From Candidatus Limnocylindrales bacterium (GTDB lineage: Bacteria > Moduliflexota > Moduliflexia > Moduliflexales > JAUQPW01), in assembly GCA_035559535.1 (NCBI GenBank), contig DATMBG010000017.1:62001-126000 (forward strand): 64,000 nt of DNA. Direction: 5' to 3'. Every line of letters starts with the position of its first letter. Position 1 is the stretch's first letter. The position numbers and the translations under genes were made by a program. Shown one piece after another: positions 1 through 64,000 of this stretch. The notes beneath the pieces were generated by a model. That model had not been told where the DNA came from. It was given only the letters and a program-made list of their open reading frames with translations, and did not search any database.

Positions 1-504
<504 letters not shown>

Positions 505-649
505 GGGATGGAGGATGCTTCTGCAGAGACAGGCGTTCCAACCACTTTCCAACAAAGGGAGAAATATAAAGAGCTTTATCGTCCTGGGATGTTACGGTTT
601 ATTTTCTTAGAAGAACATCCGTTATTTACTCAGGTGGATAGAATTTATC

Positions 650-1213
650 ATGAAACGTTGTCCATGGGCTAAAACAGAATGGTATATAGCTTATCATGAT
701 AAAGAGTGGGGTGTACCGGTGCATGATGACAGGATCTTATTTGAGTTTCTAATTTTAGAAGGTATGCAGGCTGGATTGAGTTGGGAAACTATCTTAAAAA
801 AACGTGATACCTATGGTATGGCTTTTGACCGTTTCGATCCACGTATCATAGCCGGGTACGATATCCATAAAGTCAACGAACTTCTTGCCAATCCGGGTAT
901 TGTTCGTAATCGGCTCAAGATCATGGCTGCCATTCAAAATGCTAAAGCATTCCTTGCCGTGCAGAGGGAGTTTAACAGCTTTGACGCCTATATTTGGCGA
1001 TTTGTAAACGGAAAGCCCAAACAGAATAGCTGGAAAACGCTCCAGGAGATTCCGGCCCGAACACCCGAATCTGAGGCATTAAGCAAAGATTTAATACGTC
1101 GTGGCTTCAAATTTGTCGGTTCAACCATCTGCTACGCTTTTATGCAAGCTGTGGGAATGGTCAATGATCACCTGGTAGATTGCTTTCGGTATACGGAAAT
1201 AGCGAGACTTTAA
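650..1213 (+). CDS. tag: DNA-3-methyladenine glycosylase I
   Basis: RCPW, YHDKEWG, LEGMQAGLSW, GFKFVG and VNDH..C motifs. Confidence 0.95.
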   Translation: MKRCPWAKTEWYIAYHDKEWGVPVHDDRILFEFLILEGMQAGLSWETILKKRDTYGMAFDRFDPRIIAGYDIHKVNELLANPGIVRNRLKIMAAIQNAKAFLAVQREFNSFDAYIWRFVNGKPKQNSWKTLQEIPARTPESEALSKDLIRRGFKFVGSTICYAFMQAVGMVNDHLVDCFRYTEIARL

Positions 1214-1315
1214 ATCCGGACAAATCTCAAATCGAGAAGACAGATACAGATTAACCTATATGATTTTTAAAATTCCTTTTAATTCCCTTTTAGTTATGGG
1301 ATCAGGAGGAGGCCT

Positions 1316-2143
1316 ATGATACTTGTAGATACCCATGCCCATATCTATTCTGAAGATACGACGCAGTATCCTCAAATTCCAGAACCCTATTTACCACCCC
1401 CCGGTCGAGGAACCCTTGAAGATTTAAGGAACGAGATGCGTACGAGTGGGGTGGATCGGGTGGTGGTTGTGCAAACCTTCACCGCTTATGGCCATGACAA
1501 TCGTTTGATTCTTGACACTGTACGGGATAACCGGTCCTGGATGACAGGGGTTGTGAACGTTGATCCCTTCGATGTTCACTCCCTGGATATTTTGGAACAG
1601 GCCCTTTCTGTGGGAGTACGGGGTAATAGGGTATCCCAGGGATGGCCCACAGACGGTTCGGTACTTGCCGGGCATCGCCGATTATGGGAAGCGGCCAGGC
1701 GATTGAAGATGGTGGTGTGTGCTTTACTTAATCCACCGAATCTTCGATCTCTGGCCAGTCTACTCAATGAATTCCCGGATGTACCGGTTGTGCTGGATCA
1801 TTGTGCAAACCTGAAAGCTTCTGACCACCCGCAGTCGGAATATCTACAAAAGGTTCTGGATTTAGCCCGATTCGAAAATTTGTATGCGAAGTTATCATTT
1901 GTCGTTATGGGATCGGAACAAGAGTTTCCTTGCCGGGATATGTTCGAGATGACACGACAGATCATCGATGCCTATACGCCGGAGCGGTGTATGTGGGGGA
2001 GTGATTTTCCAACTTCACTCTGGATTCCTAAGGTTACTTATCAACAGCACCTTGAAATCTTTCAAATTCATTTGGGATTATCTGAATCAGAAAAAGCTGC
2101 CATTTTGGGAGAGACGGCTTTGAAATTATGGTTTAAGGATTGA
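1316..2143 (+). CDS. Amidohydrolase_2 family protein (lactonase-like)
   Basis: DTHAH, VVLDHCA and WGSDFP motifs; AGGAGG RBS. Confidence 0.85.
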   Translation: MILVDTHAHIYSEDTTQYPQIPEPYLPPPGRGTLEDLRNEMRTSGVDRVVVVQTFTAYGHDNRLILDTVRDNRSWMTGVVNVDPFDVHSLDILEQALSVGVRGNRVSQGWPTDGSVLAGHRRLWEAARRLKMVVCALLNPPNLRSLASLLNEFPDVPVVLDHCANLKASDHPQSEYLQKVLDLARFENLYAKLSFVVMGSEQEFPCRDMFEMTRQIIDAYTPERCMWGSDFPTSLWIPKVTYQQHLEIFQIHLGLSESEKAAILGETALKLWFKD

Positions 2144-2451
2144 TTTTTGCCTTGAAAATCTTCTCTCGGTCTTTGTAAATCAAACTTTGCTTTATCTGGC
2201 ATAGAAAAAAGCTTAAGCTATCGCCCCTGCCGGATAGAAATTATCTATTGGCCCCTGTTGAGATCCTTCTATTAATTTAGATTAAACAGGAACCCTCAGA
2301 GAAATCATTATTAAATCCTTTAAGATTTTCCGTTTGTCCTTTCCACGGATCATTTTGCCTTTGAGGGAAAGGATCTCTCCTAAAGGGTTGATAACCTGGG
2401 GAGAATGGGAAAAGGCACAGGGTATCCTTTCCCTTACAAGCCTTGGATTTT

Positions 2452-3609
2452 ATGTATGCCTTAAATGAGCATCAAACGCGAATTGTAGAAAAAGCTAAAA
2501 AGCTTGGGCAAGAGGTGTTAGACAAATATGCCCGGGAAGTAGATGAAAAAGGGCGTTTTCCCAAAGAAAGTATTAAAGCCTTACAGGAAGCAGGTTTCAT
2601 GGGACTTATTGTACCGACTTCTTATGGGGGGTGGGGAGAAGGTCCAAAAACCTTTGCGGCGGTGGTAGATATTCTGGCTCAATATTGTGGTTCCACCGCC
2701 ATGGTTTATCTTATGCACATTTGTGGTACGGCGGCCATTCAAGCTTATCCACCTGTCCAGGGAGATCAAATTTTAAGGGACATTGTGGCCGGTCGCCATT
2801 TGACGACCCTGGCCTTTAGCGAAAAAGGGTCTCGGAGTCATTTCTGGGTCCCGGTCAGTCAGGCCCGTCAGAATGGGTCGACTCATATTGTTAGTTGTGA
2901 GAAGTCCTGGGTAACCAGTGCTTCCCAAGCCGATAGTTATATCCTATCTACCAAAGCTCCCGACGCTAAAGGGCCCATGGAATGGAATATGTACTTTGTA
3001 CCTACGACCACTCCCGGCATTAAGGTAGAAGGTCCCTGGGATGGGTTGGGATTGAGGGGTAATGATAGCGCACCGGTGACCCTTCAAAACACTTCTATTC
3101 CGGTCGATCAAAGGGTTTGTGAACCGGGTACGGGTTTTAATGCTGCTTTTCAACATGTACTTCCCTGGTTCCAGATTGGAAATGCAGCCATTTCGGTAGG
3201 CCTTGCAGAAGCAGCCCTTCAATCCAGTATCCAGCACGCAATACAAACTCGATTTCAACACCTGGAAACCAACCTGGCCAGCCTTCCCAACATACGAGCC
3301 AATCTGGCTAAAATGCGAATGGAAGTGGATGCCTGTCGGGCTCTTGTAGATAAGGTGGCGGAGAAAATGGAAAAACCGGATGCAACAACCCTTCTGGGAG
3401 TTTTGGAATGTAAGGCGGCCTGTAATGAAATGGCCTTACGGGTCACCGAATTGGCCATGCGGACCTGTGGGGGTGCGGCCTTCAGCAAGCATCTCACAGT
3501 AGAGAGAAATTTTCGGGATAGTCGGGCCGGAGCCGTCATGGCGCCTACCTCCGATATTCTTTATGATTTTATAGGAAAAGCCCTGGTTGGTATGGATCTA
3601 TTTGCATAG
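2452..3609 (+). CDS. Acyl-CoA dehydrogenase superfamily flavoprotein, non-canonical
   Basis: VDEKGRFP, LAFSE, KSWVTS, WDGLGLRGNDS, CGGAAF and ERNFRDSR motifs; ATG 2452 preferred to TTG 2443. Confidence 0.88.
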   Translation: MYALNEHQTRIVEKAKKLGQEVLDKYAREVDEKGRFPKESIKALQEAGFMGLIVPTSYGGWGEGPKTFAAVVDILAQYCGSTAMVYLMHICGTAAIQAYPPVQGDQILRDIVAGRHLTTLAFSEKGSRSHFWVPVSQARQNGSTHIVSCEKSWVTSASQADSYILSTKAPDAKGPMEWNMYFVPTTTPGIKVEGPWDGLGLRGNDSAPVTLQNTSIPVDQRVCEPGTGFNAAFQHVLPWFQIGNAAISVGLAEAALQSSIQHAIQTRFQHLETNLASLPNIRANLAKMRMEVDACRALVDKVAEKMEKPDATTLLGVLECKAACNEMALRVTELAMRTCGGAAFSKHLTVERNFRDSRAGAVMAPTSDILYDFIGKALVGMDLFA

Positions 3610-3647
3610 GCTGAGGTTGGAGATTTAGAGATCGAAGAAGTCTCTCA

Positions 3648-4499
3648 ATGCTCAAGCCTCCAGCTTCTCTTCCCTTTATGAGTCGTCAGAAATCTATTAT
3701 AGTAGGCGCAGTGGCCTACGACCCCAAAGTTGTAACCATCTGGGAGATTATAAAAAAATACTTCGGAGACTCCGGAGTTCCCCTAGACTATGTTTTGTAC
3801 AGTAACTATGAGAGTCTGGTGGAAGCCCTCGTCCAGCGACATATCCATATTGCCTGGAATTCTCCCTTAGCCTGGGTTCGAACCCAAATGTTAACCAAAG
3901 GTGCCTGTAAAGCCCTGGCCATGAGGGATACGGATCAAAACTTAACCTCCAAAATTTATACACGGATAGATACAGGTATTCAGACCCTGGCAGATCTAAA
4001 AGGTAAAACCCTGGCCCTTGGAGCCATAGATTCCCCTCAGGCTTCTATCCTTCCCCTCCATTATCTCAGCAAGCAGGGCATAGATATTCAAAAGGATATT
4101 AAGATCCTCCGCTTTAACTGGATGGTCGGTAAACATGGAGACCATATCGGAGGTGAAGAGGAAGCTCTGAAGGCCGTACAACGGGGAGAAGCCGATGCAG
4201 GGGCCATGCTCGATCTTAACTGGATTCGATTTGCCAATGAGGGAAAGTTGGATACCACCCGGCTTAAGATCCTTGCCTCTACAGAGCCCTTTGATCATTG
4301 CAATTTCACCGCTTTAGAAGACTTTGATCCAGAACTCGAAAAACAATGGACAGAGACCCTTTTCAAAATGGATTATAACAACCCGGAACATCGATACATG
4401 ATGGATCTGGAAGGTCTTAAAGAATGGAGACCTGCCCGAACTCACCTTTACAAAAATCTGACCGAAGCAGTTCGGGAACAGAAACTTTATGAAGATTAA
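3648..4499 (+). CDS. PhnD/phosphonate-type substrate-binding-fold protein with no signal peptide
   Basis: YESLVEAL..IHIAW, GIQTLADLKGKTLALGAIDS and ALKAVQRGEADAGA motifs; start may be ATG 3678. Confidence 0.8.
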   Translation: MLKPPASLPFMSRQKSIIVGAVAYDPKVVTIWEIIKKYFGDSGVPLDYVLYSNYESLVEALVQRHIHIAWNSPLAWVRTQMLTKGACKALAMRDTDQNLTSKIYTRIDTGIQTLADLKGKTLALGAIDSPQASILPLHYLSKQGIDIQKDIKILRFNWMVGKHGDHIGGEEEALKAVQRGEADAGAMLDLNWIRFANEGKLDTTRLKILASTEPFDHCNFTALEDFDPELEKQWTETLFKMDYNNPEHRYMMDLEGLKEWRPARTHLYKNLTEAVREQKLYED

Positions 4500-4524
4500 C
4501 GCTTAATCCATAAAAAAAGGAGGA

Positions 4525-5667
4525 ATGAAAAGAATGAAACAATTAACTGGACTGTTTATTTATTATTTATCTGTAATTATGGTACCCCTCGTTTCCTTCC
4601 TGGTAATAACCGGTTCAAAAGCAGAGGCGAGTAACTCCACATCTGATTTAAAGCCTAAGCAGGCCTCCTTTGCCATCAAAAATGAATTTGTAATTCAGGT
4701 TCCCCCAGAAGCAAAGGTTGTGCGGGCCTGGTTTACCGTTCCTCAGGAGGATGCCTACTCAGAAATCAAAGATTTCCTTGTAGAATCGGATTATCCCGTT
4801 CAATATCATAAGGATTCCCAGGGTAACAAAGTAGGTTATTTAGAGGTTCAAGCCCCTCAGCAGAAGGAAATTGTTATTCGGGAGCGGTTTAGCTTAACCC
4901 GTACCGAAATTAGGAACAATCTTCAACCCACCGCTACCCGTCCGCTCAACGAGAAAGAGCATGTAGAACTGGCCGAATACCTTAAACCCGCTACCCATAT
5001 TATTATTAATGATCAAATAAAAGCACTTGCCAGGCAAATCGCAGGAGATGAAGAAAATCCTGTTATCATAGCCCGCAAGCTCTATGACTGGACCATCGAG
5101 AATATCGACTATTGGGTCAAAGACCCTGATAACCTTAAGGCTTCTGCCTTTGGTGATACCGAGTATTGTCTGACGACCAAAACCGGAAATTGCACGGATT
5201 TTCACTCGCTATATGCCTCCCTGGGACGATCCCTGGGTATTCCCGTCCAGTTGGTTTACGGTTCTTTACTTAAGCCCACCCTTAACGGGGTTGAAGTCGA
5301 TGGAAGCTATCACTGTTGGGTTGAATTTTACGCACCTAATTTGGGTTGGATTCCCCTCGATGCTGCTATTGCCGATATTTATGCCGGGGATATCAAACTC
5401 ACAGAAAAAAATGCGAAATTGGTGGAATTGACTACGGCTATCGGCTACCATGGCCCAGACCCCAACATAGTGAATTATTATTTTGGAAACCTGGACGAAC
5501 GGCGTGTGGTATGGTCCAAGGGTCGTGATCTTATTATGTCTCCGCCACAGGACGGTGGTCCGGTCAATGCCCTCTCTAAAATTTATGTGGAAGTGGATGG
5601 TAAAGAATACAAAGATTGGACTCGCCTTTTTACTTATCAGGAATTAAATAAAAATAGTCAAAATTAA
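4525..5667 (+). CDS. Secreted transglutaminase-like domain protein
   Basis: Hydrophobic N-terminus ending AEA; Cys-His-Asp triad in GNCTDFH, YHCWVEF and GWIPLD. Confidence 0.85.
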   Translation: MKRMKQLTGLFIYYLSVIMVPLVSFLVITGSKAEASNSTSDLKPKQASFAIKNEFVIQVPPEAKVVRAWFTVPQEDAYSEIKDFLVESDYPVQYHKDSQGNKVGYLEVQAPQQKEIVIRERFSLTRTEIRNNLQPTATRPLNEKEHVELAEYLKPATHIIINDQIKALARQIAGDEENPVIIARKLYDWTIENIDYWVKDPDNLKASAFGDTEYCLTTKTGNCTDFHSLYASLGRSLGIPVQLVYGSLLKPTLNGVEVDGSYHCWVEFYAPNLGWIPLDAAIADIYAGDIKLTEKNAKLVELTTAIGYHGPDPNIVNYYFGNLDERRVVWSKGRDLIMSPPQDGGPVNALSKIYVEVDGKEYKDWTRLFTYQELNKNSQN

Positions 5668-5802
5668 GGAGTCTTCCATCTTGACCTTTAACCCATCCAG
5701 ACTTAAGATTCTTTATCCTGGAAGCAGGTTTGGAACCTGCCCCCGGTTTATAAAACGCAAAGGAATATCATATCCTTTCCCCCCCCCCTCCCTCTCCCCT
5801 CA

Positions 5803-5871
5803 CCCCCAGTTCCCCCTCTCCGTAGGGGCGGGAGGCCTCCCGCCCCTACACAGGAGAGGGGGAACTGGGGG
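5803..5871. repeat. Nested palindrome: 19-bp perfect inverted repeat enclosing a GTAG-type REP-like hairpin
   Basis: cccccagttccccctctcc (5803-5821) / ggagagggggaactggggg (5853-5871) around gtaggggcgggaggcctcccgcccctac (5822-5849). Confidence 0.85.
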
Positions 5872-5916
5872 GGCCGGGGGGATGGAGGTGAGGGGGTATC
5901 AGCAAAGGAGGTAACA

Positions 5917-6417
5917 ATGGCTTCAGTTACTTTTAAAGGCAATCCGGTTACACTGGTTGGCAATGAAGTAAAAGTCGGTCAAACGGCTCCGGATTTTAAA
6001 GTCCAGAAAGCAGATCTGAGTGATTATACATTGAATAGCTCTTCCGGTAAAACCCGGATCATCGCATCGGTTCCCTCATTGGACACACCGGTCTGTGATA
6101 TGGAAACTAAGCGGTTCAATGAAGAAGCGGCCAAAATACCTAATGTAGAAATCGTATGTGTGAGTATGGATTTGCCCTTCGCTCAAAAACGCTGGTGTGG
6201 TGCAACGAATGTCGATAAAGTTATTACCGTCAGTGATCATCGGGAAGCCTCCTTTGGTAAGAATTATGGGGTCTTAATCAGTGGAGGGCCACTGGATCGT
6301 TTGCTGGCACGGGCTGTTTTTGTAATCGGCCCCGATAACAAGGTTAAGTATGTGGAGTACGTAAAGGATATCACCGAACAGCCTAATTATGAAGCAGTTC
6401 TGGCAGCAGCCAGGTAA
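5917..6417 (+). CDS. tpx: Thiol peroxidase (atypical 2-Cys peroxiredoxin)
   Basis: VTFKGNPV, SVPSLDTPVC and SMDLPFAQKRWC motifs; AGGAGG RBS. Confidence 0.95.
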   Translation: MASVTFKGNPVTLVGNEVKVGQTAPDFKVQKADLSDYTLNSSSGKTRIIASVPSLDTPVCDMETKRFNEEAAKIPNVEIVCVSMDLPFAQKRWCGATNVDKVITVSDHREASFGKNYGVLISGGPLDRLLARAVFVIGPDNKVKYVEYVKDITEQPNYEAVLAAAR

Positions 6418-6721
6418 TCTCCCTGCTAAATTCAGTTCACACCCACATCTTCCCTTAATACCGTATAGGTATATACAGAAAATACCTGTTCTCTAGAAGC
6501 AAAGTGCAAGAAGCTTCTAGAGAACATATCGATGGTAACTAAAATTCTTGATTCCTCTGGAAGGATGGTTCTTGAATCCTTTAATCCGACCCCTGCCAGG
6601 ATTATCGGTTGGGATAAAACGGTCCATCTTTCTGGAATTGTTAGATTTGTATAGAATTCCCTATTGTTTTCTTGGAGGTTTGCATTTATTTTGAACTATT
6701 CCCCTTTAAGGAAGGTCAGGC

Positions 6722-8002
6722 ATGATGAATTCAAAGGTAAAAGAATCCAGGATTCCGGATATAATTTGTGAAGCCGGAGGTTTGGATATGGAAAGTGGGC
6801 TTTCGGTTTTGCTGAGGCGGTATTTAGATGCCATGAATCCCGGAGAGATTTTGGTTATACGGTCCCAGAATCCGATGGTGGAGCACGAAATAGGTCCCTG
6901 GTGTCGCTGGACGGGGCACAGTCTGTGTGAAAGCCAGAAAATTGGATCGTATAACGAGTATTGGATTCAAAGAGGAACGGCCACCACCTTAAACGTAACC
7001 GAAAAGCCTGACTGGGATCTTCATCCGAGGCGACAGAAAAATGGAAGTATCTCCATGGAAGACTGGGGAGTGGGTCGATTGGCCTTTGTACCCGAAGAAG
7101 CCCCCCAAACCGTTGGATTTGCTCCACGAGGAGCCGTTCGAGAGGAAGGTTTTCCAGGATATGGGTTTCGGATCAACAGAAAGGAAGAGGTCTGGAGTGA
7201 AGAGATTGCTGCGTTATACGAGCATGCAGCTCAAAATCAATGGAGTGCCGTAAAGGATATTCCCTGGGGAGATCTCAAACCGCTTCCAGAACTTTTAGAG
7301 CGGGCTGTCTGTCAGTTGATGACCTTTCTGGTCGAAAATGAGTATTCGGCCCTCTACGTTCCCGGCAAGTTTATATCCCGGATTAATCCCCAATTCACCG
7401 AGGTGGTATTATTCTTAGGCACCCAACTGGCTGATGAAGCCCGTCATATTGAGGTTTTTACTAAACGTGCTCTGGCTAATGGAGGGGGATTACAATATTC
7501 GGCGACTTCTACTCAAATGTCTCTCAAAACCCTCTATGATCAGGAGGATTTCACCACGGCTTCTTTTCTTTTAAGCGTATTAGGAGAAGGTACCTTTTTA
7601 GATCTTCTCTGGTTTATTGAGACCTATGCACCTGACCCGGTGACAGCCGAGATCCTGAGACGAGCCCGCCAGGATGAAAGCCGTCATGTCCGTTTTGGAA
7701 TCACCCACCTGAAATTTTATCTCCAGCGAGATGCCACCCATTCTCAAAAGCTCTTACAAGCAGTGCAGGATCGGGCCGATTATATGAGATCCGTATCCGG
7801 TGTTAATCCCCTCGTACAGGATGCGTTGGTATTCCTGGCCGGAGGTGGAGAGAGTCCTGAGCAAATTCGAGCAGGTATGAAATATGTCCACCGGCTTTAT
7901 CAACGTATGCACAAAAACCGAATCCACAGACTTCAATCTATCGGATTACCCCTTGATCAGGCTGAGAAGATATCTTTGCTTCATACTCCCAACTTTATGT
8001 AA
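6722..8002 (+). CDS. TusA-like domain fused to a ferritin-like diiron protein
   Basis: N-terminal LDAMNPGEILVIRSQNP..IGPWCRWTGH (TusA/SirA-like); C-terminal ENEYSA, DEARH, EGTF and DESRH carboxylate/His motifs. Confidence 0.75.
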   Translation: MMNSKVKESRIPDIICEAGGLDMESGLSVLLRRYLDAMNPGEILVIRSQNPMVEHEIGPWCRWTGHSLCESQKIGSYNEYWIQRGTATTLNVTEKPDWDLHPRRQKNGSISMEDWGVGRLAFVPEEAPQTVGFAPRGAVREEGFPGYGFRINRKEEVWSEEIAALYEHAAQNQWSAVKDIPWGDLKPLPELLERAVCQLMTFLVENEYSALYVPGKFISRINPQFTEVVLFLGTQLADEARHIEVFTKRALANGGGLQYSATSTQMSLKTLYDQEDFTTASFLLSVLGEGTFLDLLWFIETYAPDPVTAEILRRARQDESRHVRFGITHLKFYLQRDATHSQKLLQAVQDRADYMRSVSGVNPLVQDALVFLAGGGESPEQIRAGMKYVHRLYQRMHKNRIHRLQSIGLPLDQAEKISLLHTPNFM

Positions 8003-8016
8003 TGAAAGAATTTGGA

Positions 8017-8130
8017 CCCTCACCCCTAACCCCTCTCCCAAGGCTTTGGGAGAGGGGGGACCAAGAGAAGAAATTTTAACATCTTATTCTCTCCTCTCCC
8101 ACGCCATGGAAGAGGGACTGGGAGTGAGGA
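8017..8130. repeat. CCCTCACCCC...GGGAGTGAGG dispersed palindromic repeat
   Basis: ccctcacccctaacccctctcccaaggctttgggagagggg; a related copy spans 18966-19524. Confidence 0.7.
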
Positions 8131-8142
8131 CAAGCAATTACC

Positions 8143-9036
8143 ATGAAAAAGTCCCTGCCTATCCGGCTGGTGGATCTCGCTTTGTTATTGGTAGTAGCCA
8201 TCTGGTCTAATAGTTTTATCGTGGTCAAGATGGTTCTCCCTCAGTTTGATCCTTTCGCTTTCCTCTTTGCCCGAATCCTTCTTAACACCCTGCTGGGGAT
8301 AATAATTCTATGGATGAAGGAGCGGAATTTTCATACCTACCCAAAAGATCTTCCCTATTTTATAATTTCCGGGCTTTTTGGATTTACCTTTTATCAACTG
8401 GGTTATATTTTAGGATTAAGTCGAACAACCGCCTTTTCCTCGGCCGTACTCAATTGTACCATGCCCCTTTTCTCCCTGTTGATTTTGACCCTCTTTCGGC
8501 TGGAGCGAATCAATTTTTACCAATGGACGGGTACTTTATTAGGTTTTATCGGGGTCATATGGTTTGTCTCCGAGAAAATGGAAGGAGTTCGGTTGACAAC
8601 GGCGGGATGGGGCGATCTCCTGACCATCGGAGCTGCATTTTCTTTCTCCATCTATAGTATTTTGAACAAATCCTTGATTACCCGATATTCTTCAACTAAA
8701 ATTATGACTTATACCTTATTCTTCGGAACCGGATTTTTAGCTCCTATCTGTTTGATTCCTACCCTGAAGCAAAACTGGTTGGGAGTCTCCTTGTATGGAT
8801 GGATAGGTTTGATCTATTCGGCGATATTCCCTTCTTATGTGGCCTATTCCATCTGGAATTGGGCTATTGCCCGTCAGGGAGTCGCCCGAACTTCCCTCTT
8901 TACCTTCCTCGTTCCACCTCTCAGTGGGATACTTTCTGCCTGGTTTTTGGATGAAACCTTTAGTACAGCTAAGCTGGCCGGATTTGGACTGATCCTGGGA
9001 GGTTTAATCTTAACCCGTATTTCTTGGGACAAATAA
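8143..9036 (+). CDS. DMT/EamA family transporter
   Basis: About 10 hydrophobic helices in two EamA-like halves; GDLLTIGAA motif. Confidence 0.9.
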   Translation: MKKSLPIRLVDLALLLVVAIWSNSFIVVKMVLPQFDPFAFLFARILLNTLLGIIILWMKERNFHTYPKDLPYFIISGLFGFTFYQLGYILGLSRTTAFSSAVLNCTMPLFSLLILTLFRLERINFYQWTGTLLGFIGVIWFVSEKMEGVRLTTAGWGDLLTIGAAFSFSIYSILNKSLITRYSSTKIMTYTLFFGTGFLAPICLIPTLKQNWLGVSLYGWIGLIYSAIFPSYVAYSIWNWAIARQGVARTSLFTFLVPPLSGILSAWFLDETFSTAKLAGFGLILGGLILTRISWDK

Positions 9037-9291
9037 AGGGGTGAGAAGTGGTTTAAAAGCTACGCAAAGCTAAGTAAACAAAGTACCGGGAAGCCAAAAT
9101 CAGAGTCCATAAGAAATTAACCCCCTCGGAATAGGATTATTCCGATGGAGAAGATGTTTCAGCTTTGCTTTAACTTTGGACTCCAGACTCCTGAGTCCCT
9201 ACCAAACTCTTCTGATCCTTTAAATTGCCATACAAACAATCTGAAAATAAAGCGATACTGGAGTTTCCTATGAATTTTTCTCCTTACCTGT

Positions 9292-9317
9292 AAATCCAAC
9301 CGATTCTTTTATTCGTA
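9292..9317 (+). promoter_or_regulatory. Candidate SigK-type ECF promoter (ATCC-N16-CGTA)
   Basis: ATCC at 9294-9297 and CGTA at 9314-9317, upstream of the DUF4331 gene; the cluster encodes a SigK-like sigma. Confidence 0.5.
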
Positions 9318-9486
9318 TTTCCTTTAGAACCATACCAGATTCGTTTTGAAAGGAGTCATCAATGGAAGGATATGTTCTCGCATACCCTTACAAGGAGGTC
9401 GAATTTCAATATGAAAGGGATGGTATGAGAAAGCATTATAATTGAACATTGATGGGTTTCCCTAAAGTTAACCAGGAGGATTCTAT

Positions 9487-11325
9487 ATGAAAGTAACTCG
9501 AAGAACATCTAAATTTTTTGCAGTATTTTTAATAATCTTACTTCTTATTCCCGGTGGAACGAGTCCTAAAGCCGCCAGCCATCGAGAAGCCCCTCTGATT
9601 GCAGAGGATCCTACGGCCGATAATACCGATACCTATGCCTTTGTAAGTCCAGAAGATCCTACTAAGCTGGTCATTCTTGCCAACTACATTCCCTTTGAAG
9701 CTCCGGCAGGAGGACCTAATTTTTATAACTTCTCGGATCAGGTAACTTACGATATACACATCGTAAACGATTTCAGTGATGGGGATGCTACCGAAGACCT
9801 TACCTTTCGGTTTAATTTTCAGACTGTTATCTCAAATCCGTTCACCTTTCTCTACAACTTCGGTCCGTTGACAGGGCTTAATCCTAACTCCAATCAGAAT
9901 ATTTATCAGACCTATACCATAACCGGCATTGCCGGACCAACGAATAAACCCAAAGCCCAGGTCTTATTAACTCCTTTTCCATTGACCGTTCCCCCTAATT
10001 ATGTGGGTAGCAACTCTGTACCGGATCCTGACACCACCAACTTTTTCGGGATCGGATCCATACCTTTGCCTACTCAGATTGGCGGGGGAACCATGCGTGT
10101 TTTTGCCGGTCAACGCGAAGAAGGATTCTATGCCGACCTGGGGGCCATTTTCGATCTCCTGCAACTCAGGACCGTGACCGGAGCTAATGGAGGCAGAGGA
10201 GTGGATGCTCTGGCAGGTCTCAATGTCCATACGATTGCCCTGGAGCTTCCTATTACGGCGGTGACTAAGAATCATCAGTTAATTACCGATCCCAATGATC
10301 CCAACGCCATTATCGGCGTTTATGCCTCTGCCAGTCGAAAGGTGGGTAACCAGCTTCAACAAGTTTCCCGTCTGGCAAATCCCCTGGTCAATGAAGTCAT
10401 TATTCCGGCATCCCTCAAGGATCAATGGAATACCAGTAATCCTAACAATGAGAGCCAGTTCCTTTTCTTCTATCAATTTCCTGAAGTGGCTACGCTGTTA
10501 AGCCAGTTGTTTGGTGTGAATGTACCTTCGGCACCCCGGAATGATATTGTGCAGGCCCTCTTAACCGGAGTACCCGGGTTGAACTGCCCGAATGCCTCAC
10601 CCACCTGTAGTGGTACACCCATTGCCGATTTGTTAAGATTGAATGTAGCCATACCCCCTAAAAAACCCGGGGATGCCGGATTCAGCAGATTGGGAGTGAT
10701 CGATGGAGATATCTCTGGGTTTCCCAACGGACGCCGTGTTTACGATGATGTGGTAGATATTGCCCTCCGGGTCATGGCCGGTGTCCTGGTTCCGGGTTTC
10801 AACATAGCGCCGAATAACGCTCTGAGCGATGGAGTAGACGGTAATGATAAGGTTTTCCTGAACGGCTTTCCCTTCCTACCAACACCTTATAATGGTTATA
10901 TCCAATCTGCAGGAATCCGATCGGTCTCCGAAACGGTACCTGAATTTCGCTATCTGGTCGTGCTAAACGGTGCCAACGAAGTGCCCCCGGTCTCCACAAC
11001 CGCCAGCGGTGCAGCCACGTTTAGTCAGAAGGATAATACCGTTAATTTTAAGGTTGTCCTCTCTAACATTTCAGGTGTAACGGCGGCTCATATTCACTCC
11101 GGTGCGGTAGGGGTCAATGGACCTATTCGGGTAAATTTATATACGGGACCGACCACGGGAGCCATCAACGGTACTCTGGTTGAAGGTACCTTCACCCCGG
11201 CAGATGTGAATGGAATCAGCTATAGTGATCTGATCAACGAGATGAAAAATGGAACGGCTTATGTAAATATTCACACCACGACCAATCCTAATGGCGAACT
11301 CCGGGGTCAGGTTCAACTACAATAA
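9487..11325 (+). CDS. Secreted DUF4331-family protein with a C-terminal CHRD domain
   Basis: Signal peptide then ASHREAP, DNTDTYAF, QVSRLANPLVNE and GFPNGRR..DDVVDI; CHRD motifs LNGANEVPP, AHIH and YVNIHT..PNGELRGQ. Confidence 0.85.
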   Translation: MKVTRRTSKFFAVFLIILLLIPGGTSPKAASHREAPLIAEDPTADNTDTYAFVSPEDPTKLVILANYIPFEAPAGGPNFYNFSDQVTYDIHIVNDFSDGDATEDLTFRFNFQTVISNPFTFLYNFGPLTGLNPNSNQNIYQTYTITGIAGPTNKPKAQVLLTPFPLTVPPNYVGSNSVPDPDTTNFFGIGSIPLPTQIGGGTMRVFAGQREEGFYADLGAIFDLLQLRTVTGANGGRGVDALAGLNVHTIALELPITAVTKNHQLITDPNDPNAIIGVYASASRKVGNQLQQVSRLANPLVNEVIIPASLKDQWNTSNPNNESQFLFFYQFPEVATLLSQLFGVNVPSAPRNDIVQALLTGVPGLNCPNASPTCSGTPIADLLRLNVAIPPKKPGDAGFSRLGVIDGDISGFPNGRRVYDDVVDIALRVMAGVLVPGFNIAPNNALSDGVDGNDKVFLNGFPFLPTPYNGYIQSAGIRSVSETVPEFRYLVVLNGANEVPPVSTTASGAATFSQKDNTVNFKVVLSNISGVTAAHIHSGAVGVNGPIRVNLYTGPTTGAINGTLVEGTFTPADVNGISYSDLINEMKNGTAYVNIHTTTNPNGELRGQVQLQ

Positions 11326-11327
11326 TT

Positions 11328-11364
11328 CGAGGGTAGGGCGGAGTACCTCTCCGCCCTACCCTCG
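11328..11364. repeat. 16-bp perfect hairpin (GTAG REP-like; possible mRNA stabiliser)
   Basis: cgagggtagggcggag-tacct-ctccgccctaccctcg just after the stop codon. Confidence 0.8.
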
Positions 11365-11426
11365 GTTTAACCGTCATCGGTTTCAAGAAACGTCCTAGAC
11401 CATCTTCCAAACTGGCGAAATTATTT

Positions 11427-12710
11427 ATGATATCTCGAAAGAGCGTTTCAATCTTTATTCTGATTCATTTCTTACTCTTAACCGGTAGAGTAGCCCGGGT
11501 GGAATCTGAAGATGCCCTGAAGGGAAAGTCCAGGATAGATATCCAGATTCAGCTTTATCAGGAAAAAATTTCTCAAGACCCCCAACAGATCCATAACTAC
11601 TATGCATTGGCGACCAATTACATACGAAAGGCGCGTGAAACGGGGGATATTACCTACTATCTTCTGGCAGAAACAACCCTTCAAAGGGCCCTGGAAATTA
11701 AGAAAGAGGACTACGAAGCCCTCAAATACCTGGCAACGGTTTACCTGTCAAAACACCAATTCCAGGAAGCCCTGACTTTGGCCAGGAAGCTCAACGAAAT
11801 GCACCCTGAGGATTATCTCAACTACGGAACCCTGGGGGATGCCCTGGTAGAGTTGGGGGAATATGATAAAGCCGACGAGGTAATTCAAAAGATGCTAAAA
11901 CTCAAACCCGGGTTGGTTTCTTATAGTCGGGCTTCTTATCTACGTGAACTGCGAGGGGATATAGAAGGGGCCATCCAATGGATGGAGCTGGCCGTTCGTA
12001 CGGCAAATCCCAGGGAAACGGAAGCCGTTGCCTGGTGTTTAACCCAACTGGGGAATTTACACTTTAATAAAGGTGATCTTGCCAAAGCCGAGACGCAATA
12101 TATAAAAGCCCTGACTATATTTCCAAGATACCATTATGCCCTGGCCGGAAGAGGAGGTGTTGAAGCAGCTAAAAAAAATTATCCACAGGCCGTTGATTGG
12201 TATAAGCAGGCAATCCAGATCATTCCCCTCCCCGAGTTCATTACAGCCCTGGGAGATGTCTATCAAAAAATGGGAGATCCCCACGAAGCTAGAAAACAAT
12301 ACGATCTGGTGGAGTATATGGGGCTATTAAATAAAATCAACCAGGTGGTATACAATCGAGACCTGGCCCTCTTTTATGCCGACCATGACCTTAAACTCAC
12401 GGAGGCCTTAGAGCTTGCCCGAAAGGAGCTGGAGTTTCGGAAAGATAACATTTATACCCAGGATACCCTGGCCTGGGCCTGTTATAAGAACCAGCAGTTC
12501 CAGGAAGCCCTTAAAGCTTCAGCACTATCTCTTCGGCTGGGAACCCAAGATGCGCGCCTTTTTTTCCATGCCGGAATGATCTACTATAAACTGGGTGAAA
12601 AAGATAAAGCAGCGGAGTACCTGAACAAGGCCCTTACTTTAAATCCTTATTTTCACATTCTGTATGCAGAGGTGGCCGAGAAAACACTGGCAGAGATAAA
12701 GGGCCGTTGA
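11427..12710 (+). CDS. Secreted tetratricopeptide repeat protein
   Basis: Signal-like N-terminus; repeated TPR patterns (LGDALVELGEYDKA, LGNLHFNKGDLAKA). Confidence 0.88.
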   Translation: MISRKSVSIFILIHFLLLTGRVARVESEDALKGKSRIDIQIQLYQEKISQDPQQIHNYYALATNYIRKARETGDITYYLLAETTLQRALEIKKEDYEALKYLATVYLSKHQFQEALTLARKLNEMHPEDYLNYGTLGDALVELGEYDKADEVIQKMLKLKPGLVSYSRASYLRELRGDIEGAIQWMELAVRTANPRETEAVAWCLTQLGNLHFNKGDLAKAETQYIKALTIFPRYHYALAGRGGVEAAKKNYPQAVDWYKQAIQIIPLPEFITALGDVYQKMGDPHEARKQYDLVEYMGLLNKINQVVYNRDLALFYADHDLKLTEALELARKELEFRKDNIYTQDTLAWACYKNQQFQEALKASALSLRLGTQDARLFFHAGMIYYKLGEKDKAAEYLNKALTLNPYFHILYAEVAEKTLAEIKGR

Positions 12711-12758
12711 GGAAGAAACAAAAACCAAGATAATTCTTACCCTGGGAGGAAAAAATAC

Positions 12759-14513
12759 ATGATGGAACAGGATAGTTTTCGTAGGGGAGAAATAAAAGGT
12801 AAAAATAACAGAAGATTGACTCCTCTAGAGGTCATGAAGAAGATCCGGAAGGTCTTCCTGTCCGTTGCCTGCTGCTTCTTATATCTTTCCAGATTAATAG
12901 GGAACCTGTCATCGCTGGCAGGGATCTTCTTAAAGTATGCTCTTCAACTTGAAAAGGTATTACCGTTAGCTTCTTACCTGTTGATAGTTGTCTCTTGTTT
13001 TCTACCTTCCCTGGCTTCTGCTCATCCCATGGGCAATTTCTCCATCAGTCATTATTCGAGAATTAAAGTTGAACCCGGGGCTATTCGGCTCCGGTATATC
13101 ATCGATATGGCAGAAATCCCGACATTCCAAGAGATTACAGAGATGGATACCGATGGGGATAAGAATCCCTCACCTTCGGAGCGTCAGAGGTACTTATCTC
13201 AGAAAGTAGAGGACTTTAAAAAAGGATTAACCTTAACACTCAACAAACAGGCTCTTGATTTGCAGGTAGAATCCACCCAGATAACTTTCCTACCTGGGGC
13301 CGGGAACCTTCCTACTTTAAAGATTTATGTAGATTATCTTGCCCCTGTGAAGGAAACCCATCTATCGAACCTGAATCAGGTTTTTTATCAAGACAATAAC
13401 TTTTCAGGAAGAGCTGGCTGGAAGGAAATTATCGTAACCGGGTCGGAGGGCATTTCTATACAAAATGCTTCGATCCCCTCTGTAGATCGAAGTAACGAGC
13501 TTTCGAATTATCCTACCGATATTCTTTCAAGCCCACCTCAGGATTTAGTGGCAAGCTTTTCATTCTCCGAAGTTCAAACCTCTAAGATTTTAAAAACTCC
13601 GGAAGTTTCAGGGAAAGAGCCAACCTCCGGGATTTCTAAAACGTCTGAAGTCTCATTCAGGAATTCTAAGAGATTTGCAGACGGATTTACAGAGCTTATC
13701 TCCAGCCGGGATTTAACTTTTCAAGCTCTCCTCATTTTATTGGCCACTGCATTTGGTTTAGGGGCCTTCCATGCTTTATCTCCAGGTCATGGCAAGACTG
13801 TTGTGGCCGCCTATCTGGTAGGTTCTAGAGGAACTACAGCTCACGCCCTATTTCTAGGAGCTGTTGTGACCCTGACCCATACCATAGGAGTCTTTATACT
13901 GGGGTTAATCACTTTGTATGCTTCCAGATACATTATCCCGGAGAAGTTATATCCCTGGCTTGGATTTTTCTCAGGATTAACAATTGTTGCCATTGGATTG
14001 ACTTTGTTTATAAAACGATATCAAAATCTCTACGGTTCCCATAGCCATACTCCTGAACACGACTTTGCACATACCCATTTTCATCCTCATCCTGCCGGGC
14101 ATTCCCATTTCCATACCCACCCTAACCCCTTTCCCACCCATCCCGATCATTCCCACGGCCACTCCCATCATACGTTTAACGGAGGTAAAGAGCAGGTATC
14201 TCTGGGAAGCCTGTTTGCTTTAGGTATTAGTGGGGGTATGGTCCCCTGTCCCTCAGCCCTCGTAGTCCTTCTGAGTGCTATCTCTCTTCATCGAATCGGA
14301 TTGGGTCTTATCCTTATCATAGCTTTCAGTGTAGGGCTGGCTTTAGTCCTTATGGGCATCGGTTTGTTGATGGTTTATGCAAAGCAATTTATGGACAGAT
14401 TTCGTGGGGAGGGAACTCTGATCCAGAGATTACCTCTACTCTCATCTATTCTTATCACGATTCTGGGATTAGGAATCGCCATTCAATCTTTGATTAGCGG
14501 CGGAGTTCTATAG
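12759..14513 (+). CDS. RcnA/NiCoT-like nickel/cobalt transporter with a periplasmic N-terminal domain
   Basis: HALSPGHGKT, THTIGV, His-rich loop and GMVPCPSAL motifs; mature domain likely starts HPMGNF; true start uncertain and probably later. Confidence 0.85.
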   Translation: MMEQDSFRRGEIKGKNNRRLTPLEVMKKIRKVFLSVACCFLYLSRLIGNLSSLAGIFLKYALQLEKVLPLASYLLIVVSCFLPSLASAHPMGNFSISHYSRIKVEPGAIRLRYIIDMAEIPTFQEITEMDTDGDKNPSPSERQRYLSQKVEDFKKGLTLTLNKQALDLQVESTQITFLPGAGNLPTLKIYVDYLAPVKETHLSNLNQVFYQDNNFSGRAGWKEIIVTGSEGISIQNASIPSVDRSNELSNYPTDILSSPPQDLVASFSFSEVQTSKILKTPEVSGKEPTSGISKTSEVSFRNSKRFADGFTELISSRDLTFQALLILLATAFGLGAFHALSPGHGKTVVAAYLVGSRGTTAHALFLGAVVTLTHTIGVFILGLITLYASRYIIPEKLYPWLGFFSGLTIVAIGLTLFIKRYQNLYGSHSHTPEHDFAHTHFHPHPAGHSHFHTHPNPFPTHPDHSHGHSHHTFNGGKEQVSLGSLFALGISGGMVPCPSALVVLLSAISLHRIGLGLILIIAFSVGLALVLMGIGLLMVYAKQFMDRFRGEGTLIQRLPLLSSILITILGLGIAIQSLISGGVL

Positions 14514-14590
14514 ATTCCATCTTGTCGTAAATTCAATTTAACTTCTAACCTGGCAAATCCCGGTCATCCTAGATATTCCTGCTTTTCTTA

Positions 14591-14619
14591 TTGACTCCTG
14601 ACTCAAATTATGGCATATT
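14591..14619 (+). promoter_or_regulatory. Sigma-70-like promoter for the ECF sigma gene
   Basis: TTGACT-N17-CATATT; overlaps the ORF-track ATG at 14610, favouring ATG 14703. Confidence 0.5.
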
Positions 14620-14702
14620 GGTTATCAATTGGGGAAATACTTCAAACGGATAAACCCGGCTCTTTTGGATCGGATCGAGAGCTAATCTTTCTAAGTTTTG
14701 TC

Positions 14703-15269
14703 ATGGAGCAAAATTTAAGTCTCTACCTTCTTAAGAGGATAGCCGAAAAAGATCTAAACGCTTTCAGTATATTTTATGATTCCTATGCAGCCGTTATTTA
14801 TAGCTTAGCTCTTCGTATCGTTCGTAACTCTCAAGAAGCCGAGGATATCGTTCAGCAAGTATTTCTTCAAGTATGGCATAAAGCTTCTCAATATGATGCC
14901 CAACAAGGAAGTCCTCAAGCCTGGCTTATGACCATAGCTCGTAATCAGGCCATTGATAAATTCCGTCTCATGAGATCAAAGCGAGAGGTTAACTGGGAGG
15001 AGATGGAAAAGCCTGTTTCTGAGAATCCCCAATCAGCCGGTGAGCCTTTATACTCTTTGTTAGACAAGGAAAAGAGAGATCTGATATTAGAGGCCCTTCA
15101 GACTCTTTCTCCATCCCAAAGGAGTGCCATCGAGCTTGCTTACTTTGAAGGATTAAGTCACAGGGAGATTTCCGAGAAACTTAAAGAACCCTTAGGTACT
15201 ATAAAAACACGTATCAATCTCGGGTTGAAAAAACTCAGAGACATGCTACGACCTCATTTTCGTGAATGA
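14703..15269 (+). CDS. ECF RNA polymerase sigma factor, SigK-like
   Basis: AEDIVQQVFLQVW, WLMTIARNQAID and LAYFEGLSHREIS..PLGTIKTR motifs. Confidence 0.9.
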   Translation: MEQNLSLYLLKRIAEKDLNAFSIFYDSYAAVIYSLALRIVRNSQEAEDIVQQVFLQVWHKASQYDAQQGSPQAWLMTIARNQAIDKFRLMRSKREVNWEEMEKPVSENPQSAGEPLYSLLDKEKRDLILEALQTLSPSQRSAIELAYFEGLSHREISEKLKEPLGTIKTRINLGLKKLRDMLRPHFRE

Positions 15270-16156
15270 CTTCTATGGCTCATGAAGAATTTGAAGATCT
15301 CTATGGGCTTTATGTACTGGGATCCCTTACTCCGGCAGAACAGACCCAACTGGAAACTCATCTCCATACCGGTTGTGCCACCTGCCGGGAGTCTATTCCA
15401 CAAGTCCGAGAAGTATTTGCCCTGCTCCCTTACTCACTTCCGCTGATCCCTCCACCTCCTGAAGGAAAGCAAAAGCTCCTGGAGAAAATTCAAAGGGAAG
15501 AAGGCCTACGATTTGAGGAACAGAAACCCCGACCTGGACGTACCAAAGAGGGAAAACGTCGCTTCCTGGCCCCTTTATGGACACTTGCGGTTGCCTGTCT
15601 GGTCCTATTTTTAGGAAGATATACCTTTTTGCTTTATCGGGAAGTTTCTTTGCTTAAAGAGGAACTGGTTCAGCAACAAAAAGAAACCGATTTGTGGAAA
15701 AATCAACTCACCCGACAAAAGCTCGAAGATGATCTGTTAAAAAACCAGTTGATGCAACAACAACAGGATTTAAACGCTTTAAGGGATGAACTGATAAAGT
15801 TGCGGAGTTATATGGCTATGATAACGGCTCCCTCTGTAAAGACGGTTAATCTCGTCGGATCGGCCAAAAGTCGTGAGGCCCGTGGAAAAATTTTTCTGGA
15901 TCCAATCCAACATCGAGCACTGTTTTATGCCTACCACCTTCCCTCGATTCCTCCTGGAAAAACCTACCAGCTTTGGGTAATCAAAGATAAACCTGTGAGT
16001 GCAGGGGTTTTCTCTGTGGACTCCGAAGGTAATGCTTTTCTTGAGGTATCGGGACTTCTGACCGAGGTAGAAAAAATAAAGGCCATTGCCGTAACCCTGG
16101 AACCTGCCGGCGGACTTCCCCAACCATCAGGGGATAAATACCTGGTCGGTTCCTGA
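15266..16156 (+). CDS. RskA-type anti-sigma factor (Zn-finger-like ASD, TM helix, coiled coil, RskA domain)
   Basis: ATGA overlap with the sigma gene; HLHTGCATC; one TM helix; YQLWVI..P.SAG and AVTLEPAGG..QPSG motifs. Confidence 0.9.
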   Translation: MTSMAHEEFEDLYGLYVLGSLTPAEQTQLETHLHTGCATCRESIPQVREVFALLPYSLPLIPPPPEGKQKLLEKIQREEGLRFEEQKPRPGRTKEGKRRFLAPLWTLAVACLVLFLGRYTFLLYREVSLLKEELVQQQKETDLWKNQLTRQKLEDDLLKNQLMQQQQDLNALRDELIKLRSYMAMITAPSVKTVNLVGSAKSREARGKIFLDPIQHRALFYAYHLPSIPPGKTYQLWVIKDKPVSAGVFSVDSEGNAFLEVSGLLTEVEKIKAIAVTLEPAGGLPQPSGDKYLVGS

Positions 16157-16221
16157 CCGGTTAAAAGGTCGAGGGTACAAACCCGTTCCCCGGAGGAGCG
16201 TCTAAATTCATTCTTCCAAGC

Positions 16222-17022
16222 TTACTCCCAAATCGCCTTGTCAAGATTACGGCTCTTATCGAGTCCCACTAGGGTATCCCGACCCTTGATATGACGTAAA
16301 AGGGTTCGTGTTAAATTGGCTCCAGATAGGTTACACCGAGACAGGTCGGCTTCCGTTAGATCGGCTCCGGAGAGATCACTCTCGGAGAGATCGGCCTCTG
16401 TCAAATTTGCACGGGTCAGGTTAGCAAAACTCAAACGGGCTTTAGATAAATCCGCTCCTGTTAAGTCTGCTCCTGTTAGGTTAGCCCCTGCCAGGGTCAT
16501 GCGCATTAGACCCATGGGCTGGTTTTTCATGTCTGCACCCATTTTTGCATAAGACAAATTGGCATTGGTTAAATTAGCCTTTTCCAGGGTGGCAATCATA
16601 CGTACACCGGATAAGTTGGCACCGGTAAGGTCAGCATTTGTTAAAATAACTCCATACAGACTGGCTTTGCTCAAGTTAGCCTGGGAAAGATTGGCCGACT
16701 GGAGAACGGTTAAATCCATATTGGTTTCGGAGAGATTGGCGCCACTTAAATTGGTATTATAAAATTTGGTACCCCAAAGCCTGGCCCGCTTAAAATCAAT
16801 ATGGGATAAATCTAACCCAGAAAGATCCTTGTTGGAAAGATCAATGTTTCCTTCACTGACCGTTGAGAGAATGTTCAAGATCTGTTCCCGGGTAAGATCT
16901 GCCGTCCAGCCGGGTAAAGGAAGTAGAATCCCACAGGTAAGTAAAAGGGAAACAAGCCAATACTTTGAAAAATATTTCCTCCTATCGGGAAGAAGGTACA
17001 GGGGATTTTTATAGAAAATCAT
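16222..17022 (-). CDS. Secreted pentapeptide repeat protein
   Basis: Tandem A(N/D)LxG-type repeats; ADMKNQPMGLMR insert; N-terminal hydrophobic segment. Confidence 0.9.
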   Translation of the reverse strand: MIFYKNPLYLLPDRRKYFSKYWLVSLLLTCGILLPLPGWTADLTREQILNILSTVSEGNIDLSNKDLSGLDLSHIDFKRARLWGTKFYNTNLSGANLSETNMDLTVLQSANLSQANLSKASLYGVILTNADLTGANLSGVRMIATLEKANLTNANLSYAKMGADMKNQPMGLMRMTLAGANLTGADLTGADLSKARLSFANLTRANLTEADLSESDLSGADLTEADLSRCNLSGANLTRTLLRHIKGRDTLVGLDKSRNLDKAIWE

Positions 17023-17209
17023 AAAATCCGATAAATTTTAAAATACGGAATTTTTAAAATCCATTTGACTTAAGTTAAACTATAGTGAAAATTCAAAAAC
17101 CGGTCAAGAAAATAAAACAAGGTAGTTGGGTTAAATACCTGAAAGGCGGTATAAAAATCTCAAATTTAAACCTCATTCCATTCTTTAACGATCTAGAGGA
17201 GGGAAAGGT

Positions 17210-18853
17210 ATGTCTACGGTAGTTAAGAGTCAGGGTTTTTCTGTAACTCCCCATGTCGGAGATGGTGCGGTATTGCTGGCTTTTAACTTAGAAAAAAAAT
17301 TGACGACCCATCTGGCCGGATTTACCATTCAGTGTCACCCACCGACCGGGGCCCCATATTTTTTAAAGAATCGACTTAATTTCCAAAAAGGGCTTACCAA
17401 TCGGAAGAAACTGGCCTCAACCGATTATGTCGGATCGGATCAGGCCCCTTTTCAAAAATTTCAATGGATTCACTTTCCCCCTCAAGGTCCCGGTGTGTAT
17501 CAGTACATCGTTTATGCAACTTATTTCAAGAACGGTACCCTTAAACCGGGTCCAAAGATAACGGTTACAGTGGATCTAAGACGACGGGCTTTCTCCGATT
17601 TAGAGCTGGGATTTACCCGGGCTTACATCTCGGCCCAGGCTTATGTGGAGCGTTATAAAAATAAAGATATACGGCCTTATCCAAAATCTATGGACTTTGA
17701 TACCACCCCTTATCAGGACCAGTATCAATGGCTGGGAGCCCATGCCCGAAAATTGGTTTTCCAGTTTTTAGACGAGTGCCTGCAAGATCCTCTTATCTCG
17801 GTAGATGTTTTTGCCTATGATTTTGACGAACCTGATATCATTCGGGCCCTTTGTAAAATGGGATCTCGAGTTCGGGTTTTTCAGGACGATTCAGCTCTTC
17901 ATATAGGTCCTAAAGCCTTAGAACCGAAAACGGTGGCCGCACTCAGGGCAGCGGGTGTCCGGGTAAAGTTGGGGCATTTCGACCGCTTTGCCCATAACAA
18001 AGTTATGATCCAGAAAAAGAACGGAAAGGCCACGAAAGTATTAACCGGTTCGGCTAATTTTTCAGTCCGGGGTTTTTATGTGCAGGCCAACAGTATCCTG
18101 GTTTTTAATGATCCTACCATTGCGAATCTTTATGAACAGGCCTTTGAGCAGGCCTTCACCCATCCGGATCAATTCAAATCATCTCCCATTGCCGCCCGAT
18201 GGTATAATTTGAAACGCCCTCAAAGTTTCCCATTATCCCTCAGCTTCGCGCCTCATCCTACTCCGTTTACCCTCCATAAGATTTCTAAAGCTATTGAATC
18301 CGCTCAAAGTTCTGTTCTTTTTGCAGTGATGCAAATGGGTGGGCAGGGAAAGGTCTTACGGGATCTGGAAAATCTGGGAGAACGAAAGCAGATTTTCTCC
18401 TTGGGAATCATCGAATCCACCGATCAACTCAGACTTTTTAAACCCGGTATTGGTCATGCCGAGGTTGCTTCCTTTGATTTTCTTCAAGGTAGTCTTCCAG
18501 GACCTTTCAAACCTGAATGGAGCGGAGGCGTAGGGGAAGTTATCCACCATAAGTTTATAGTTTGTGATTTCAACGACCGAAACCCAGTGGTATTTTGTGG
18601 TTCTTCTAATCTTGCTCAGGGTGGAGAAACTTCCAATGGGGATAATCTCTTAGCCATCTACAATCGGGAAATTGCTACCTGCTATGCCATTGAGGCCGTT
18701 CGCCTGTTTGATCATTATCGATTCCGTAACCTCCACGAGAAGAGTACCACCCGATTTCCACTTATTTTAAAATCGACCGATGAATGGGTAAAGCCTTATT
18801 ACGATCCTGCCAGTATTAAATTTCGTGAGCGGGAGCTTTTCAGTCGGGCTTAA
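17210..18853 (+). CDS. Phospholipase D-like domain protein
   Basis: Two HxK motifs: AHNKVMI..LTGSANFS and IHHKFIVCD..GSSN; GAGGAGG RBS. Confidence 0.85.
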   Translation: MSTVVKSQGFSVTPHVGDGAVLLAFNLEKKLTTHLAGFTIQCHPPTGAPYFLKNRLNFQKGLTNRKKLASTDYVGSDQAPFQKFQWIHFPPQGPGVYQYIVYATYFKNGTLKPGPKITVTVDLRRRAFSDLELGFTRAYISAQAYVERYKNKDIRPYPKSMDFDTTPYQDQYQWLGAHARKLVFQFLDECLQDPLISVDVFAYDFDEPDIIRALCKMGSRVRVFQDDSALHIGPKALEPKTVAALRAAGVRVKLGHFDRFAHNKVMIQKKNGKATKVLTGSANFSVRGFYVQANSILVFNDPTIANLYEQAFEQAFTHPDQFKSSPIAARWYNLKRPQSFPLSLSFAPHPTPFTLHKISKAIESAQSSVLFAVMQMGGQGKVLRDLENLGERKQIFSLGIIESTDQLRLFKPGIGHAEVASFDFLQGSLPGPFKPEWSGGVGEVIHHKFIVCDFNDRNPVVFCGSSNLAQGGETSNGDNLLAIYNREIATCYAIEAVRLFDHYRFRNLHEKSTTRFPLILKSTDEWVKPYYDPASIKFRERELFSRA

Positions 18854-19127
18854 AAATTCTCAGAATCTCGATAACCCCATTTTACCTGATACGTATCGGG
18901 TCTTCCTGGAATAAGACCGGGAAACTATTACATGGTCTACTTAGTTTTGTTTAACTTTTAAGTGGCCCTCACCCCCCAACCCCCATACGCGCCAGGATAA
19001 GAGTGAGATCCCTAAGGAGGGTCTCCTTAATGTCAAACGAGACGTTGTACGGGCGCAAGGCCTTGCGCCCCTACCTTACGTTTGCAGGGGAAGGAATTTT
19101 GAAGCGAGGTTCCCTCCCCTGTGAAAC

Positions 19128-19426
19128 CTAACCATTACCCATATTTTTTCATTTCGAGGGATTGATAGCGGGCTCAGCTAGCCTGTTGGTTGAATAGCAA
19201 ATATTGTCAACCGAGACGGTTGGCCTGCCCTTTGCGTATTCGGGGTCATTGAAAGGTATGGTAGGACAAGCGTCTCGCTTGTCCTGGTCAACCGGGACGG
19301 TTGACCTACCTATATTGTCAACCGGGATGGTTAACCTACCCATATTGTCAACCGGGACGGTTGACCTACCGGACTAACCGTTTTGAGCCCCATCCCCCCA
19401 AATCAAAAAATGTGGGTAAAGATAAG
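19128..19426. mobile_element. Inner 299-bp MITE with 27-bp TIRs and a 10-bp target-site duplication
   Basis: ctaaccattacccatattttttcattt / aaatcaaaaaatgtgggtaaagataag (22/27); cctgtgaaac at 19118-19127 and 19427-19436. Confidence 0.85.
19261..19370. repeat. Cluster of GTAG REP-like hairpins with 30-bp tandem units
   Basis: gtaggacaagcgtctcgcttgtcc then three gtcaaccgggacggttgacctacc-like units; a degenerate copy at 19201-19229. Confidence 0.85.
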
Positions 19427-19556
19427 CCTGTGAAACGGGGGAGAGACCGGGTGGGGGTGCCTTATCCTGGCGCCTAGGCTCTGGCCCCTCTCCCGAAGCC
19501 TCGGGAGGGGGGTTAGGGGTGAGGAAAAATCATACAGAATTTTCCCTTTTATACCT

Positions 19557-20123
19557 TTATAGAAGCTCGTCATCCTCATTGGAGATCAACAAAAAGGTGC
19601 ATTCCTCTTCGCATTGGATATCCTGATCCACGAAGCCTGGGTCGCTTATACAAAAATCCCCGGCCTTAACGGACTTTCCATTAATAAGGAGACTTCCTTT
19701 CAAAATATAGACTAACTCCGGCCCTCGATGCCGATGGGGGGGGAATACAGTTCCCGGTTGAGATTTTACCAATCGGGCACTCCGACCCCCTGCCGACCAG
19801 AGGGGTTGAATCTCCACGCCGGGTATGGGGGAAGGGAGCCACTCACACTGGGTGGAGCGAATAATATGCTGGGTCGGACGGGGTGCTCTTTCCTTTATCT
19901 CCGTCTGAATTTGTTCCATCAACTTTTGCTTCACGTGGAGAGGTACGGTTTTAGAAGGAAGGGAATACGGAAGCAGGGAAAGGATCTCTAACATTTGTTT
20001 TAAAATTTGACCACACAGAGAACATCCTGTCTGAAGGTGAGATTCTAACCTTTCCTTCTCAACTTCGTCTAAAAGGTTTAGCGCATATAGTGGACATAAT
20101 TCCTCAAAATTTTCGTGATTCAT
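19557..20123 (-). CDS. ChrR-like protein: anti-sigma Zn domain plus cupin
   Basis: HLQTGCSLC; cupin motif PGTVFPPHRH.GPELVYILKG; no TM helix. Confidence 0.8.
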   Translation of the reverse strand: MNHENFEELCPLYALNLLDEVEKERLESHLQTGCSLCGQILKQMLEILSLLPYSLPSKTVPLHVKQKLMEQIQTEIKERAPRPTQHIIRSTQCEWLPSPIPGVEIQPLWSAGGRSARLVKSQPGTVFPPHRHRGPELVYILKGSLLINGKSVKAGDFCISDPGFVDQDIQCEEECTFLLISNEDDELL

Positions 20124-20148
20124 CTCCGTTAGTTTAGGTTCTTATAAG

Positions 20149-22548
20149 CTAGTTTCGCAAGGGTTTTCCGGTCCTTAGCATATGTTCCATTCGTTGTTGG
20201 GTCTTTTCATACCCACAGAGACTTACAAAGGCTTCCCGCTCCAGATCTAGAAGGTACTGCTCAGAAACCTTTTTGGGGATGAGGAGATTTCCTCCGGTCA
20301 GCACGTATGCCAGCTTCTTTGCGACCACCTCATCATGGGAGCTGATTTTTCCTGCAAGTCTAAGCCCCTTGAGGGCTACCTCCAGGGCCACCCGCCCACC
20401 TGATCCAGGCACAGAAATATCTTCCCTCGGAGTGGGTTGCCGATAACCGCTTCGGGCTATATTGAGAACCATGTGTTTGGCTTCATACAAAAGATGATCC
20501 CGGTTCATGATGATTTTATCTTCTGGCATGAGAAATCCTAACTCCTGGGCCTCTTTCGCGCTGGAAGAGACTTTGGCATAGGCGATGGTCTCAAAGGCAT
20601 GCTGGACTTTGGGTAAAGGCCCTCCCGTTTTGACAACGTGCTCGCTTCGAATAAGAAGTTCCTTTGTGCCTCCGCCGGCGGGAATAAGCCCAACTCCGAC
20701 TTCGACCTGTCCCATATAAAGCTCGGCATGGGCACAAATTCGGTCGGATCCCAGGGCGATTTCACAACCTCCTCCCAAAGTCATTCCGAAGGGAGCTGCC
20801 ACGACAGGCTTTGGAGAGTAACGAAGGAGCATAACGGCATCTTGAAAGATTTTGACCCCTTGCTCAATTCTACTCCAATCTTGATTTCGACAGGCGGCCA
20901 GGAGAAAGACCAGATTGGCACCGGCACAGAAATTAACCCCTTCATTTCCAATCACCAGCCCTTGAAAATTTTGAGAAACCTCTTCTACACTTATCCGTAT
21001 CATCTCGATGAGGTCTTCGTCGATGGTGTTAGCTTTGGTATGAAACTCCAGACAGGCAACCCCATCACCCAGATCGATAAGGCTGGCTGCCGGATTTTTT
21101 TTGATGACTTTCTGTTGCTCTTTGAGGCCTGATAAAAGAATATGTTGAGGTCTTAGAGGGATTTCCTGATAGGCCAGACCCTTCAGATCAAAATAGTATC
21201 GGGTTCCCAATTTTTGTTTATAGAAGGTCCCATCTCCTCTGGAAAGAACGGTCTTTACCGATTCCGGAACTTCACGTCCCTCTCGTTCTAGTCTTGCAAC
21301 CGTTTCCTTGACTCCTAAAGCATCCCAGGTTTCAAAAGGACCGAGCTCCCAGTTATATCCCCACCTCATAGCCCGATCGATATTTACCACATCCTCGGCG
21401 ATCTCTCCAAGTTTTTTGGCTGCATAAATCAGATTAGCACTCAGGGCTTTCCAAGCAAAGCGACCTCCCCGGTCGTCAGCCTGAACCATATATTTGATCC
21501 GGGCCCCGGGGTCGTCGATTTTTTTTGCTACTTCTATAGAAGGAATCTGTACATCCTGCTGAGGTCGATAGTCCATTTTTTCCAGATCCAGCACCAGAAA
21601 TTGAGTTTTTCCATCCCGTTCTACTTTCTTGTAAAAACCCTGTCCGGCCTTATTACCAACCCATCCCCTTTCCAACATTTTCTCAACAAAGTCCGGAAGT
21701 ATAAACAGGTCCCGGTCCTCCTCCTGGGGAAGATCTCGATAAAGGTTACGGATAACGTTGGCGGAGGTATCTAATCCTACCAGATCACTTAGCCGAAAGA
21801 GCGCCGTTTTTGGCCTCCCTATCGCTTCTCCCATGATAGCGTCTACCTCTTCGACAGTATAGCCCTCCTCTTGCATAATCTTTAGAATAGCCCCCCGGTT
21901 ATGGGCTCCGATTCGGTTGGCCACAAAACAAGGGGTATCTTTACCGAAGACGATCCCCTTACCGAGAGTCTCTTCGGCAAAGTCGGCCAGGGATTTGACC
22001 AGTTCCAGGTTTGTTTTTTCTCCTGGGATGATTTCCAGGAGTTTCATATACCGAACCGGATTAAAAAAATGGGTAATGAAGAAGCGTTCCTGAAACGCAA
22101 GGGGAAGGTCGGCTCCCATGGCTGCCAGAGAAAGTCCCGAGGTATTGGAGGTTACGAAGGCATTCTGACCTAGGTAGGGTACAATTTTGGCCAGGATTTG
22201 CTTTTTGATCTCTAAATTTTCGACAACGGCTTCTATCACCCAATCGACCTCACCCAGCCGGTCTAGATGATCCTCAAAGTTACCCGGGGTCATCAGATTA
22301 ACCAGGGTCTTTGAATAAAGAGCGGCAGGTCGGAGCTTTTGAACATTCTCGATTCCGACCTGAGAAAATCGATTCCGTACCGTGGGATGCTCCAGGGTCA
22401 GACCTTTGGACTTTTCCTCTTGGGTTAATTGGGAGGGAACGATGTCGAGAAGGTAGCTGGGAATGCCGGCATTGGCAAAATGGGCTGCAATCTGGCTTCC
22501 CATGACCCCGGCACCTAAAACTGCAACTTTATGGATGGATAAATGCAT
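20149..22548 (-). CDS. fadN: 3-hydroxyacyl-CoA dehydrogenase / enoyl-CoA hydratase (FadN type)
   Basis: GAGVMG, SNTSGL, HFFNPVRYM, FCAGANL and LGGGCE motifs. Confidence 0.92.
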   Translation of the reverse strand: MHLSIHKVAVLGAGVMGSQIAAHFANAGIPSYLLDIVPSQLTQEEKSKGLTLEHPTVRNRFSQVGIENVQKLRPAALYSKTLVNLMTPGNFEDHLDRLGEVDWVIEAVVENLEIKKQILAKIVPYLGQNAFVTSNTSGLSLAAMGADLPLAFQERFFITHFFNPVRYMKLLEIIPGEKTNLELVKSLADFAEETLGKGIVFGKDTPCFVANRIGAHNRGAILKIMQEEGYTVEEVDAIMGEAIGRPKTALFRLSDLVGLDTSANVIRNLYRDLPQEEDRDLFILPDFVEKMLERGWVGNKAGQGFYKKVERDGKTQFLVLDLEKMDYRPQQDVQIPSIEVAKKIDDPGARIKYMVQADDRGGRFAWKALSANLIYAAKKLGEIAEDVVNIDRAMRWGYNWELGPFETWDALGVKETVARLEREGREVPESVKTVLSRGDGTFYKQKLGTRYYFDLKGLAYQEIPLRPQHILLSGLKEQQKVIKKNPAASLIDLGDGVACLEFHTKANTIDEDLIEMIRISVEEVSQNFQGLVIGNEGVNFCAGANLVFLLAACRNQDWSRIEQGVKIFQDAVMLLRYSPKPVVAAPFGMTLGGGCEIALGSDRICAHAELYMGQVEVGVGLIPAGGGTKELLIRSEHVVKTGGPLPKVQHAFETIAYAKVSSSAKEAQELGFLMPEDKIIMNRDHLLYEAKHMVLNIARSGYRQPTPREDISVPGSGGRVALEVALKGLRLAGKISSHDEVVAKKLAYVLTGGNLLIPKKVSEQYLLDLEREAFVSLCGYEKTQQRMEHMLRTGKPLRN

Positions 22549-22576
22549 GATTTAAATCTCCTCCTGGCGATAGTTT

Positions 22577-23737
22577 TCAATCTTCCCGTTGGATGATCGT
22601 GGCAATTCCCTGTCCTCCTCCAATACACATGGTTTCCAATCCAAATCGGGCATCCAGATCTTGCATTTCATGGATCAGGGTTGCCATAATTCGGGCTCCG
22701 GTAGCTCCCAGAGGATGTCCCAGGGCGATCGCCCCACCCCGGGGATTTAGTTTTTTCAGATCGATCTTTAATTCTCGAATCACGGCCAGAGCTTGAGCGG
22801 CAAACGCTTCATTGAGTTCGATAATGTCCATATCTTCCAGAGTCAATCCTGCACGTTTTAAGGCCTTCTGCACGGCCGGAACAGGACCTATTCCCATAAT
22901 GGTGGGATCGACTCCGGCTACCGCCATAGCTCGAATTACTGCCAGGGGTTTAATTCCCAACTCTTGGGCTTTATCCCGGGACATGAGTACAACGGCGGCA
23001 GCCCCATCGCTGAGAGGACTGGCATTTCCGGCGGTCACCGTACCCCCCTGCTTGAAAGCAGGTTCCAGAGTGGCCAATTTGGATAGAGAAGTATCCGGGC
23101 GTGGACTTTCGTCGGTATCGAAAATCCGAAGGGTTCCATCGGAGAGAACTACCTCTACCGGGACAATCTCCCGTTTAAATTGACCGGCCTGGATGGCCCG
23201 GATAGCCTTTTGATGACTGAGAAGGGCGAATTCATCCTGCTCCTCACGGGAAATTTGATATTTTTCGGCCAGGTTCTCTGCCGTCATCCCCATGGAAATA
23301 TAGGCATCAGGATAATCCTCACCCATGAACTTTGCGTTTAAACTGGGATTAAAGCCCCGCATGGGAACATGGGACATACTTTCGATTCCCCCGGCTACGA
23401 ATACCTCCCCATTTCCGGTCATAATGGCCTGGGCGGCAAAGTTGATGGCCTGAAGGCTGGAACCGCAAAACCGATTGACCGTAGTCCCGGCAGCCGTCAT
23501 GGGTATTCTGGCTAAGAGAGAAATCAGCCGGGCTACATTAAGCCCTTGCTCTCCTTCCGGCATGGCACATCCGATAATAACATCTTCGATCTCCTCTACC
23601 TTTAAACCAGGAACCCGATGGACAGCCTCCTGAACCACTAAAGCTCCCAGATCATCGATTCTCATATTAACCAGAGATCCTTTATGGGCCTTTCCTATGG
23701 CACTTCGAACGGCGCTGACAATAACAGCTTCTTTCAT
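22577..23737 (-). CDS. fadA: Acetyl-CoA C-acyltransferase (thiolase)
   Basis: NRFCGSS, NEAFA, GHPLGATG and CIGGGQG motifs. Confidence 0.95.
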   Translation of the reverse strand: MKEAVIVSAVRSAIGKAHKGSLVNMRIDDLGALVVQEAVHRVPGLKVEEIEDVIIGCAMPEGEQGLNVARLISLLARIPMTAAGTTVNRFCGSSLQAINFAAQAIMTGNGEVFVAGGIESMSHVPMRGFNPSLNAKFMGEDYPDAYISMGMTAENLAEKYQISREEQDEFALLSHQKAIRAIQAGQFKREIVPVEVVLSDGTLRIFDTDESPRPDTSLSKLATLEPAFKQGGTVTAGNASPLSDGAAAVVLMSRDKAQELGIKPLAVIRAMAVAGVDPTIMGIGPVPAVQKALKRAGLTLEDMDIIELNEAFAAQALAVIRELKIDLKKLNPRGGAIALGHPLGATGARIMATLIHEMQDLDARFGLETMCIGGGQGIATIIQRED

Positions 23738-23793
23738 AATACCAGAGAATAAAAGAATAAAGGAGGAAGGATTAATTTGAGAGGGATCTATCC

Positions 23794-23877
23794 TTCCCCT
23801 CTATTCCCCTACTCCCATACTTCCCCCTCCCCACACTTCCCTACTTTCATACCTCCATACTCCCACACTTTCCATCC
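23794..23877. repeat. Degenerate 8-bp tandem repeat (CTCCCATA/CTCCCACA)
   Basis: actcccatac..ctcccacact..ctccatactcccacact; same unit at 30918-30985. Confidence 0.7.
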
Positions 23878-23878
23878 T

Positions 23879-25042
23879 TTATCCCTCTAAACCTCCTTTA
23901 TAACCTAAAATATTGCGAGCTATGATAATGCGTTGAATCTCGGAGGTCCCTTCATATAGTCGGGTGACCCGAACATCCCGGTAGATTCGTTCGACGGGAA
24001 GCTCTTGAATCCACCCCATTCCTCCATGGATCTGTACTGCTCGGTCGGCAACCCGATTAACCATTTCGGTGGCATAGAGTTTTGTCATGGCCACTTCTGC
24101 CGGAATCCTCTCTCCTTTATCGTAGCGAATTGCCGTTGCGTAGACCATCATCCTGGCAGCGTAAATCTCGGTGGCACTATCGGCCAGCATCCATTGGATG
24201 GCCTGTCTTTCAGCGATGGGTTTTCCGAAGGTTACGCGACGCTTGGCATATTCCGTAGACATCTCCAGAAGTCTTTCGGCTGTGCCCACACAACTGGCTG
24301 CCAGGGTGAGACGACCATCATCTAGAGTCTTCATGGCGGTGATAAATCCCATTCCTTCCTTTCCGATTACATTCTCGGCAGGAACCTCACAATTATCGAA
24401 TATCAACTCACTGTGATAAACCCCCCGGCTTCCCATCGTTTTATGAATCTGCCCTACGGAGAATCCTGGAGTTCCTTTTTCAACCAAAAAGGCCGTAATC
24501 CCGCCGTGAGCTCTTTTCTCCTTATCTGTAACGGCCAGAACTGTAACCAGATCGGCTAAGGGGCCATTGGTAATGAAGTGTTTCCGACCGTTAATGATAT
24601 ACCTGTCTCCTTTTCGGACGGCCTGGGTAGAAATATTGGCGGCATCGGACCCGGCTCCCGGCTCACTCAGGGCAAAAGCCGTGATATATTCCCCGCTGGC
24701 GATCTTAGGAAGATACTTCCGTTTCTGTTCCTCAGTTCCATCCAGTACAATGGGTTTGGAGCCAATTCCGTTATTAACCCCACAGATGGTTTTAAAAGCT
24801 GAATGCGCCCAACCCAGCTCTTCGGCTGCAAGACAATATCCAAAGGTACCGATCCCGGATCCCCCATACTCGGTAGGAATCGTTAAACCAAAAAAGCCGA
24901 GTTCCCTCATCTTTTGAAGGGCTTCTTCAGGAATTTTTCCAGTCCGTTCCACTTCCTCTTCCAGAGGCATTAATTCTTTTCTGACAAAGGTACGAACCAT
25001 ATTTTTAAGGTCTTTAAGATCTTCGGGAATTAAAAAGTCCAT
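23879..25042 (-). CDS. Acyl-CoA dehydrogenase (canonical)
   Basis: FALSEPGAGSD, QIHGGMG and YEGTSEIQR motifs; start at MDFLIP after an AAGGAGAGG RBS. Confidence 0.93.
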   Translation of the reverse strand: MDFLIPEDLKDLKNMVRTFVRKELMPLEEEVERTGKIPEEALQKMRELGFFGLTIPTEYGGSGIGTFGYCLAAEELGWAHSAFKTICGVNNGIGSKPIVLDGTEEQKRKYLPKIASGEYITAFALSEPGAGSDAANISTQAVRKGDRYIINGRKHFITNGPLADLVTVLAVTDKEKRAHGGITAFLVEKGTPGFSVGQIHKTMGSRGVYHSELIFDNCEVPAENVIGKEGMGFITAMKTLDDGRLTLAASCVGTAERLLEMSTEYAKRRVTFGKPIAERQAIQWMLADSATEIYAARMMVYATAIRYDKGERIPAEVAMTKLYATEMVNRVADRAVQIHGGMGWIQELPVERIYRDVRVTRLYEGTSEIQRIIIARNILGYKGGLEG

Positions 25043-25358
25043 AATCCTCTCCTTTAATTTTCTGACATAAACATTGACATCGACTCTAAGTTTAGAGGAA
25101 GTTTTCAGATAAGGCAAGTGGATTTTTTTATTTCAAACCCCGGGAGCAGGGATAAAAAAAGAGGCTCATCCCCGTTAAGGCAAAGTATCCGTATCGGCCC
25201 AGCAGGTATAACTTTTTTCTATTTAAACACTCCCCTCCTCGCGGCGGCTTTAAGGGTATCAGCTTTTCCCGAAAGTTCCCCCAAGAGGGGGAAAGTAGAA
25301 GGATAGATCTATTAAGATAGGGGCTCCCATTCATTCTGACCGGATCGAAAAAATTGTA

Positions 25359-25877
25359 CTAGCGATTTGACTGATGAAGAGTAGAGAAGACAGGTCCTAT
25401 AATATCCGGTGTAACTATCCAGGCTAACTCCCATCTACGGCCGATTCCTGCCGATTCAGCGGAATCCCCTCGCACCAGACAGACTATTCCACCCATGCGA
25501 AACCGGACGATAATCCGGTCCGGGTTATCCACAAGCAATAAACTCACAAGACGTGACAGAAACGGTAGATGACCGACAACCATGAGGGATTGTGTTTCGA
25601 CGTCCAGTTGTTCCGCCAGCGGCCGTACATCATCGTTTGGTGCCAGCCCGGGAACGGTTCGGATCTTATCCTTCAAGAAAAGGGCTTCTGCGAAGATGAG
25701 CGCGGTTTCCTCAGCCCGACGTTTCCCACTGTGGCGAATCTCGGCGGGGTGTAGTCCGATCCGAGCAGCAAAATCGGCAACACGCCGGACTTCTTCTCTT
25801 CCTCGATCCGTTAAAGGACGTGTCGGATCCTCACTTTCGCTCTTGGCTTCACCATGTTGAATAAGATAGAGTTCCAT
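25359..25877 (-). CDS. sixA: Phosphohistidine phosphatase SixA
   Basis: LIQHGEA, RPLT, HSGKRRAEETA and VGHLP motifs. Confidence 0.88.
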   Translation of the reverse strand: MELYLIQHGEAKSESEDPTRPLTDRGREEVRRVADFAARIGLHPAEIRHSGKRRAEETALIFAEALFLKDKIRTVPGLAPNDDVRPLAEQLDVETQSLMVVGHLPFLSRLVSLLLVDNPDRIIVRFRMGGIVCLVRGDSAESAGIGRRWELAWIVTPDIIGPVFSTLHQSNR

Positions 25878-26106
25878 AGTTTTCTTTATCGAGCACCTCA
25901 GGCTCCGGAGACGTCAAAGTCGTCCAGTTTAAAACTTCCGAAGTCTGGGACTTTAGAGTTTTCATCCTTTTCTTACCAGGAGGTACCTTAAACCCCTCGG
26001 TCTTTTATCTTTATCGAGTTCTTTGATCAGGAGGGGCAGCAAAAGGCGTAGGTTGAAAGTAATCAATCCGATTCTATAAGGGTTATCGGGTTGAAACCTT
26101 TTCGGG

Positions 26107-27306
26107 TTATAAAGTCGAAGTCTGGATTGTTACGTCGGATCGCTTTACTACGTCTGGCAGCAAGGCAAGACCCAGTCCCGGGCCTTCAGGTGCATAGATA
26201 TATCCGTTTTCTATACGGGGAAGCCGGGTCACCAGCTTGGGATACCAACCATAGTAGAAGGCCCGTACGGTCTCTTGAATTAAAGCGTTAGGTGCGTTTA
26301 TGCACAGATGAACCGAAGCCACGAGGGTTACGGGACCTGTGCAGTCATGGGGAGCAAAGGGGAGGTGATGAGTTTCGGCCAGTGAAGCGATACGGCGGGC
26401 TTCTGACAGGCCACCTGCCCAGGCTACATCCAGCATGACAATGCTGGTGGCATGACGTTCTAACATCTCACGAAAAGCAAAACGGGTAGATACGGTTTCG
26501 CTGGCACAAGTTGGGATGTGGGTAGAGGCCTTAAACTGGGATAGGGCATCCAGATTGTCCATACGAATGGGATCTTCAAACCACATGGGCTCGATTTCTT
26601 CAAGGGCTTTGGCAATCCGTATCGCAGAGGGGAGATTCCAGAGGCCATGCATTTCTACCGCTATCTCCATACGACGTCCAACCGCCTTTCGTATCTTTCG
26701 GAACGGCTCTACACCCTTGTCCAGATCTTCAAGACTGATGGATTGACCGTTGGTTTTCGGAGCGAACTGATCAAAGGGCCATATCTTCATGGCACAAATT
26801 CCCTGGCTGAGCAGACTTTCGGCCAGTTCATCGGCCCGGTAGAGAAAAGCTTCAAGGTCTTCGTAGGGACCCTCTTTAGAAGATTGAAAAGAACCTACTG
26901 CCACCTGTTGTGTGGCACTGATTCCATAGCGATAACCCGCGCAGGTATTGTAAATTTGAATACGCTCCCGATAAGGCCCTCCCAGCAATTGATAAATGGG
27001 AAGCCCGGTGACCTGTCCGAAAATATCCCACAGGGCGATATCAATGGCAGAGAGTCCCCGAATTTCTGCACCCCGACTCAAAGTCGTTCTTCCACGGGCA
27101 AAGATCTCATTCCAATGTCGTTCGATATGAAGAGGGTTTTTCCCCAACAGGTAAGGGGCAACCTGGGAGTGAATAAAGGTAGCTACCGTATGGGGTCCAT
27201 AGGTGGTTTCTCCTAACCCCACGATACCCTGGTCGGTATAAAGGTGAACGAAAAGAATATGTGGAAACTCGGCCACATGGATCGTATCGATACGGGTAAT
27301 TTTCAT
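26107..27306 (-). CDS. Mandelate racemase/muconate lactonizing enzyme family (acid-sugar dehydratase-like)
   Basis: SAIDIALWDI.G, KIWPFD, WFEDP and APHDC motifs. Confidence 0.9.
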   Translation of the reverse strand: MKITRIDTIHVAEFPHILFVHLYTDQGIVGLGETTYGPHTVATFIHSQVAPYLLGKNPLHIERHWNEIFARGRTTLSRGAEIRGLSAIDIALWDIFGQVTGLPIYQLLGGPYRERIQIYNTCAGYRYGISATQQVAVGSFQSSKEGPYEDLEAFLYRADELAESLLSQGICAMKIWPFDQFAPKTNGQSISLEDLDKGVEPFRKIRKAVGRRMEIAVEMHGLWNLPSAIRIAKALEEIEPMWFEDPIRMDNLDALSQFKASTHIPTCASETVSTRFAFREMLERHATSIVMLDVAWAGGLSEARRIASLAETHHLPFAPHDCTGPVTLVASVHLCINAPNALIQETVRAFYYGWYPKLVTRLPRIENGYIYAPEGPGLGLALLPDVVKRSDVTIQTSTL

Positions 27307-27387
27307 AAAATAACAGGCCGTAGAGGGTGGACGGGCAAAGTTCTTTTTTACTTATTTTTGAACTGCTCCCGGTCCACCCTCTCTCCG

Positions 27388-29973
27388 TTAAACCCCAAGG
27401 GATCGAATTCGAAGTTCTTCATTTTCCATCAACTCCCGGGTATCTCCTGTATAGATGATTTGACCGTTATTAATGATGTAAGCCCAATCAGAGAGATTCA
27501 AGGCGATATGGGCGTTTTGTTCGACCAGGAGTAGTGTGGTTTCTCCTCGAATCTGCTCTAGAATGTTGTACACATCGGTAACAATGGCCGGGGCTAATCC
27601 TTCGAAGGGCTCATCCAAAAGAAGAAGCTCTACATTTCCCATTAAAGCCCGGGCAATGGCCAGCATCTGACGCTCTCCCCCGCTTAAATGTTCCCCCCTT
27701 CGCTGTCTCAAGGTTTTCAATTTGGGAAAACTCTCGTAAACCTTTTCCAGGTTCCATCCCTCAGGGCCACGTTCTCGATAAGCAATGAGGAGATTTTGCT
27801 CTACGGTGAGATTAGGAAAAATTCGCCGTCCTTCCGGGACGATTCCAATCCCCAATCGGGCTATGGATTCAGGAGAATATCGGGTGGTTTCTATATCCTT
27901 GAAGAGGATCTGTCCACTCCTTGGAGGGTTGGTCCCCATGATGCTTTTAAGGGTTGTCGTTTTACCCGCTCCATTTCTTCCCAGGAGGCATACAACTTCC
28001 TTCTCCCGAATCTCCAGGCTTACATCATGGAGAATATGACTCTTTCCATAATAGGTATTGATGTTGTTCAGGCTGAGGAGAGGACGCCGGGATTCTCGGG
28101 GAACTTTCTCTTCTTCGGGCTTACCAGGCTCTTTGACCCTAATCTGGGTACCTCCCAAATAAGCCTGTTGGACGGCTTCATTTCGTTGAATTTCTTCAGG
28201 AGTTCCCTCTGCAAGAACCCGTCCTTGATGTAACACAGTAATCCGGTCTGAGAGGGCTAAAACCCGATCAATATCATGCTCGATGAGGAGGATGGTTAAC
28301 TTTCCGGCAAGTTCTTTGATAAACTTACTGATACGGGTTCTTTCCACAGGAGGTAGTCCGGCTAAAGGTTCATCCAGCAACAGAATATCCGGTTTGGTTC
28401 CCAGGGCAATTCCGATCTCCAATAATCGTTGATCTCCATGGGAAAGATTACTGGCTAACACTTCTTCTTTACCCTGAAGACCTACCAAAGCTACAATCCG
28501 CTCGGCCTCCTTCCACAGATCCTGGAGTTGATCGGCTCTTGAGATCATATTGAACCGATGTTTGCTGGCCGCCTGTACGGCAATGCGTATATTTTCCAGA
28601 ACCGTTAGTTGTTGAAAGATACTGATAATTTGAAAGGATCGGGAGATCCCTCGTTGGATAAACGCATAGGGAGGTAGTCCGGTTATTTCTTCCCCTTTGA
28701 GAAAAATATGGCCTTTATCTACGGGCAGGAGACCGGTTAATAAATTAAAAAAAGTCGTTTTACCTGCCCCATTAGGTCCAATAATGGAATGTAATTCCCC
28801 CTCCCGAACTGAAAAACTGACATTATCTGTGGCAGCCAGGGCCCCAAAGCGTTTTTCCAGATTTTTAACCACCAGAAGCTCAGAGGTGGAAACAGGACGC
28901 GGAGATGCAGTATCCCGAGACGCGGAGACCCGGGGACGCGAGGACGTAGAGATAATCCCCAGGTCTCCTCCCCGTGTCCCCGTATCCCCGCGTCCCCGGG
29001 TCTCCGACTCCCTGCGTCCCCATAAACCCAGGGGTAGGAATGAAAATAATTTCTTAGCGATTCCTACAAGACCTTCAGGAGAGAATAGGATAAAGAGCAT
29101 GAAAAGAGTTCCGAAGTAGACCATCCAGTTTTCTGTGTAGGTGGTCAGAAAATCCCTCAGAAAGATGAAAAACAGGGCTCCCACTGCAGGGCCAAAGAAA
29201 TTGTGCATCCCACCTACCAAAGTCATGGCTACAATCTCACCGGACATGGTCACATGAACGGTTTCGGGATAAACAAATTTTAAAAGGAAGGCATAAAGTA
29301 CCCCGGCCAATCCGGTAAAGGTTGTAGAGACAATAAAGGCAACCAGTTTATATTGTTTGGTATTGTATCCTACACAACTGGCACGCTGCTCGTTCTCCCG
29401 GATGGCTTGAAGAACCTTACCAAAGGGAGAGTGAACGATACGCCAGATGAGAAAAGTGGATATGGCAACGATGATGGCTACAAAATAGTAGTAGGTTTGA
29501 GCATTTGAGAGAGACAGGGTAAAAAAGGGTGGAAAGCCTACAGGCAGGCGAGTAATACCCCCCAACCCATTTTCCCCTCCGGTTATAGAGGTGGCCCGGT
29601 ATACGATATAAAAAAACATCTGGGTAAAAGCAAGGGTCAAAAGGGAGAAATAGACACCTCGCCGGCGCATGATGAGAAATCCAACTCCAGCTCCCAACAG
29701 GGTGGCTGTTAAAATCCCAACGATAAGGGGCAGTATCATTCCTTTAGAGAGATGAAGTTGGGTGAGGGCCGCTGCATAGGCTGCCAGACCAAAGAAAGCA
29801 CCGTGTCCAAAGGAAACAAGGCCGGTATATCCCAACAACAGATTATAGCCAAAACCCAACAGGGTAAAAATAATAATTTCGGTAGCCAGTGAGGTGGTAG
29901 AACCGAAGTATTCAACTGCAAAGGGTAATAAGAGTAGAAAAATAAAAAAGGGAATGAGAGGATTTTTTAACAA
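27388..29973 (-). CDS. Fused branched-chain amino acid ABC permease and two ATPase domains (LivM-LivG-LivF)
   Basis: Permease motifs SFGHGAFFG and TGGENG; Walker A GPNGAGKTT and GRNGAGKTT; signatures LSHGDQR and LSGGERQ. Confidence 0.92.
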   Translation of the reverse strand: MLKNPLIPFFIFLLLLPFAVEYFGSTTSLATEIIIFTLLGFGYNLLLGYTGLVSFGHGAFFGLAAYAAALTQLHLSKGMILPLIVGILTATLLGAGVGFLIMRRRGVYFSLLTLAFTQMFFYIVYRATSITGGENGLGGITRLPVGFPPFFTLSLSNAQTYYYFVAIIVAISTFLIWRIVHSPFGKVLQAIRENEQRASCVGYNTKQYKLVAFIVSTTFTGLAGVLYAFLLKFVYPETVHVTMSGEIVAMTLVGGMHNFFGPAVGALFFIFLRDFLTTYTENWMVYFGTLFMLFILFSPEGLVGIAKKLFSFLPLGLWGRRESETRGRGDTGTRGGDLGIISTSSRPRVSASRDTASPRPVSTSELLVVKNLEKRFGALAATDNVSFSVREGELHSIIGPNGAGKTTFFNLLTGLLPVDKGHIFLKGEEITGLPPYAFIQRGISRSFQIISIFQQLTVLENIRIAVQAASKHRFNMISRADQLQDLWKEAERIVALVGLQGKEEVLASNLSHGDQRLLEIGIALGTKPDILLLDEPLAGLPPVERTRISKFIKELAGKLTILLIEHDIDRVLALSDRITVLHQGRVLAEGTPEEIQRNEAVQQAYLGGTQIRVKEPGKPEEEKVPRESRRPLLSLNNINTYYGKSHILHDVSLEIREKEVVCLLGRNGAGKTTTLKSIMGTNPPRSGQILFKDIETTRYSPESIARLGIGIVPEGRRIFPNLTVEQNLLIAYRERGPEGWNLEKVYESFPKLKTLRQRRGEHLSGGERQMLAIARALMGNVELLLLDEPFEGLAPAIVTDVYNILEQIRGETTLLLVEQNAHIALNLSDWAYIINNGQIIYTGDTRELMENEELRIRSLGV
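28894..29021. repeat. Palindromic octamer-repeat element inserted in frame in the ABC gene
   Basis: Perfect 17-bp IR ggagacccggggacgcg (28924-28940) / cgcgtccccgggtctcc (28989-29005); encodes an R/G/S/P-rich linker. Confidence 0.8.
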
Positions 29974-30044
29974 ATCTATCCAATGTCCGTGGTTTGTTGT
30001 GGGTGGCTCTTGCTAAGAGGCCATAGACAACAGACCCTGGACCG

Positions 30045-30908
30045 TTACTCAAACTTTTCCCATCGTTCTCCTAAGAGTCCATGAGGTCTTGTGAGCAGAA
30101 TGATAGCCATCAGGATATACATGGAAGCCTGGGCCCCGGGTGGCCAGAAGCGAATGCTGAGGGTGACAATCTCTCCGACCAGAAGTCCTGCTACAATAGC
30201 TCCCCAAAAACTTCCGAGACCCCCAATGGTTACAACCACAAAGGCAGCGGTGGCTATTTCGTTTCCCATGGCCGGTTGTACGCCGGCCAGGGGAGCGGAA
30301 AGAACTCCGGCCAATGCAGCCAGTGCAATTCCAAGGCCGAAAACCAGCGTAAAAATAGAATTGAGACCTATCCCCAGCATCCGTACCATCTCGGGATCTC
30401 GGGTTCCGGCACGAATGATGGTTCCATACCTGGTTTTTTCAAGAAACCACCAGAGTCCCACAATAATCGTAGCCGTGCATATGAGAGTAAACAGGCGATA
30501 TTTAGAATAGATAAACGGTCCGATGGGAATAGCTCCAAACAAAGCCTTGGGAATATCAAAAGGATAACCACTGGGACCCCAGATAATTCGGATCAATTGT
30601 TCAATGACCATAGCCAGACCGAAGGTAAACAAAAGTCCCAGGAGCGGATCTCCTGAATAAAGCCGTCTTAAAAACAGTACTTCGATCAGCATTCCCAGAA
30701 TGGCCACAATAATGGGAGAGATAATAAGAACCCCTGTAAAACCCAAAGCATGTTGGAGTTGGACAGCAAAATAGGCTCCCAAGGCGTAAAAAGCCCCATG
30801 GGCAAAGTTAATCACCCCGATCATTCCAAAAATAATGGACAATCCCAGTGCCACAATTACATATAAGGTTCCTACTACAAGACCATTGGCGATGTATTCC
30901 CACAACAT
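30045..30908 (-). CDS. livH: Branched-chain amino acid ABC permease, LivH-like
   Basis: GVINFAHG and VVVTIGGLGS motifs; start moved to MLWEYI because the ORF-track extension is repeat sequence. Confidence 0.88.
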   Translation of the reverse strand: MLWEYIANGLVVGTLYVIVALGLSIIFGMIGVINFAHGAFYALGAYFAVQLQHALGFTGVLIISPIIVAILGMLIEVLFLRRLYSGDPLLGLLFTFGLAMVIEQLIRIIWGPSGYPFDIPKALFGAIPIGPFIYSKYRLFTLICTATIIVGLWWFLEKTRYGTIIRAGTRDPEMVRMLGIGLNSIFTLVFGLGIALAALAGVLSAPLAGVQPAMGNEIATAAFVVVTIGGLGSFWGAIVAGLLVGEIVTLSIRFWPPGAQASMYILMAIILLTRPHGLLGERWEKFE

Positions 30909-30917
30909 AAGTAAAAA

Positions 30918-31015
30918 GTATGGGAGTATAGAGAGTGTGGGAGTGTGGGGGGTAGAACTCCCATACTCCCATGCTCCCATACCCCCAGTACGGGCGACTG
31001 GCCGGTCGCCCCTAC
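30918..31015. repeat. Inverted octamer arrays plus a GTAC REP-like hairpin
   Basis: gtatgggag.. / ..ctcccatac arrays; gtacgggcgactggccggtcgcccctac at 30988-31015. Confidence 0.8.
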
Positions 31016-31030
31016 ACACCCTATGGTCTT

Positions 31031-32317
31031 TTATAGGGGTTCCAGCTTACAGCCTTCCTCTTTTTTCATCATGATGGTTTCCAGGGATTCATTCTTACCT
31101 GGGATCTCTTCGAGAACTTCAAAAATGTCCCAGGGGTCTTTCATTTGTGCCTTTGGTTTGACTTTAACCACATACAGGGGTTGCATGAGTTGGTGATCCC
31201 ACTCACGAAACTTACCCGGTCGTCCTTTATAAATTTCAAATTCGACGCCGCTTTCTAAGAATTTCACCAGGTCTTTACTTTGGGTTCCTCCCGTTTTTTC
31301 TATGGCTTGCAGGATAATCTGCATGGCCACATAATCGGACCAGGCCTGATTATCAGGGGGTTTCTCAAACTTTTTCATGAATCGAGCAGTAAATTCTTTA
31401 GCAGCAGGTACATCAATCCCATGATACCAAAGAGAGGGCCAGACCCCGGTAATGGCATCAGGACCTGCGGCCCAGAATTGGACGGTATCCATAACCCCTC
31501 CGGCCGTCTCAAAGGGCGCTCCGAACTCTTTGTATTGCTTCAGAAAAGTAGTTTGATCCACTCCGGCCAGGTTCAGAAACAGAAGATCCGGATTCACAGA
31601 TTTTAACTTGAGAATATAGGAGCTATAATCCGGGGTATTCGTAGGAATCATATCATTCCCCAGTTCGGTCCCTCCATGTTCTAGAAGAAGTTTTTTAGAC
31701 ACACGATAGAGGTCATGCCCAAAGGCATAATCGGCCGTTAGAAAATACCACCTGCTAAACTTCTGGTTCTTAATCAGCCATTGCCCGATGGTATTTACAT
31801 ACATGGTGTTGCTACCTTCTGTGGAGAAAACATATCGATGGCATTTGGTTCCCCGGATCTCATCTGAATTAGCCCCGGTATTGATAAAGGGAATCCCTGC
31901 CTCTTGAGCAACCTCACCAATCGCCAGCGTCGAAGCACTGCTGATCTCTCCTACCAGAGCAACAACTTTGTCTTTTTCAATCAACTTCCTCGCTTTTTGA
32001 ACCGCCGTACCTGGATTTACGGAGTCTTCATAAATCACTTCGATAGGCCTGCCCAGAACACCCCCCCTGGCATTAGCCTCTTCAACAGCCAGTTGGACTC
32101 CCATAACGGCATAAGCCCCGATTTGACCTAAAAATCCGGTACGAGGGGTAATGTGTCCTATTTTGATGGGTTCTGCAGCAAAGGCTTTAGAAAATAAAGG
32201 CTTTCCAAAATTTCCAATAATGGCGGCAGCCCCTAACCTTCCTGTAACCTTTAACCATTCCCGTCGCGTTAGTCCGTAAGGGTTAGAACTTTCAGGTTCT
32301 TGTTTCTCTTTTAACAT
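31031..32317 (-). CDS. ABC substrate-binding protein (LivK-like) with a Tat signal
   Basis: TRREWLK..AFA signal; IKIG, GGVLGRPIE and ADYAFG motifs. Confidence 0.9.
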   Translation of the reverse strand: MLKEKQEPESSNPYGLTRREWLKVTGRLGAAAIIGNFGKPLFSKAFAAEPIKIGHITPRTGFLGQIGAYAVMGVQLAVEEANARGGVLGRPIEVIYEDSVNPGTAVQKARKLIEKDKVVALVGEISSASTLAIGEVAQEAGIPFINTGANSDEIRGTKCHRYVFSTEGSNTMYVNTIGQWLIKNQKFSRWYFLTADYAFGHDLYRVSKKLLLEHGGTELGNDMIPTNTPDYSSYILKLKSVNPDLLFLNLAGVDQTTFLKQYKEFGAPFETAGGVMDTVQFWAAGPDAITGVWPSLWYHGIDVPAAKEFTARFMKKFEKPPDNQAWSDYVAMQIILQAIEKTGGTQSKDLVKFLESGVEFEIYKGRPGKFREWDHQLMQPLYVVKVKPKAQMKDPWDIFEVLEEIPGKNESLETIMMKKEEGCKLEPL

Positions 32318-32572
32318 AAAATTCCTCCTTGATCCCTCCTTAGAATTAAAGGTGTAAAAGTTCTATTTTAGTGTTCAATAACTTCTAACAATTCCTGCAA
32401 AAATTTCAGGATCCTCTTCTTTGATAGGATAAAAATTTCATCCAATAGTCAAGGGAAAAGTAAATCAAGGTGAAAATTTGCCGATGTATAGACCCCCTTG
32501 CAGGAAGTTAATCTTCTGTTTCGGTCAATGAATCCGGTTGACTTTTCATTCCCTGTTCTGCCTCTTCTCCAA

Positions 32573-33826
32573 TCAGGAAGCTCCTAGGATGGGAAACACT
32601 GTATCTTTCAAATATTTAATGGATTTATCCAATGCTTTCAAGATATTATCCCGGTCTTTAGGTTTTGTTCGAATCTCGGGATCTCGCAGCGTTTTCTCTT
32701 TATATCCAACCTTTTCAAACAAAGGAAGTACCGAGGCAGGCAATTCATCCGGTAATTGAACCCCGTTCATGATGGCCCAGGCGAGGGTCCAGGCCCTTGC
32801 TACATTACTGAGATTGTATCCCCCACCCCCAAGGGCAATCCATCGAGGTGCCAGATCTTTAATCTGGCTGACGACCCTGGAAAATCCGTTGGTAGTCAAT
32901 AACATGGTTGCTAAAGGATCGTCATGGAAACTGTCAACTCCCAGTTGGGTCACCACAAAATCGGGCTTATATGCCTTTAGAAGGGGAGGGACTATCTCAG
33001 AGAAACCGTATAGATAAATTTCATCATCGGCTCTGGCGAGAAAAGGAAGATTAACCGAGTATCCCTTACCCTTACCCTCTCCGATTTCCGTTTCAAATCC
33101 GGTTCCTGGAAAGCGAAACCGTCCACTTTCGTGAAGGTCAATGGTTAAAACCTGATCCGTATCATAAAAAGCCGCCTGAACCCCATCCCCATGATGGACA
33201 TCGATATCAATATAGGCGATTCGATACCCTTGATCCATAAGCCAGGCAATGGCAACAGCCGGGTCATTTATATAACAAAATCCAGAAGCCTTATCTGGCA
33301 TGGCGTGGTGGAGTCCTCCGGCAATGTTAAAAGCCGTACTTACTTTTTTTCTTTCCACCCCCCGGGCTGCCTGTAAACTGCCTCCTGTGGTTAATAAAGA
33401 CCACTGGTAAACACCTGGAAAGACGGGATTATCTCCTGTACCCAACCCATACTTATGATAGGCCTGTTTCTCAATTCCTTTATCGGCATCCTCCAGAACA
33501 TCCAAATAATCAGGCGTATGAATCCGCTCTAACTCTTGACGGAGTGCTTTTTCAGGTGTGAGAAGTTGCGTTTCAGGAAGGTCGAGAAGGCCATAAGCCT
33601 TAATCAGTTCATAGGTCAGCTTGAGTCGATAGGGTTTTAAGGGATGCTGTCCCCCATAATCGTATTGGAGATAGGCATCGGTATAGAGAAAGGCGGTTTT
33701 CCCGTCCCCTACGGTTTCCTGAGCCCGGACTGGGAAATTTGAAACAAAAGAACCCGTGGCAAGGGCCGTTATGGTCTGACCGAGTTTGATGAGGAACTGT
33801 CTTCGGGAAAAGGAATATGGGTTCAT
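32573..33826 (-). CDS. acuC: AcuC/histone deacetylase-family Zn deacylase with a Tat-like signal peptide
   Basis: HPLKPYR, GGLHHA, SGFCYIND, DIDVHHGDG and GGGGY motifs; N-terminus SRRQFL..VRA-Q; start set at ATG 33826. Confidence 0.88.
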   Translation of the reverse strand: MNPYSFSRRQFLIKLGQTITALATGSFVSNFPVRAQETVGDGKTAFLYTDAYLQYDYGGQHPLKPYRLKLTYELIKAYGLLDLPETQLLTPEKALRQELERIHTPDYLDVLEDADKGIEKQAYHKYGLGTGDNPVFPGVYQWSLLTTGGSLQAARGVERKKVSTAFNIAGGLHHAMPDKASGFCYINDPAVAIAWLMDQGYRIAYIDIDVHHGDGVQAAFYDTDQVLTIDLHESGRFRFPGTGFETEIGEGKGKGYSVNLPFLARADDEIYLYGFSEIVPPLLKAYKPDFVVTQLGVDSFHDDPLATMLLTTNGFSRVVSQIKDLAPRWIALGGGGYNLSNVARAWTLAWAIMNGVQLPDELPASVLPLFEKVGYKEKTLRDPEIRTKPKDRDNILKALDKSIKYLKDTVFPILGAS

Positions 33827-34000
33827 GCTGTTTAAAAATACTTGCAAAAAGAAAATTTTTTAATAGCCAGAATTGTTCAAGACGATGCTTTTCTTTTATG
33901 TTTATTATAGTTGTACTCTTCTTTTGTGTAAAGAGCACCTTCCTAACTGGTATCTGTATCGGTACGGAAGAAAACCACCCCTCTGACCCTCCTTTGAGGG

Positions 34001-34070
34001 CATAGGTGCTAGGATAAGAGTGAGATCCATGAGGAACGCCCCTTCCGATCCCTGTGAAACGGGGGAGAAC
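34001..34070. repeat. Partial copy of the outer MITE showing an empty target site
   Basis: cataggtgctaggataagagtgagatcc matches 18984-19011; single cctgtgaaacggggg from 34051. Confidence 0.75.
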
Positions 34071-34131
34071 AGGGAGGATGTTTCTTCTTCCACCTACTAG
34101 ATTGATCCAAATACTTTAACTTACAAATACC

Positions 34132-34161
34132 TTGACTTAAAATTTACTTATTATTTATAAT
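34132..34161 (+). promoter_or_regulatory. Sigma-70-like promoter
   Basis: TTGACT-N18-TATAAT upstream of the NYN gene. Confidence 0.6.
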
Positions 34162-34209
34162 GTTTGTATTCTGTTTAATTAGAAAATAATTCTCATTGAG
34201 GTATATTGT

Positions 34210-35436
34210 ATGGAAAAGATATTTTTGGCCATTTTTATAGATCTTGAAAACATTCCCAGCAGACTCAATTTAGAAGTTTTGATGAATTCCCTTATTTTGA
34301 GTGAACAATCTAATTATAATTTTGTTTTTGCTTACAAGGCAGCTTACGGGGCATTAAATTCGATTTCGTCGGAGTTAAAGACTCAATTAAGAGATTACAA
34401 CTTTTCTATGCAGGAAAAACCGCATATCGGATCCAAAAAAAATAGGGCGGATTTATTTATCAGTATTGATGCCTTTGAAACCTTGTATGTCAACAATCCT
34501 GCATTGGATCGGTATATTTTTGTAACCAGCGACTCGGATTTTACCGTAATTATGGATAAACTCCGGAAATATGGAAAAGAAGTGTGGCTGGTATGTCGGA
34601 AAGATGATGAAGAGCGGCAGATCCTGGCGAAATCCTGTGATAAAATGCTCTTTTTAGAGGATTTTTATCAGAGTGATTCCGGTGGTTTTGATGAAAAAAC
34701 GAAACGGGAGTACCTCGAGGATAATGATAGAAAAGCCCGGGAGTTATTTAAAGAGGTTCTGACCAGTATTGATTTAGAGAGACTCCCCTATAATATTTCG
34801 GTTATTAACGATAGGATGAAGCAGTTGGATAAGAGTTTCGATATCAGGTATACCAGTTATAAAAGATTTGGAGAGCTGGCCAGGTATTTTGAGAAAAAGG
34901 GTATTATCAAGGTAGATGATCAAAAATTAGGATTTCCCACTCTTATCGATATCGATTTATCTAAAATAGAACAGGAAGGTTTACCTGCCCAACATAAGAG
35001 GGATTATAGCTATAAGGATGTATTTAGAAACAGGAACATCATTATAGGGAATAACACGAGATATCAAATCATTAAAAATATGATCGAGAAAATAGATGGC
35101 AAAGTTACCCCATCAGATTTAGCAGATCTTGCTGAAATTCCTAATAGACTGTTTAAATCCTATATTAAGATAATCTTTAATTTACCCTTTATAAGGGTTT
35201 CAGATTCTAATACCTTTTCAAGTCCTATAGAGTTGGATGTGGAATTGTATAAAAAGTCAAATCTTGAAGATGAGATTAACAAATATTTAATAAGAAAATT
35301 GCAAAGTATCCTGGATACAAAGGCTATTGATACCAAAGAATTATCCAAGTGTCTGTATGGGGATGTAGAGCATGAAAGTTATCTCAATAATCTGATCATG
35401 ACCATGGAAACCCGAGACGCGAAGATCGAAACTTAG
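34210..35436 (+). CDS. NYN (LabA/DUF88) domain protein with an OST-HTH/LOTUS-like domain and a C-terminal extension
   Basis: FIDLEN, KNRADL..IDA and TSDSDF motifs; LOTUS-like SFDIRYTSYKRFGEL; AT-rich coding sequence. Confidence 0.82.
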   Translation: MEKIFLAIFIDLENIPSRLNLEVLMNSLILSEQSNYNFVFAYKAAYGALNSISSELKTQLRDYNFSMQEKPHIGSKKNRADLFISIDAFETLYVNNPALDRYIFVTSDSDFTVIMDKLRKYGKEVWLVCRKDDEERQILAKSCDKMLFLEDFYQSDSGGFDEKTKREYLEDNDRKARELFKEVLTSIDLERLPYNISVINDRMKQLDKSFDIRYTSYKRFGELARYFEKKGIIKVDDQKLGFPTLIDIDLSKIEQEGLPAQHKRDYSYKDVFRNRNIIIGNNTRYQIIKNMIEKIDGKVTPSDLADLAEIPNRLFKSYIKIIFNLPFIRVSDSNTFSSPIELDVELYKKSNLEDEINKYLIRKLQSILDTKAIDTKELSKCLYGDVEHESYLNNLIMTMETRDAKIET

Positions 35437-35480
35437 GAAAAGGGTTAGCAGTTTTTAATCTCTAGTTTCCGGCCTTTTCT

Positions 35481-36656
35481 CTAGTTTTCTTCCTTTGCAA
35501 CCGGTAGTGAAAAGGTAAAGGTAGAGCCTTTCTCGTAAACGGAATCTACCCAGATATGACCCCCATGGAGTTCCACGATTTTTTTGGCAATGGCTAACCC
35601 GAGTCCCGTGCTGGTCTCACCCTGGGTCGGTTTGGTGGTGGTTCTTCCGAACTTTGTAAATAAAGTACCTAGTTCTTCGGCTCGAATCCCCTGCCCCTGG
35701 TCCTGAATACTCACTTCAATTTGGCTATCTCGATGGATAGCTTTGATTTTAATAGAACTCTCGGGATAAGAGAACTTGATGGCATTACTGATCAGATTAT
35801 CTAGAACTTCATGAATTCGTCGGGGATCCACATACACCGGGGGAAGATTCTCTGGAATTTCTGATAGGAGTTGAATTCCCTTGTTGGTGGCCAGGTATTG
35901 ATTCTTCTCCAGGTTCTCCTTCAGGAGAGAATCTAACTGTATTTTTATCCTTGTCAGCTTCAATTTTCCAGATTCAATGGCATGGATATCCAACAGGTCT
36001 TTGATGAGTTCTAAGGCCTGATAGCAAGAATCATAGATAATATCAAGATACCTCATCTCTCGCTGGCTGGCTCTCCCTGTCAGGGACTTTCGAAGAAGAT
36101 CTGCAAAATTTATGATAACCGTTAAGGAGTTACGCAAATCGTGGGCTACCATACCCAGGAGTTCATCTTTTCTTTCATTGGCCTGTTTGAGTTCCCGGGT
36201 TCTTTCTTCAACTTTTTGATCTAATTCCTTGTTAATCCGGATGAGATCTTCAATCAATTTTTTGTTTTGCCGGCTGAGTTCATAGGCTTCCAGGGCGCGT
36301 TTAAGCGTAATTCGCAATTCGTTCTCATCCCAGGGTTTGGTGATATATCGATAAACCCGGCCTGTGTTAATGGCATCGATCAAAGCCTCAATGTCGGTAA
36401 ATCCCGTAAGGATCATCCGGATGGTGTCGGGGAACTCCGGAATGGTCTTTTCAAGGAACTGGACCCCGGTCATATGGGGCATCCTCTGATCGGTGATAAT
36501 TAAGGCAATATCTTTTTCTTTCCGTAAAATGTTCAGCCCTTCGTCTCCGGATAAAGCAGTAAAAACTTCGTACTCTTTCCGAAAAGTCTCCTTAAAGGTT
36601 GTCAGATTGTGCAACTCATCGTCCACGTAAAGGATTTTATACTTTTTTTCTCCCAT
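35481..36656 (-). CDS. Hybrid receiver-histidine kinase
   Basis: YVDDE, TDQRMP and TKPW receiver motifs; AHDLRN H-box, NAIKFS, DQGQGI and GLGL. Confidence 0.92.
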   Translation of the reverse strand: MGEKKYKILYVDDELHNLTTFKETFRKEYEVFTALSGDEGLNILRKEKDIALIITDQRMPHMTGVQFLEKTIPEFPDTIRMILTGFTDIEALIDAINTGRVYRYITKPWDENELRITLKRALEAYELSRQNKKLIEDLIRINKELDQKVEERTRELKQANERKDELLGMVAHDLRNSLTVIINFADLLRKSLTGRASQREMRYLDIIYDSCYQALELIKDLLDIHAIESGKLKLTRIKIQLDSLLKENLEKNQYLATNKGIQLLSEIPENLPPVYVDPRRIHEVLDNLISNAIKFSYPESSIKIKAIHRDSQIEVSIQDQGQGIRAEELGTLFTKFGRTTTKPTQGETSTGLGLAIAKKIVELHGGHIWVDSVYEKGSTFTFSLPVAKEEN

Positions 36657-36739
36657 GCCAAAAACGAGAGGGCGAAAGAGAGAATGAAGAAATAGGAGGA
36701 AAGTAAGTACTTTCCTATTCCCCCATCCTTACCCGCGAC

Positions 36740-38848
36740 CTAACGGCTTTGTTTAATCGGTAAGGTGATAATAAATTCCGATCCCACCCCTACCTCACTC
36801 TGAACTTCTATTTTACCGTGATGTTTTTGGATAATCCCATAACTGATGGAAAGCCCTAAACCGGTTCCTTCCCCCACCTGTTTGGTGGTAAAAAACGGAT
36901 CAAATATTTTCCCCAGGATTTCCTGGGGGATTCCAGATCCAGAATCTTTAATACTGATTTTAACCTTATCCTCTACACGCCAGGTTTTTATACGAACCTG
37001 ACCGGTATTTTTAATAGCCTGAGAAGCGTTCACCAGAAGATTCATGAAGACTTGATTAATCTGCCCTGCATAGCACTCTACCGGAGGAATATCTCCGTAT
37101 TCCCGAATGACTTCAATTCGATTTTTATAAGGGTTGGAGAGTAGATTGAGGGTACTCTCTAAACCCTCATGTAAATTAACTTCCTTAAGTTCTGCCTCGT
37201 CGGGACGGGAAAAACTTCGTAAATCCCTGACAATTCGTACCGTTCTCTGAACCCCTTCTCGAATGCTTTCCAGCATATTATAAATGCCGTTTATGGCGTC
37301 TTCATATTCGATTTCTTTTTTGAAGGCCTCCACGTCTCGAACAAAGTTCTCTAGTTGATCCGGCTTTATAGAGGAAAGTTCAGAGTATTTACGAACCAGA
37401 CTGATGAGATCATCGATATTTCGGCGTAGGGGTGTTAATCCCGATGAGATAAAATTAACCGGGTTATTGATCTCATGGGCTACCCCGGCAACCAGTTGTC
37501 CCAGGGAAGCCAGTTTCTCAGACTGGACTAATTGAAGTTGAGCATTTTGGAGATCTTGATGGGCCTTTTTTAATTCCTCATAGGCTTTTTTCAACTCTTC
37601 TTCAGCCCTTGCTTTTTCAGTGTTGTCCTGAATCAAGCACAATAAGGTCTTCACCTGGCCATCTTCTCCCAGGATAGGAGTTAAAACTACGTTGAGCAAA
37701 ACTTCCTTACCGGTAAGATAAGAGGTATAGGGAATATTGAATCCCTTAAAGGGAATCCCTTTCTCTAAGGCATCCTTAAAAACATGAAGTAGTCCGGTAT
37801 CTCTAATGGTCGGTATTTCAACGACTTTCATACCCACAGCGGTTTCTGAGCCTTTAAAACCCATAATTTCAGCCCATGCCGGATTCTGACTCGTTACAAT
37901 TCCCTGATCGTTCACGGTGGAAATTCCAATGGGTGCATTCCGTATAATACTTTCGTTGAATCGGTATAATTCCTCCAACTCTCGGGTTCTTTCGGCGACT
38001 TTCTGCTCCAGGGTTCGGCTGTATTCTTCCAGTTGTTCGTAGGACTGTCTTAACCGGGAAGTCATTTGATTAAAAGCTTCGGCTAATTCACCGATTTCAT
38101 CTCTGGATTTTATGTCAACCTTCTGGGTCAGATCTCCCCCGGAAATAAGATGGACACTATGAACCAGCTTCTGAATCGGAGTGGTAATCCGCTTACTAAT
38201 TAAGCTTAAAATGATACTTCCCATAATCAAGAAAATACCGGTAATAATCCCCGCGGTTTTCCATGTGGCTTCCAGTTTATGGGAAAGACGTTCCTTAACT
38301 TCTTTGATTTGAGAATAAGAGGTTTCCAGATCAAAACCTATCCGAAGGGTTCCGAGTCGTTCCCCTTCACTTTGGATAGGAACACTCACCTCCATGATAT
38401 CCTGACCCTGTCTTTGATATTCGTAAATGGTCACATCTTTTATCTGAGAGGCTTCTATATCGACGGGCTCATTGAGAATTTGATTGACCTGATTTACATC
38501 GGTATGAACTAAAACCTGTCGGGAGTTGTCCATGATCAGGATAAACGAAATTCCAGGACTTCCTTCGGCAGCAGCACGAATGAGATCCGATAAAAAGGTC
38601 AGGTCAAACCCTGCAATGGCATTCTCAGAGGCCAGAGCCAGCGTTCTGGCAAGAGCTATACCCCGCCTTTGCAAGTTACCTTTGATAATCCGGACTCTGC
38701 TCTCCATTTCCTCCTGTAAGTTGTTCTCTTGATTTTTGATATAAATATAGCTGAGTAGAGGAATTAAAGTCAGAAATAGAGGTAGTACGGTAAGGATAAG
38801 CTTGGTTTGAATGGGAAATCGATTTGGCAATACCCGGAAGTATTTCAT
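36740..38848 (-). CDS. Membrane sensor histidine kinase (periplasmic, HAMP, PAS, HisKA, HATPase)
   Basis: Two TM helices; [30 protein letters not shown] and GTGLGL motifs. Confidence 0.92.
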
Positions 38849-39284
38849 GATCTGAACCCCTTTATACGCTGAACTCCCGTCAAAATTGACTCCTTATTAA
38901 GGTAGAAACATCATCCTATATTTTATTATCTCCGTCAACAAATTATTTAGAAATGTCTCCTCCGTGTTGGTTGGTAGCTGTAACCTTTTCCTAACCTCCT
39001 TAGGGCTTTCAAGGGAATGAATCGTTGATAGGTCCCGGGCAAAATATCCTTTCCCCTACCCCTTTCCCTGAAAATATGCCCTCCTGACCCACCTCAAAGG
39101 AGGATTTTAGTAGGGAACGATTCCCCCTAGGTTCCCTCTTGAGGGGAGCAGGAGGTACTTCTTCTTTCACTTACCAGGGGATACAGATTCTTTTAGAAAA
39201 AGTTAAAAGTTAATCGGAAAATGGGAAGAAAAATGAAATGAAGAAAGAAAAAGAGATTGCTTGAAGCCTTCTCTCTACGGGTGT

Positions 39285-39755
39285 TTAATACACAAGAAAG
39301 TCTTGTTTTTCGGTTGTATGGGTTTCTCTTTCCTTGTCTTGGCAATCTGAACAAAGGCCATAGAGTTCGTGCTTGTGGGTCTGAATGATAAAACCATGTT
39401 GCCTGGCAATCTGTTCCTGAAGCTTTTCAATAGCCTCGTTTTCGAATTCAACAATCTTACGGCATTTGGTACATATGAGGTGATCGTGGTGGGCCTGGAC
39501 AAGCTCGTAACGCGTCTGTCCATCACCAAATTGCCTTTGTTGAACCAGACCGCATTCACATAACAGATTCAAGGTTCGATAGACAGTGGCAAGTCCGATC
39601 ATGGGATTTTGCTTACAGACAATTTGGTAAAGCTCTTCTGCGGTTACGTGACCCTTTACAGACAGGAAGGCTTCTAGAATAAGCTCACGCTGTTCCGTAA
39701 GCTTTAACTTGTTTTGACTGATATATTCTCGAAGGACTTGTTTTTCTCTACTCAT
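39285..39755 (-). CDS. fur: Fur family transcriptional regulator
   Basis: TEQR, ATVYRTL, HHDHLICTKC and GLCSDC motifs. Confidence 0.92.
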   Translation of the reverse strand: MSREKQVLREYISQNKLKLTEQRELILEAFLSVKGHVTAEELYQIVCKQNPMIGLATVYRTLNLLCECGLVQQRQFGDGQTRYELVQAHHDHLICTKCRKIVEFENEAIEKLQEQIARQHGFIIQTHKHELYGLCSDCQDKERETHTTEKQDFLVY

Positions 39756-40168
39756 AATCTGATATAATTAATTTAACTCAATTTTTGATTAGGAACAACC
39801 CTTCTTTTTATAGGAAACCTTAAGCCAACCGGGGTTAGTTTAAAACCTATGGAGGGGGAATCGCTTTACCGTTTTTAATGAATAAAAAGGTATCCAAATC
39901 TGAAATTGACTATGGATGAATAAAGGCGGAGGGACCCAAGGGGAAAATTTTAAGCGTTCAAGTGGGAAATTAAGGCAAATTCCCTCGAATTGAGAGGTTC
40001 GACTTTACAGGATATTCTCTTCGAGAAAAAAGGCTGAAGGCACTTTAAGCGCCTGCCTTAAAACAACGGGTACTTCCTGTTTACAGTTCATGGTGAAACT
40101 TTCCTCCTTCTATAGACCACGAAACAGGTTTTTAGACTCGGAAAAAATAAGCCTGGAGATTCCTCTTT

Positions 40169-40387
40169 TTAGCAGATCCGGCATCTCCATGCCTTGAAGG
40201 TTTCTGGATTCCTCTTTTCGGTCCTCTTTCGCCCTTCTTTCCGAATCTGTAAGAGGGTATATCCATCCGATAGCAGGGCCGTAGAATCTTCTATGTTGAC
40301 CGGATTGAAACCCATTTGGGTTATATAAAAGTTTATCCAATAATTTAAATCCTTCACGTAAAGTTCCACACGATGATTATTAGCCAT
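40169..40387 (-). pseudogene. Probable truncated VOC/glyoxalase-family remnant
   Basis: RVELYVKDL....FY...GF is a typical VOC start, but the ORF ends after about 72 aa. Confidence 0.4.
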
Positions 40388-40565
40388 AGGTTGTTTATTC
40401 AAACCCATCCTGGGTCTTCTTCTGACGATATTGGTTTAAGAGAAGCAGAAAACATCCACTTACCAATTGGTAAGGGTTAAATAACGTTTCTTCTGAGAAT
40501 ATCCTCAGGGCTTTCTTAAGGGCTGAGTTTTTGCCTATAAGAACTCCATCCCTCATGGGGTTCAA

Positions 40566-40817
40566 TTATTTAGAGCCCTCTGGGACGGTTGTAATTGCCT
40601 TCGGAACCGGCAGTTCTTTTCCTGTAACTGCCTCTGGAGAAATCTTAGGTTTAGATTTCAAGAAGCTTTCCATTTCCCGCTGAACATATTTACCCGTCAC
40701 CAACCCAGAGTCCGCCACACTGTTCTGCCTAAAAGCTGGAGCCCGGATCAAAATCATACTTCCAACTATAGCCATGGCAATTAGACAAATATTTATCAAA
40801 ATATCTTTCATTTTCAT
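40566..40817 (-). CDS. Small membrane-anchored or exported hypothetical protein, paralogous to the upstream gene
   Basis: N-terminal hydrophobic helix; EMESFLKSKPKISPE..KELPVPKAITTVP resembles EMGSFLKPKPVTPPE..KEFSLPQVIYQVP of 40971-41417. Confidence 0.65.
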   Translation of the reverse strand: MKMKDILINICLIAMAIVGSMILIRAPAFRQNSVADSGLVTGKYVQREMESFLKSKPKISPEAVTGKELPVPKAITTVPEGSK

Positions 40818-40970
40818 AAGCTTTCTCCTGACCGGTGAAAGTCGGAAAGAGGGCGGGGATCTCCTGAATTTCTTTTTAAAATTTCCCTCTTTTCGATCTC
40901 ACCTTTAGGATATAGGGTTTGGTAACGGTATGATATAGCCGTCGGTATAAGGACCTACTTCTTCGACTCT

Positions 40971-41417
40971 TTAACGGGTATTCAGCCAGGGCCATTTATC
41001 TGCCCCATCCTGAAAGTAAGTTGGACCCTTGGGGTTGTTTGGAACCTGATAGATCACTTGAGGCAGAGAAAATTCTTTGGTCTCTATGGTTTCGGGTGGA
41101 GTGACGGGTTTAGGTTTCAAGAAGCTTCCCATTTCCGGAACCTGTTCGCCTCCCTTTTCGCCTATTCCCAAGAACCGATCCCCTGTCATATTGGGATTTT
41201 CTCCCCTGGGGGATTGATAGATTGTACTCGGAGAAGGGGAAGGAGTTGTCGGCTTTGGTTTCAGGAAGCTTCCAAATTCCGTTACCACCTGTCCTCCCTT
41301 CTCCCCGACTCCCATAAACCGATCATCCTGTCCAAAAGCTAGGGAAGTGGTCAGGGTAATACCCACGGCCAGGAGGATTATCAGGATACTCTTTTGAAAT
41401 AAGAGATGTGTTTTCAT
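40971..41417 (-). CDS. Secreted hypothetical protein with two internal repeats
   Basis: AAAGGAG RBS before MKTHLL; signal peptide ending AFG; DRF(M/L)G(V/I)GEKGG....E(F/M)GSFLKPKP twice. Confidence 0.8.
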   Translation of the reverse strand: MKTHLLFQKSILIILLAVGITLTTSLAFGQDDRFMGVGEKGGQVVTEFGSFLKPKPTTPSPSPSTIYQSPRGENPNMTGDRFLGIGEKGGEQVPEMGSFLKPKPVTPPETIETKEFSLPQVIYQVPNNPKGPTYFQDGADKWPWLNTR

Positions 41418-41530
41418 GATGATCTCCTTTTGAAGAAGTAAAAGAAGCAAGTTTTTTTAAGACGACCCGGCGTTCTCCGGGTTTACTTGCCTCGGTTATA
41501 GATGCTATCGATTTGCTTACTTTTAATAAG

Positions 41531-41546
41531 AGCAATCCCCGTGCCA
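41531..41546 (-). promoter_or_regulatory. Sigma-54 (-24/-12) promoter
   Basis: Minus strand reads TGGCAC-GGGGA-TTGCT, the consensus spacing. Confidence 0.85.
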
Positions 41547-41620
41547 GGGCTGCAAAAAATCATCCTTTATAAGTATCTGTTTTTTAAAAGCTTATAAGAT
41601 CCCTGGAAAAATCCTTTTTC

Positions 41621-41728
41621 TTTTGTCTCTCTTTTAGAGACAAAAATTCAAAAGATTCTTTTAAGTATTTAAATTAAGCGAGCTTAAATAAGTAAAATTT
41701 TTTTACCATTAGTCTCTTTCTTAAAGAC
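41621..41728. promoter_or_regulatory. Two palindromic candidate activator (UAS) sites
   Basis: Perfect ttttgtctct-N5-agagacaaaa (41621-41645) and degenerate gtctct-N5-aaagac (41712-41728). Confidence 0.6.
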
Positions 41729-41783
41729 AGCGAAGAGAAAGGAAACAAGGGCGGGGAGAATCGAAAAAGGTATAAAATAAGGT

Positions 41784-43304
41784 TTACTTGAATTGATTTA
41801 AATCCAGCCCATTCCTCGAAAGGAGCTTATAAAGGAAGGTTCGGTTAACCCCGGCCTTTTGGGAGGCTTCCGCGATATTCCCCCGGGTTGATTGCAACAG
41901 GCGCCGCAAAAAGCTTTTTTCAATATCCCTCACAGCCAGTTGTCTGGCAGCTTCTTTGACCTCTTTGAGTTCTCTGTAGTTCTCTGGAATGGCCGGGTAG
42001 GGTCGCTTCAAAAAGCGCTGAGGTTGTTGAAGTTCCGGAGGAAGATCTTTTAACTTGATGGTTTCTCCTTTGGCTAAAACGATGGCCCTTTTAATAATGT
42101 TTTCCAATTCTCGAATATTCCCGGGATAATCGTATTCCAACAAGCGCTCTTGAGCGGCAGGTTCTATCTCCTGAATCCGTCTGCGAAACTCCTTATTAAA
42201 TTTCTTCATGAAGAAATTAATCAGTAACGGAATATCTCCTCGCCGCCCTCGCAAAGGAGGAAGTTCCAGTGTAACCACATTAAGTCGGTAATAAAGGTCC
42301 TCACGGAAGGTCCCTTCCGCAATCATCCGTTTCAAATCTTTATGGGTTGCGGCTACAACACGCACATCGACGGTCAACAATTGGTTACTTCCTACCCTTT
42401 GGATTTCTCCAAATTGGAGGGCCCGAAGGAGCTTGGTCTGAAGGTTCAGGCTCATATCCCCGATTTCATCCAGGAACAGTGTTCCATGGTTAGCCGCCTC
42501 GAACTTTCCGATTCGGGTATAGGTAGCTCCTGTGAAGGATCCCCGTTCATGTCCAAAAAGCTCAGACTCCAGTAAGCTTTCAGGGATGGCCCCACAATTG
42601 ACCGTAATAAAAGGATACTCGGATCGGGAACTACTATAATGAATGGCCCGGGCTATAAGCTCTTTTCCGGTTCCACTTTCTCCATAAACAATAACCGGAA
42701 CAGATGTTGGGGCAACCTGTTCGACCAGGTTCAGGATATTAACCAGCTTTTCATCGGTTCCTACGATACTGTTAAAAATCGAGCTTTCTTTAAGCTGCTG
42801 CCTGAGATAAATATTCTCTTCCGCCAATCGTTCTTTAATAGCCTTTATCTGATTGTAGACCTTTAAAAGTTCCAGGTGCTGCCGCTCAAAAATCTCTACG
42901 TTTCGGCGCAGTCGAAGACTTAAAAGCTTGAATATAGCCAGCATCAAAGGCGGATCATGGGCCAGAATTTCGTGGAAAGTATCGCAGGGTATTTGGAGAA
43001 GGAGGGTATCTTCCAGAGTTTGGGCCGATGCAGACCGCAATCCTCTATCCACAACGGCAATTTCACCGAGTACATCTCCACGCTCCCCAATCATCAACTC
43101 GGCATCGTGATGGTAAACCCGAACTTTACCTCGAAAAATCACATAGACGGCATCCCCGGGACTATTCTCCTCAAATACGGAGGTCTGCTCAGGAATAAAA
43201 ACTTCCTTAGCGGCCAGGGCCAATCGGAGAGACTCTTCTTCTTTTAAAGCGGTAAAGAGATCAATACCCTGTAAAAATTCTTTTTTCTCTTGAAGAGATA
43301 ACAT
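41784..43304 (-). CDS. Sigma-54 enhancer-binding protein with an N-terminal cyclic-nucleotide-binding domain
   Basis: cNMP cassette GEIAVVDRGLRSASA; GESGTGKE, GSFTGA, FLDEIGD and FREDLYYRL motifs; Fis-type HTH. Confidence 0.93.
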   Translation of the reverse strand: MLSLQEKKEFLQGIDLFTALKEEESLRLALAAKEVFIPEQTSVFEENSPGDAVYVIFRGKVRVYHHDAELMIGERGDVLGEIAVVDRGLRSASAQTLEDTLLLQIPCDTFHEILAHDPPLMLAIFKLLSLRLRRNVEIFERQHLELLKVYNQIKAIKERLAEENIYLRQQLKESSIFNSIVGTDEKLVNILNLVEQVAPTSVPVIVYGESGTGKELIARAIHYSSSRSEYPFITVNCGAIPESLLESELFGHERGSFTGATYTRIGKFEAANHGTLFLDEIGDMSLNLQTKLLRALQFGEIQRVGSNQLLTVDVRVVAATHKDLKRMIAEGTFREDLYYRLNVVTLELPPLRGRRGDIPLLINFFMKKFNKEFRRRIQEIEPAAQERLLEYDYPGNIRELENIIKRAIVLAKGETIKLKDLPPELQQPQRFLKRPYPAIPENYRELKEVKEAARQLAVRDIEKSFLRRLLQSTRGNIAEASQKAGVNRTFLYKLLSRNGLDLNQFK

Positions 43305-43394
43305 ATAATGTTTTATTAACAGAAGTTTTGTTCATCGTCAAGGAAAATCCTTAACAATCCCTGAAAACCTTTACCCATTTATTTACCTCCTTCT

Positions 43395-44219
43395 ATGCGG
43401 ATTTCCAGGCCATTTTCAAGTCTTTTTCTTCCCCACCGTTACCCGGGTCCGCTTTTAAAAGGACGGTTTATCCGGCGACCTCATCGTTTTGCCGCCCAGG
43501 TCCAATTGGACCGGGTGGATCTCCTATCCCGGGCCGGGGAGTTAGGTCTTAATCCTTCTCTTTTAACCGGGCTGACCCAGGAACCTGTCGTAACCCATGT
43601 ACCCGACCCCGGACGACTTCTGGAATTACTTCAACCCGGCGTAGAAGTTTATGTAAGCCTGGCCGCCTTAACCTCTTCGAAGGAATCCTTACGAAACCGG
43701 AAAACCTTCTCTACACTTCTTCTGGTCCGGTCTTCAGATCCCCCTTATCCTCTGGTTTCTCTGGATACTCCCTCTGCTAATCGCCTCGCCGAGGCCATTT
43801 TGAGACACTCCCGGTTCTCCCCTATAGGAACCTCCTGGCAGTTCAAGCGAGAATACAAAATCGGAGAAAGTCGGCTGGATTTTTACCTTCATCAAGATAA
43901 GCATGAGTTATTTTTGGAAGTTAAATCGGTCTCCCTGGTAAAAAATCAAATCGCCCTGTTTCCAGATGCTCCTACTTTGCGCGGAGTCCGGCACCTTCAT
44001 GAATTAATCGACCTCAGGCGACAGGGAAAACAGGCAGCGGTTTTATTTGTAGCCCAGAGAGACGATCTCCTCTGCATTCGCCCCAATCGGGATACCGATC
44101 CCCGATTTGCCACCGTATTGAAAGAGGCTTATCAACAAGGGGTCCAGCTTTTCGGGGTCAAATTTAAAGTCTCTTTAGAGGGTTACTTCTATCAAGGGCC
44201 TGTTCCCGTTGAAATTTAA
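43395..44219 (+). CDS. sfsA: SfsA family DNA/RNA nuclease
   Basis: RRPHRF, HVPDPGRLLEL, SRLDF, EVKSVSL and FPDAPTLRGVRH motifs. Confidence 0.9.
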   Translation: MRISRPFSSLFLPHRYPGPLLKGRFIRRPHRFAAQVQLDRVDLLSRAGELGLNPSLLTGLTQEPVVTHVPDPGRLLELLQPGVEVYVSLAALTSSKESLRNRKTFSTLLLVRSSDPPYPLVSLDTPSANRLAEAILRHSRFSPIGTSWQFKREYKIGESRLDFYLHQDKHELFLEVKSVSLVKNQIALFPDAPTLRGVRHLHELIDLRRQGKQAAVLFVAQRDDLLCIRPNRDTDPRFATVLKEAYQQGVQLFGVKFKVSLEGYFYQGPVPVEI

Positions 44220-44223
44220 AGGG

Positions 44224-44252
44224 TTGACACCGGCCAGATAACACGCTAAATT
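44224..44252 (+). promoter_or_regulatory. Sigma-70-like promoter implying a nearly leaderless transcript
   Basis: TTGACA-N17-TAAATT ending 10 nt before ATG 44263. Confidence 0.5.
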
Positions 44253-44262
44253 AGAGTCCAAC

Positions 44263-45690
44263 ATGGACTTACAATTAAACCCTGAAAAAACCTTTGCCAT
44301 CGTTGCCGATGATCTCACCGGGGCCAATGATACAGGAATTCAGTTTTTGAAGAAAGGACTCAAAACCTTAGTGATTCTTGATCTGGAAATAGAGCCCGGG
44401 TTGATCAACGATATTCAGGTGGTGGTGTTGAATACCGATAGCCGTTTCCTGGCCCCCGAGCAGGCGTATGCCCAAACCAGGGCCATGGGTCTTGTTTTGA
44501 AAAATTTAAAGATTTCCCGAGTATATAAAAAAATAGACTCTACGCTACGGGGTCATATCGGAACCGAGATCGACGCCCTCATGGAGATTTTAAACTTTAA
44601 AGTCTGTTTTCTGACCCCGGCTTTTCCGGTTTATGGGCGAACGGTTCAAAATGGAAGTCTCTATCTTGATGGAGTTCCCATCCATAAAACGGCGATAGCT
44701 TCAGATCCTACCTTTTATATGAAAAACGCCTTTATTCCGGATTTGCTGGTCCGACAGACCCGACGGAAGGTAGAGGTAATTCCTTTAGAAACCCTTCGCC
44801 AGGGGAAAGAGACTTTACTCCCAAACGTTCATCGGCTTATCCAGGACGGTACCGAGATTTTTGTCCTGGACGCTTTAGTCCAGGATGACCTGAAAATCGC
44901 AGCTCAGACCATCGCCAGGCTCTCCATGCCCGTTTTAATTTGCGGTTCCGCAGGATTGGCTGCCGAGATTCCGGAAGCATTTCATCTGGAGGGAACAGCG
45001 GGGAAGGAAAAAAAGAACGGAAGAAGGAAAGACGAGGAAAAAGAAAGAAGCTTTTTCCTCCCTTTCTCCGATTCTCCCCCTCGATTTTCTGTAGTGGGAA
45101 TTTGTGGAAGTCTGAGCCCGGTGACCCGGGAACAGGTAGAGTATGCCGCAAGAAATTTGCAAATACCGGTTTTAGAAGCTTTATCAGATAAAATGGTGGA
45201 TGAGCAAGAAAAGACAGGGGAGATTCAAAGGCTCGTTACCCGGGCCCTTTCCTACCTTATCCAGGGTAAAGATATTTTAGTAACCACCGACAACTCCCGA
45301 AAAGAACTTCCGTCGGAGGTTTTTTTAAGGCATAGCCGTCAGGTAGCTCAGGCTTTAGGAGATCTGGCGGTGGAGCTACTTAACTCCACCCGCTGTAAAG
45401 TCCAGGAGATGGGACAAATTTCGGGTTTATTCTTAACCGGAGGAGATATTGCCTTGAGTGTGTGTCAGCATTTGGGAGCCAGGGGTATTTATCTGGTGGA
45501 GGAGGTATTACCGGGAATTCCCTCCGGCCGTTTAATCGGAGGAGATTCTGCAGGGTTAAACATTATTACGAAAGCAGGCGCTTTTGGTCATCCAGAAGCC
45601 ATAGCCCGATGCATCGAATATTTAAAAACCAGGCATCAGGATACCGGCTTCAGAGGTCAGAAGGAAAATCTTCCGAATTCTGATTCCTGA
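44263..45690 (+). CDS. Four-carbon acid sugar kinase family (DUF1537)
   Basis: ADDLTGAND, YKKIDSTLRG, GSAGLA, TGGDIA and TKAGAFG motifs. Confidence 0.92.
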   Translation: MDLQLNPEKTFAIVADDLTGANDTGIQFLKKGLKTLVILDLEIEPGLINDIQVVVLNTDSRFLAPEQAYAQTRAMGLVLKNLKISRVYKKIDSTLRGHIGTEIDALMEILNFKVCFLTPAFPVYGRTVQNGSLYLDGVPIHKTAIASDPTFYMKNAFIPDLLVRQTRRKVEVIPLETLRQGKETLLPNVHRLIQDGTEIFVLDALVQDDLKIAAQTIARLSMPVLICGSAGLAAEIPEAFHLEGTAGKEKKNGRRKDEEKERSFFLPFSDSPPRFSVVGICGSLSPVTREQVEYAARNLQIPVLEALSDKMVDEQEKTGEIQRLVTRALSYLIQGKDILVTTDNSRKELPSEVFLRHSRQVAQALGDLAVELLNSTRCKVQEMGQISGLFLTGGDIALSVCQHLGARGIYLVEEVLPGIPSGRLIGGDSAGLNIITKAGAFGHPEAIARCIEYLKTRHQDTGFRGQKENLPNSDS

Positions 45691-45712
45691 ATCCTGGATC
45701 CTGTTTTCTATC

Positions 45713-46744
45713 ATGTCAGAGAAACCAATTATCGGAATAACCATCGGAGACGTAGCAGGGGTCGGGCCCGAAGTGACGGCTAAAGTCCTTGCCCACAAGC
45801 AGGTTTATGAGATCTGTAAGCCCCTGGTTATCGGAGATGGTAAGATCATGAAAAAGGCCTGTGAAGTCACCGGGGTTCCGTTAACCATTCATTCCCTTCA
45901 ACAACCGTCCGAAGCAAAGTTTGAGTATGGAACCATGGATGTCCTGGATCTGGATAATATAGATATGAGCCGATTCGAGTACGGAAAAGTGAGTGCCATG
46001 GCAGGTAAAGCAGCCGGAGATTACATTATAAAAGCCGTCGATCTGGCTTTAGCCAGGCAAATAGATGCCATAGTGACCTGTCCCATCAATAAAGAAGCCT
46101 TGCAAGCTGGGGGATATAAATACGATGGGCATACCGAGTTTCTGGCCGATTTGACCCATACCAAAAATTATGCCATGCTCCTGGTTAACGGTACTTTCCG
46201 GGTAGCCCATGTGTCCACCCATTGCTCCCTTCGAGAAGCCTGCGATCGGGTTAAAAAACCCAGGGTTTTAACGGTTATCCGATTACTCCACAATACCCTC
46301 CGGCAGCTTAAAATTGAATCTCCTAGAATTGGGGTTGCCGGGCTTAATCCCCATGCCGGGGAACATGGTTTATTCGGAGATGAAGAAATAAAGGAGATTA
46401 CCCCGGCCATTGAGGAAGCGAGAAAAGAAGGTATTCAGGTGGTAGGTCCCCTTCCCCCGGATACCATCTTTACCCATTTACGGGGAAGGGTCTTTGATGG
46501 GGTGGTAGCCATGTACCACGATCAGGGACATATCCCCTCCAAAGTCCTGGGATTTGTCGTGGATCCGGAGACCGGAGAATGGATCGATATGAAAGGGGTA
46601 AATGTAACCATTGGACTTCCCATCATCCGGGTTTCAGTGGAACATGGAACGGCTTATGATAAGGCCGGAAAGGGAATCGCAAACCCCAATAGTTTACGGG
46701 AAGCCATCCAGGTTGCCGTCGAACTGGCAGGAGGGACGAGGTAG
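45713..46744 (+). CDS. pdxA: PdxA-family dehydrogenase (PdxA2-like, 4-phospho-tetronate dehydrogenase by context)
   Basis: GD.AGVGPE, GHTEFL, GLNPHAGE, MYHDQG and HGTAYD motifs; adjacent to the DUF1537 kinase. Confidence 0.92.
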   Translation: MSEKPIIGITIGDVAGVGPEVTAKVLAHKQVYEICKPLVIGDGKIMKKACEVTGVPLTIHSLQQPSEAKFEYGTMDVLDLDNIDMSRFEYGKVSAMAGKAAGDYIIKAVDLALARQIDAIVTCPINKEALQAGGYKYDGHTEFLADLTHTKNYAMLLVNGTFRVAHVSTHCSLREACDRVKKPRVLTVIRLLHNTLRQLKIESPRIGVAGLNPHAGEHGLFGDEEIKEITPAIEEARKEGIQVVGPLPPDTIFTHLRGRVFDGVVAMYHDQGHIPSKVLGFVVDPETGEWIDMKGVNVTIGLPIIRVSVEHGTAYDKAGKGIANPNSLREAIQVAVELAGGTR

Positions 46745-46842
46745 AAAATACCTTTAATTTAATTTGATCCGAATAGAAAACGAAATAAAAAGAATCTGAT
46801 TACAAATAAAACCAAAACTTCAAGGTATACAAAGGGGAAAGT

Positions 46843-47817
46843 ATGAATGACTCTGGCCCTTTCAAGGTTTTGTATTTTAGTGTTACAAATCCCGAGTTGT
46901 ATGAAGTCATCCGATCTCTGGCTCCAAAGGGATTTGAAGTAATAACTCTGGACCGGGGAGATGAACCCGAACGATTAGAGAAACTCCAGGAAGCAGATTT
47001 TATTCTGGTAGCCGATTCGGCGATAACCAGGGTCCATATCCAGGCAGCCCCCCGTTTAAAGATGATTCAACATCAAGGGGTAGGCTATGAAAAAATTGAT
47101 TTAGCCGCAGCGGCGGAAGCAGGGGTCGTGGTAGGAATAACTCCGGAGGGGACAACCATACCGGTTGCCGAGCATACCATTCTCCTGATTCTGGCTCTTT
47201 ATAGAAGGCTTCCCACAGCCCATCAATCCTTGTTGGAGGGAAAATGGCTCCAATGGGGATTACGGATGCAGTCCTTTGATTTGTACGGTAAGACCTTAGG
47301 GATTGTAGGAATGGGGCGGATCGGTCGGGCTGTTGCTTTCCGTGCAAAAAATTTTGGCGTGAATATCCTTTACTACGATAAATACCTTCGATTAAACGCC
47401 GAGGAAGAGCGAGAGTTACAGGCCCGGTTTTGTTCCTTTGAAGAACTCCTATCGACTTCGGACATTGTGTCCCTTCATGTCCTCCTGAGTGAGGAAACCC
47501 ATCACCTGATGGGACGGGATCAACTTAAATTGATGAAGAAATCGGCCGTGCTCATCAACACCTGTCGAGGTCAGGTGGTGGATGAATCCGCCCTTTATGA
47601 AGCCTTAAAAAACAGGTCTATTGCCGGAGCAGCACTGGATGTTTTCTATCAAGAACCCCCGGATCCCCAGAATCCCCTGTTCAAGCTCGATAACGTCGTT
47701 CTCACCCCCCACATCGCAGCTGGAACCCTCGATGGGTTTAAAACCAAAATCCAGGCGGCCTTTGCCAACATGGTTCGATTTGTGGAAGGGAAACCTATTT
47801 TAAACCGGGTTAAGTAG
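46843..47817 (+). CDS. D-2-hydroxyacid dehydrogenase
   Basis: GMGRIG, INTCRG, LDVFYQEP and TPHIA motifs. Confidence 0.92.
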   Translation: MNDSGPFKVLYFSVTNPELYEVIRSLAPKGFEVITLDRGDEPERLEKLQEADFILVADSAITRVHIQAAPRLKMIQHQGVGYEKIDLAAAAEAGVVVGITPEGTTIPVAEHTILLILALYRRLPTAHQSLLEGKWLQWGLRMQSFDLYGKTLGIVGMGRIGRAVAFRAKNFGVNILYYDKYLRLNAEEERELQARFCSFEELLSTSDIVSLHVLLSEETHHLMGRDQLKLMKKSAVLINTCRGQVVDESALYEALKNRSIAGAALDVFYQEPPDPQNPLFKLDNVVLTPHIAAGTLDGFKTKIQAAFANMVRFVEGKPILNRVK

Positions 47818-47845
47818 AAAAAATAAAAGACTAAAGGGCAAAGGC

Positions 47846-47872
47846 GAAAGTAGGTTAAGCGTCCGCGCTTGA
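47846..47872. repeat. Left arm of a 27-bp inverted repeat flanking glgB
   Basis: gaaagtaggttaagcgtccgcgcttga; 25/27 match to the reverse complement of 49851-49877. Confidence 0.85.
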
Positions 47873-47919
47873 TAGAAGGGTGTTTTTCCTTTCGCTTTTG
47901 CCCTTTAGCCTTAAAGAAT

Positions 47920-49812
47920 GTGAGTTTTCTTACAAGTCATGATATTTACCTCTTCAAACAAGGGAGCCACTTCAGACTTTATAATAAGCTGGGTTCCCAT
48001 ATCACAACCCTGGAAGGGGTCCAGGGGACCTACTTTGCTGTATGGGCTCCCAATGCCGAATATGTATCGGTGATTGGAGACTTTAACGGATGGAATCGAG
48101 AATCCCATCCCCTCAAGATAAGGGAAGATGAATCGGGTATCTGGGAAGGATTTATTGCAGGTGTTGGCCCGGGAACCCTTTACAAATACCACATCATCTC
48201 TCGATACAATCTCTACCGGGTAGATAAAGGGGATCCCTTTGCTTTTCGCTGGGAAACTCCCCCCAAAACAGCTTCCATGGTATGGGATCTCACCTATGAA
48301 TGGGCCGATAAGAATTGGATGGAAAACAGATATAAAGCGAATGCTTTGGAGGCTCCCTGGGCCATTTATGAGGTTCATTTAGGTTCATGGCGGCGGGTAC
48401 CTGAAGAAGGGAATAGATTCCTCACGTACAGGGAAATGGCTCCTTACCTGGCGGATTATGTCCGGGAAATGGGTTTTACCCATGTGGAATTTTTACCGAT
48501 TATGGAGCATCCTTTTTACGGTTCCTGGGGGTATCAAATCGTGGGCTACTTTGCACCTACCAGCCGATATGGAACCCCTCAGGATTTCATGTACCTGATT
48601 GATTATCTTCATCAACATGGCATCGGAGTCATCTTGGACTGGGTTCCTTCTCATTTTCCGTCCGATGAGCATGGATTGGTTTATTTTGACGGTACTCATC
48701 TCTACGAACATGCGGACCCCAGGAAAGGTTACCATCCGGATTGGAACAGTTACATCTTTAACCACGGTCGAAACGAAGTACGTGCCTTTTTGATCAGTAG
48801 TGCCCTTTTCTGGCTGGATAAATATCATATCGACGGTCTTCGGGTCGACGCCGTAGCCTCTATGCTCTATCTGGATTATTCTCGAAAAGAGGGGGAATGG
48901 ATACCCAATATATTTGGTGGAAGGGAAAATTTAGAAGCCATAAGCTTTCTAAAGAGATTTAATGAAATGGTCTATGGGGAATACCCCGATGTCCAGACCA
49001 TCGCCGAAGAATCCACGGCCTGGCCCATGGTTTCAAAGCCGGTTTACATCGGAGGCCTCGGCTTTGGGATGAAATGGAACATGGGATGGATGCACGATAC
49101 CCTGAAATACCTGTCCACCGATCCTATTTTCCGGAAGTATCACCATAACCAGTTAACCTTTAGTATCTGGTATGCCTTTTCGGAAAACTTTGTGCTTCCG
49201 CTCTCCCATGATGAAGTCGTTCATGGTAAAGGCTCGTTACTTGGAAAAATGCCCGGGGACGAATGGCAGCGGAATGCCAATCTCAGGCTTCTATTTGGTT
49301 ATATGTACGGTCATCCCGGAAAAAAACTCCTTTTTATGGGTGGAGAGATAGGGCAATGGCGAGAGTGGAATCACGAGGAGAGTATCGAGTGGCATGTCCT
49401 GGACTATCCTTTCCATCGAGGGGTTCAAAAGTGGGTTCGGGATTTGAACCACTTCTACCGTACTGAACCTGCCTTATATGAGTTGGATTTCCGAATGGAA
49501 GGCTTTGAGTGGATCGATTTCCATGATTGGGAGCACAGCATTATCAGTTTCCTGAGAAAAGGTAAGACCACCTCCGATTTGATTCTGGTGGTATGCAACT
49601 TCACCCCTGTTCCCCGAGAAAATTATCTGATAGGGGTTCCGCGAGGTGGTTTCTGGAAGGAAATGCTCAACAGCGATGCGGATTTTTACGGTGGGAGTGG
49701 GGTCGGAAATGCAGGCGGTGTTGAAGCAATTTCCCAAACGGTCTTTGGGAGGCCCTACGCCCTGTCGCTGACACTACCCCCTTTAGGGGTTCTCTTCTTT
49801 AAAAGCTCCTAG
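47920..49812 (+). CDS. glgB: 1,4-alpha-glucan branching enzyme (short form)
   Basis: [41 protein letters not shown] and [10 protein letters not shown] motifs; start uncertain (GTG 47920 versus TTG 47869 inside repeat DNA). Confidence 0.93.
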
Positions 49813-49850
49813 TTCGCCAGTCAAGAGCCCAGGCTCAGACTTCTTTTATG

Positions 49851-49877
49851 TCAAGCATGGACGCTTAACCTACTTTC
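49851..49877. repeat. Right arm of the 27-bp inverted repeat flanking glgB
   Basis: tcaagcatggacgcttaacctactttc. Confidence 0.85.
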
Positions 49878-49912
49878 CTTTAATAATTTTAGGATCTCTA
49901 CCCCTCAGAGTT

Positions 49913-50008
49913 CATAGGGGCTAGTATAAAGCTTAGTTGGGAGCGCAACCGTCTGCTCTACCCTGCACTGCCAGAATCAGGCTTTTCTATCTTATCCCGG
50001 CATGTAGG
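49913..50008. mobile_element. Short degenerate MITE of the 18984-19478 family
   Basis: Ends cataggggctagtataaa and cttatcccggcatgtagg resemble the TIRs at 18984 and 19461. Confidence 0.45.
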
Positions 50009-50020
50009 CCCTCAAAGCCT

Positions 50021-50302
50021 CTACTTCGAATCGTTCAAGAGTCGAAGCTTTCTGGAAAGTTTAAGATATCGAACCCAGGGTTGTTCAGATAATTCTCGAA
50101 CGGCATGCGCCGAAAGGGTTCCGGTAAATATAAATTGTTCACCGGAACCGATATTTACTCCTAGTTTTTTTAAGAATGCAACTTTAGCCTTGTCGGAAGT
50201 GGGTTCTGTATGGATGAAGACGGAGAAAAGGGGCGCCTCGGGATCTTGAGCACTTTCTAACGCCGTAGCCAGGGCCGCATCTAATTTCTTATAATCTGTC
50301 AT
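50021..50302 (-). CDS. Free-standing subtilase prodomain-like protein (putative inhibitor)
   Basis: Aligns by eye with the N-terminal ~105 aa of the adjacent S8 protease. Confidence 0.7.
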   Translation of the reverse strand: MTDYKKLDAALATALESAQDPEAPLFSVFIHTEPTSDKAKVAFLKKLGVNIGSGEQFIFTGTLSAHAVRELSEQPWVRYLKLSRKLRLLNDSK

Positions 50303-50350
50303 AAGCTGTTTTCTCCCGGCTTTAGGCCAGGGTCTATTCCACCTCCCGGC

Positions 50351-52084
50351 TTAAAGGCCCAAGGCATCAATCAATCCGAATCCCCATTTAGGATCGAAAA
50401 TTCCTGCCGGCTGTCCCGGGATTAAACTATGGGCACGAAGCAAAGTTTTGACGTCCTGGGGACCTAGTTTAGGATCACGCTCTAAAAGTAAAGCCACAAT
50501 TCCGGCTATGAAGGGGGTTGCCATACTGGTACCTGCCATGACCAGGAAGTTCGGATTCACCATTTCCGCTCGGGAGGGTTGAGAATCCGCGGAAAGGCAA
50601 GAAACAATCATGGCTCCCGGTGCCGTCACATCAGGTTTCTGTTTTCCATTACGAAGAGGACCTTCGCTACTGAAATCCGAGATATCATCTAAAACCAGTC
50701 CCACCGTCCGAACATGACCATCGATATCCGTCCATTGGACTTTTGTGGTATACGAGGCAACCGTTATGGCACTGGCAGCTGCGCCTGGAGAACCTATTTT
50801 CATCGAGTCTTTGACACTTGCTCCGGTAAAAACCACCTCTGGGGAAATCTGATCATCCAGGGTCCATATATCTAATCGGGCATCAGTTGCCGAAATATTA
50901 CGAACCCGTAACTGCCAGATGCCTCCCTTGACCGGAAGGCCGGGTGGAGCACCCATCTCAATAAAGAAGTTATGGTCACCGTTGGCCGGATCGGGGCCTG
51001 GGGTGGCTATCCGTATCCTCGCATCTGGTAAAGGATAGGTTTTTACATAGGATCCTGAAGAAATAACTCCCTGAAAGGGGGTTACAAACTTTCCAGGGGT
51101 TCGTAGAGAAACTTCTAAGGAATTTGCCCCCGAATACCAACCGTTCAGGGCCGCCATGTGAACTGTACCCGTTGGAACCCGAAAGCGAACGGTACGTAGA
51201 GTCCCTGCAGGGATTACGCCTTGAGCGTGGATATTGTCGTTTCCTTCATTACCTGCCGCACAACACACAATGCGTCCCTCTCCAGACTCCATATCAATAA
51301 TTTGAGATAACGAGTCGCTCCCATCGTGGGCATCATAATGGCCCCCCAGACTCAAATTGACCACGGCTGCTCGCCCGAGATCATGGGCTACTCGAAAGAT
51401 ATATCGGATCCCATCGGCAATATGAGCATCCTGCAGATCCGATTTAACAATCACCAGGTCTGCTCCTGGGGCTATCCCTCCAAAAACAGGATCAAACCCG
51501 GCAGCAATTCCGGCAACATGGGTTCCATGTCCCTCTCGATCCCGAGACGCTGTAAGTTGAGCCCCGGTTAATTCAAGGCCATACCCTCCCTCTGCAACTC
51601 CCGGACCGGTTAAGGTCTGATCCCAGATACGCAGAATGCGTCCCAGAAAGGCGGGATGATTAGGGTCAATGCCGGTATCTACGATCCCGATAATTACACC
51701 TTTTCCACTCAATCGACTGTTACGTCGAAACTCTGGGATATGTACCTTACCGGGAGCCACATCCATCCGTAACCGCAAATAGTGGGATGAAATGATACGC
51801 TCTACGGCAGGATCGTCTGATAAGGGGCCTATACTCTCTATAGGCAAAAGCGCCGTCCGTATTTTACCCCTGGACTGATTAACCCGAATGCCATATTGCG
51901 CCAGGTTATCCAATCGTGCCTGCTCTTCACAATGAATAAAAACCACTGCACGGGCCGGTTTCGGACTACCTACCGACGGAATAACCCCCAGAGAACGCAT
52001 ATGCCGAATCAATCCTACCCGTCCTTCTTCCTGATAATTCTCCAGTGCCACCATTAACTGGGGAGCAATTTTTTCATGTCTCAT
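50351..52084 (-). CDS. S8 subtilase with prodomain and internal insert, no signal peptide
   Basis: GIVDTGID, HGTHVAGIAAG, AAGNEG and GTSMATP motifs; GGGAGG RBS. Confidence 0.92.
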   Translation of the reverse strand: MRHEKIAPQLMVALENYQEEGRVGLIRHMRSLGVIPSVGSPKPARAVVFIHCEEQARLDNLAQYGIRVNQSRGKIRTALLPIESIGPLSDDPAVERIISSHYLRLRMDVAPGKVHIPEFRRNSRLSGKGVIIGIVDTGIDPNHPAFLGRILRIWDQTLTGPGVAEGGYGLELTGAQLTASRDREGHGTHVAGIAAGFDPVFGGIAPGADLVIVKSDLQDAHIADGIRYIFRVAHDLGRAAVVNLSLGGHYDAHDGSDSLSQIIDMESGEGRIVCCAAGNEGNDNIHAQGVIPAGTLRTVRFRVPTGTVHMAALNGWYSGANSLEVSLRTPGKFVTPFQGVISSGSYVKTYPLPDARIRIATPGPDPANGDHNFFIEMGAPPGLPVKGGIWQLRVRNISATDARLDIWTLDDQISPEVVFTGASVKDSMKIGSPGAAASAITVASYTTKVQWTDIDGHVRTVGLVLDDISDFSSEGPLRNGKQKPDVTAPGAMIVSCLSADSQPSRAEMVNPNFLVMAGTSMATPFIAGIVALLLERDPKLGPQDVKTLLRAHSLIPGQPAGIFDPKWGFGLIDALGL

Positions 52085-52779
52085 TATTTCCCTCCCTTCT
52101 CGGTTAATATGACCACAAAAGGTGAATTCTGCAATCTATTTTTCTTCCCCCTAGTAAGAAATCTCCCGCTACCCATCTTTTTTCCAGGCCAGTCCTCATC
52201 CTATTCCTTCTCTTGTGGTTGTGGGGAGGGGACGGGATGGGATAAGGATTAAAGGCGACCTGTTTCACAGGTTGCTCCTCAATTCCCCCCGTACACGGGG
52301 AGAATTCCTACGCATGCGGGGAAGGGGGGAATATAGCGGAAAGGGGAGCTTCCTTCGGAGCTTGAAAAAAATTCTGAATGACTGGATCCCGGACTTGCGT
52401 CGGGGGCTACCAACCCTTCGCCCCTGACGGGGCTTTTCAGCTTAAAAAAGGCGCGTGGGAGTGTCAGTTCCTGCCGGAGAGTAAATGGGGTGTTCAGGCT
52501 GAAAATAAGGCTTTCCCCCTTCTTAGCTTACTGCGTAGGGGGTTATCCTTATTTCATTAGCCAACATTTCCTGAAGAATGGATAGAAAACAGGCGGTTTT
52601 CTGGAAGTAAAGGAAGAGAAACAGGATAGGAATCTCTCTCAAAAAACGTGTAGAAAAATTATCTGAAGGACAGAAAAAGAGGTTAATTAATACTCCCACC
52701 CTCGCCTCCCTGGTTCTGCTCGCTTCTTCAACGTGTATTTTTCAGCCTTCTTTTATAATCTCATATCATCAATAAGCTC

Positions 52780-52986
52780 TTATTCTTCACTTTGTATTTC
52801 AGCTCCACACCAGGGACAATGGGAAATACCTACATAGGGGGCTCCAGGTTTTTCACTTTTCAAGGAAAGCTTTCCAGGTGGATAGTCCACATCCGGGGAA
52901 ACGATAAAATATTGACACTGAACGGCAAAGGCCAGTTCATCACAACATTTCTTGATACTTAATAATTCTAAAACATTTCGTCTCAT
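52780..52986 (-). CDS. Small Cys-rich hypothetical protein (CC...CPWCG)
   Basis: GGAGG RBS before MRRNVL; CCDEL and HCPWCG. Confidence 0.6.
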   Translation of the reverse strand: MRRNVLELLSIKKCCDELAFAVQCQYFIVSPDVDYPPGKLSLKSEKPGAPYVGISHCPWCGAEIQSEE

Positions 52987-53444
52987 AGCCTTAAACCTCC
53001 TGGTGGATGATTTGGTCATCAGTAAATTTAACACTTATATTCGTCAGTAATACTAAATTTAAACATAATCTTAACTATAATCTTAGTATATTCAAAATCT
53101 GTTCTCAACTTCCTATACTTTGAAAGACTTTGGGTGATCTTCCCTGTTTCTGGGCTTTCTCCCAGATCCCAGGAGCCTCCTTTCTCCTTCTGTTCCCTGT
53201 TAAAAGTGGGGCCAAAAATACCCCTTTGACAGGTAATCCGGTTGTAGGGGTATCGGGTCGGTCACCTTTAAGAAAGGTTAAGACGATCTATCCCATCAGA
53301 ACTGGTATAATCCCCCAGCATAAAGGATCCGGTGAGTTTTGCAGGGTTAAGGCAGGGTATTAAGCTTCGTGAGACGGTCTAAAAACCTCATCTAACCCCA
53401 AAACTATCCATGGAATTTTCTTTTTCTAAGAGGTCCTGGACTTT

Positions 53445-54614
53445 TTATTTTAATGTTTCTTTCAGAAACTCTTCAAATTTATCCAGTGCCGGTTTCAGCA
53501 GGCTTTCCTCGGCTGCAAAGCAAATTCTAACGTGTCCTTCTCCCCCTTCTCCAAAGGCTGAGCCAGGTGCAAGGCCTACTTTCTTGGTCAGAAGTAGTTT
53601 TTTGCAAAATTCCAGAGAATCTTTCATACCCTTGATTCTGGGGAAGGCATAGAAAGCTCCTTCCGGGATTATGAGATCCACTTCCTCCATAGCGGCCAGG
53701 CGTTGACAAATCAGGTCTCGATTTTTATGATAAATTTCTACACTTTGCTGAATGAACCCTTCCCCTTCACGGAGGGCTGTAATGGCCGCCCGTTGGGCGA
53801 TACTGGTCGCATGGGAGACGGTAAATTCTTGAAGCTTGGAAATTTGGGAAATAACCTTGTGGTGGCTCAGTACATACCCGACCCGCCAACCCGTCATGGA
53901 ATAGGTTTTGGAGAGGCTATTCAGAATAATAAGGTTTTCAGAAGGCTCAGATACAACCTTTGCAATGGAGGGAGCTGGCCTTTTGCCGGTAAAGACAAGA
54001 TGCTCATAGACTTCATCAAAGATCAGGGTTAAGCCATGTGTGACGGCAATCTGATAAAGTTTTTCCTTCTCCTCCAGAGTTGCCACCCAGCCTGTAGGAT
54101 TAGAAGGGCTGTTACAGACGATCAATTTGGTTTTATTATCGATGGCTTCTAAGATTCTATCAAAGTCCAAAGAATAGCGTTGGTCTAGTTGGGTGAGAGG
54201 AATTTCTATGGGGATTGCCCCTACCATTTCAATTACAGCTTTAAAATTAGGCCAGGCCGGTGAGATCAGAATGACTTTCTCGCCGGGATCAATAGCCGTA
54301 TAAACGGCCAGATGAATTCCCATCACTCCTCCCGCCGTGATGGCAATTTCGGTTTGAGGGTCATAGTGAACCTGATGCCATTCCCGAATTTTTTCCGATA
54401 AGGTCTGTCGAAGATCTAAATATCCGGCGTTGGCAGTATAAAAAACATAATCTTCATCCAGGGCTTTTTTTGCAGCTTTTTTGATAAAATCCGGGGTTCC
54501 AATATTGGATTCTCCCAGGAAGAGTCGATACACACCTTCCATTTTCGAGGATAAATCGTATATTTCCCGGATACTGGATGGAGGTACCTGAACGGCTCGT
54601 CGTGAAATTCCCAT
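53445..54614 (-). CDS. Class I/II PLP-dependent aminotransferase
   Basis: NSPSNPTG, DEVYE and SLSKTYSMTGWRVG motifs. Confidence 0.93.
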   Translation of the reverse strand: MGISRRAVQVPPSSIREIYDLSSKMEGVYRLFLGESNIGTPDFIKKAAKKALDEDYVFYTANAGYLDLRQTLSEKIREWHQVHYDPQTEIAITAGGVMGIHLAVYTAIDPGEKVILISPAWPNFKAVIEMVGAIPIEIPLTQLDQRYSLDFDRILEAIDNKTKLIVCNSPSNPTGWVATLEEKEKLYQIAVTHGLTLIFDEVYEHLVFTGKRPAPSIAKVVSEPSENLIILNSLSKTYSMTGWRVGYVLSHHKVISQISKLQEFTVSHATSIAQRAAITALREGEGFIQQSVEIYHKNRDLICQRLAAMEEVDLIIPEGAFYAFPRIKGMKDSLEFCKKLLLTKKVGLAPGSAFGEGGEGHVRICFAAEESLLKPALDKFEEFLKETLK

Positions 54615-54874
54615 GGTAGACTTTCCTTTCCTAAAGTTCTCAAAGATCTATATTATCTATATATCTTATCAGAATTTTTCATAGTCCCTGCTTTTGATAC
54701 TCAAAAATAAAACAGGTTCCGTAGTTTTTCGGGAAAAACCTTGACTCTCTTCAAATAAAGGAACTATGTTAAAGGACATTTCCAGCCTAAACAAAATCTA
54801 ATAGTCCGGATGAGATTTGTCGAGAATCTTAAGAGGCAGTTTTAGCGATAAGAGAAGGGAGGTAAAAGGTTCCC

Positions 54875-56143
54875 ATGAAAAGAAATCTTTCTTTCCAAGC
54901 AGGTAGTTCTACAAGCATTCCTCAAAAAGGTGAGTTACCCTATGCCTGGGTCATCGTAGCTTTAGCATTTTTGACTTCAGCTGTAACTATGGCGATTCGA
55001 TCCACCATTGGTCTTTTATTTAAACCTTGGGAGAATGAATTTGGTTGGGACCGGGCAGCTATGAGTTTAACGGCCTCTGTTGGCTTTCTGGCTTTTGGTT
55101 TAACCCAGCCGTTTGTAGGGCGTTGGGCGGACCGTTATGGTCCTCGTCTGGTCTACCTGGGTAGCCTTTTACTCCTCGGGTTCTCTTCGGTTGTGATGGG
55201 ATTTGTACAAAGTCTCTGGCAGGTTTATCTGGTCTTTGGAGTTGCCCTTATGATGTCGGTGGCCGGAACCACCAATGTAACCGCTGGAGTGGCGATTAAT
55301 CGCTGGGTCAGGCGAAGAAAAGCCCTGGCAATTGCCGTGGTCATGGCCGGAGCTGCGGCAGGTCAACTGGCACTCAGGCTCATCGTAGAGGTTATGCAAA
55401 GGGTCGGTTGGCGTACGACCTTTATCTGGAGTGGAATAGGGGTTCTGACCCTGCTTATTCCGGTTATGTTCTTCCTTTTCAAGGACGATCCTCCCGGACA
55501 TACAGAAGCGCAGGCAACAAAAGGGGGAGTGGATCGACTTCAATCTTTATCGGAAATTATCCAACAGAAAAACTTTGGGTGGCTTGCAGGTAGTTTTTGG
55601 ATTTGTGGGGTGACTACGGCCGGGCTTATTGATCCCCATTTGATTCCTTATGCTGAGGATCTTCATATTGATACGGTCATGGCGGCTACAGCCTTTGGAG
55701 TTCTCAGTACTTTTAATGTGCTAGGGACTCTTTTGGCGGGAGTCATCTCGGATAAATGGGGCCATAAATGGGTTCTAGGAGGGGTATACGCCGGTCGTGC
55801 TTTGACGTTAATTCTCCTTCTCCTTGTTCGAGAGCCGTGGATGCTTTTCGTTTTTGCCGTGACCTTTGGTATAGTAGATTTTGCTACTGTACCTCCCACA
55901 ACCGCACTTTCCACTTCACTTTTCGGCCGTCGATCCGGCGGTACTGTTATCGGTTTAGTTTCATTGAGTCATCAGGTAGGTTCGGCAGTGGGATCTTACG
56001 CAGGGGGTCTTATTCACGATGAAACAGGAAGTTATCGACTTTTTTTTCTGGGAGCAGCCCTCCTCTGTATTGCTGCGGCCATTATGAGCTGGGTTATTTC
56101 GGAGAAACCACGATCCATTCATAGGGAACCTTCCCTGATCTGA
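54875..56143 (+). CDS. MFS transporter
   Basis: Motif A GRWADRYGPR and GVISDKWG; about 12 TM helices. Confidence 0.92.
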   Translation: MKRNLSFQAGSSTSIPQKGELPYAWVIVALAFLTSAVTMAIRSTIGLLFKPWENEFGWDRAAMSLTASVGFLAFGLTQPFVGRWADRYGPRLVYLGSLLLLGFSSVVMGFVQSLWQVYLVFGVALMMSVAGTTNVTAGVAINRWVRRRKALAIAVVMAGAAAGQLALRLIVEVMQRVGWRTTFIWSGIGVLTLLIPVMFFLFKDDPPGHTEAQATKGGVDRLQSLSEIIQQKNFGWLAGSFWICGVTTAGLIDPHLIPYAEDLHIDTVMAATAFGVLSTFNVLGTLLAGVISDKWGHKWVLGGVYAGRALTLILLLLVREPWMLFVFAVTFGIVDFATVPPTTALSTSLFGRRSGGTVIGLVSLSHQVGSAVGSYAGGLIHDETGSYRLFFLGAALLCIAAAIMSWVISEKPRSIHREPSLI

Positions 56144-56222
56144 AAGAAAATGTTCCAGAATAAAGACCCAAGATCCTGACAGAAACTCTTCCCCCCGGGT
56201 CTGTGATCTTCTCAAAAATCCC

Positions 56223-56287
56223 TTGACAGTCTCAATAATCTTTTGTTATTCTATGAACAACCATTCATATTTTGAATATTTAATCAA
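56223..56287 (+). promoter_or_regulatory. Sigma-70 promoter with candidate TetR operator palindromes
   Basis: TTGACA-N18-TATTCT with extended TG; TATGAA-N6-TTCATA (56252-56269) and TTGA-N8-TCAA (56272-56287). Confidence 0.6.
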
Positions 56288-56300
56288 TGAGGAGGTTTCC

Positions 56301-56963
56301 ATGGTTTTACTCAGTCGTAAGGAAAGGGAATTTCAAGCGCGACGTGCTGAAATACTTAAAGCTGCTGAACGACTCTTTGCCACTAAGGGATTTTATGGAA
56401 CGACCATGGCTGAGATAGCCGAGGCGGCAGAATTTGGAACCGGGACTCTCTATAAATTTTTTGAAGATAAGAGGTCGCTTTATATAGCCATGTTAGAGGA
56501 AAAAGCCGAGGAGATGTTCTCTTTTGTTCGATCTGAGGTCTCCCATGAGCAGGGAAGCATTAACAAGCTTTGCAGGTTGATACAGGCTCACCTTTCCTTC
56601 TTTGAGGAGAATCGAGAGTTTTTTAAGATTTACATTCGAGATCGTTATCATTTCGAGTGGAATATGAAAGATGAGTTTGGGGAGAAGGTTCATCATAAAT
56701 ATGTTTCTTATATATCCTTTGTGGCCGAGATTATTCAAGAAGGAATTCAGAATAAAGAGCTTAAGGAAGTAGATCCCTTTGAGCTGGCTCATGCTCTGAC
56801 TGGAATGATTAATTCTTTCATTTTTCAATGGGTTCTCAAAGATACCGAAAAGGACTCCTTAACGGCTAAAAGCCGGACCATTTTAAATTTATTTTTAAAT
56901 GGTGCAGCTACTAGGCCTCGGGAGGAATATCAGAAGATATGTCAAAAGTCATCAAATTTATAA
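56301..56963 (+). CDS. TetR/AcrR family regulator
   Basis: ILKAAERLFATKGFYGTTMAEIAEAA..GTLYKFFEDK HTH; GAGGAGG RBS before ATG 56301. Confidence 0.92.
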   Translation: MVLLSRKEREFQARRAEILKAAERLFATKGFYGTTMAEIAEAAEFGTGTLYKFFEDKRSLYIAMLEEKAEEMFSFVRSEVSHEQGSINKLCRLIQAHLSFFEENREFFKIYIRDRYHFEWNMKDEFGEKVHHKYVSYISFVAEIIQEGIQNKELKEVDPFELAHALTGMINSFIFQWVLKDTEKDSLTAKSRTILNLFLNGAATRPREEYQKICQKSSNL

Positions 56964-58321
56964 AATTTATTGCGGGTCTTCTTGCCTTAGTTTTAATCGG
57001 TGCCGGAATAGCTTCATATATGGGTTTTATAGATCCCATGAACCTGGTCAAGCGGCCTCAGGCTTCCAACGAGAAGAAGAGTCCTCCGTCAGCCCAAAAT
57101 AACCTTCCCGCCCCCCAACCCCAGCAGGTTGCCCAACAATCTCCCCAACAGCCAGCTCAACAACCTGCCAAGAGTTCAGATCCGGCTGCACCGCCCGCTG
57201 CAAAACCTTCGGGTCCTGCTCCCCAATCGATAGAGGTAGAAGTAGCGCCGGCTAAAACCCGACCCATTCAGAGAACCGTTGATTTTGTGGGGACTCTGAT
57301 TGCCTTTGAAGAAAGTACCATTAGCAGCCAGGTAGAAGGACGAGTCGAAAAGGTAACTGTGGACCTGGGGGATACGGTTAAAAAAGGGGATCTTCTGGTT
57401 AAGATCAATGATGAAGAGTTCAGACTGGATGTGAATAAGGCCCTGGCCGATTTAAAACAGACTTTAGCCAAATTAGGGATTGAGGACTCGGCCAGGGGGA
57501 ATATCGATCTTAACAAAACCGCTTTGGTAAAAAAAGCTCGAGCAGATATGGAGAATGCTGAGTTAAATTATAAGCGGTTAAGTAAGCTCCTGGAAGATCG
57601 GCTCGTTCCCCAGCAACAGGTGGATGATGCACAAACGAAATACCAGATAGCCAAAGCCACTTATGATGCGGCCCTGGAGGATGCAAGGGTTTTGGTAGCA
57701 ACCATTGATGCAAAAAAGGCAGATCTTTCCATGAAGCAAAAGAAGCTCTCGGATACCAGCGTGATCGCTCCTATTAGTGGAGAGGTCTTAAGCAAAAAAG
57801 TCTCTGTGGGAGAGTACGTGCAAGTCGGAACTCCCCTGATTACCCTGGTAGATTCCAGCCAGCTAAGGCTCCGGGGAGATATTCCGGAGCGATTCTCTAC
57901 CCAAATTAGTGAAGGTCAGGAGGTTAAGATCTCCGTGGATGCAGTTCCTAATGAGACCTTTGGAGGAAAGATAAGTCGAATCAGTCCGGCCTCCAATCCT
58001 GAAACCCGCGCCATAACCGTTGAAGCCCTTATTCCTAATCCAGACAAAAAACTAAAACCCGGGTTTTTTGCAAAGGCTTCGGTACTTACCAAGACCGATG
58101 AAAAATCGGTGACCGTTCCCCAGGAAGCTCTGATTACGTTTGCCGGAGTAACCAAGGTTTTTGTCATTGCCGATAATAAGGCTTCTGAACGGATTGTGCA
58201 GAAGGGAATAACCCTGGGTAATGAGGTAGAGATCGTTCATGGGGTCAATCCCGGAGAAGTTGTGGCCATCTCAGGACATAGTAAATTGCACGATGGAGCT
58301 CCTGTTACCGTAAAAAAGTGA
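56939..58321 (+). CDS. RND-type efflux membrane fusion (periplasmic adaptor) protein
   Basis: TM anchor, P/Q-rich linker, lipoyl motifs VDLGDTVKKGDLL and APISG..VGEYV, LKPGFF. Confidence 0.9.
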   Translation: MSKVIKFIKFIAGLLALVLIGAGIASYMGFIDPMNLVKRPQASNEKKSPPSAQNNLPAPQPQQVAQQSPQQPAQQPAKSSDPAAPPAAKPSGPAPQSIEVEVAPAKTRPIQRTVDFVGTLIAFEESTISSQVEGRVEKVTVDLGDTVKKGDLLVKINDEEFRLDVNKALADLKQTLAKLGIEDSARGNIDLNKTALVKKARADMENAELNYKRLSKLLEDRLVPQQQVDDAQTKYQIAKATYDAALEDARVLVATIDAKKADLSMKQKKLSDTSVIAPISGEVLSKKVSVGEYVQVGTPLITLVDSSQLRLRGDIPERFSTQISEGQEVKISVDAVPNETFGGKISRISPASNPETRAITVEALIPNPDKKLKPGFFAKASVLTKTDEKSVTVPQEALITFAGVTKVFVIADNKASERIVQKGITLGNEVEIVHGVNPGEVVAISGHSKLHDGAPVTVKK

Positions 58322-58369
58322 AGGAAGGTACGGGTGTATAAAGCTTTGGAAGAAATCTCTATGAAACGT

Positions 58370-58665
58370 CACACCCCTATCCTTTCCTCCCCTACTTTCA
58401 CCTTCTTCCCTTCCCTCTTTCCTGAAGCTTCAGAAAAGAGGGGATAAGGCGCTTGGAGGAGTAGATTTTTTTCTAACCTGACTCCCTCCTTCCCTTCTCG
58501 ATGCGGGAGGAGGGAACTCGGGGATGGCCTTCCTTCCCCACTCTCCCTTCCTTTTCTCATTCCCTCTCTCCCAACCTGGGAGAAGGGGACAGGAGGTAAG
58601 GGGAAAGGGGAATCGGAGGGATCGGGTCCAAAAAACCTGCCCTTGAGAGGGGATAAGGTGAGAGT
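58370..58665. repeat. Cluster of degenerate polypurine/polypyrimidine palindromic repeats
   Basis: ctccctccttccc..gggaggaggga and ctctctcccaacctgggagaaggg hairpins; no credible ORF. Confidence 0.55.
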
Positions 58666-58677
58666 TTATCACTGACT

Positions 58678-59316
58678 ATGTATATACCGGAACTGTTTGA
58701 AATAAAGGATAGGGAAGTGCTTCTGGATTTTATCCAGAAAAACAGTTTTGCCATTTTAGTCTCTCAAAAGGATGGAAAACTCCTGGCGACCCACCTGCCG
58801 CTTTTACTGGACAAAAGTATCGGGCCCCAAGGGTATCTCTACGGCCATATGGCCCGGGCTAATCCCCATTGGAAGGAAATCGACGGTGAGGTTTTGGTGA
58901 TTTTCTCCGGCCCGCATGCCTATATTTCCCCATCCTGGTATGAAGAAATAGAAGCGGTTCCCACCTGGAATTATATCGCTGTTCATGTGTATGGAAACTT
59001 TCATGTAATAAACGATGAATCGGATTTACTAAAAATCCTTCAAAATCTTATAGATTTCTACGAATCCTCTCTACCAAAACCCTGGAATATAGCCATAGCC
59101 CCTTCAGATTATATCCATAAGCTTCTGAAAGGAATCGTGGGATTTAAAATTGAGATCACACGAATAGAAGGGAAATGGAAAATCAGTCAAAATCAATCGG
59201 TAGAGCGGCGGAGAAAAGTTATAGCTGCCCTGGAAAAGTACGGCAGCGAAAATGCAATTAAGATTGCAGAACTCATGAAGGCCCGGGATAGCTCCCCAAC
59301 TCTGGAAACCTCGTAG
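58678..59316 (+). CDS. paiB: PaiB-like FMN-binding negative transcriptional regulator
   Basis: MYIP, GHMARANPHW, HAYISPSWY, VPTWNY and GKWKISQN motifs. Confidence 0.9.
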   Translation: MYIPELFEIKDREVLLDFIQKNSFAILVSQKDGKLLATHLPLLLDKSIGPQGYLYGHMARANPHWKEIDGEVLVIFSGPHAYISPSWYEEIEAVPTWNYIAVHVYGNFHVINDESDLLKILQNLIDFYESSLPKPWNIAIAPSDYIHKLLKGIVGFKIEITRIEGKWKISQNQSVERRRKVIAALEKYGSENAIKIAELMKARDSSPTLETS

Positions 59317-59592
59317 GGGTAGTCTGCTTAACCGGCGGCTTCCTTTGACACCTTCAAGGACAGGCTCCCACGGAGCCTGGAAACTTTAAAAGGATTCCGT
59401 TTTGTTCCAAAACACTCTTACTCAGTTAATGTCATTGCCCCATGGGATCGCCCCCCAATCGGGCAATTCTGTAGAGATGCTTCTGCCTGTGGGGTCATAT
59501 CCCTATATGAGAAGGGTAAGAAGGGTCCGACAATACCTGATAAGAGTTGTCGGTATGTTGCTCAGACCCATAAGTCTCTGGGAGGTAAGGAC

Positions 59593-60351
59593 GTGAAAAA
59601 ACAATTGGAAGGAAAAATAGCTTTAGTAACCGGGGCAAGCTCGGGAATTGGTCGGGCTATGGCCCTGGTATTTGCTCGGGAAGGAGCAAAGGTTATTGTA
59701 GCCGATTTAAACGAAAAGGGTGGTCAGGAAACCATAGAGGAGGTTAAAGCTATAGGGAGTGAGTCTATTTTCGTCAAAACCGATGTATCCAGGGCGAGCG
59801 ACGTGGAGGCCCTGGTGAGAAAAACGATGGAAACCTATGGTCGACTGGATTGTGCCGTTAATAATGCCGGAACCGCTAACGAATGGGGACTCCTTCATGA
59901 AGCCTCAGAAGAGACCTGGGATCATGTGATCAATATTAATCTCAAAGGGGTTTGGTTAGGTATGAAGTATGAGATTCCTCCTATGCTTAAGCAGGGTGGT
60001 GGGGTTATTGTCAATATTTCTTCTATCATGGGATTGGTCGGGCATCTTAACAAACCCATCTATGCTGCCAGTAAACATGGAGTTATAGGACTTACCAAAT
60101 CCGCCGCATTACAATATGCCGGGTCCGGAATTCGAGTTAATGCCGTCTGTCCGGGCTGGATCCGTACACCCATAACAGAAAGTCGACTGAATGATCCAGA
60201 AAGCCGGGAACGAATGATTGCCACTATACCTCTCGGACGGGTGGGGTCTCCCGAAGAAGTAGCCGAAGCAGTTCTCTGGTTATGTTCAGATGCTGCTTCC
60301 TTTGTTACCGGGCATACCTTGTTGGTAGACGGTGGATTTATGGCACAATAA
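59593..60351 (+). CDS. SDR family oxidoreductase
   Basis: TGASSGIG, NNAG and YAASKHG motifs; GGAGG RBS with GTG start. Confidence 0.93.
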   Translation: MKKQLEGKIALVTGASSGIGRAMALVFAREGAKVIVADLNEKGGQETIEEVKAIGSESIFVKTDVSRASDVEALVRKTMETYGRLDCAVNNAGTANEWGLLHEASEETWDHVININLKGVWLGMKYEIPPMLKQGGGVIVNISSIMGLVGHLNKPIYAASKHGVIGLTKSAALQYAGSGIRVNAVCPGWIRTPITESRLNDPESRERMIATIPLGRVGSPEEVAEAVLWLCSDAASFVTGHTLLVDGGFMAQ

Positions 60352-60360
60352 AAGCCTTCC

Positions 60361-62109
60361 ATGAGCCTCTTCAAACCCCATATCAAATTAAAACAACTTT
60401 TCAGCATCATTGATATCTTCCTCCTGATTACACTGGCAGCCCTTGTTTACGGATTAATAGGTATCGCTTCAGAATGGCGGGAAGAGCTACACCCGGTCTT
60501 TCAAATCGATTTAAGCCCCTGGGCTCTTCCCAAGTATACCCTCTTTTCCTTGTTTCGAGGCTTTGCAGCCTATGGATTCTCCCTTCTGTTTACGCTCATA
60601 TACGGTTATATCGCCGCCTATAGTCGATGGGCAGAAGCGGTTATGATTCCTCTCCTGGATATTTTGCAAAGTATTCCGGTACTTGGCTTCTTGCCAGGGC
60701 TTGTGTTGGGACTGGTAGCTCTCTTTCCACACAGTAATATAGGACTTGAATTAGCCGCCATCTTGATGATCTTCACCGGACAGGTCTGGAATATGGCTTT
60801 TAGTTTCTATCACTCGCTTAAGTCTATTCCGACCGATTTAAGAGAAGTCTCCAGGATTTATAAACTTAGCCGGTGGGAGCGAATCTTAAAACTTGAAATT
60901 CCCTTCTCTATGATGGGATTAGTCTGGAACAGCATGATGTCGATGGCGGGTGGATGGTTTTTCCTCACGGTGAGTGAATCGTTTGTGCTGGAAAATAAGG
61001 ATTTCAGGCTTCCAGGTATCGGCTCTTACATGAGCGTTGCCATCGGTGAGGGAGATATTCCTGCCATGATGTATGCCATCACAGCCATGGCGCTTATGAT
61101 TATTGCGGTAGATCAACTTTTCTGGCGACCGATTGTGGCCTGGGCGCAAAAATTCAAGCTTGAAGAAACGGAATCCTCCGAAGTTCAGGGCTCTTTTATC
61201 CTGGATCTTTACCGGCATTCTTATCTCTTTAAACATTTTTTGTTGGGGGTTCGGCGTTTCCGATCTTTTGTTGACTTTTTGCTACCCCGGATTAAAAACA
61301 AGAAACAAAGGCGAATCGAAAACGGACAAAAGAGCCAGGACTCAAGGGTAAAAAAAAGACTTTTCGTGCTGGTTCAAGGGTTCCTCCTGGGTATCTTTCT
61401 TTTTTTGACGGTTTACGGAATCTGGAGACTCTCTTTACTGTTATCCTACCTTTCCTTCTCAGATTGGTTGAACATCGGTTTACAGACCTTTTTAACCTTT
61501 CTTCGGGTCTTCGGGGCCGTAGCCTTGGGTACTCTCTGGACCGTTCCTGTAGGGGTTAGCATTGGGCTAAACCCACGATGGTCCAGGGTCTTACAGCCTG
61601 TTATTCAGGTGATTGCTTCTTTTCCGGCACCCATGTTATTTCCGTTGGTGTTAATGGGAGTTACAGCCCTGGGAGGCAGTATTGAATACGGTGCCATCGT
61701 CCTGATGCTTTTGGGGACCCAGTGGTATATTTTATTCAACGTGATTGCCGGAGCCATGGCTATTCCTCACGATATGCGGGAAGCAGCCGCTATTTATAAA
61801 CTCCAGGGCTGGAAAAAATGGAAAGAGCTTATCTTACCGGCTATTTTCCCGAATCTGGTCACGGGATGGGTGACCGCTACAGGTGGAGCCTGGAATGCCA
61901 GTATCGTGGCAGAATATGTGCATTACAAAGGAACCACGCTGATCGCGACTGGATTGGGGTCTACCATTAGTCTTGCAACAGATCAGGGGAACTTTGCCAT
62001 GCTTGCCGCGAGCCTGTTGGCCATGTCAGCAACCGTGGTCGGGTTGAATCGATTTTTTTGGAAAAGACTTTACAAATTGGCAGAGGAGAGATATAGTCTC
62101 AATAAGTAA
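60361..62109 (+). CDS. NitT/TauT-type ABC permease with two TM domains
   Basis: DILQSIPVLGF, WNSMMSMAGGWFF and GGAWNASIVAE motifs. Confidence 0.9.
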   Translation: MSLFKPHIKLKQLFSIIDIFLLITLAALVYGLIGIASEWREELHPVFQIDLSPWALPKYTLFSLFRGFAAYGFSLLFTLIYGYIAAYSRWAEAVMIPLLDILQSIPVLGFLPGLVLGLVALFPHSNIGLELAAILMIFTGQVWNMAFSFYHSLKSIPTDLREVSRIYKLSRWERILKLEIPFSMMGLVWNSMMSMAGGWFFLTVSESFVLENKDFRLPGIGSYMSVAIGEGDIPAMMYAITAMALMIIAVDQLFWRPIVAWAQKFKLEETESSEVQGSFILDLYRHSYLFKHFLLGVRRFRSFVDFLLPRIKNKKQRRIENGQKSQDSRVKKRLFVLVQGFLLGIFLFLTVYGIWRLSLLLSYLSFSDWLNIGLQTFLTFLRVFGAVALGTLWTVPVGVSIGLNPRWSRVLQPVIQVIASFPAPMLFPLVLMGVTALGGSIEYGAIVLMLLGTQWYILFNVIAGAMAIPHDMREAAAIYKLQGWKKWKELILPAIFPNLVTGWVTATGGAWNASIVAEYVHYKGTTLIATGLGSTISLATDQGNFAMLAASLLAMSATVVGLNRFFWKRLYKLAEERYSLNK

Positions 62110-62177
62110 GGAGTTAATCCTCAGAGGGCCACGAAGGGTCACCAAGAGTTTTTCTTATTGTTCCTTCAGGATCCTTC

Positions 62178-63539
62178 ATGAATAAAGTGATGAGCGAAAC
62201 CTATGTCATTACAGAACTTCAAAATGTTCACAAGTCCTTTGTCCTCCCGACGGGTAAAGAAATTAAAATTTTAGAGGCTGTGAACCTGGAAGTCCATTCT
62301 GGAGAGATTCTCGCGATTCTCGGGCCTTCTGGATGCGGCAAATCAACCATCGTTCGCATTTTAACAGGACTTCTGCCACCTTCCTCGGGTCAGGTTCTCT
62401 ACCATGGAAAACCCATGACAGGCATTAATCCAGGAGTTTCCATGGTATTTCAAAGTGTTGCCCTCTTTCCCTGGTTGACGGTGTATGAAAATGTGGCTAT
62501 TGGAGCTAACAAGTCTGAGCTTCCCAAAGAAGAAAAAATACAAAGTATTCGTAGAGCCATCGATACCGTGGGTCTTGAAGGATTTGAAGAAGCTTATCCT
62601 AAGGAACTTTCTGGTGGTATGAAGCAGCGGGTTGGCATTGCCCGGGCATTGGTCGCAAACTCGGAACTACTGTGCATGGATGAACCCTTCAGTGGATTGG
62701 ATGTTCTGACGGCCGAAACGCTCCGGTCCGAAGTCCTTAACCTCTGGATTAATCATAAAACGGATCTTAAAAGCATTTTGATTGTGACCCATAATATCAG
62801 TGAAGCGGTCTTCCTGGCCCACCGTATCGTCGTGCTGGAAACTAATCCCGGTCGCGTTCGCGTGGTTCTGAACAATAACCTTCCTTTTCCCAGGAACTAT
62901 CGAGACCCTGGATTTCAAGCCATGGTAGACAAAATTCATGGGATTATTACCCATACCTATATACCCGATGAAGTTCCTGTTTTGGAGGAATTTCCTATCT
63001 CTGTAACAGCTTCTACCGAAACCAATCGTTGTTTTCAACGGATTACGCCACTCCCCTATGTTAATGTAAGTGAGGTTATCGGATTGCTGGAGGTTCTGGA
63101 TGATAAAGGCGGGGAGTTGGATATTTTCGATCTGGCCGTAGAGCTGAGGAAGGAATTCGGAAGCGTTATTGCCCTCGCTAAAGCAGCAGAAGAACTGGAT
63201 TTTGTAGATACTCCTAAACACAGAGTCATATTCACAGAGTTGGGCAGGACTTTTATAAAAAGTGATGTCAATGAACGGAAGAAAATGCTGAACGCGCAAC
63301 TACAAAAAATGCGATTATTCGAGGTTCTTTTGGATATGCTTCATAACCAAAAAGATCACGCTGTTAAAGAGGAAACCGTTCTGGAAATGTTGGCCATTCT
63401 CTTGCCTAATGAAAATCCTGAAAAACTCTTTGAAACCGTTGTGAGATGGGGTCGGTATGCAGAGTTGTTAGGATATAATGCCGACGAGAAGATTTTGTAT
63501 CTGGATACCGGTGAAGAAAGAGTTGAGAATAAAAAATAA
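62178..63539 (+). CDS. NitT/TauT-type ABC ATPase with a C-terminal associated domain
   Basis: [16 protein letters not shown] and DEPFS motifs; C-terminal WGRYAEL. Confidence 0.92.
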
Positions 63540-63732
63540 CCACCGGTTAGTAGAGATTTTGTCTCCGGTTTACATTAATACCTTATACTCACGCTAAACA
63601 GGGTCATTTAACCAAAGGCACCCGTTACCATGTGCCCCTACCCTTTCCTGAAAGTCGTCCAGGAATGCTTTTATAAGAAAAAATCGATATTACTTATACC
63701 AATTCTGATTAAAGGTCCTCAAGCAGGCAGCT

Positions 63733-63772
63733 CCACCCCAGCCCTCCCCACAGGCGGGGAGGGCTGGGGTGG
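63733..63772. repeat. 17-bp perfect GC-rich hairpin
   Basis: ccaccccagccctcccc-acaggc-ggggagggctggggtgg. Confidence 0.75.
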
Positions 63773-63865
63773 GGAGGTCCCTATCCTTTATACTACCTTT
63801 CAACACCGACTTAGTACTAAGGATATCCTCTATAGGAAAATCCACCCTGTAAGAGTCGTAAGACC

Positions 63866-64000
63866 ATGATCTTCTTTTTTGTTTTGATCTTAATCTGGAC
63901 TTATTCTCATCTCCTTAGAGATCTGGCCTATGGGGAAGATTTTCAGGGTAAAAGTATCCAGACTGTTGAGGTCGATTGTATTGAAGATTCTGTTTTAAAA
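63866..64000 (+). CDS. Probable N-terminus of an exported protein (runs off the right edge)
   Basis: 45 open codons MIFFFVLILIWTYSHLLRDLAYGEDFQGKSIQTVEV..., signal-peptide-like. Confidence 0.4.
   Translation, partial: MIFFFVLILIWTYSHLLRDLAYGEDFQGKSIQTVEVDCIEDSVLK

Follow-up and report, generated by a model that had tools for sequence, protein, structure and literature searches.

Genes at the locus

The window, as the whole stretch of 64,000 nucleotides analysed is called here, carries five open reading frames that all lie on the plus strand, as an earlier note on this DNA had claimed. They encode an ACAD-fold flavoprotein of the Rv1679/FadE16 family (2452(2443)-3609), a PhnD-fold protein of the Rv1680 SBP-like family (3648-4499), a transglutaminase-like protein (4525-5667), the thiol peroxidase Tpx (5917-6417) and a two-domain protein in which a degenerate TusA-like domain is joined by a conserved linker to a ferritin-like diiron domain (6722-8002). 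The intergenic gaps measure 38, 25, 249 and 304 nt in this order, and promoter-like sites within them are no commoner than in shuffled sequence.

The flavoprotein matches all three Pfam ACAD domains and, best by far, the NCBIfam family NF049984 with 481 bits, yet stays below the strict cut-off of 600. Where solved short-chain ACADs have Y-E-G the alignment places M-A-P (nt 3538-3546), which is kept in 48 of 49 family members, bearing out the lack of a C-terminal YEG remarked on in the earlier note. At the position of the isovaleryl-CoA-dehydrogenase-type base neither E nor D occurs in any of the 49 family members. Judged by its sequence, the protein is without the catalytic glutamate or any other canonical catalytic base; the window's ordinary ACAD (23879-25117) has the YEG. 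Among dehydrogenases AcrC scores 164 bits and solved SCAD 129, and among ACAD-fold monooxygenases SfnB scores 114, HsaA 83 and DszC 67. This ranking puts the window ACAD nearer to true acyl-CoA dehydrogenases than to ACAD-fold monooxygenases and counts against a monooxygenase-like role.

The second gene product matches NF049985 with 280 bits (cut-off 400) as well as PF12974 (Phosphonate-bd), and its true start is likely the ATG at 3678. No signal peptide and no hydrophobic N-terminal stretch were found: within the first 50 residues no 15-residue stretch exceeds a hydropathy of 1.50, a value reached on the first beta strand, as compared to 2.53 for the transglutaminase, and in the family consensus that strand is preceded by only about 8 residues. 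ABC permease or ATPase genes are absent from positions 1-16000 of the window. The protein is thus, as far as can be predicted from its N-terminus, cytoplasmic, and the earlier description of a binding-protein fold without export signal or ABC partners holds. Across 34 relatives 33 columns are invariant, and the signature includes G161-K-H-G-D165 (nt 4128-4142) and H217-C218 (nt 4296-4301). The invariant residues of the cleft are mostly charged or polar (D25, D47, R93, D96, D128, K162, H163, D165, E170, H217, C218, E255).

The transglutaminase (PF01841 Transglut_core, 79.7 bits) begins with a hydrophobic signal or anchor helix, overlooked in the earlier note, and is therefore taken to be extracytoplasmic. 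Tpx (NF001808, 229.9 bits, cut-off 123; cysteines at positions 60, 81 and 94) stands isolated between the 249-nt gap upstream and the 304-nt gap downstream.

In the last gene product the TusA-like domain (approximately residues 12-85, nt 6755-6976) scores 28.2 bits against the TusA family, whose gathering score is 28.6, and the ferritin-like four-helix-bundle domain (nt 7181-8002) gives weak DUF455, AurF and R2lox matches. The structure model (pLDDT 80.8, pTM 0.84) finds VlmB, R2lox, aldehyde-deformylating oxygenase and TusA in Foldseek searches, with a TMt of 0.84 for the TusA-like domain on the E. coli TusA chain 3lvj_C. The proposed fusion of a TusA-like with a diiron ferritin-like domain is thereby confirmed, including six ligands in the pattern E207 (7340-7342), E239 (7436-7438) xx H242 (7445-7447), E289 (7586-7588), E319 (7676-7678) xx H322 (7685-7687). 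This E-E-H-E-E-H set is intact in all 80 loci of the census described below. Within an alignment of 26 relatives of 48-84% identity the C-terminal LHTPNFM is nearly invariant, H421, T422, N424, F425 and M426 being invariant and P423 kept in at least 90%. The position of the persulfide cysteine is occupied by M23 (nt 6788-6790).

Recurrence of a three-gene cassette

A scan of GTDB species genomes yielded at least 570 TusA-diiron relatives among the 600 pattern matches listed, and the best 80 of their loci were taken for a census that was seeded from the diiron gene only. Beside the TusA-diiron relative the odd ACAD is found in 62 of these 80 loci and a PhnD-like protein lacking a signal in 63, with little space between the genes and all of them on one strand; ACAD and binding-protein genes adjoin in 58 of the 80, the loci holding both. 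The order is ACAD, binding protein, diiron protein in 41 loci and diiron protein, ACAD, binding protein in 15; 2 loci have other orders, and in 5, of which 3 lie at a contig end, the binding protein is the only partner. Neither partner occurs in the remaining 17, made up of 4 cut by a contig end, 5 with a cysteine-bearing paralogue and 8 with a TusA-less form from Dehalococcoidia. The genes of the trio abut or overlap, as in L003 (7958-9127, 9124-9969, 9977-11242), and gene order tracks the protein tree, where the form with the ACAD first and the diiron gene last constitutes a clade of 51 rows (SH-aLRT 98). In these best 80 loci the trio spreads over about 10 phyla, including Planctomycetota, Acidobacteriota, Armatimonadota, Actinomycetota, Chloroflexota, Bacillota, Campylobacterota and Bdellovibrionota.

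Every other neighbour family occurs in at most 14 of the 80 loci, and those that could be named are generic. The trio has no flavin reductase, ETF or ferredoxin as companion among these neighbours, nor a CoA ligase, thioesterase or carrier protein. The commonest other neighbour, in 14 loci, looks like a spurious antisense reading frame overlapping the diiron gene. Transglutaminase homologues were found near the trio in 2 of the 80 loci, on the opposite strand and kilobases away, and Tpx and EamA in 1 each, both in L001 from a genome 95% identical to the window. The real unit is therefore a cassette of three genes encoding the ACAD-fold flavoprotein, the cytoplasmic PhnD-fold protein and the TusA-like/diiron protein, into which the exported transglutaminase and the housekeeping Tpx have been inserted in the window's lineage. 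Of the dedicated, uncharacterised redox module of five genes that the earlier note had postulated, the three genes that travel together across phyla remain; the five-gene extent does not, since transglutaminase and Tpx drop out as members, and neither does the role of possible exporter given to the EamA gene at 8143. Because two genes and spacers of about 0.55 kb interrupt the window's own trio, its co-transcription is doubtful.

Predicted docking and counterparts in other lineages

Complex modelling suggests that the binding protein docks on the TusA-diiron protein. The predicted pair reaches an ipSAE of 0.74, as compared to 0.00 for the best of three controls, and different runs have at least 96% of contacts in common with partner pLDDT of at least 89. 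In calibration 58 of 80 solved complexes reached this mark, as did 2 of 110 mismatched pairs, counts that hold only roughly here because the model was built with our own unpaired alignments. The predicted interface on the TusA-diiron protein comprises residues 22-25, 28, 52, 55-65, 87, 91 and 142-143 and takes in residue 23, the former cysteine position. Cysteine occurs there in 1 of 63 loci linked to ACAD or binding protein (L004) as compared to 5 of 5 unlinked full-length loci, and of the 61 linked loci where a residue is aligned, 60 have a hydrophobic or small one, 2 further linked loci having a gap. The face of the TusA-like domain around the lost cysteine is thus the predicted dock for the binding protein. 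An intracellular carrier, as proposed earlier for the PhnD-like protein, would be compatible with these data, although the model presents it as a docked subunit more than as a free carrier.

On replicons of mycobacterial type a radical SAM enzyme takes the diiron protein's place as third partner. ACAD and binding protein adjoin in 3 of 3 plasmid matches, and in Mycolicibacterium an Rv1678-like gene, the ACAD (631 bits), the SBP-like protein (495 bits) and an Rv1681-family radical SAM enzyme (536 bits) follow in a row; Miltoncostaea has ACAD, SBP, DUF2515 and a radical SAM/SPASM gene. No Rv1681-like gene adjoins the trio in any of the 80 diiron loci. Fusions of the binding domain with a radical SAM domain occur in eight proteins, and in P0130, the only fusion compared, the radical SAM part is 45% identical to an Rv1681-like protein. 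Moreover, the diatom protein P0148 has 71 relatives, and 69 of them carry an FMO together with PF12974, with diatoms, dinoflagellates, Hemiselmis and Sphaeroforma as named sources. The FMO-fused binding domains retain the signature residues, which are common to the radical-SAM-linked, radical-SAM-fused and FMO-fused forms, and about 31-33 of them are kept wherever the domain occurs. In the apparent fusions P0052, P0141 and P0143 the junctions are junk or truncated, which makes merged gene calls the probable explanation.

Possible mechanism and known systems

How could these three proteins act together? On balance, the cassette probably constitutes a cytosolic three-protein system for the O2-dependent oxidation of a small molecule, with a radical SAM alternative in some lineages. 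The PhnD-fold protein would close around a small, polar metabolite bound in the cleft, as its roughly 33 invariant residues suggest; in E. coli PhnD the stretches aligning with Y54, D128/S129, H163 and H217/C218 presumably hold ligand-contacting residues. Its C-lobe may dock on the TusA-like domain, which has lost its sulfur-carrying cysteine and according to the model would now serve as an adaptor. The diiron centre could then activate O2 and oxidise the bound substrate, a step to which the six intact ligands and the likeness to VlmB, R2lox and aldehyde-deformylating oxygenase point. For the ACAD-fold flavoprotein a flavin-dependent oxidation or oxygenation rather than acyl-CoA alpha,beta-dehydrogenation is proposed, because it has no catalytic base and because the eukaryotic stand-in is a fused class-B flavin monooxygenase. 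In Mycobacteriales and some Chloroflexota the Rv1681-family radical SAM enzyme would stand in for the diiron protein and plausibly carry out its step without O2; this equivalence is suggested by position, mutual exclusion and fusions, and the two enzymes could do different chemistry. As to the substrate, our best guess is a small molecule that is charged and has an S or N atom open to oxidation.

A pathway of all five genes, in which ACAD, carrier, transglutaminase, Tpx and TusA-diiron protein act on one sulfur-containing molecule that EamA exports, would fit the close, co-oriented arrangement in the window, in particular the 38- and 25-nt gaps between ACAD, binding-protein and transglutaminase genes. 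Thiol-redox genes do appear now and then near relatives: OsmC directly after the TusA-less diiron gene in 7 loci, a thioredoxin-like gene upstream in L080, a disulfide-reductase-like gene in L042, and CMD/AhpD-like, glutaredoxin and disulfide oxidoreductase genes near the Mycolicibacterium cassette; L037 has an EamA gene about 0.9 kb downstream. Given the rarity of transglutaminase, Tpx and EamA in the census, the export signal or anchor of the transglutaminase among otherwise cytoplasmic proteins and the wide gaps flanking Tpx, such a pathway is very unlikely. Just as poor are the prospects of a sulfur relay, in which the TusA domain would deliver a persulfide to the diiron site or collect one from it, in the way TusA serves IscS or DsrEFH. 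The domain has a genuine TusA fold and the paralogous clade keeps the cysteine, one member (L009) being preceded at about 0.8 kb by a co-oriented DsrE-like gene; however, the window has M23, all but one of the 63 linked loci are without the cysteine, the 5 cysteine-bearing loci have long flanks with neither ACAD nor binding protein, and in the model the cysteine face would be buried against the binding protein. The earlier idea of a TusA domain carrying sulfur thus finds no footing in the cassette.

Alternatively, the ACAD could act on an acyl-CoA, with a hydrophobic ligand held by the PhnD fold and a diiron enzyme working like a desaturase, aldehyde-deformylating oxygenase or R2lox. Genuine short-chain ACADs are the nearest matches of the ACAD, aldehyde-deformylating oxygenase (TMt 0.74) and the fatty-acid-binding R2lox are among the folds nearest to the diiron domain, and BstB, a PF12974 member, binds sterols (PMC10942540), all of which counts for this lipid or acyl-thioester chemistry. 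We nevertheless regard it as unlikely, as the ACAD has neither canonical catalytic base, the invariant cleft residues are mostly charged or polar, the trio has no CoA ligase, thioesterase or carrier protein as companion, and eukaryotes pair the binding domain with an FMO, an enzyme that oxygenates heteroatoms. It could also be imagined that the PhnD-fold protein holds no substrate and is instead a metal (iron) site or chaperone, or that its own residues (H217-C218, K162-H163, an invariant Trp and Tyr) are modified by flavoprotein and iron enzyme into a protein-derived cofactor. Such a role would suit an invariant set rich in Asp, Glu, His, Cys and Tyr, and whichever third partner occurs, diiron protein or radical SAM, it is an iron enzyme; in NCBIfam the Rv1681-type enzyme has its closest relatives among radical SAM maturases that modify peptides or proteins, and maturation of quinohemoprotein amine dehydrogenase likewise uses a radical SAM enzyme and a flavin monooxygenase. 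Permanent fusion of a whole FMO or radical SAM domain to a one-time substrate would be odd, though, the predicted dock is stable and stoichiometric, and the polypeptide of FMO-fused forms includes no iron partner, so that this role seems a little more doubtful still.

The three-protein oxidation system favoured here shares parts with several known systems. VlmB azoxy synthase (8wvr, 6d9f), AurF-type N-oxygenases, R2-like ligand-binding oxidase and cyanobacterial aldehyde-deformylating oxygenase have the same four-helix bundle with E/ExxH/E/ExxH ligands, and such ferritin-like diiron enzymes are the best Foldseek and phmmer matches of the diiron domain. However, identity is only 15-21%, Pfam AurF and DUF455 scores fall far below gathering, and the TusA-like domain, the conserved 70-residue linker and the LHTPNFM end are not known from those enzymes. 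E. coli TusA, solved with IscS (3lvj), has the same fold as the TusA-like domain (28% identity), and presumably the same face around the cysteine loop binds the partner in that structure; the catalytic cysteine is replaced here, and the modelled partner is the PhnD-fold protein rather than a cysteine desulfurase. The bilobed fold is that of the periplasmic PF12974 proteins PhnD, PtxB, HtxB, AioX and BstB, the family profile matching solved PhnD and PtxB with E-values of 4e-31 to 5e-18 and Y54, S129 and H163 aligning with conserved residues. Unlike these, the window protein is predicted to be cytoplasmic, has no ABC partners and belongs to a family paired with or fused to oxidising enzymes; its Ser/Thr-rich anion loop has become D-S-x-Q-A, and K-H-G-D and H-C motifs have been added. 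With DszC, SfnB, HsaA, nitrososynthases and 3-sulfinopropanoyl-CoA desulfinase the ACAD shares the missing base and significant NCBIfam or PDB matches, but it scores no higher against them (67-141 bits) than against true dehydrogenases, and no flavin reductase lies nearby. Bacterial multicomponent diiron monooxygenases combine a diiron oxygenase, a flavoprotein and a small auxiliary protein, as the trio may do; the trio differs in having no Rieske protein or ferredoxin, an ACAD fold in place of a ferredoxin-NAD reductase and a binding-protein fold as auxiliary.

The closest relative is the cassette that NCBIfam already curates as the Rv1678-Rv1681 families, consisting of a membrane protein (NF049986), a FadE16-type ACAD (NF049984), the SBP-like protein (NF049985) and a radical SAM enzyme (NF049973). 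The earlier statement that no pathway of such composition is known therefore stands as regards function, as the literature search found no published function or assigned pathway for the trio and no published function for the mycobacterial cassette, but not as regards the composition itself. Rv1680 is listed as a putative phosphonate transporter component in a structure-based annotation (PMC8562490). The window differs in its third gene, which encodes the TusA-diiron protein instead of a radical SAM enzyme, in its scores below cut-off (481/600 and 280/400) and in that no Rv1678-like membrane gene adjoins its trio. Its ACAD and binding protein nevertheless fall under the Rv1679 and Rv1680 families, whose models score best for them, sharing with above-cut-off members the VMAPT motif, 31-32 of the 33 signature residues and the order of ACAD followed by SBP.

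Gene content of the window and the census of diiron loci

ORF calling recovered five co-oriented open reading frames on the + strand of the window at the positions proposed in the earlier note, and the three oddities described there, an ACAD without the YEG motif, a binding protein without a signal and a fusion of TusA with a ferritin-like domain, were all borne out. The ACAD (2452-3609) matches all three Pfam ACAD domains weakly (75, 60 and 45 bits), the SBP-like binding protein (3648-4499) carries a PF12974 domain and matches the Rv1680 family (NF049985), and the TusA-diiron protein (6722-8002) comes close to the threshold for TusA and matches DUF455, AurF and R2lox weakly. In the window two genes and long spacers split this trio. 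The intervening genes encode a transglutaminase-core protein (4525-5667; PF01841, 79.7 bits against a gathering score of 23) and the thiol peroxidase Tpx (5917-6417; NF001808, 229.9 bits against a cut-off of 123); an EamA transporter is encoded at 8143-9036. The transglutaminase has a signal or anchor helix, which had been overlooked, and therefore acts outside the cytoplasm; a core containing Cys, His and Asp is visible in its sequence, providing putative catalytic residues. Tpx has cysteines at positions 60 and 94, which we take to be the peroxidatic and the resolving cysteine.

Which of these genes travel together? The diiron gene was the sole starting point of the census, with an alignment of 26 TusA-diiron relatives (48-84% identity) as query, drawn from 2532 matches among 8000 candidates scored. 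The genome scan gave 570 relatives among the 600 pattern matches listed, and the best 80 loci were kept. Comparison of the window proteins by blastp with all ORFs of these best 80 loci found the ACAD in 62 and the binding protein in 63, whereas the transglutaminase was found in two (L062 and L069, on the opposite strand and about 0.5 and 1.8 kb from the trio) and Tpx and EamA in one each, both in locus L001, 95% identical to the window. The contig of L001 ends 812 nt upstream, within the Tpx gene, and fits the window arrangement. The observation from which a five-gene oxidative module with a possible EamA exporter had been proposed is confirmed, but its interpretation is supported in part only, the module being reduced to a three-gene cassette of ACAD, binding protein and diiron protein.

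With ACAD matches of at least 150 bits taken, the order in the best 80 loci is ACAD-SBP-diiron in 41, diiron-ACAD-SBP in 15 and another in 2, and the trio genes abut or overlap. Five loci carry the binding protein without the ACAD (three of them at a contig end) and 17 carry neither gene, four of which, L001 among them, are cut by the contig end, five hold a Cys-bearing paralogue and eight a TusA-less form from Dehalococcoidia. Carriers belong to Planctomycetota, Acidobacteriota, Armatimonadota, Actinomycetota, Chloroflexota, Bacillota, Campylobacterota, Bdellovibrionota, a Sericytochromatia bin and others. Culturable non-pathogens that carry the trio include Paenibacillus chartarius (L034), Effusibacillus consociatus (L037) and Ammoniphilus sp. 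(L027). A quick tree was built from the ferritin-like domain by maximum likelihood; in it the ACAD-SBP-diiron form falls into a single group (51 rows, SH-aLRT 98), the diiron-ACAD-SBP loci lie together on the other side and the Cys-bearing and TusA-less forms are placed near the base; since the tree is midpoint-rooted only, no direction of change is claimed.

When 1340 neighbour ORFs were clustered, 14 of the 80 loci was the most that any further family reached, and this family overlaps the diiron gene in antisense and looks like a spurious ORF. The next annotated families are generic (ABC ATPase 11, histidine kinase 9, Ser/Thr kinase 8, LysR 6, SDR 5). No reductase or ETF travelling with the trio was found by this clustering, and Pfam scans of 8 trio and 8 non-trio loci gave no common theme among immediate neighbours. 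A RiPP precursor was also considered and rejected: small ORFs situated up to 900 nt from the trio (1182 from 63 loci) yield no family shared by more than four loci, and those reaching four come from closely related Blastocatellia genomes and are out-of-frame-looking peptides.

The Cys-keeping TusA-diiron paralogues form a clade (L005, L006, L008, L009, L011) that is found without ACAD and binding protein. L009 contains a DsrE-like sulfur-relay gene (8167-8589) about 0.8 kb upstream of the paralogue on the same strand, and one Armatimonadota bin has both kinds of locus, L002 being linked and L008 unlinked. The TusA-less loci of Dehalococcoidia (L055, 10070-12881; also L047, L051, L057 and others) likewise have no ACAD or binding protein nearby; the gene directly after the diiron gene encodes an OsmC-like peroxidase, and L051, L055 and L057, the loci inspected for it, have a MetE-like (Meth_synt_2) gene just downstream.

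The remainder of the window is ordinary chromosome and includes a standard beta-oxidation operon (20149-25117, - strand) for a 3-hydroxyacyl-CoA dehydrogenase/enoyl-CoA hydratase fusion, a thiolase and a canonical ACAD (23879-25117), which has strong Pfam scores and an intact YEG and offers an internal contrast to the odd ACAD. A + strand run at 9487-16156 (DUF4331-CHRD protein, TPR protein, long NicO-like nickel/cobalt transporter homologue, ECF sigma/RskA-type anti-sigma pair) gives the impression of an envelope cluster connected with metals. On a Miltoncostaea plasmid, too, a DUF4331 gene is present (L081, 14510 onward), 6.6 kb downstream of an ACAD/binding-protein pair; found near the pair on this one plasmid and in the window, yet in just one of the 80 diiron loci, this association was treated as coincidence. 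Rfam searches at gathering thresholds of the window and seven Bacillota trio loci detected no riboswitch or other RNA.

The ACAD-fold flavoprotein and the cytoplasmic binding protein

The ACAD gene lies directly upstream of the Rv1680-type gene with a gap of 38 nt, and its product scores 481.3 bits (E 2e-144) with the Rv1679 family model NF049984, under the curated cut-off of 600 that Mycobacteriales members exceed (631 and 641 bits), the next family reaching 164 bits. The motifs VMAPT and LAFSE-GSR are common to the window protein and Rv1679 members above the cut-off. In phmmer alignments to solved short-chain ACADs M-A-P occupies the Y-E-G position, and MAP is kept in 48 of 49 ACAD relatives. 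The alternative base position in helix G, as in isovaleryl-CoA dehydrogenase, reads W-F-Q in the window and is E or D in none of the 49 relatives. As judged from these alignments the protein lacks a canonical catalytic base and so would not be expected to follow the canonical acyl-CoA dehydrogenase mechanism. Its sequence is somewhat nearer to true dehydrogenases than to ACAD-fold monooxygenases.

The binding protein scores 279.8 bits (E 3e-83) with NF049985, the Rv1680 family, under the cut-off of 400 and with the next family at 101 bits. An alignment of 34 relatives has 33 invariant columns, including Y24, W32, D47, S52, Y54, W70, N71, R93, D96, D128, S129, the stretch G-K-H-G-D (161-165), E170, H217, C218, F220, E255, W260 and Y268. 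Of this signature, 32 residues are shared with the plasmid protein of L082 (495 bits) and 31 with that of L083 (473 bits), both above the NF049985 cut-off. A profile search among 1.84 billion cluster representatives gave 354 representatives of the family at E <= 1e-30.

Could the binding protein simply serve an ABC transporter for phosphonate or phosphite, like PhnD or PtxB? Solved PhnD and PtxB proteins come up in a search with the family profile (E 4e-31 to 5e-18), and in these alignments Y54, D128/S129, H163 and H217/C218 lie on stretches that in E. coli PhnD include residues in contact with the ligand. The scores for the ABC phosphonate and phosphite binding models are below their cut-offs (TIGR01098, 85 against 112 bits; TIGR03431, 60 against 261 bits), inspection of the sequence revealed no hydrophobic N-terminal segment and no signal peptide, and ORF calls with Pfam scans found no ABC permease or ATPase gene in the first 16 kb of the window, so that this assignment was rejected. 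In the family consensus just about 8 residues precede the first strand, and the true start is probably the ATG at 3678.

The TusA-diiron protein and its predicted docking

The model of the TusA-diiron protein (pLDDT 80.8, pTM 0.84) contains an N-terminal domain sharing its fold with E. coli TusA (3lvj_C, TMt 0.84 in Foldseek), which scores 28.2 bits with Pfam PF01206, just under the gathering score of 28.6. For the C-terminal domain the resemblance is to the azoxy synthase VlmB, to R2-like ligand-binding oxidase and to aldehyde-deformylating oxygenase of cyanobacteria, with an identity of 15-21%. Six putative metal ligands, E207, E239, H242, E289, E319 and H322 (E, ExxH, E, ExxH), are present in all 80 loci, and fold matches together with this ligand motif identify a ferritin-like four-helix bundle with a predicted diiron centre. 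Membership in the AurF, VlmB, R2lox or DUF455 families was rejected on HMM scores, which stay below gathering (AurF, 16.3 against 29.6; DUF455, 20.1 against 34.3; R2lox NF006200, 32 against 194).

What is the function of the TusA-like domain? The earlier note had considered a sulfur carrier, a role contradicted by the residue at the persulfide-cysteine position, which is M23 in the window and Cys in just one of the 63 linked loci; the others have L, A, I, V, F, P, S or G (60 loci), D (one) or a gap (two). In the unlinked full-length loci the cysteine is kept in 5 of 5. A modelled complex of the diiron protein with the binding protein has an ipSAE of 0.74, compared to 0.00 for the best of three controls. 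Among 80 solved complexes 58 attain the mark of the modelled complex, and among 110 mismatched pairs 2 do so, counts that are rough since own alignments were supplied. The runs agree in at least 96% of contacts and partner pLDDT is at least 89. In the model the TusA-like domain contributes residues 22-25, 28, 52, 55-65, 87, 91 and 142-143, taking in position 23 and the W-C-R turn, and the binding protein its C-lobe residues 94-102, 189-211 and 243-258. A solved complex of TusA with a binding protein is not known, so that a high score owed to a memorised structure seems unlikely. According to this model the TusA domain looks like a docking adaptor and not a sulfur carrier.

The linker of the same protein (residues 86-160) has highly conserved elements (P96-D-W, D114-W and G132-F-x-P-R-G-A) and despite this conservation is modelled poorly, at a pLDDT of 50-70. 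Perhaps it requires a partner in order to fold, for which the ACAD would be a candidate.

The mycobacterial-type cassette, binding-domain fusions and a proposed working

A tblastn search of plasmids with the binding protein gave three good matches, and in all three an ACAD gene lies directly upstream. In Mycolicibacterium vanbaalenii the row consists of an Rv1678-family membrane protein, an Rv1679 ACAD (631 bits), an Rv1680 SBP-like protein (495 bits) and an Rv1681 radical SAM protein (536 bits), and in Miltoncostaea oceani of ACAD, SBP, DUF2515 and a radical SAM/SPASM protein. The latter locus (L081, 4622-9889) also has a DUF2064-NUDIX gene immediately upstream of the ACAD, the DUF2515 gene being situated between SBP and radical SAM/SPASM. 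Plasmid members have VMAPT and 31-32 of the 33 signature residues in common with the window proteins, and because of these shared motifs the window ACAD and SBP are placed in the Rv1679 and Rv1680 families broadly, below the strict cut-offs. The claim that no characterised pathway has this composition holds insofar as no function was found in print; the ACAD/SBP pair itself, however, is already catalogued in NCBIfam as Rv1679/Rv1680. A full-text search for a function of Rv1679, Rv1680, Rv1681, MoeX or fadE16 yielded only proteomic, biomarker, transcriptomic and annotation mentions, and the entry in one structure-based annotation names Rv1680 a putative phosphonate transporter component (PMC8562490).

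The two cassette types appear to exclude each other. An Rv1681-like gene adjoins the trio in none of the 80 diiron loci, the single match being weak and about 4 kb downstream on the other strand (L064), and tblastn found no diiron protein in the plasmid collection. Two Acidobacteriota loci contain an Rv1678-like membrane-protein gene about 5 kb downstream of the trio (L064, 14667-16419, with a weak radical-SAM-like gene beside it, and L060, 16357-17022; - strand). Such genes might be left over from a cassette of the other type or be companions that derive from it.

The binding domain also occurs in longer proteins, 46 of which were matched and their partners assigned by precomputed Pfam domains. 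A radical SAM domain is present in 8 (Chloroflexota; 556-583 aa), ACAD domains in 13, an FMO domain in 4 and TusA, MetE-like and DUF2064 domains in one each, P0121 being a MetE-like piece and P0135 a DUF2064 domain fused to the binding domain. On rescanning, the radical SAM fusion P0130 has a complete binding domain, and its radical SAM part is 45% identical to an Rv1681-like protein. In the aligned fused forms the signature is retained across partners (P0130 33/33, diatom protein P0148 31/33, P0121 31/33). Are such fusions products of gene calling? At the junctions some of the ACAD and TusA fusions are truncated or look like junk, and these were counted as adjacency evidence only; so were P0052, P0141 and P0143, candidates for SBP/TusA-diiron or triple fusions, which were rejected as fusions for truncated or arginine/glycine-rich, junk-like junctions and probably reflect frameshifts or the merging of gene calls in genomes of high GC content. 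The FMO/binding-domain fusions, however, look real and common: 69 of 71 relatives of P0148 contain both domains, with sources including Nitzschia, Seminavis, Cyclotella, Skeletonema, Symbiodinium, Durusdinium, Hemiselmis and Sphaeroforma, and 9 of 22 long representatives scanned from the profile search are FMO fusions as well (P0192-P0278).

The flavin monooxygenase in these common fusions is of class B, and their hosts are diatoms, dinoflagellates, a cryptophyte and an ichthyosporean. In two fusions aligned over the full length 31 of the 33 signature residues are present, two others being incomplete at the N-terminal end of the domain; a literature search found no function in print. Four proteins of about 510-580 residues (P0171, P0177, P0188, P0198) have two tandem PhnD-type domains with a strong match to the Rv1680-type profile. 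The ESM Atlas offered only the cluster names 'hypothetical', 'ferritin-like' and 'phosphonate ABC transporter'.

How might the three proteins work together? The binding protein would close on a small polar substrate and dock, as modelled, via the TusA-like adaptor, the diiron centre would oxidise the bound substrate with O2 and the ACAD-fold flavoprotein would carry out a flavin-dependent oxidation or oxygenation. In eukaryotes an FMO, oxygenating soft N and S nucleophiles, would stand in for the ACAD, and the Rv1681 radical SAM enzyme could be the O2-independent alternative to the diiron protein, as suggested by position and mutual exclusion alone. Thiol-redox genes are found nearby, namely Tpx in the window, OsmC after the TusA-less form, a DsrE-like gene at one Cys-bearing paralogue, and AhpD-like, glutaredoxin and disulfide oxidoreductase genes near the mycobacterial-type cassette. 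These neighbours, the MetE-like fusion and the FMO partner are weak, circumstantial hints that the substrate might contain sulfur or nitrogen. Several points speak against the proposed working: the ACAD sequence leans somewhat to true dehydrogenases, neither a reductase nor ETF accompanies the trio, the trio is split in the window, the census had a single starting gene, and the diiron and radical SAM partners are equated by position and mutual exclusion.

It is conceivable, though rather doubtful, that the Rv1680-type cytoplasmic binding fold is the fixed core of an unrecognised class of enzyme systems with interchangeable oxidants and a Cys-less TusA as docking adaptor. One invariant ligand or catalytic pocket would then be preserved from mycobacteria to diatoms and dinoflagellates, served on one side by an ACAD-fold or class-B flavin monooxygenase and on the other by an O2-dependent diiron or an O2-independent radical SAM enzyme, and all these systems would act on one widespread metabolite. 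Three ideas can be tested: that a sulfur-carrier fold was recycled as a protein-docking adaptor, that a transporter-type binding protein is a subunit of a cytosolic oxidase, and that diiron and radical SAM enzymes alternate on the same two-protein core, where one might serve aerobic and the other anaerobic conditions.

At least eight named phyla have the trio, a compact and self-contained set of genes for which no reported function was found. Its relatives include three Mycobacterium tuberculosis genes, fadE16/Rv1679, Rv1680 and Rv1681 'MoeX', whose annotations as fatty-acid, transport and molybdopterin genes are probably wrong, and marine algae of ecological importance likewise have the binding domain, fused to a flavin monooxygenase. 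Once identified, the ligand bound by this protein would probably assign the trio and its mycobacterial and algal relatives together. The window cassette is best described as a diiron variant of a mycobacterial-type cassette that is catalogued but functionally uncharacterised; at its centre is a domain of binding-protein fold, found as far afield as microbial eukaryotes.
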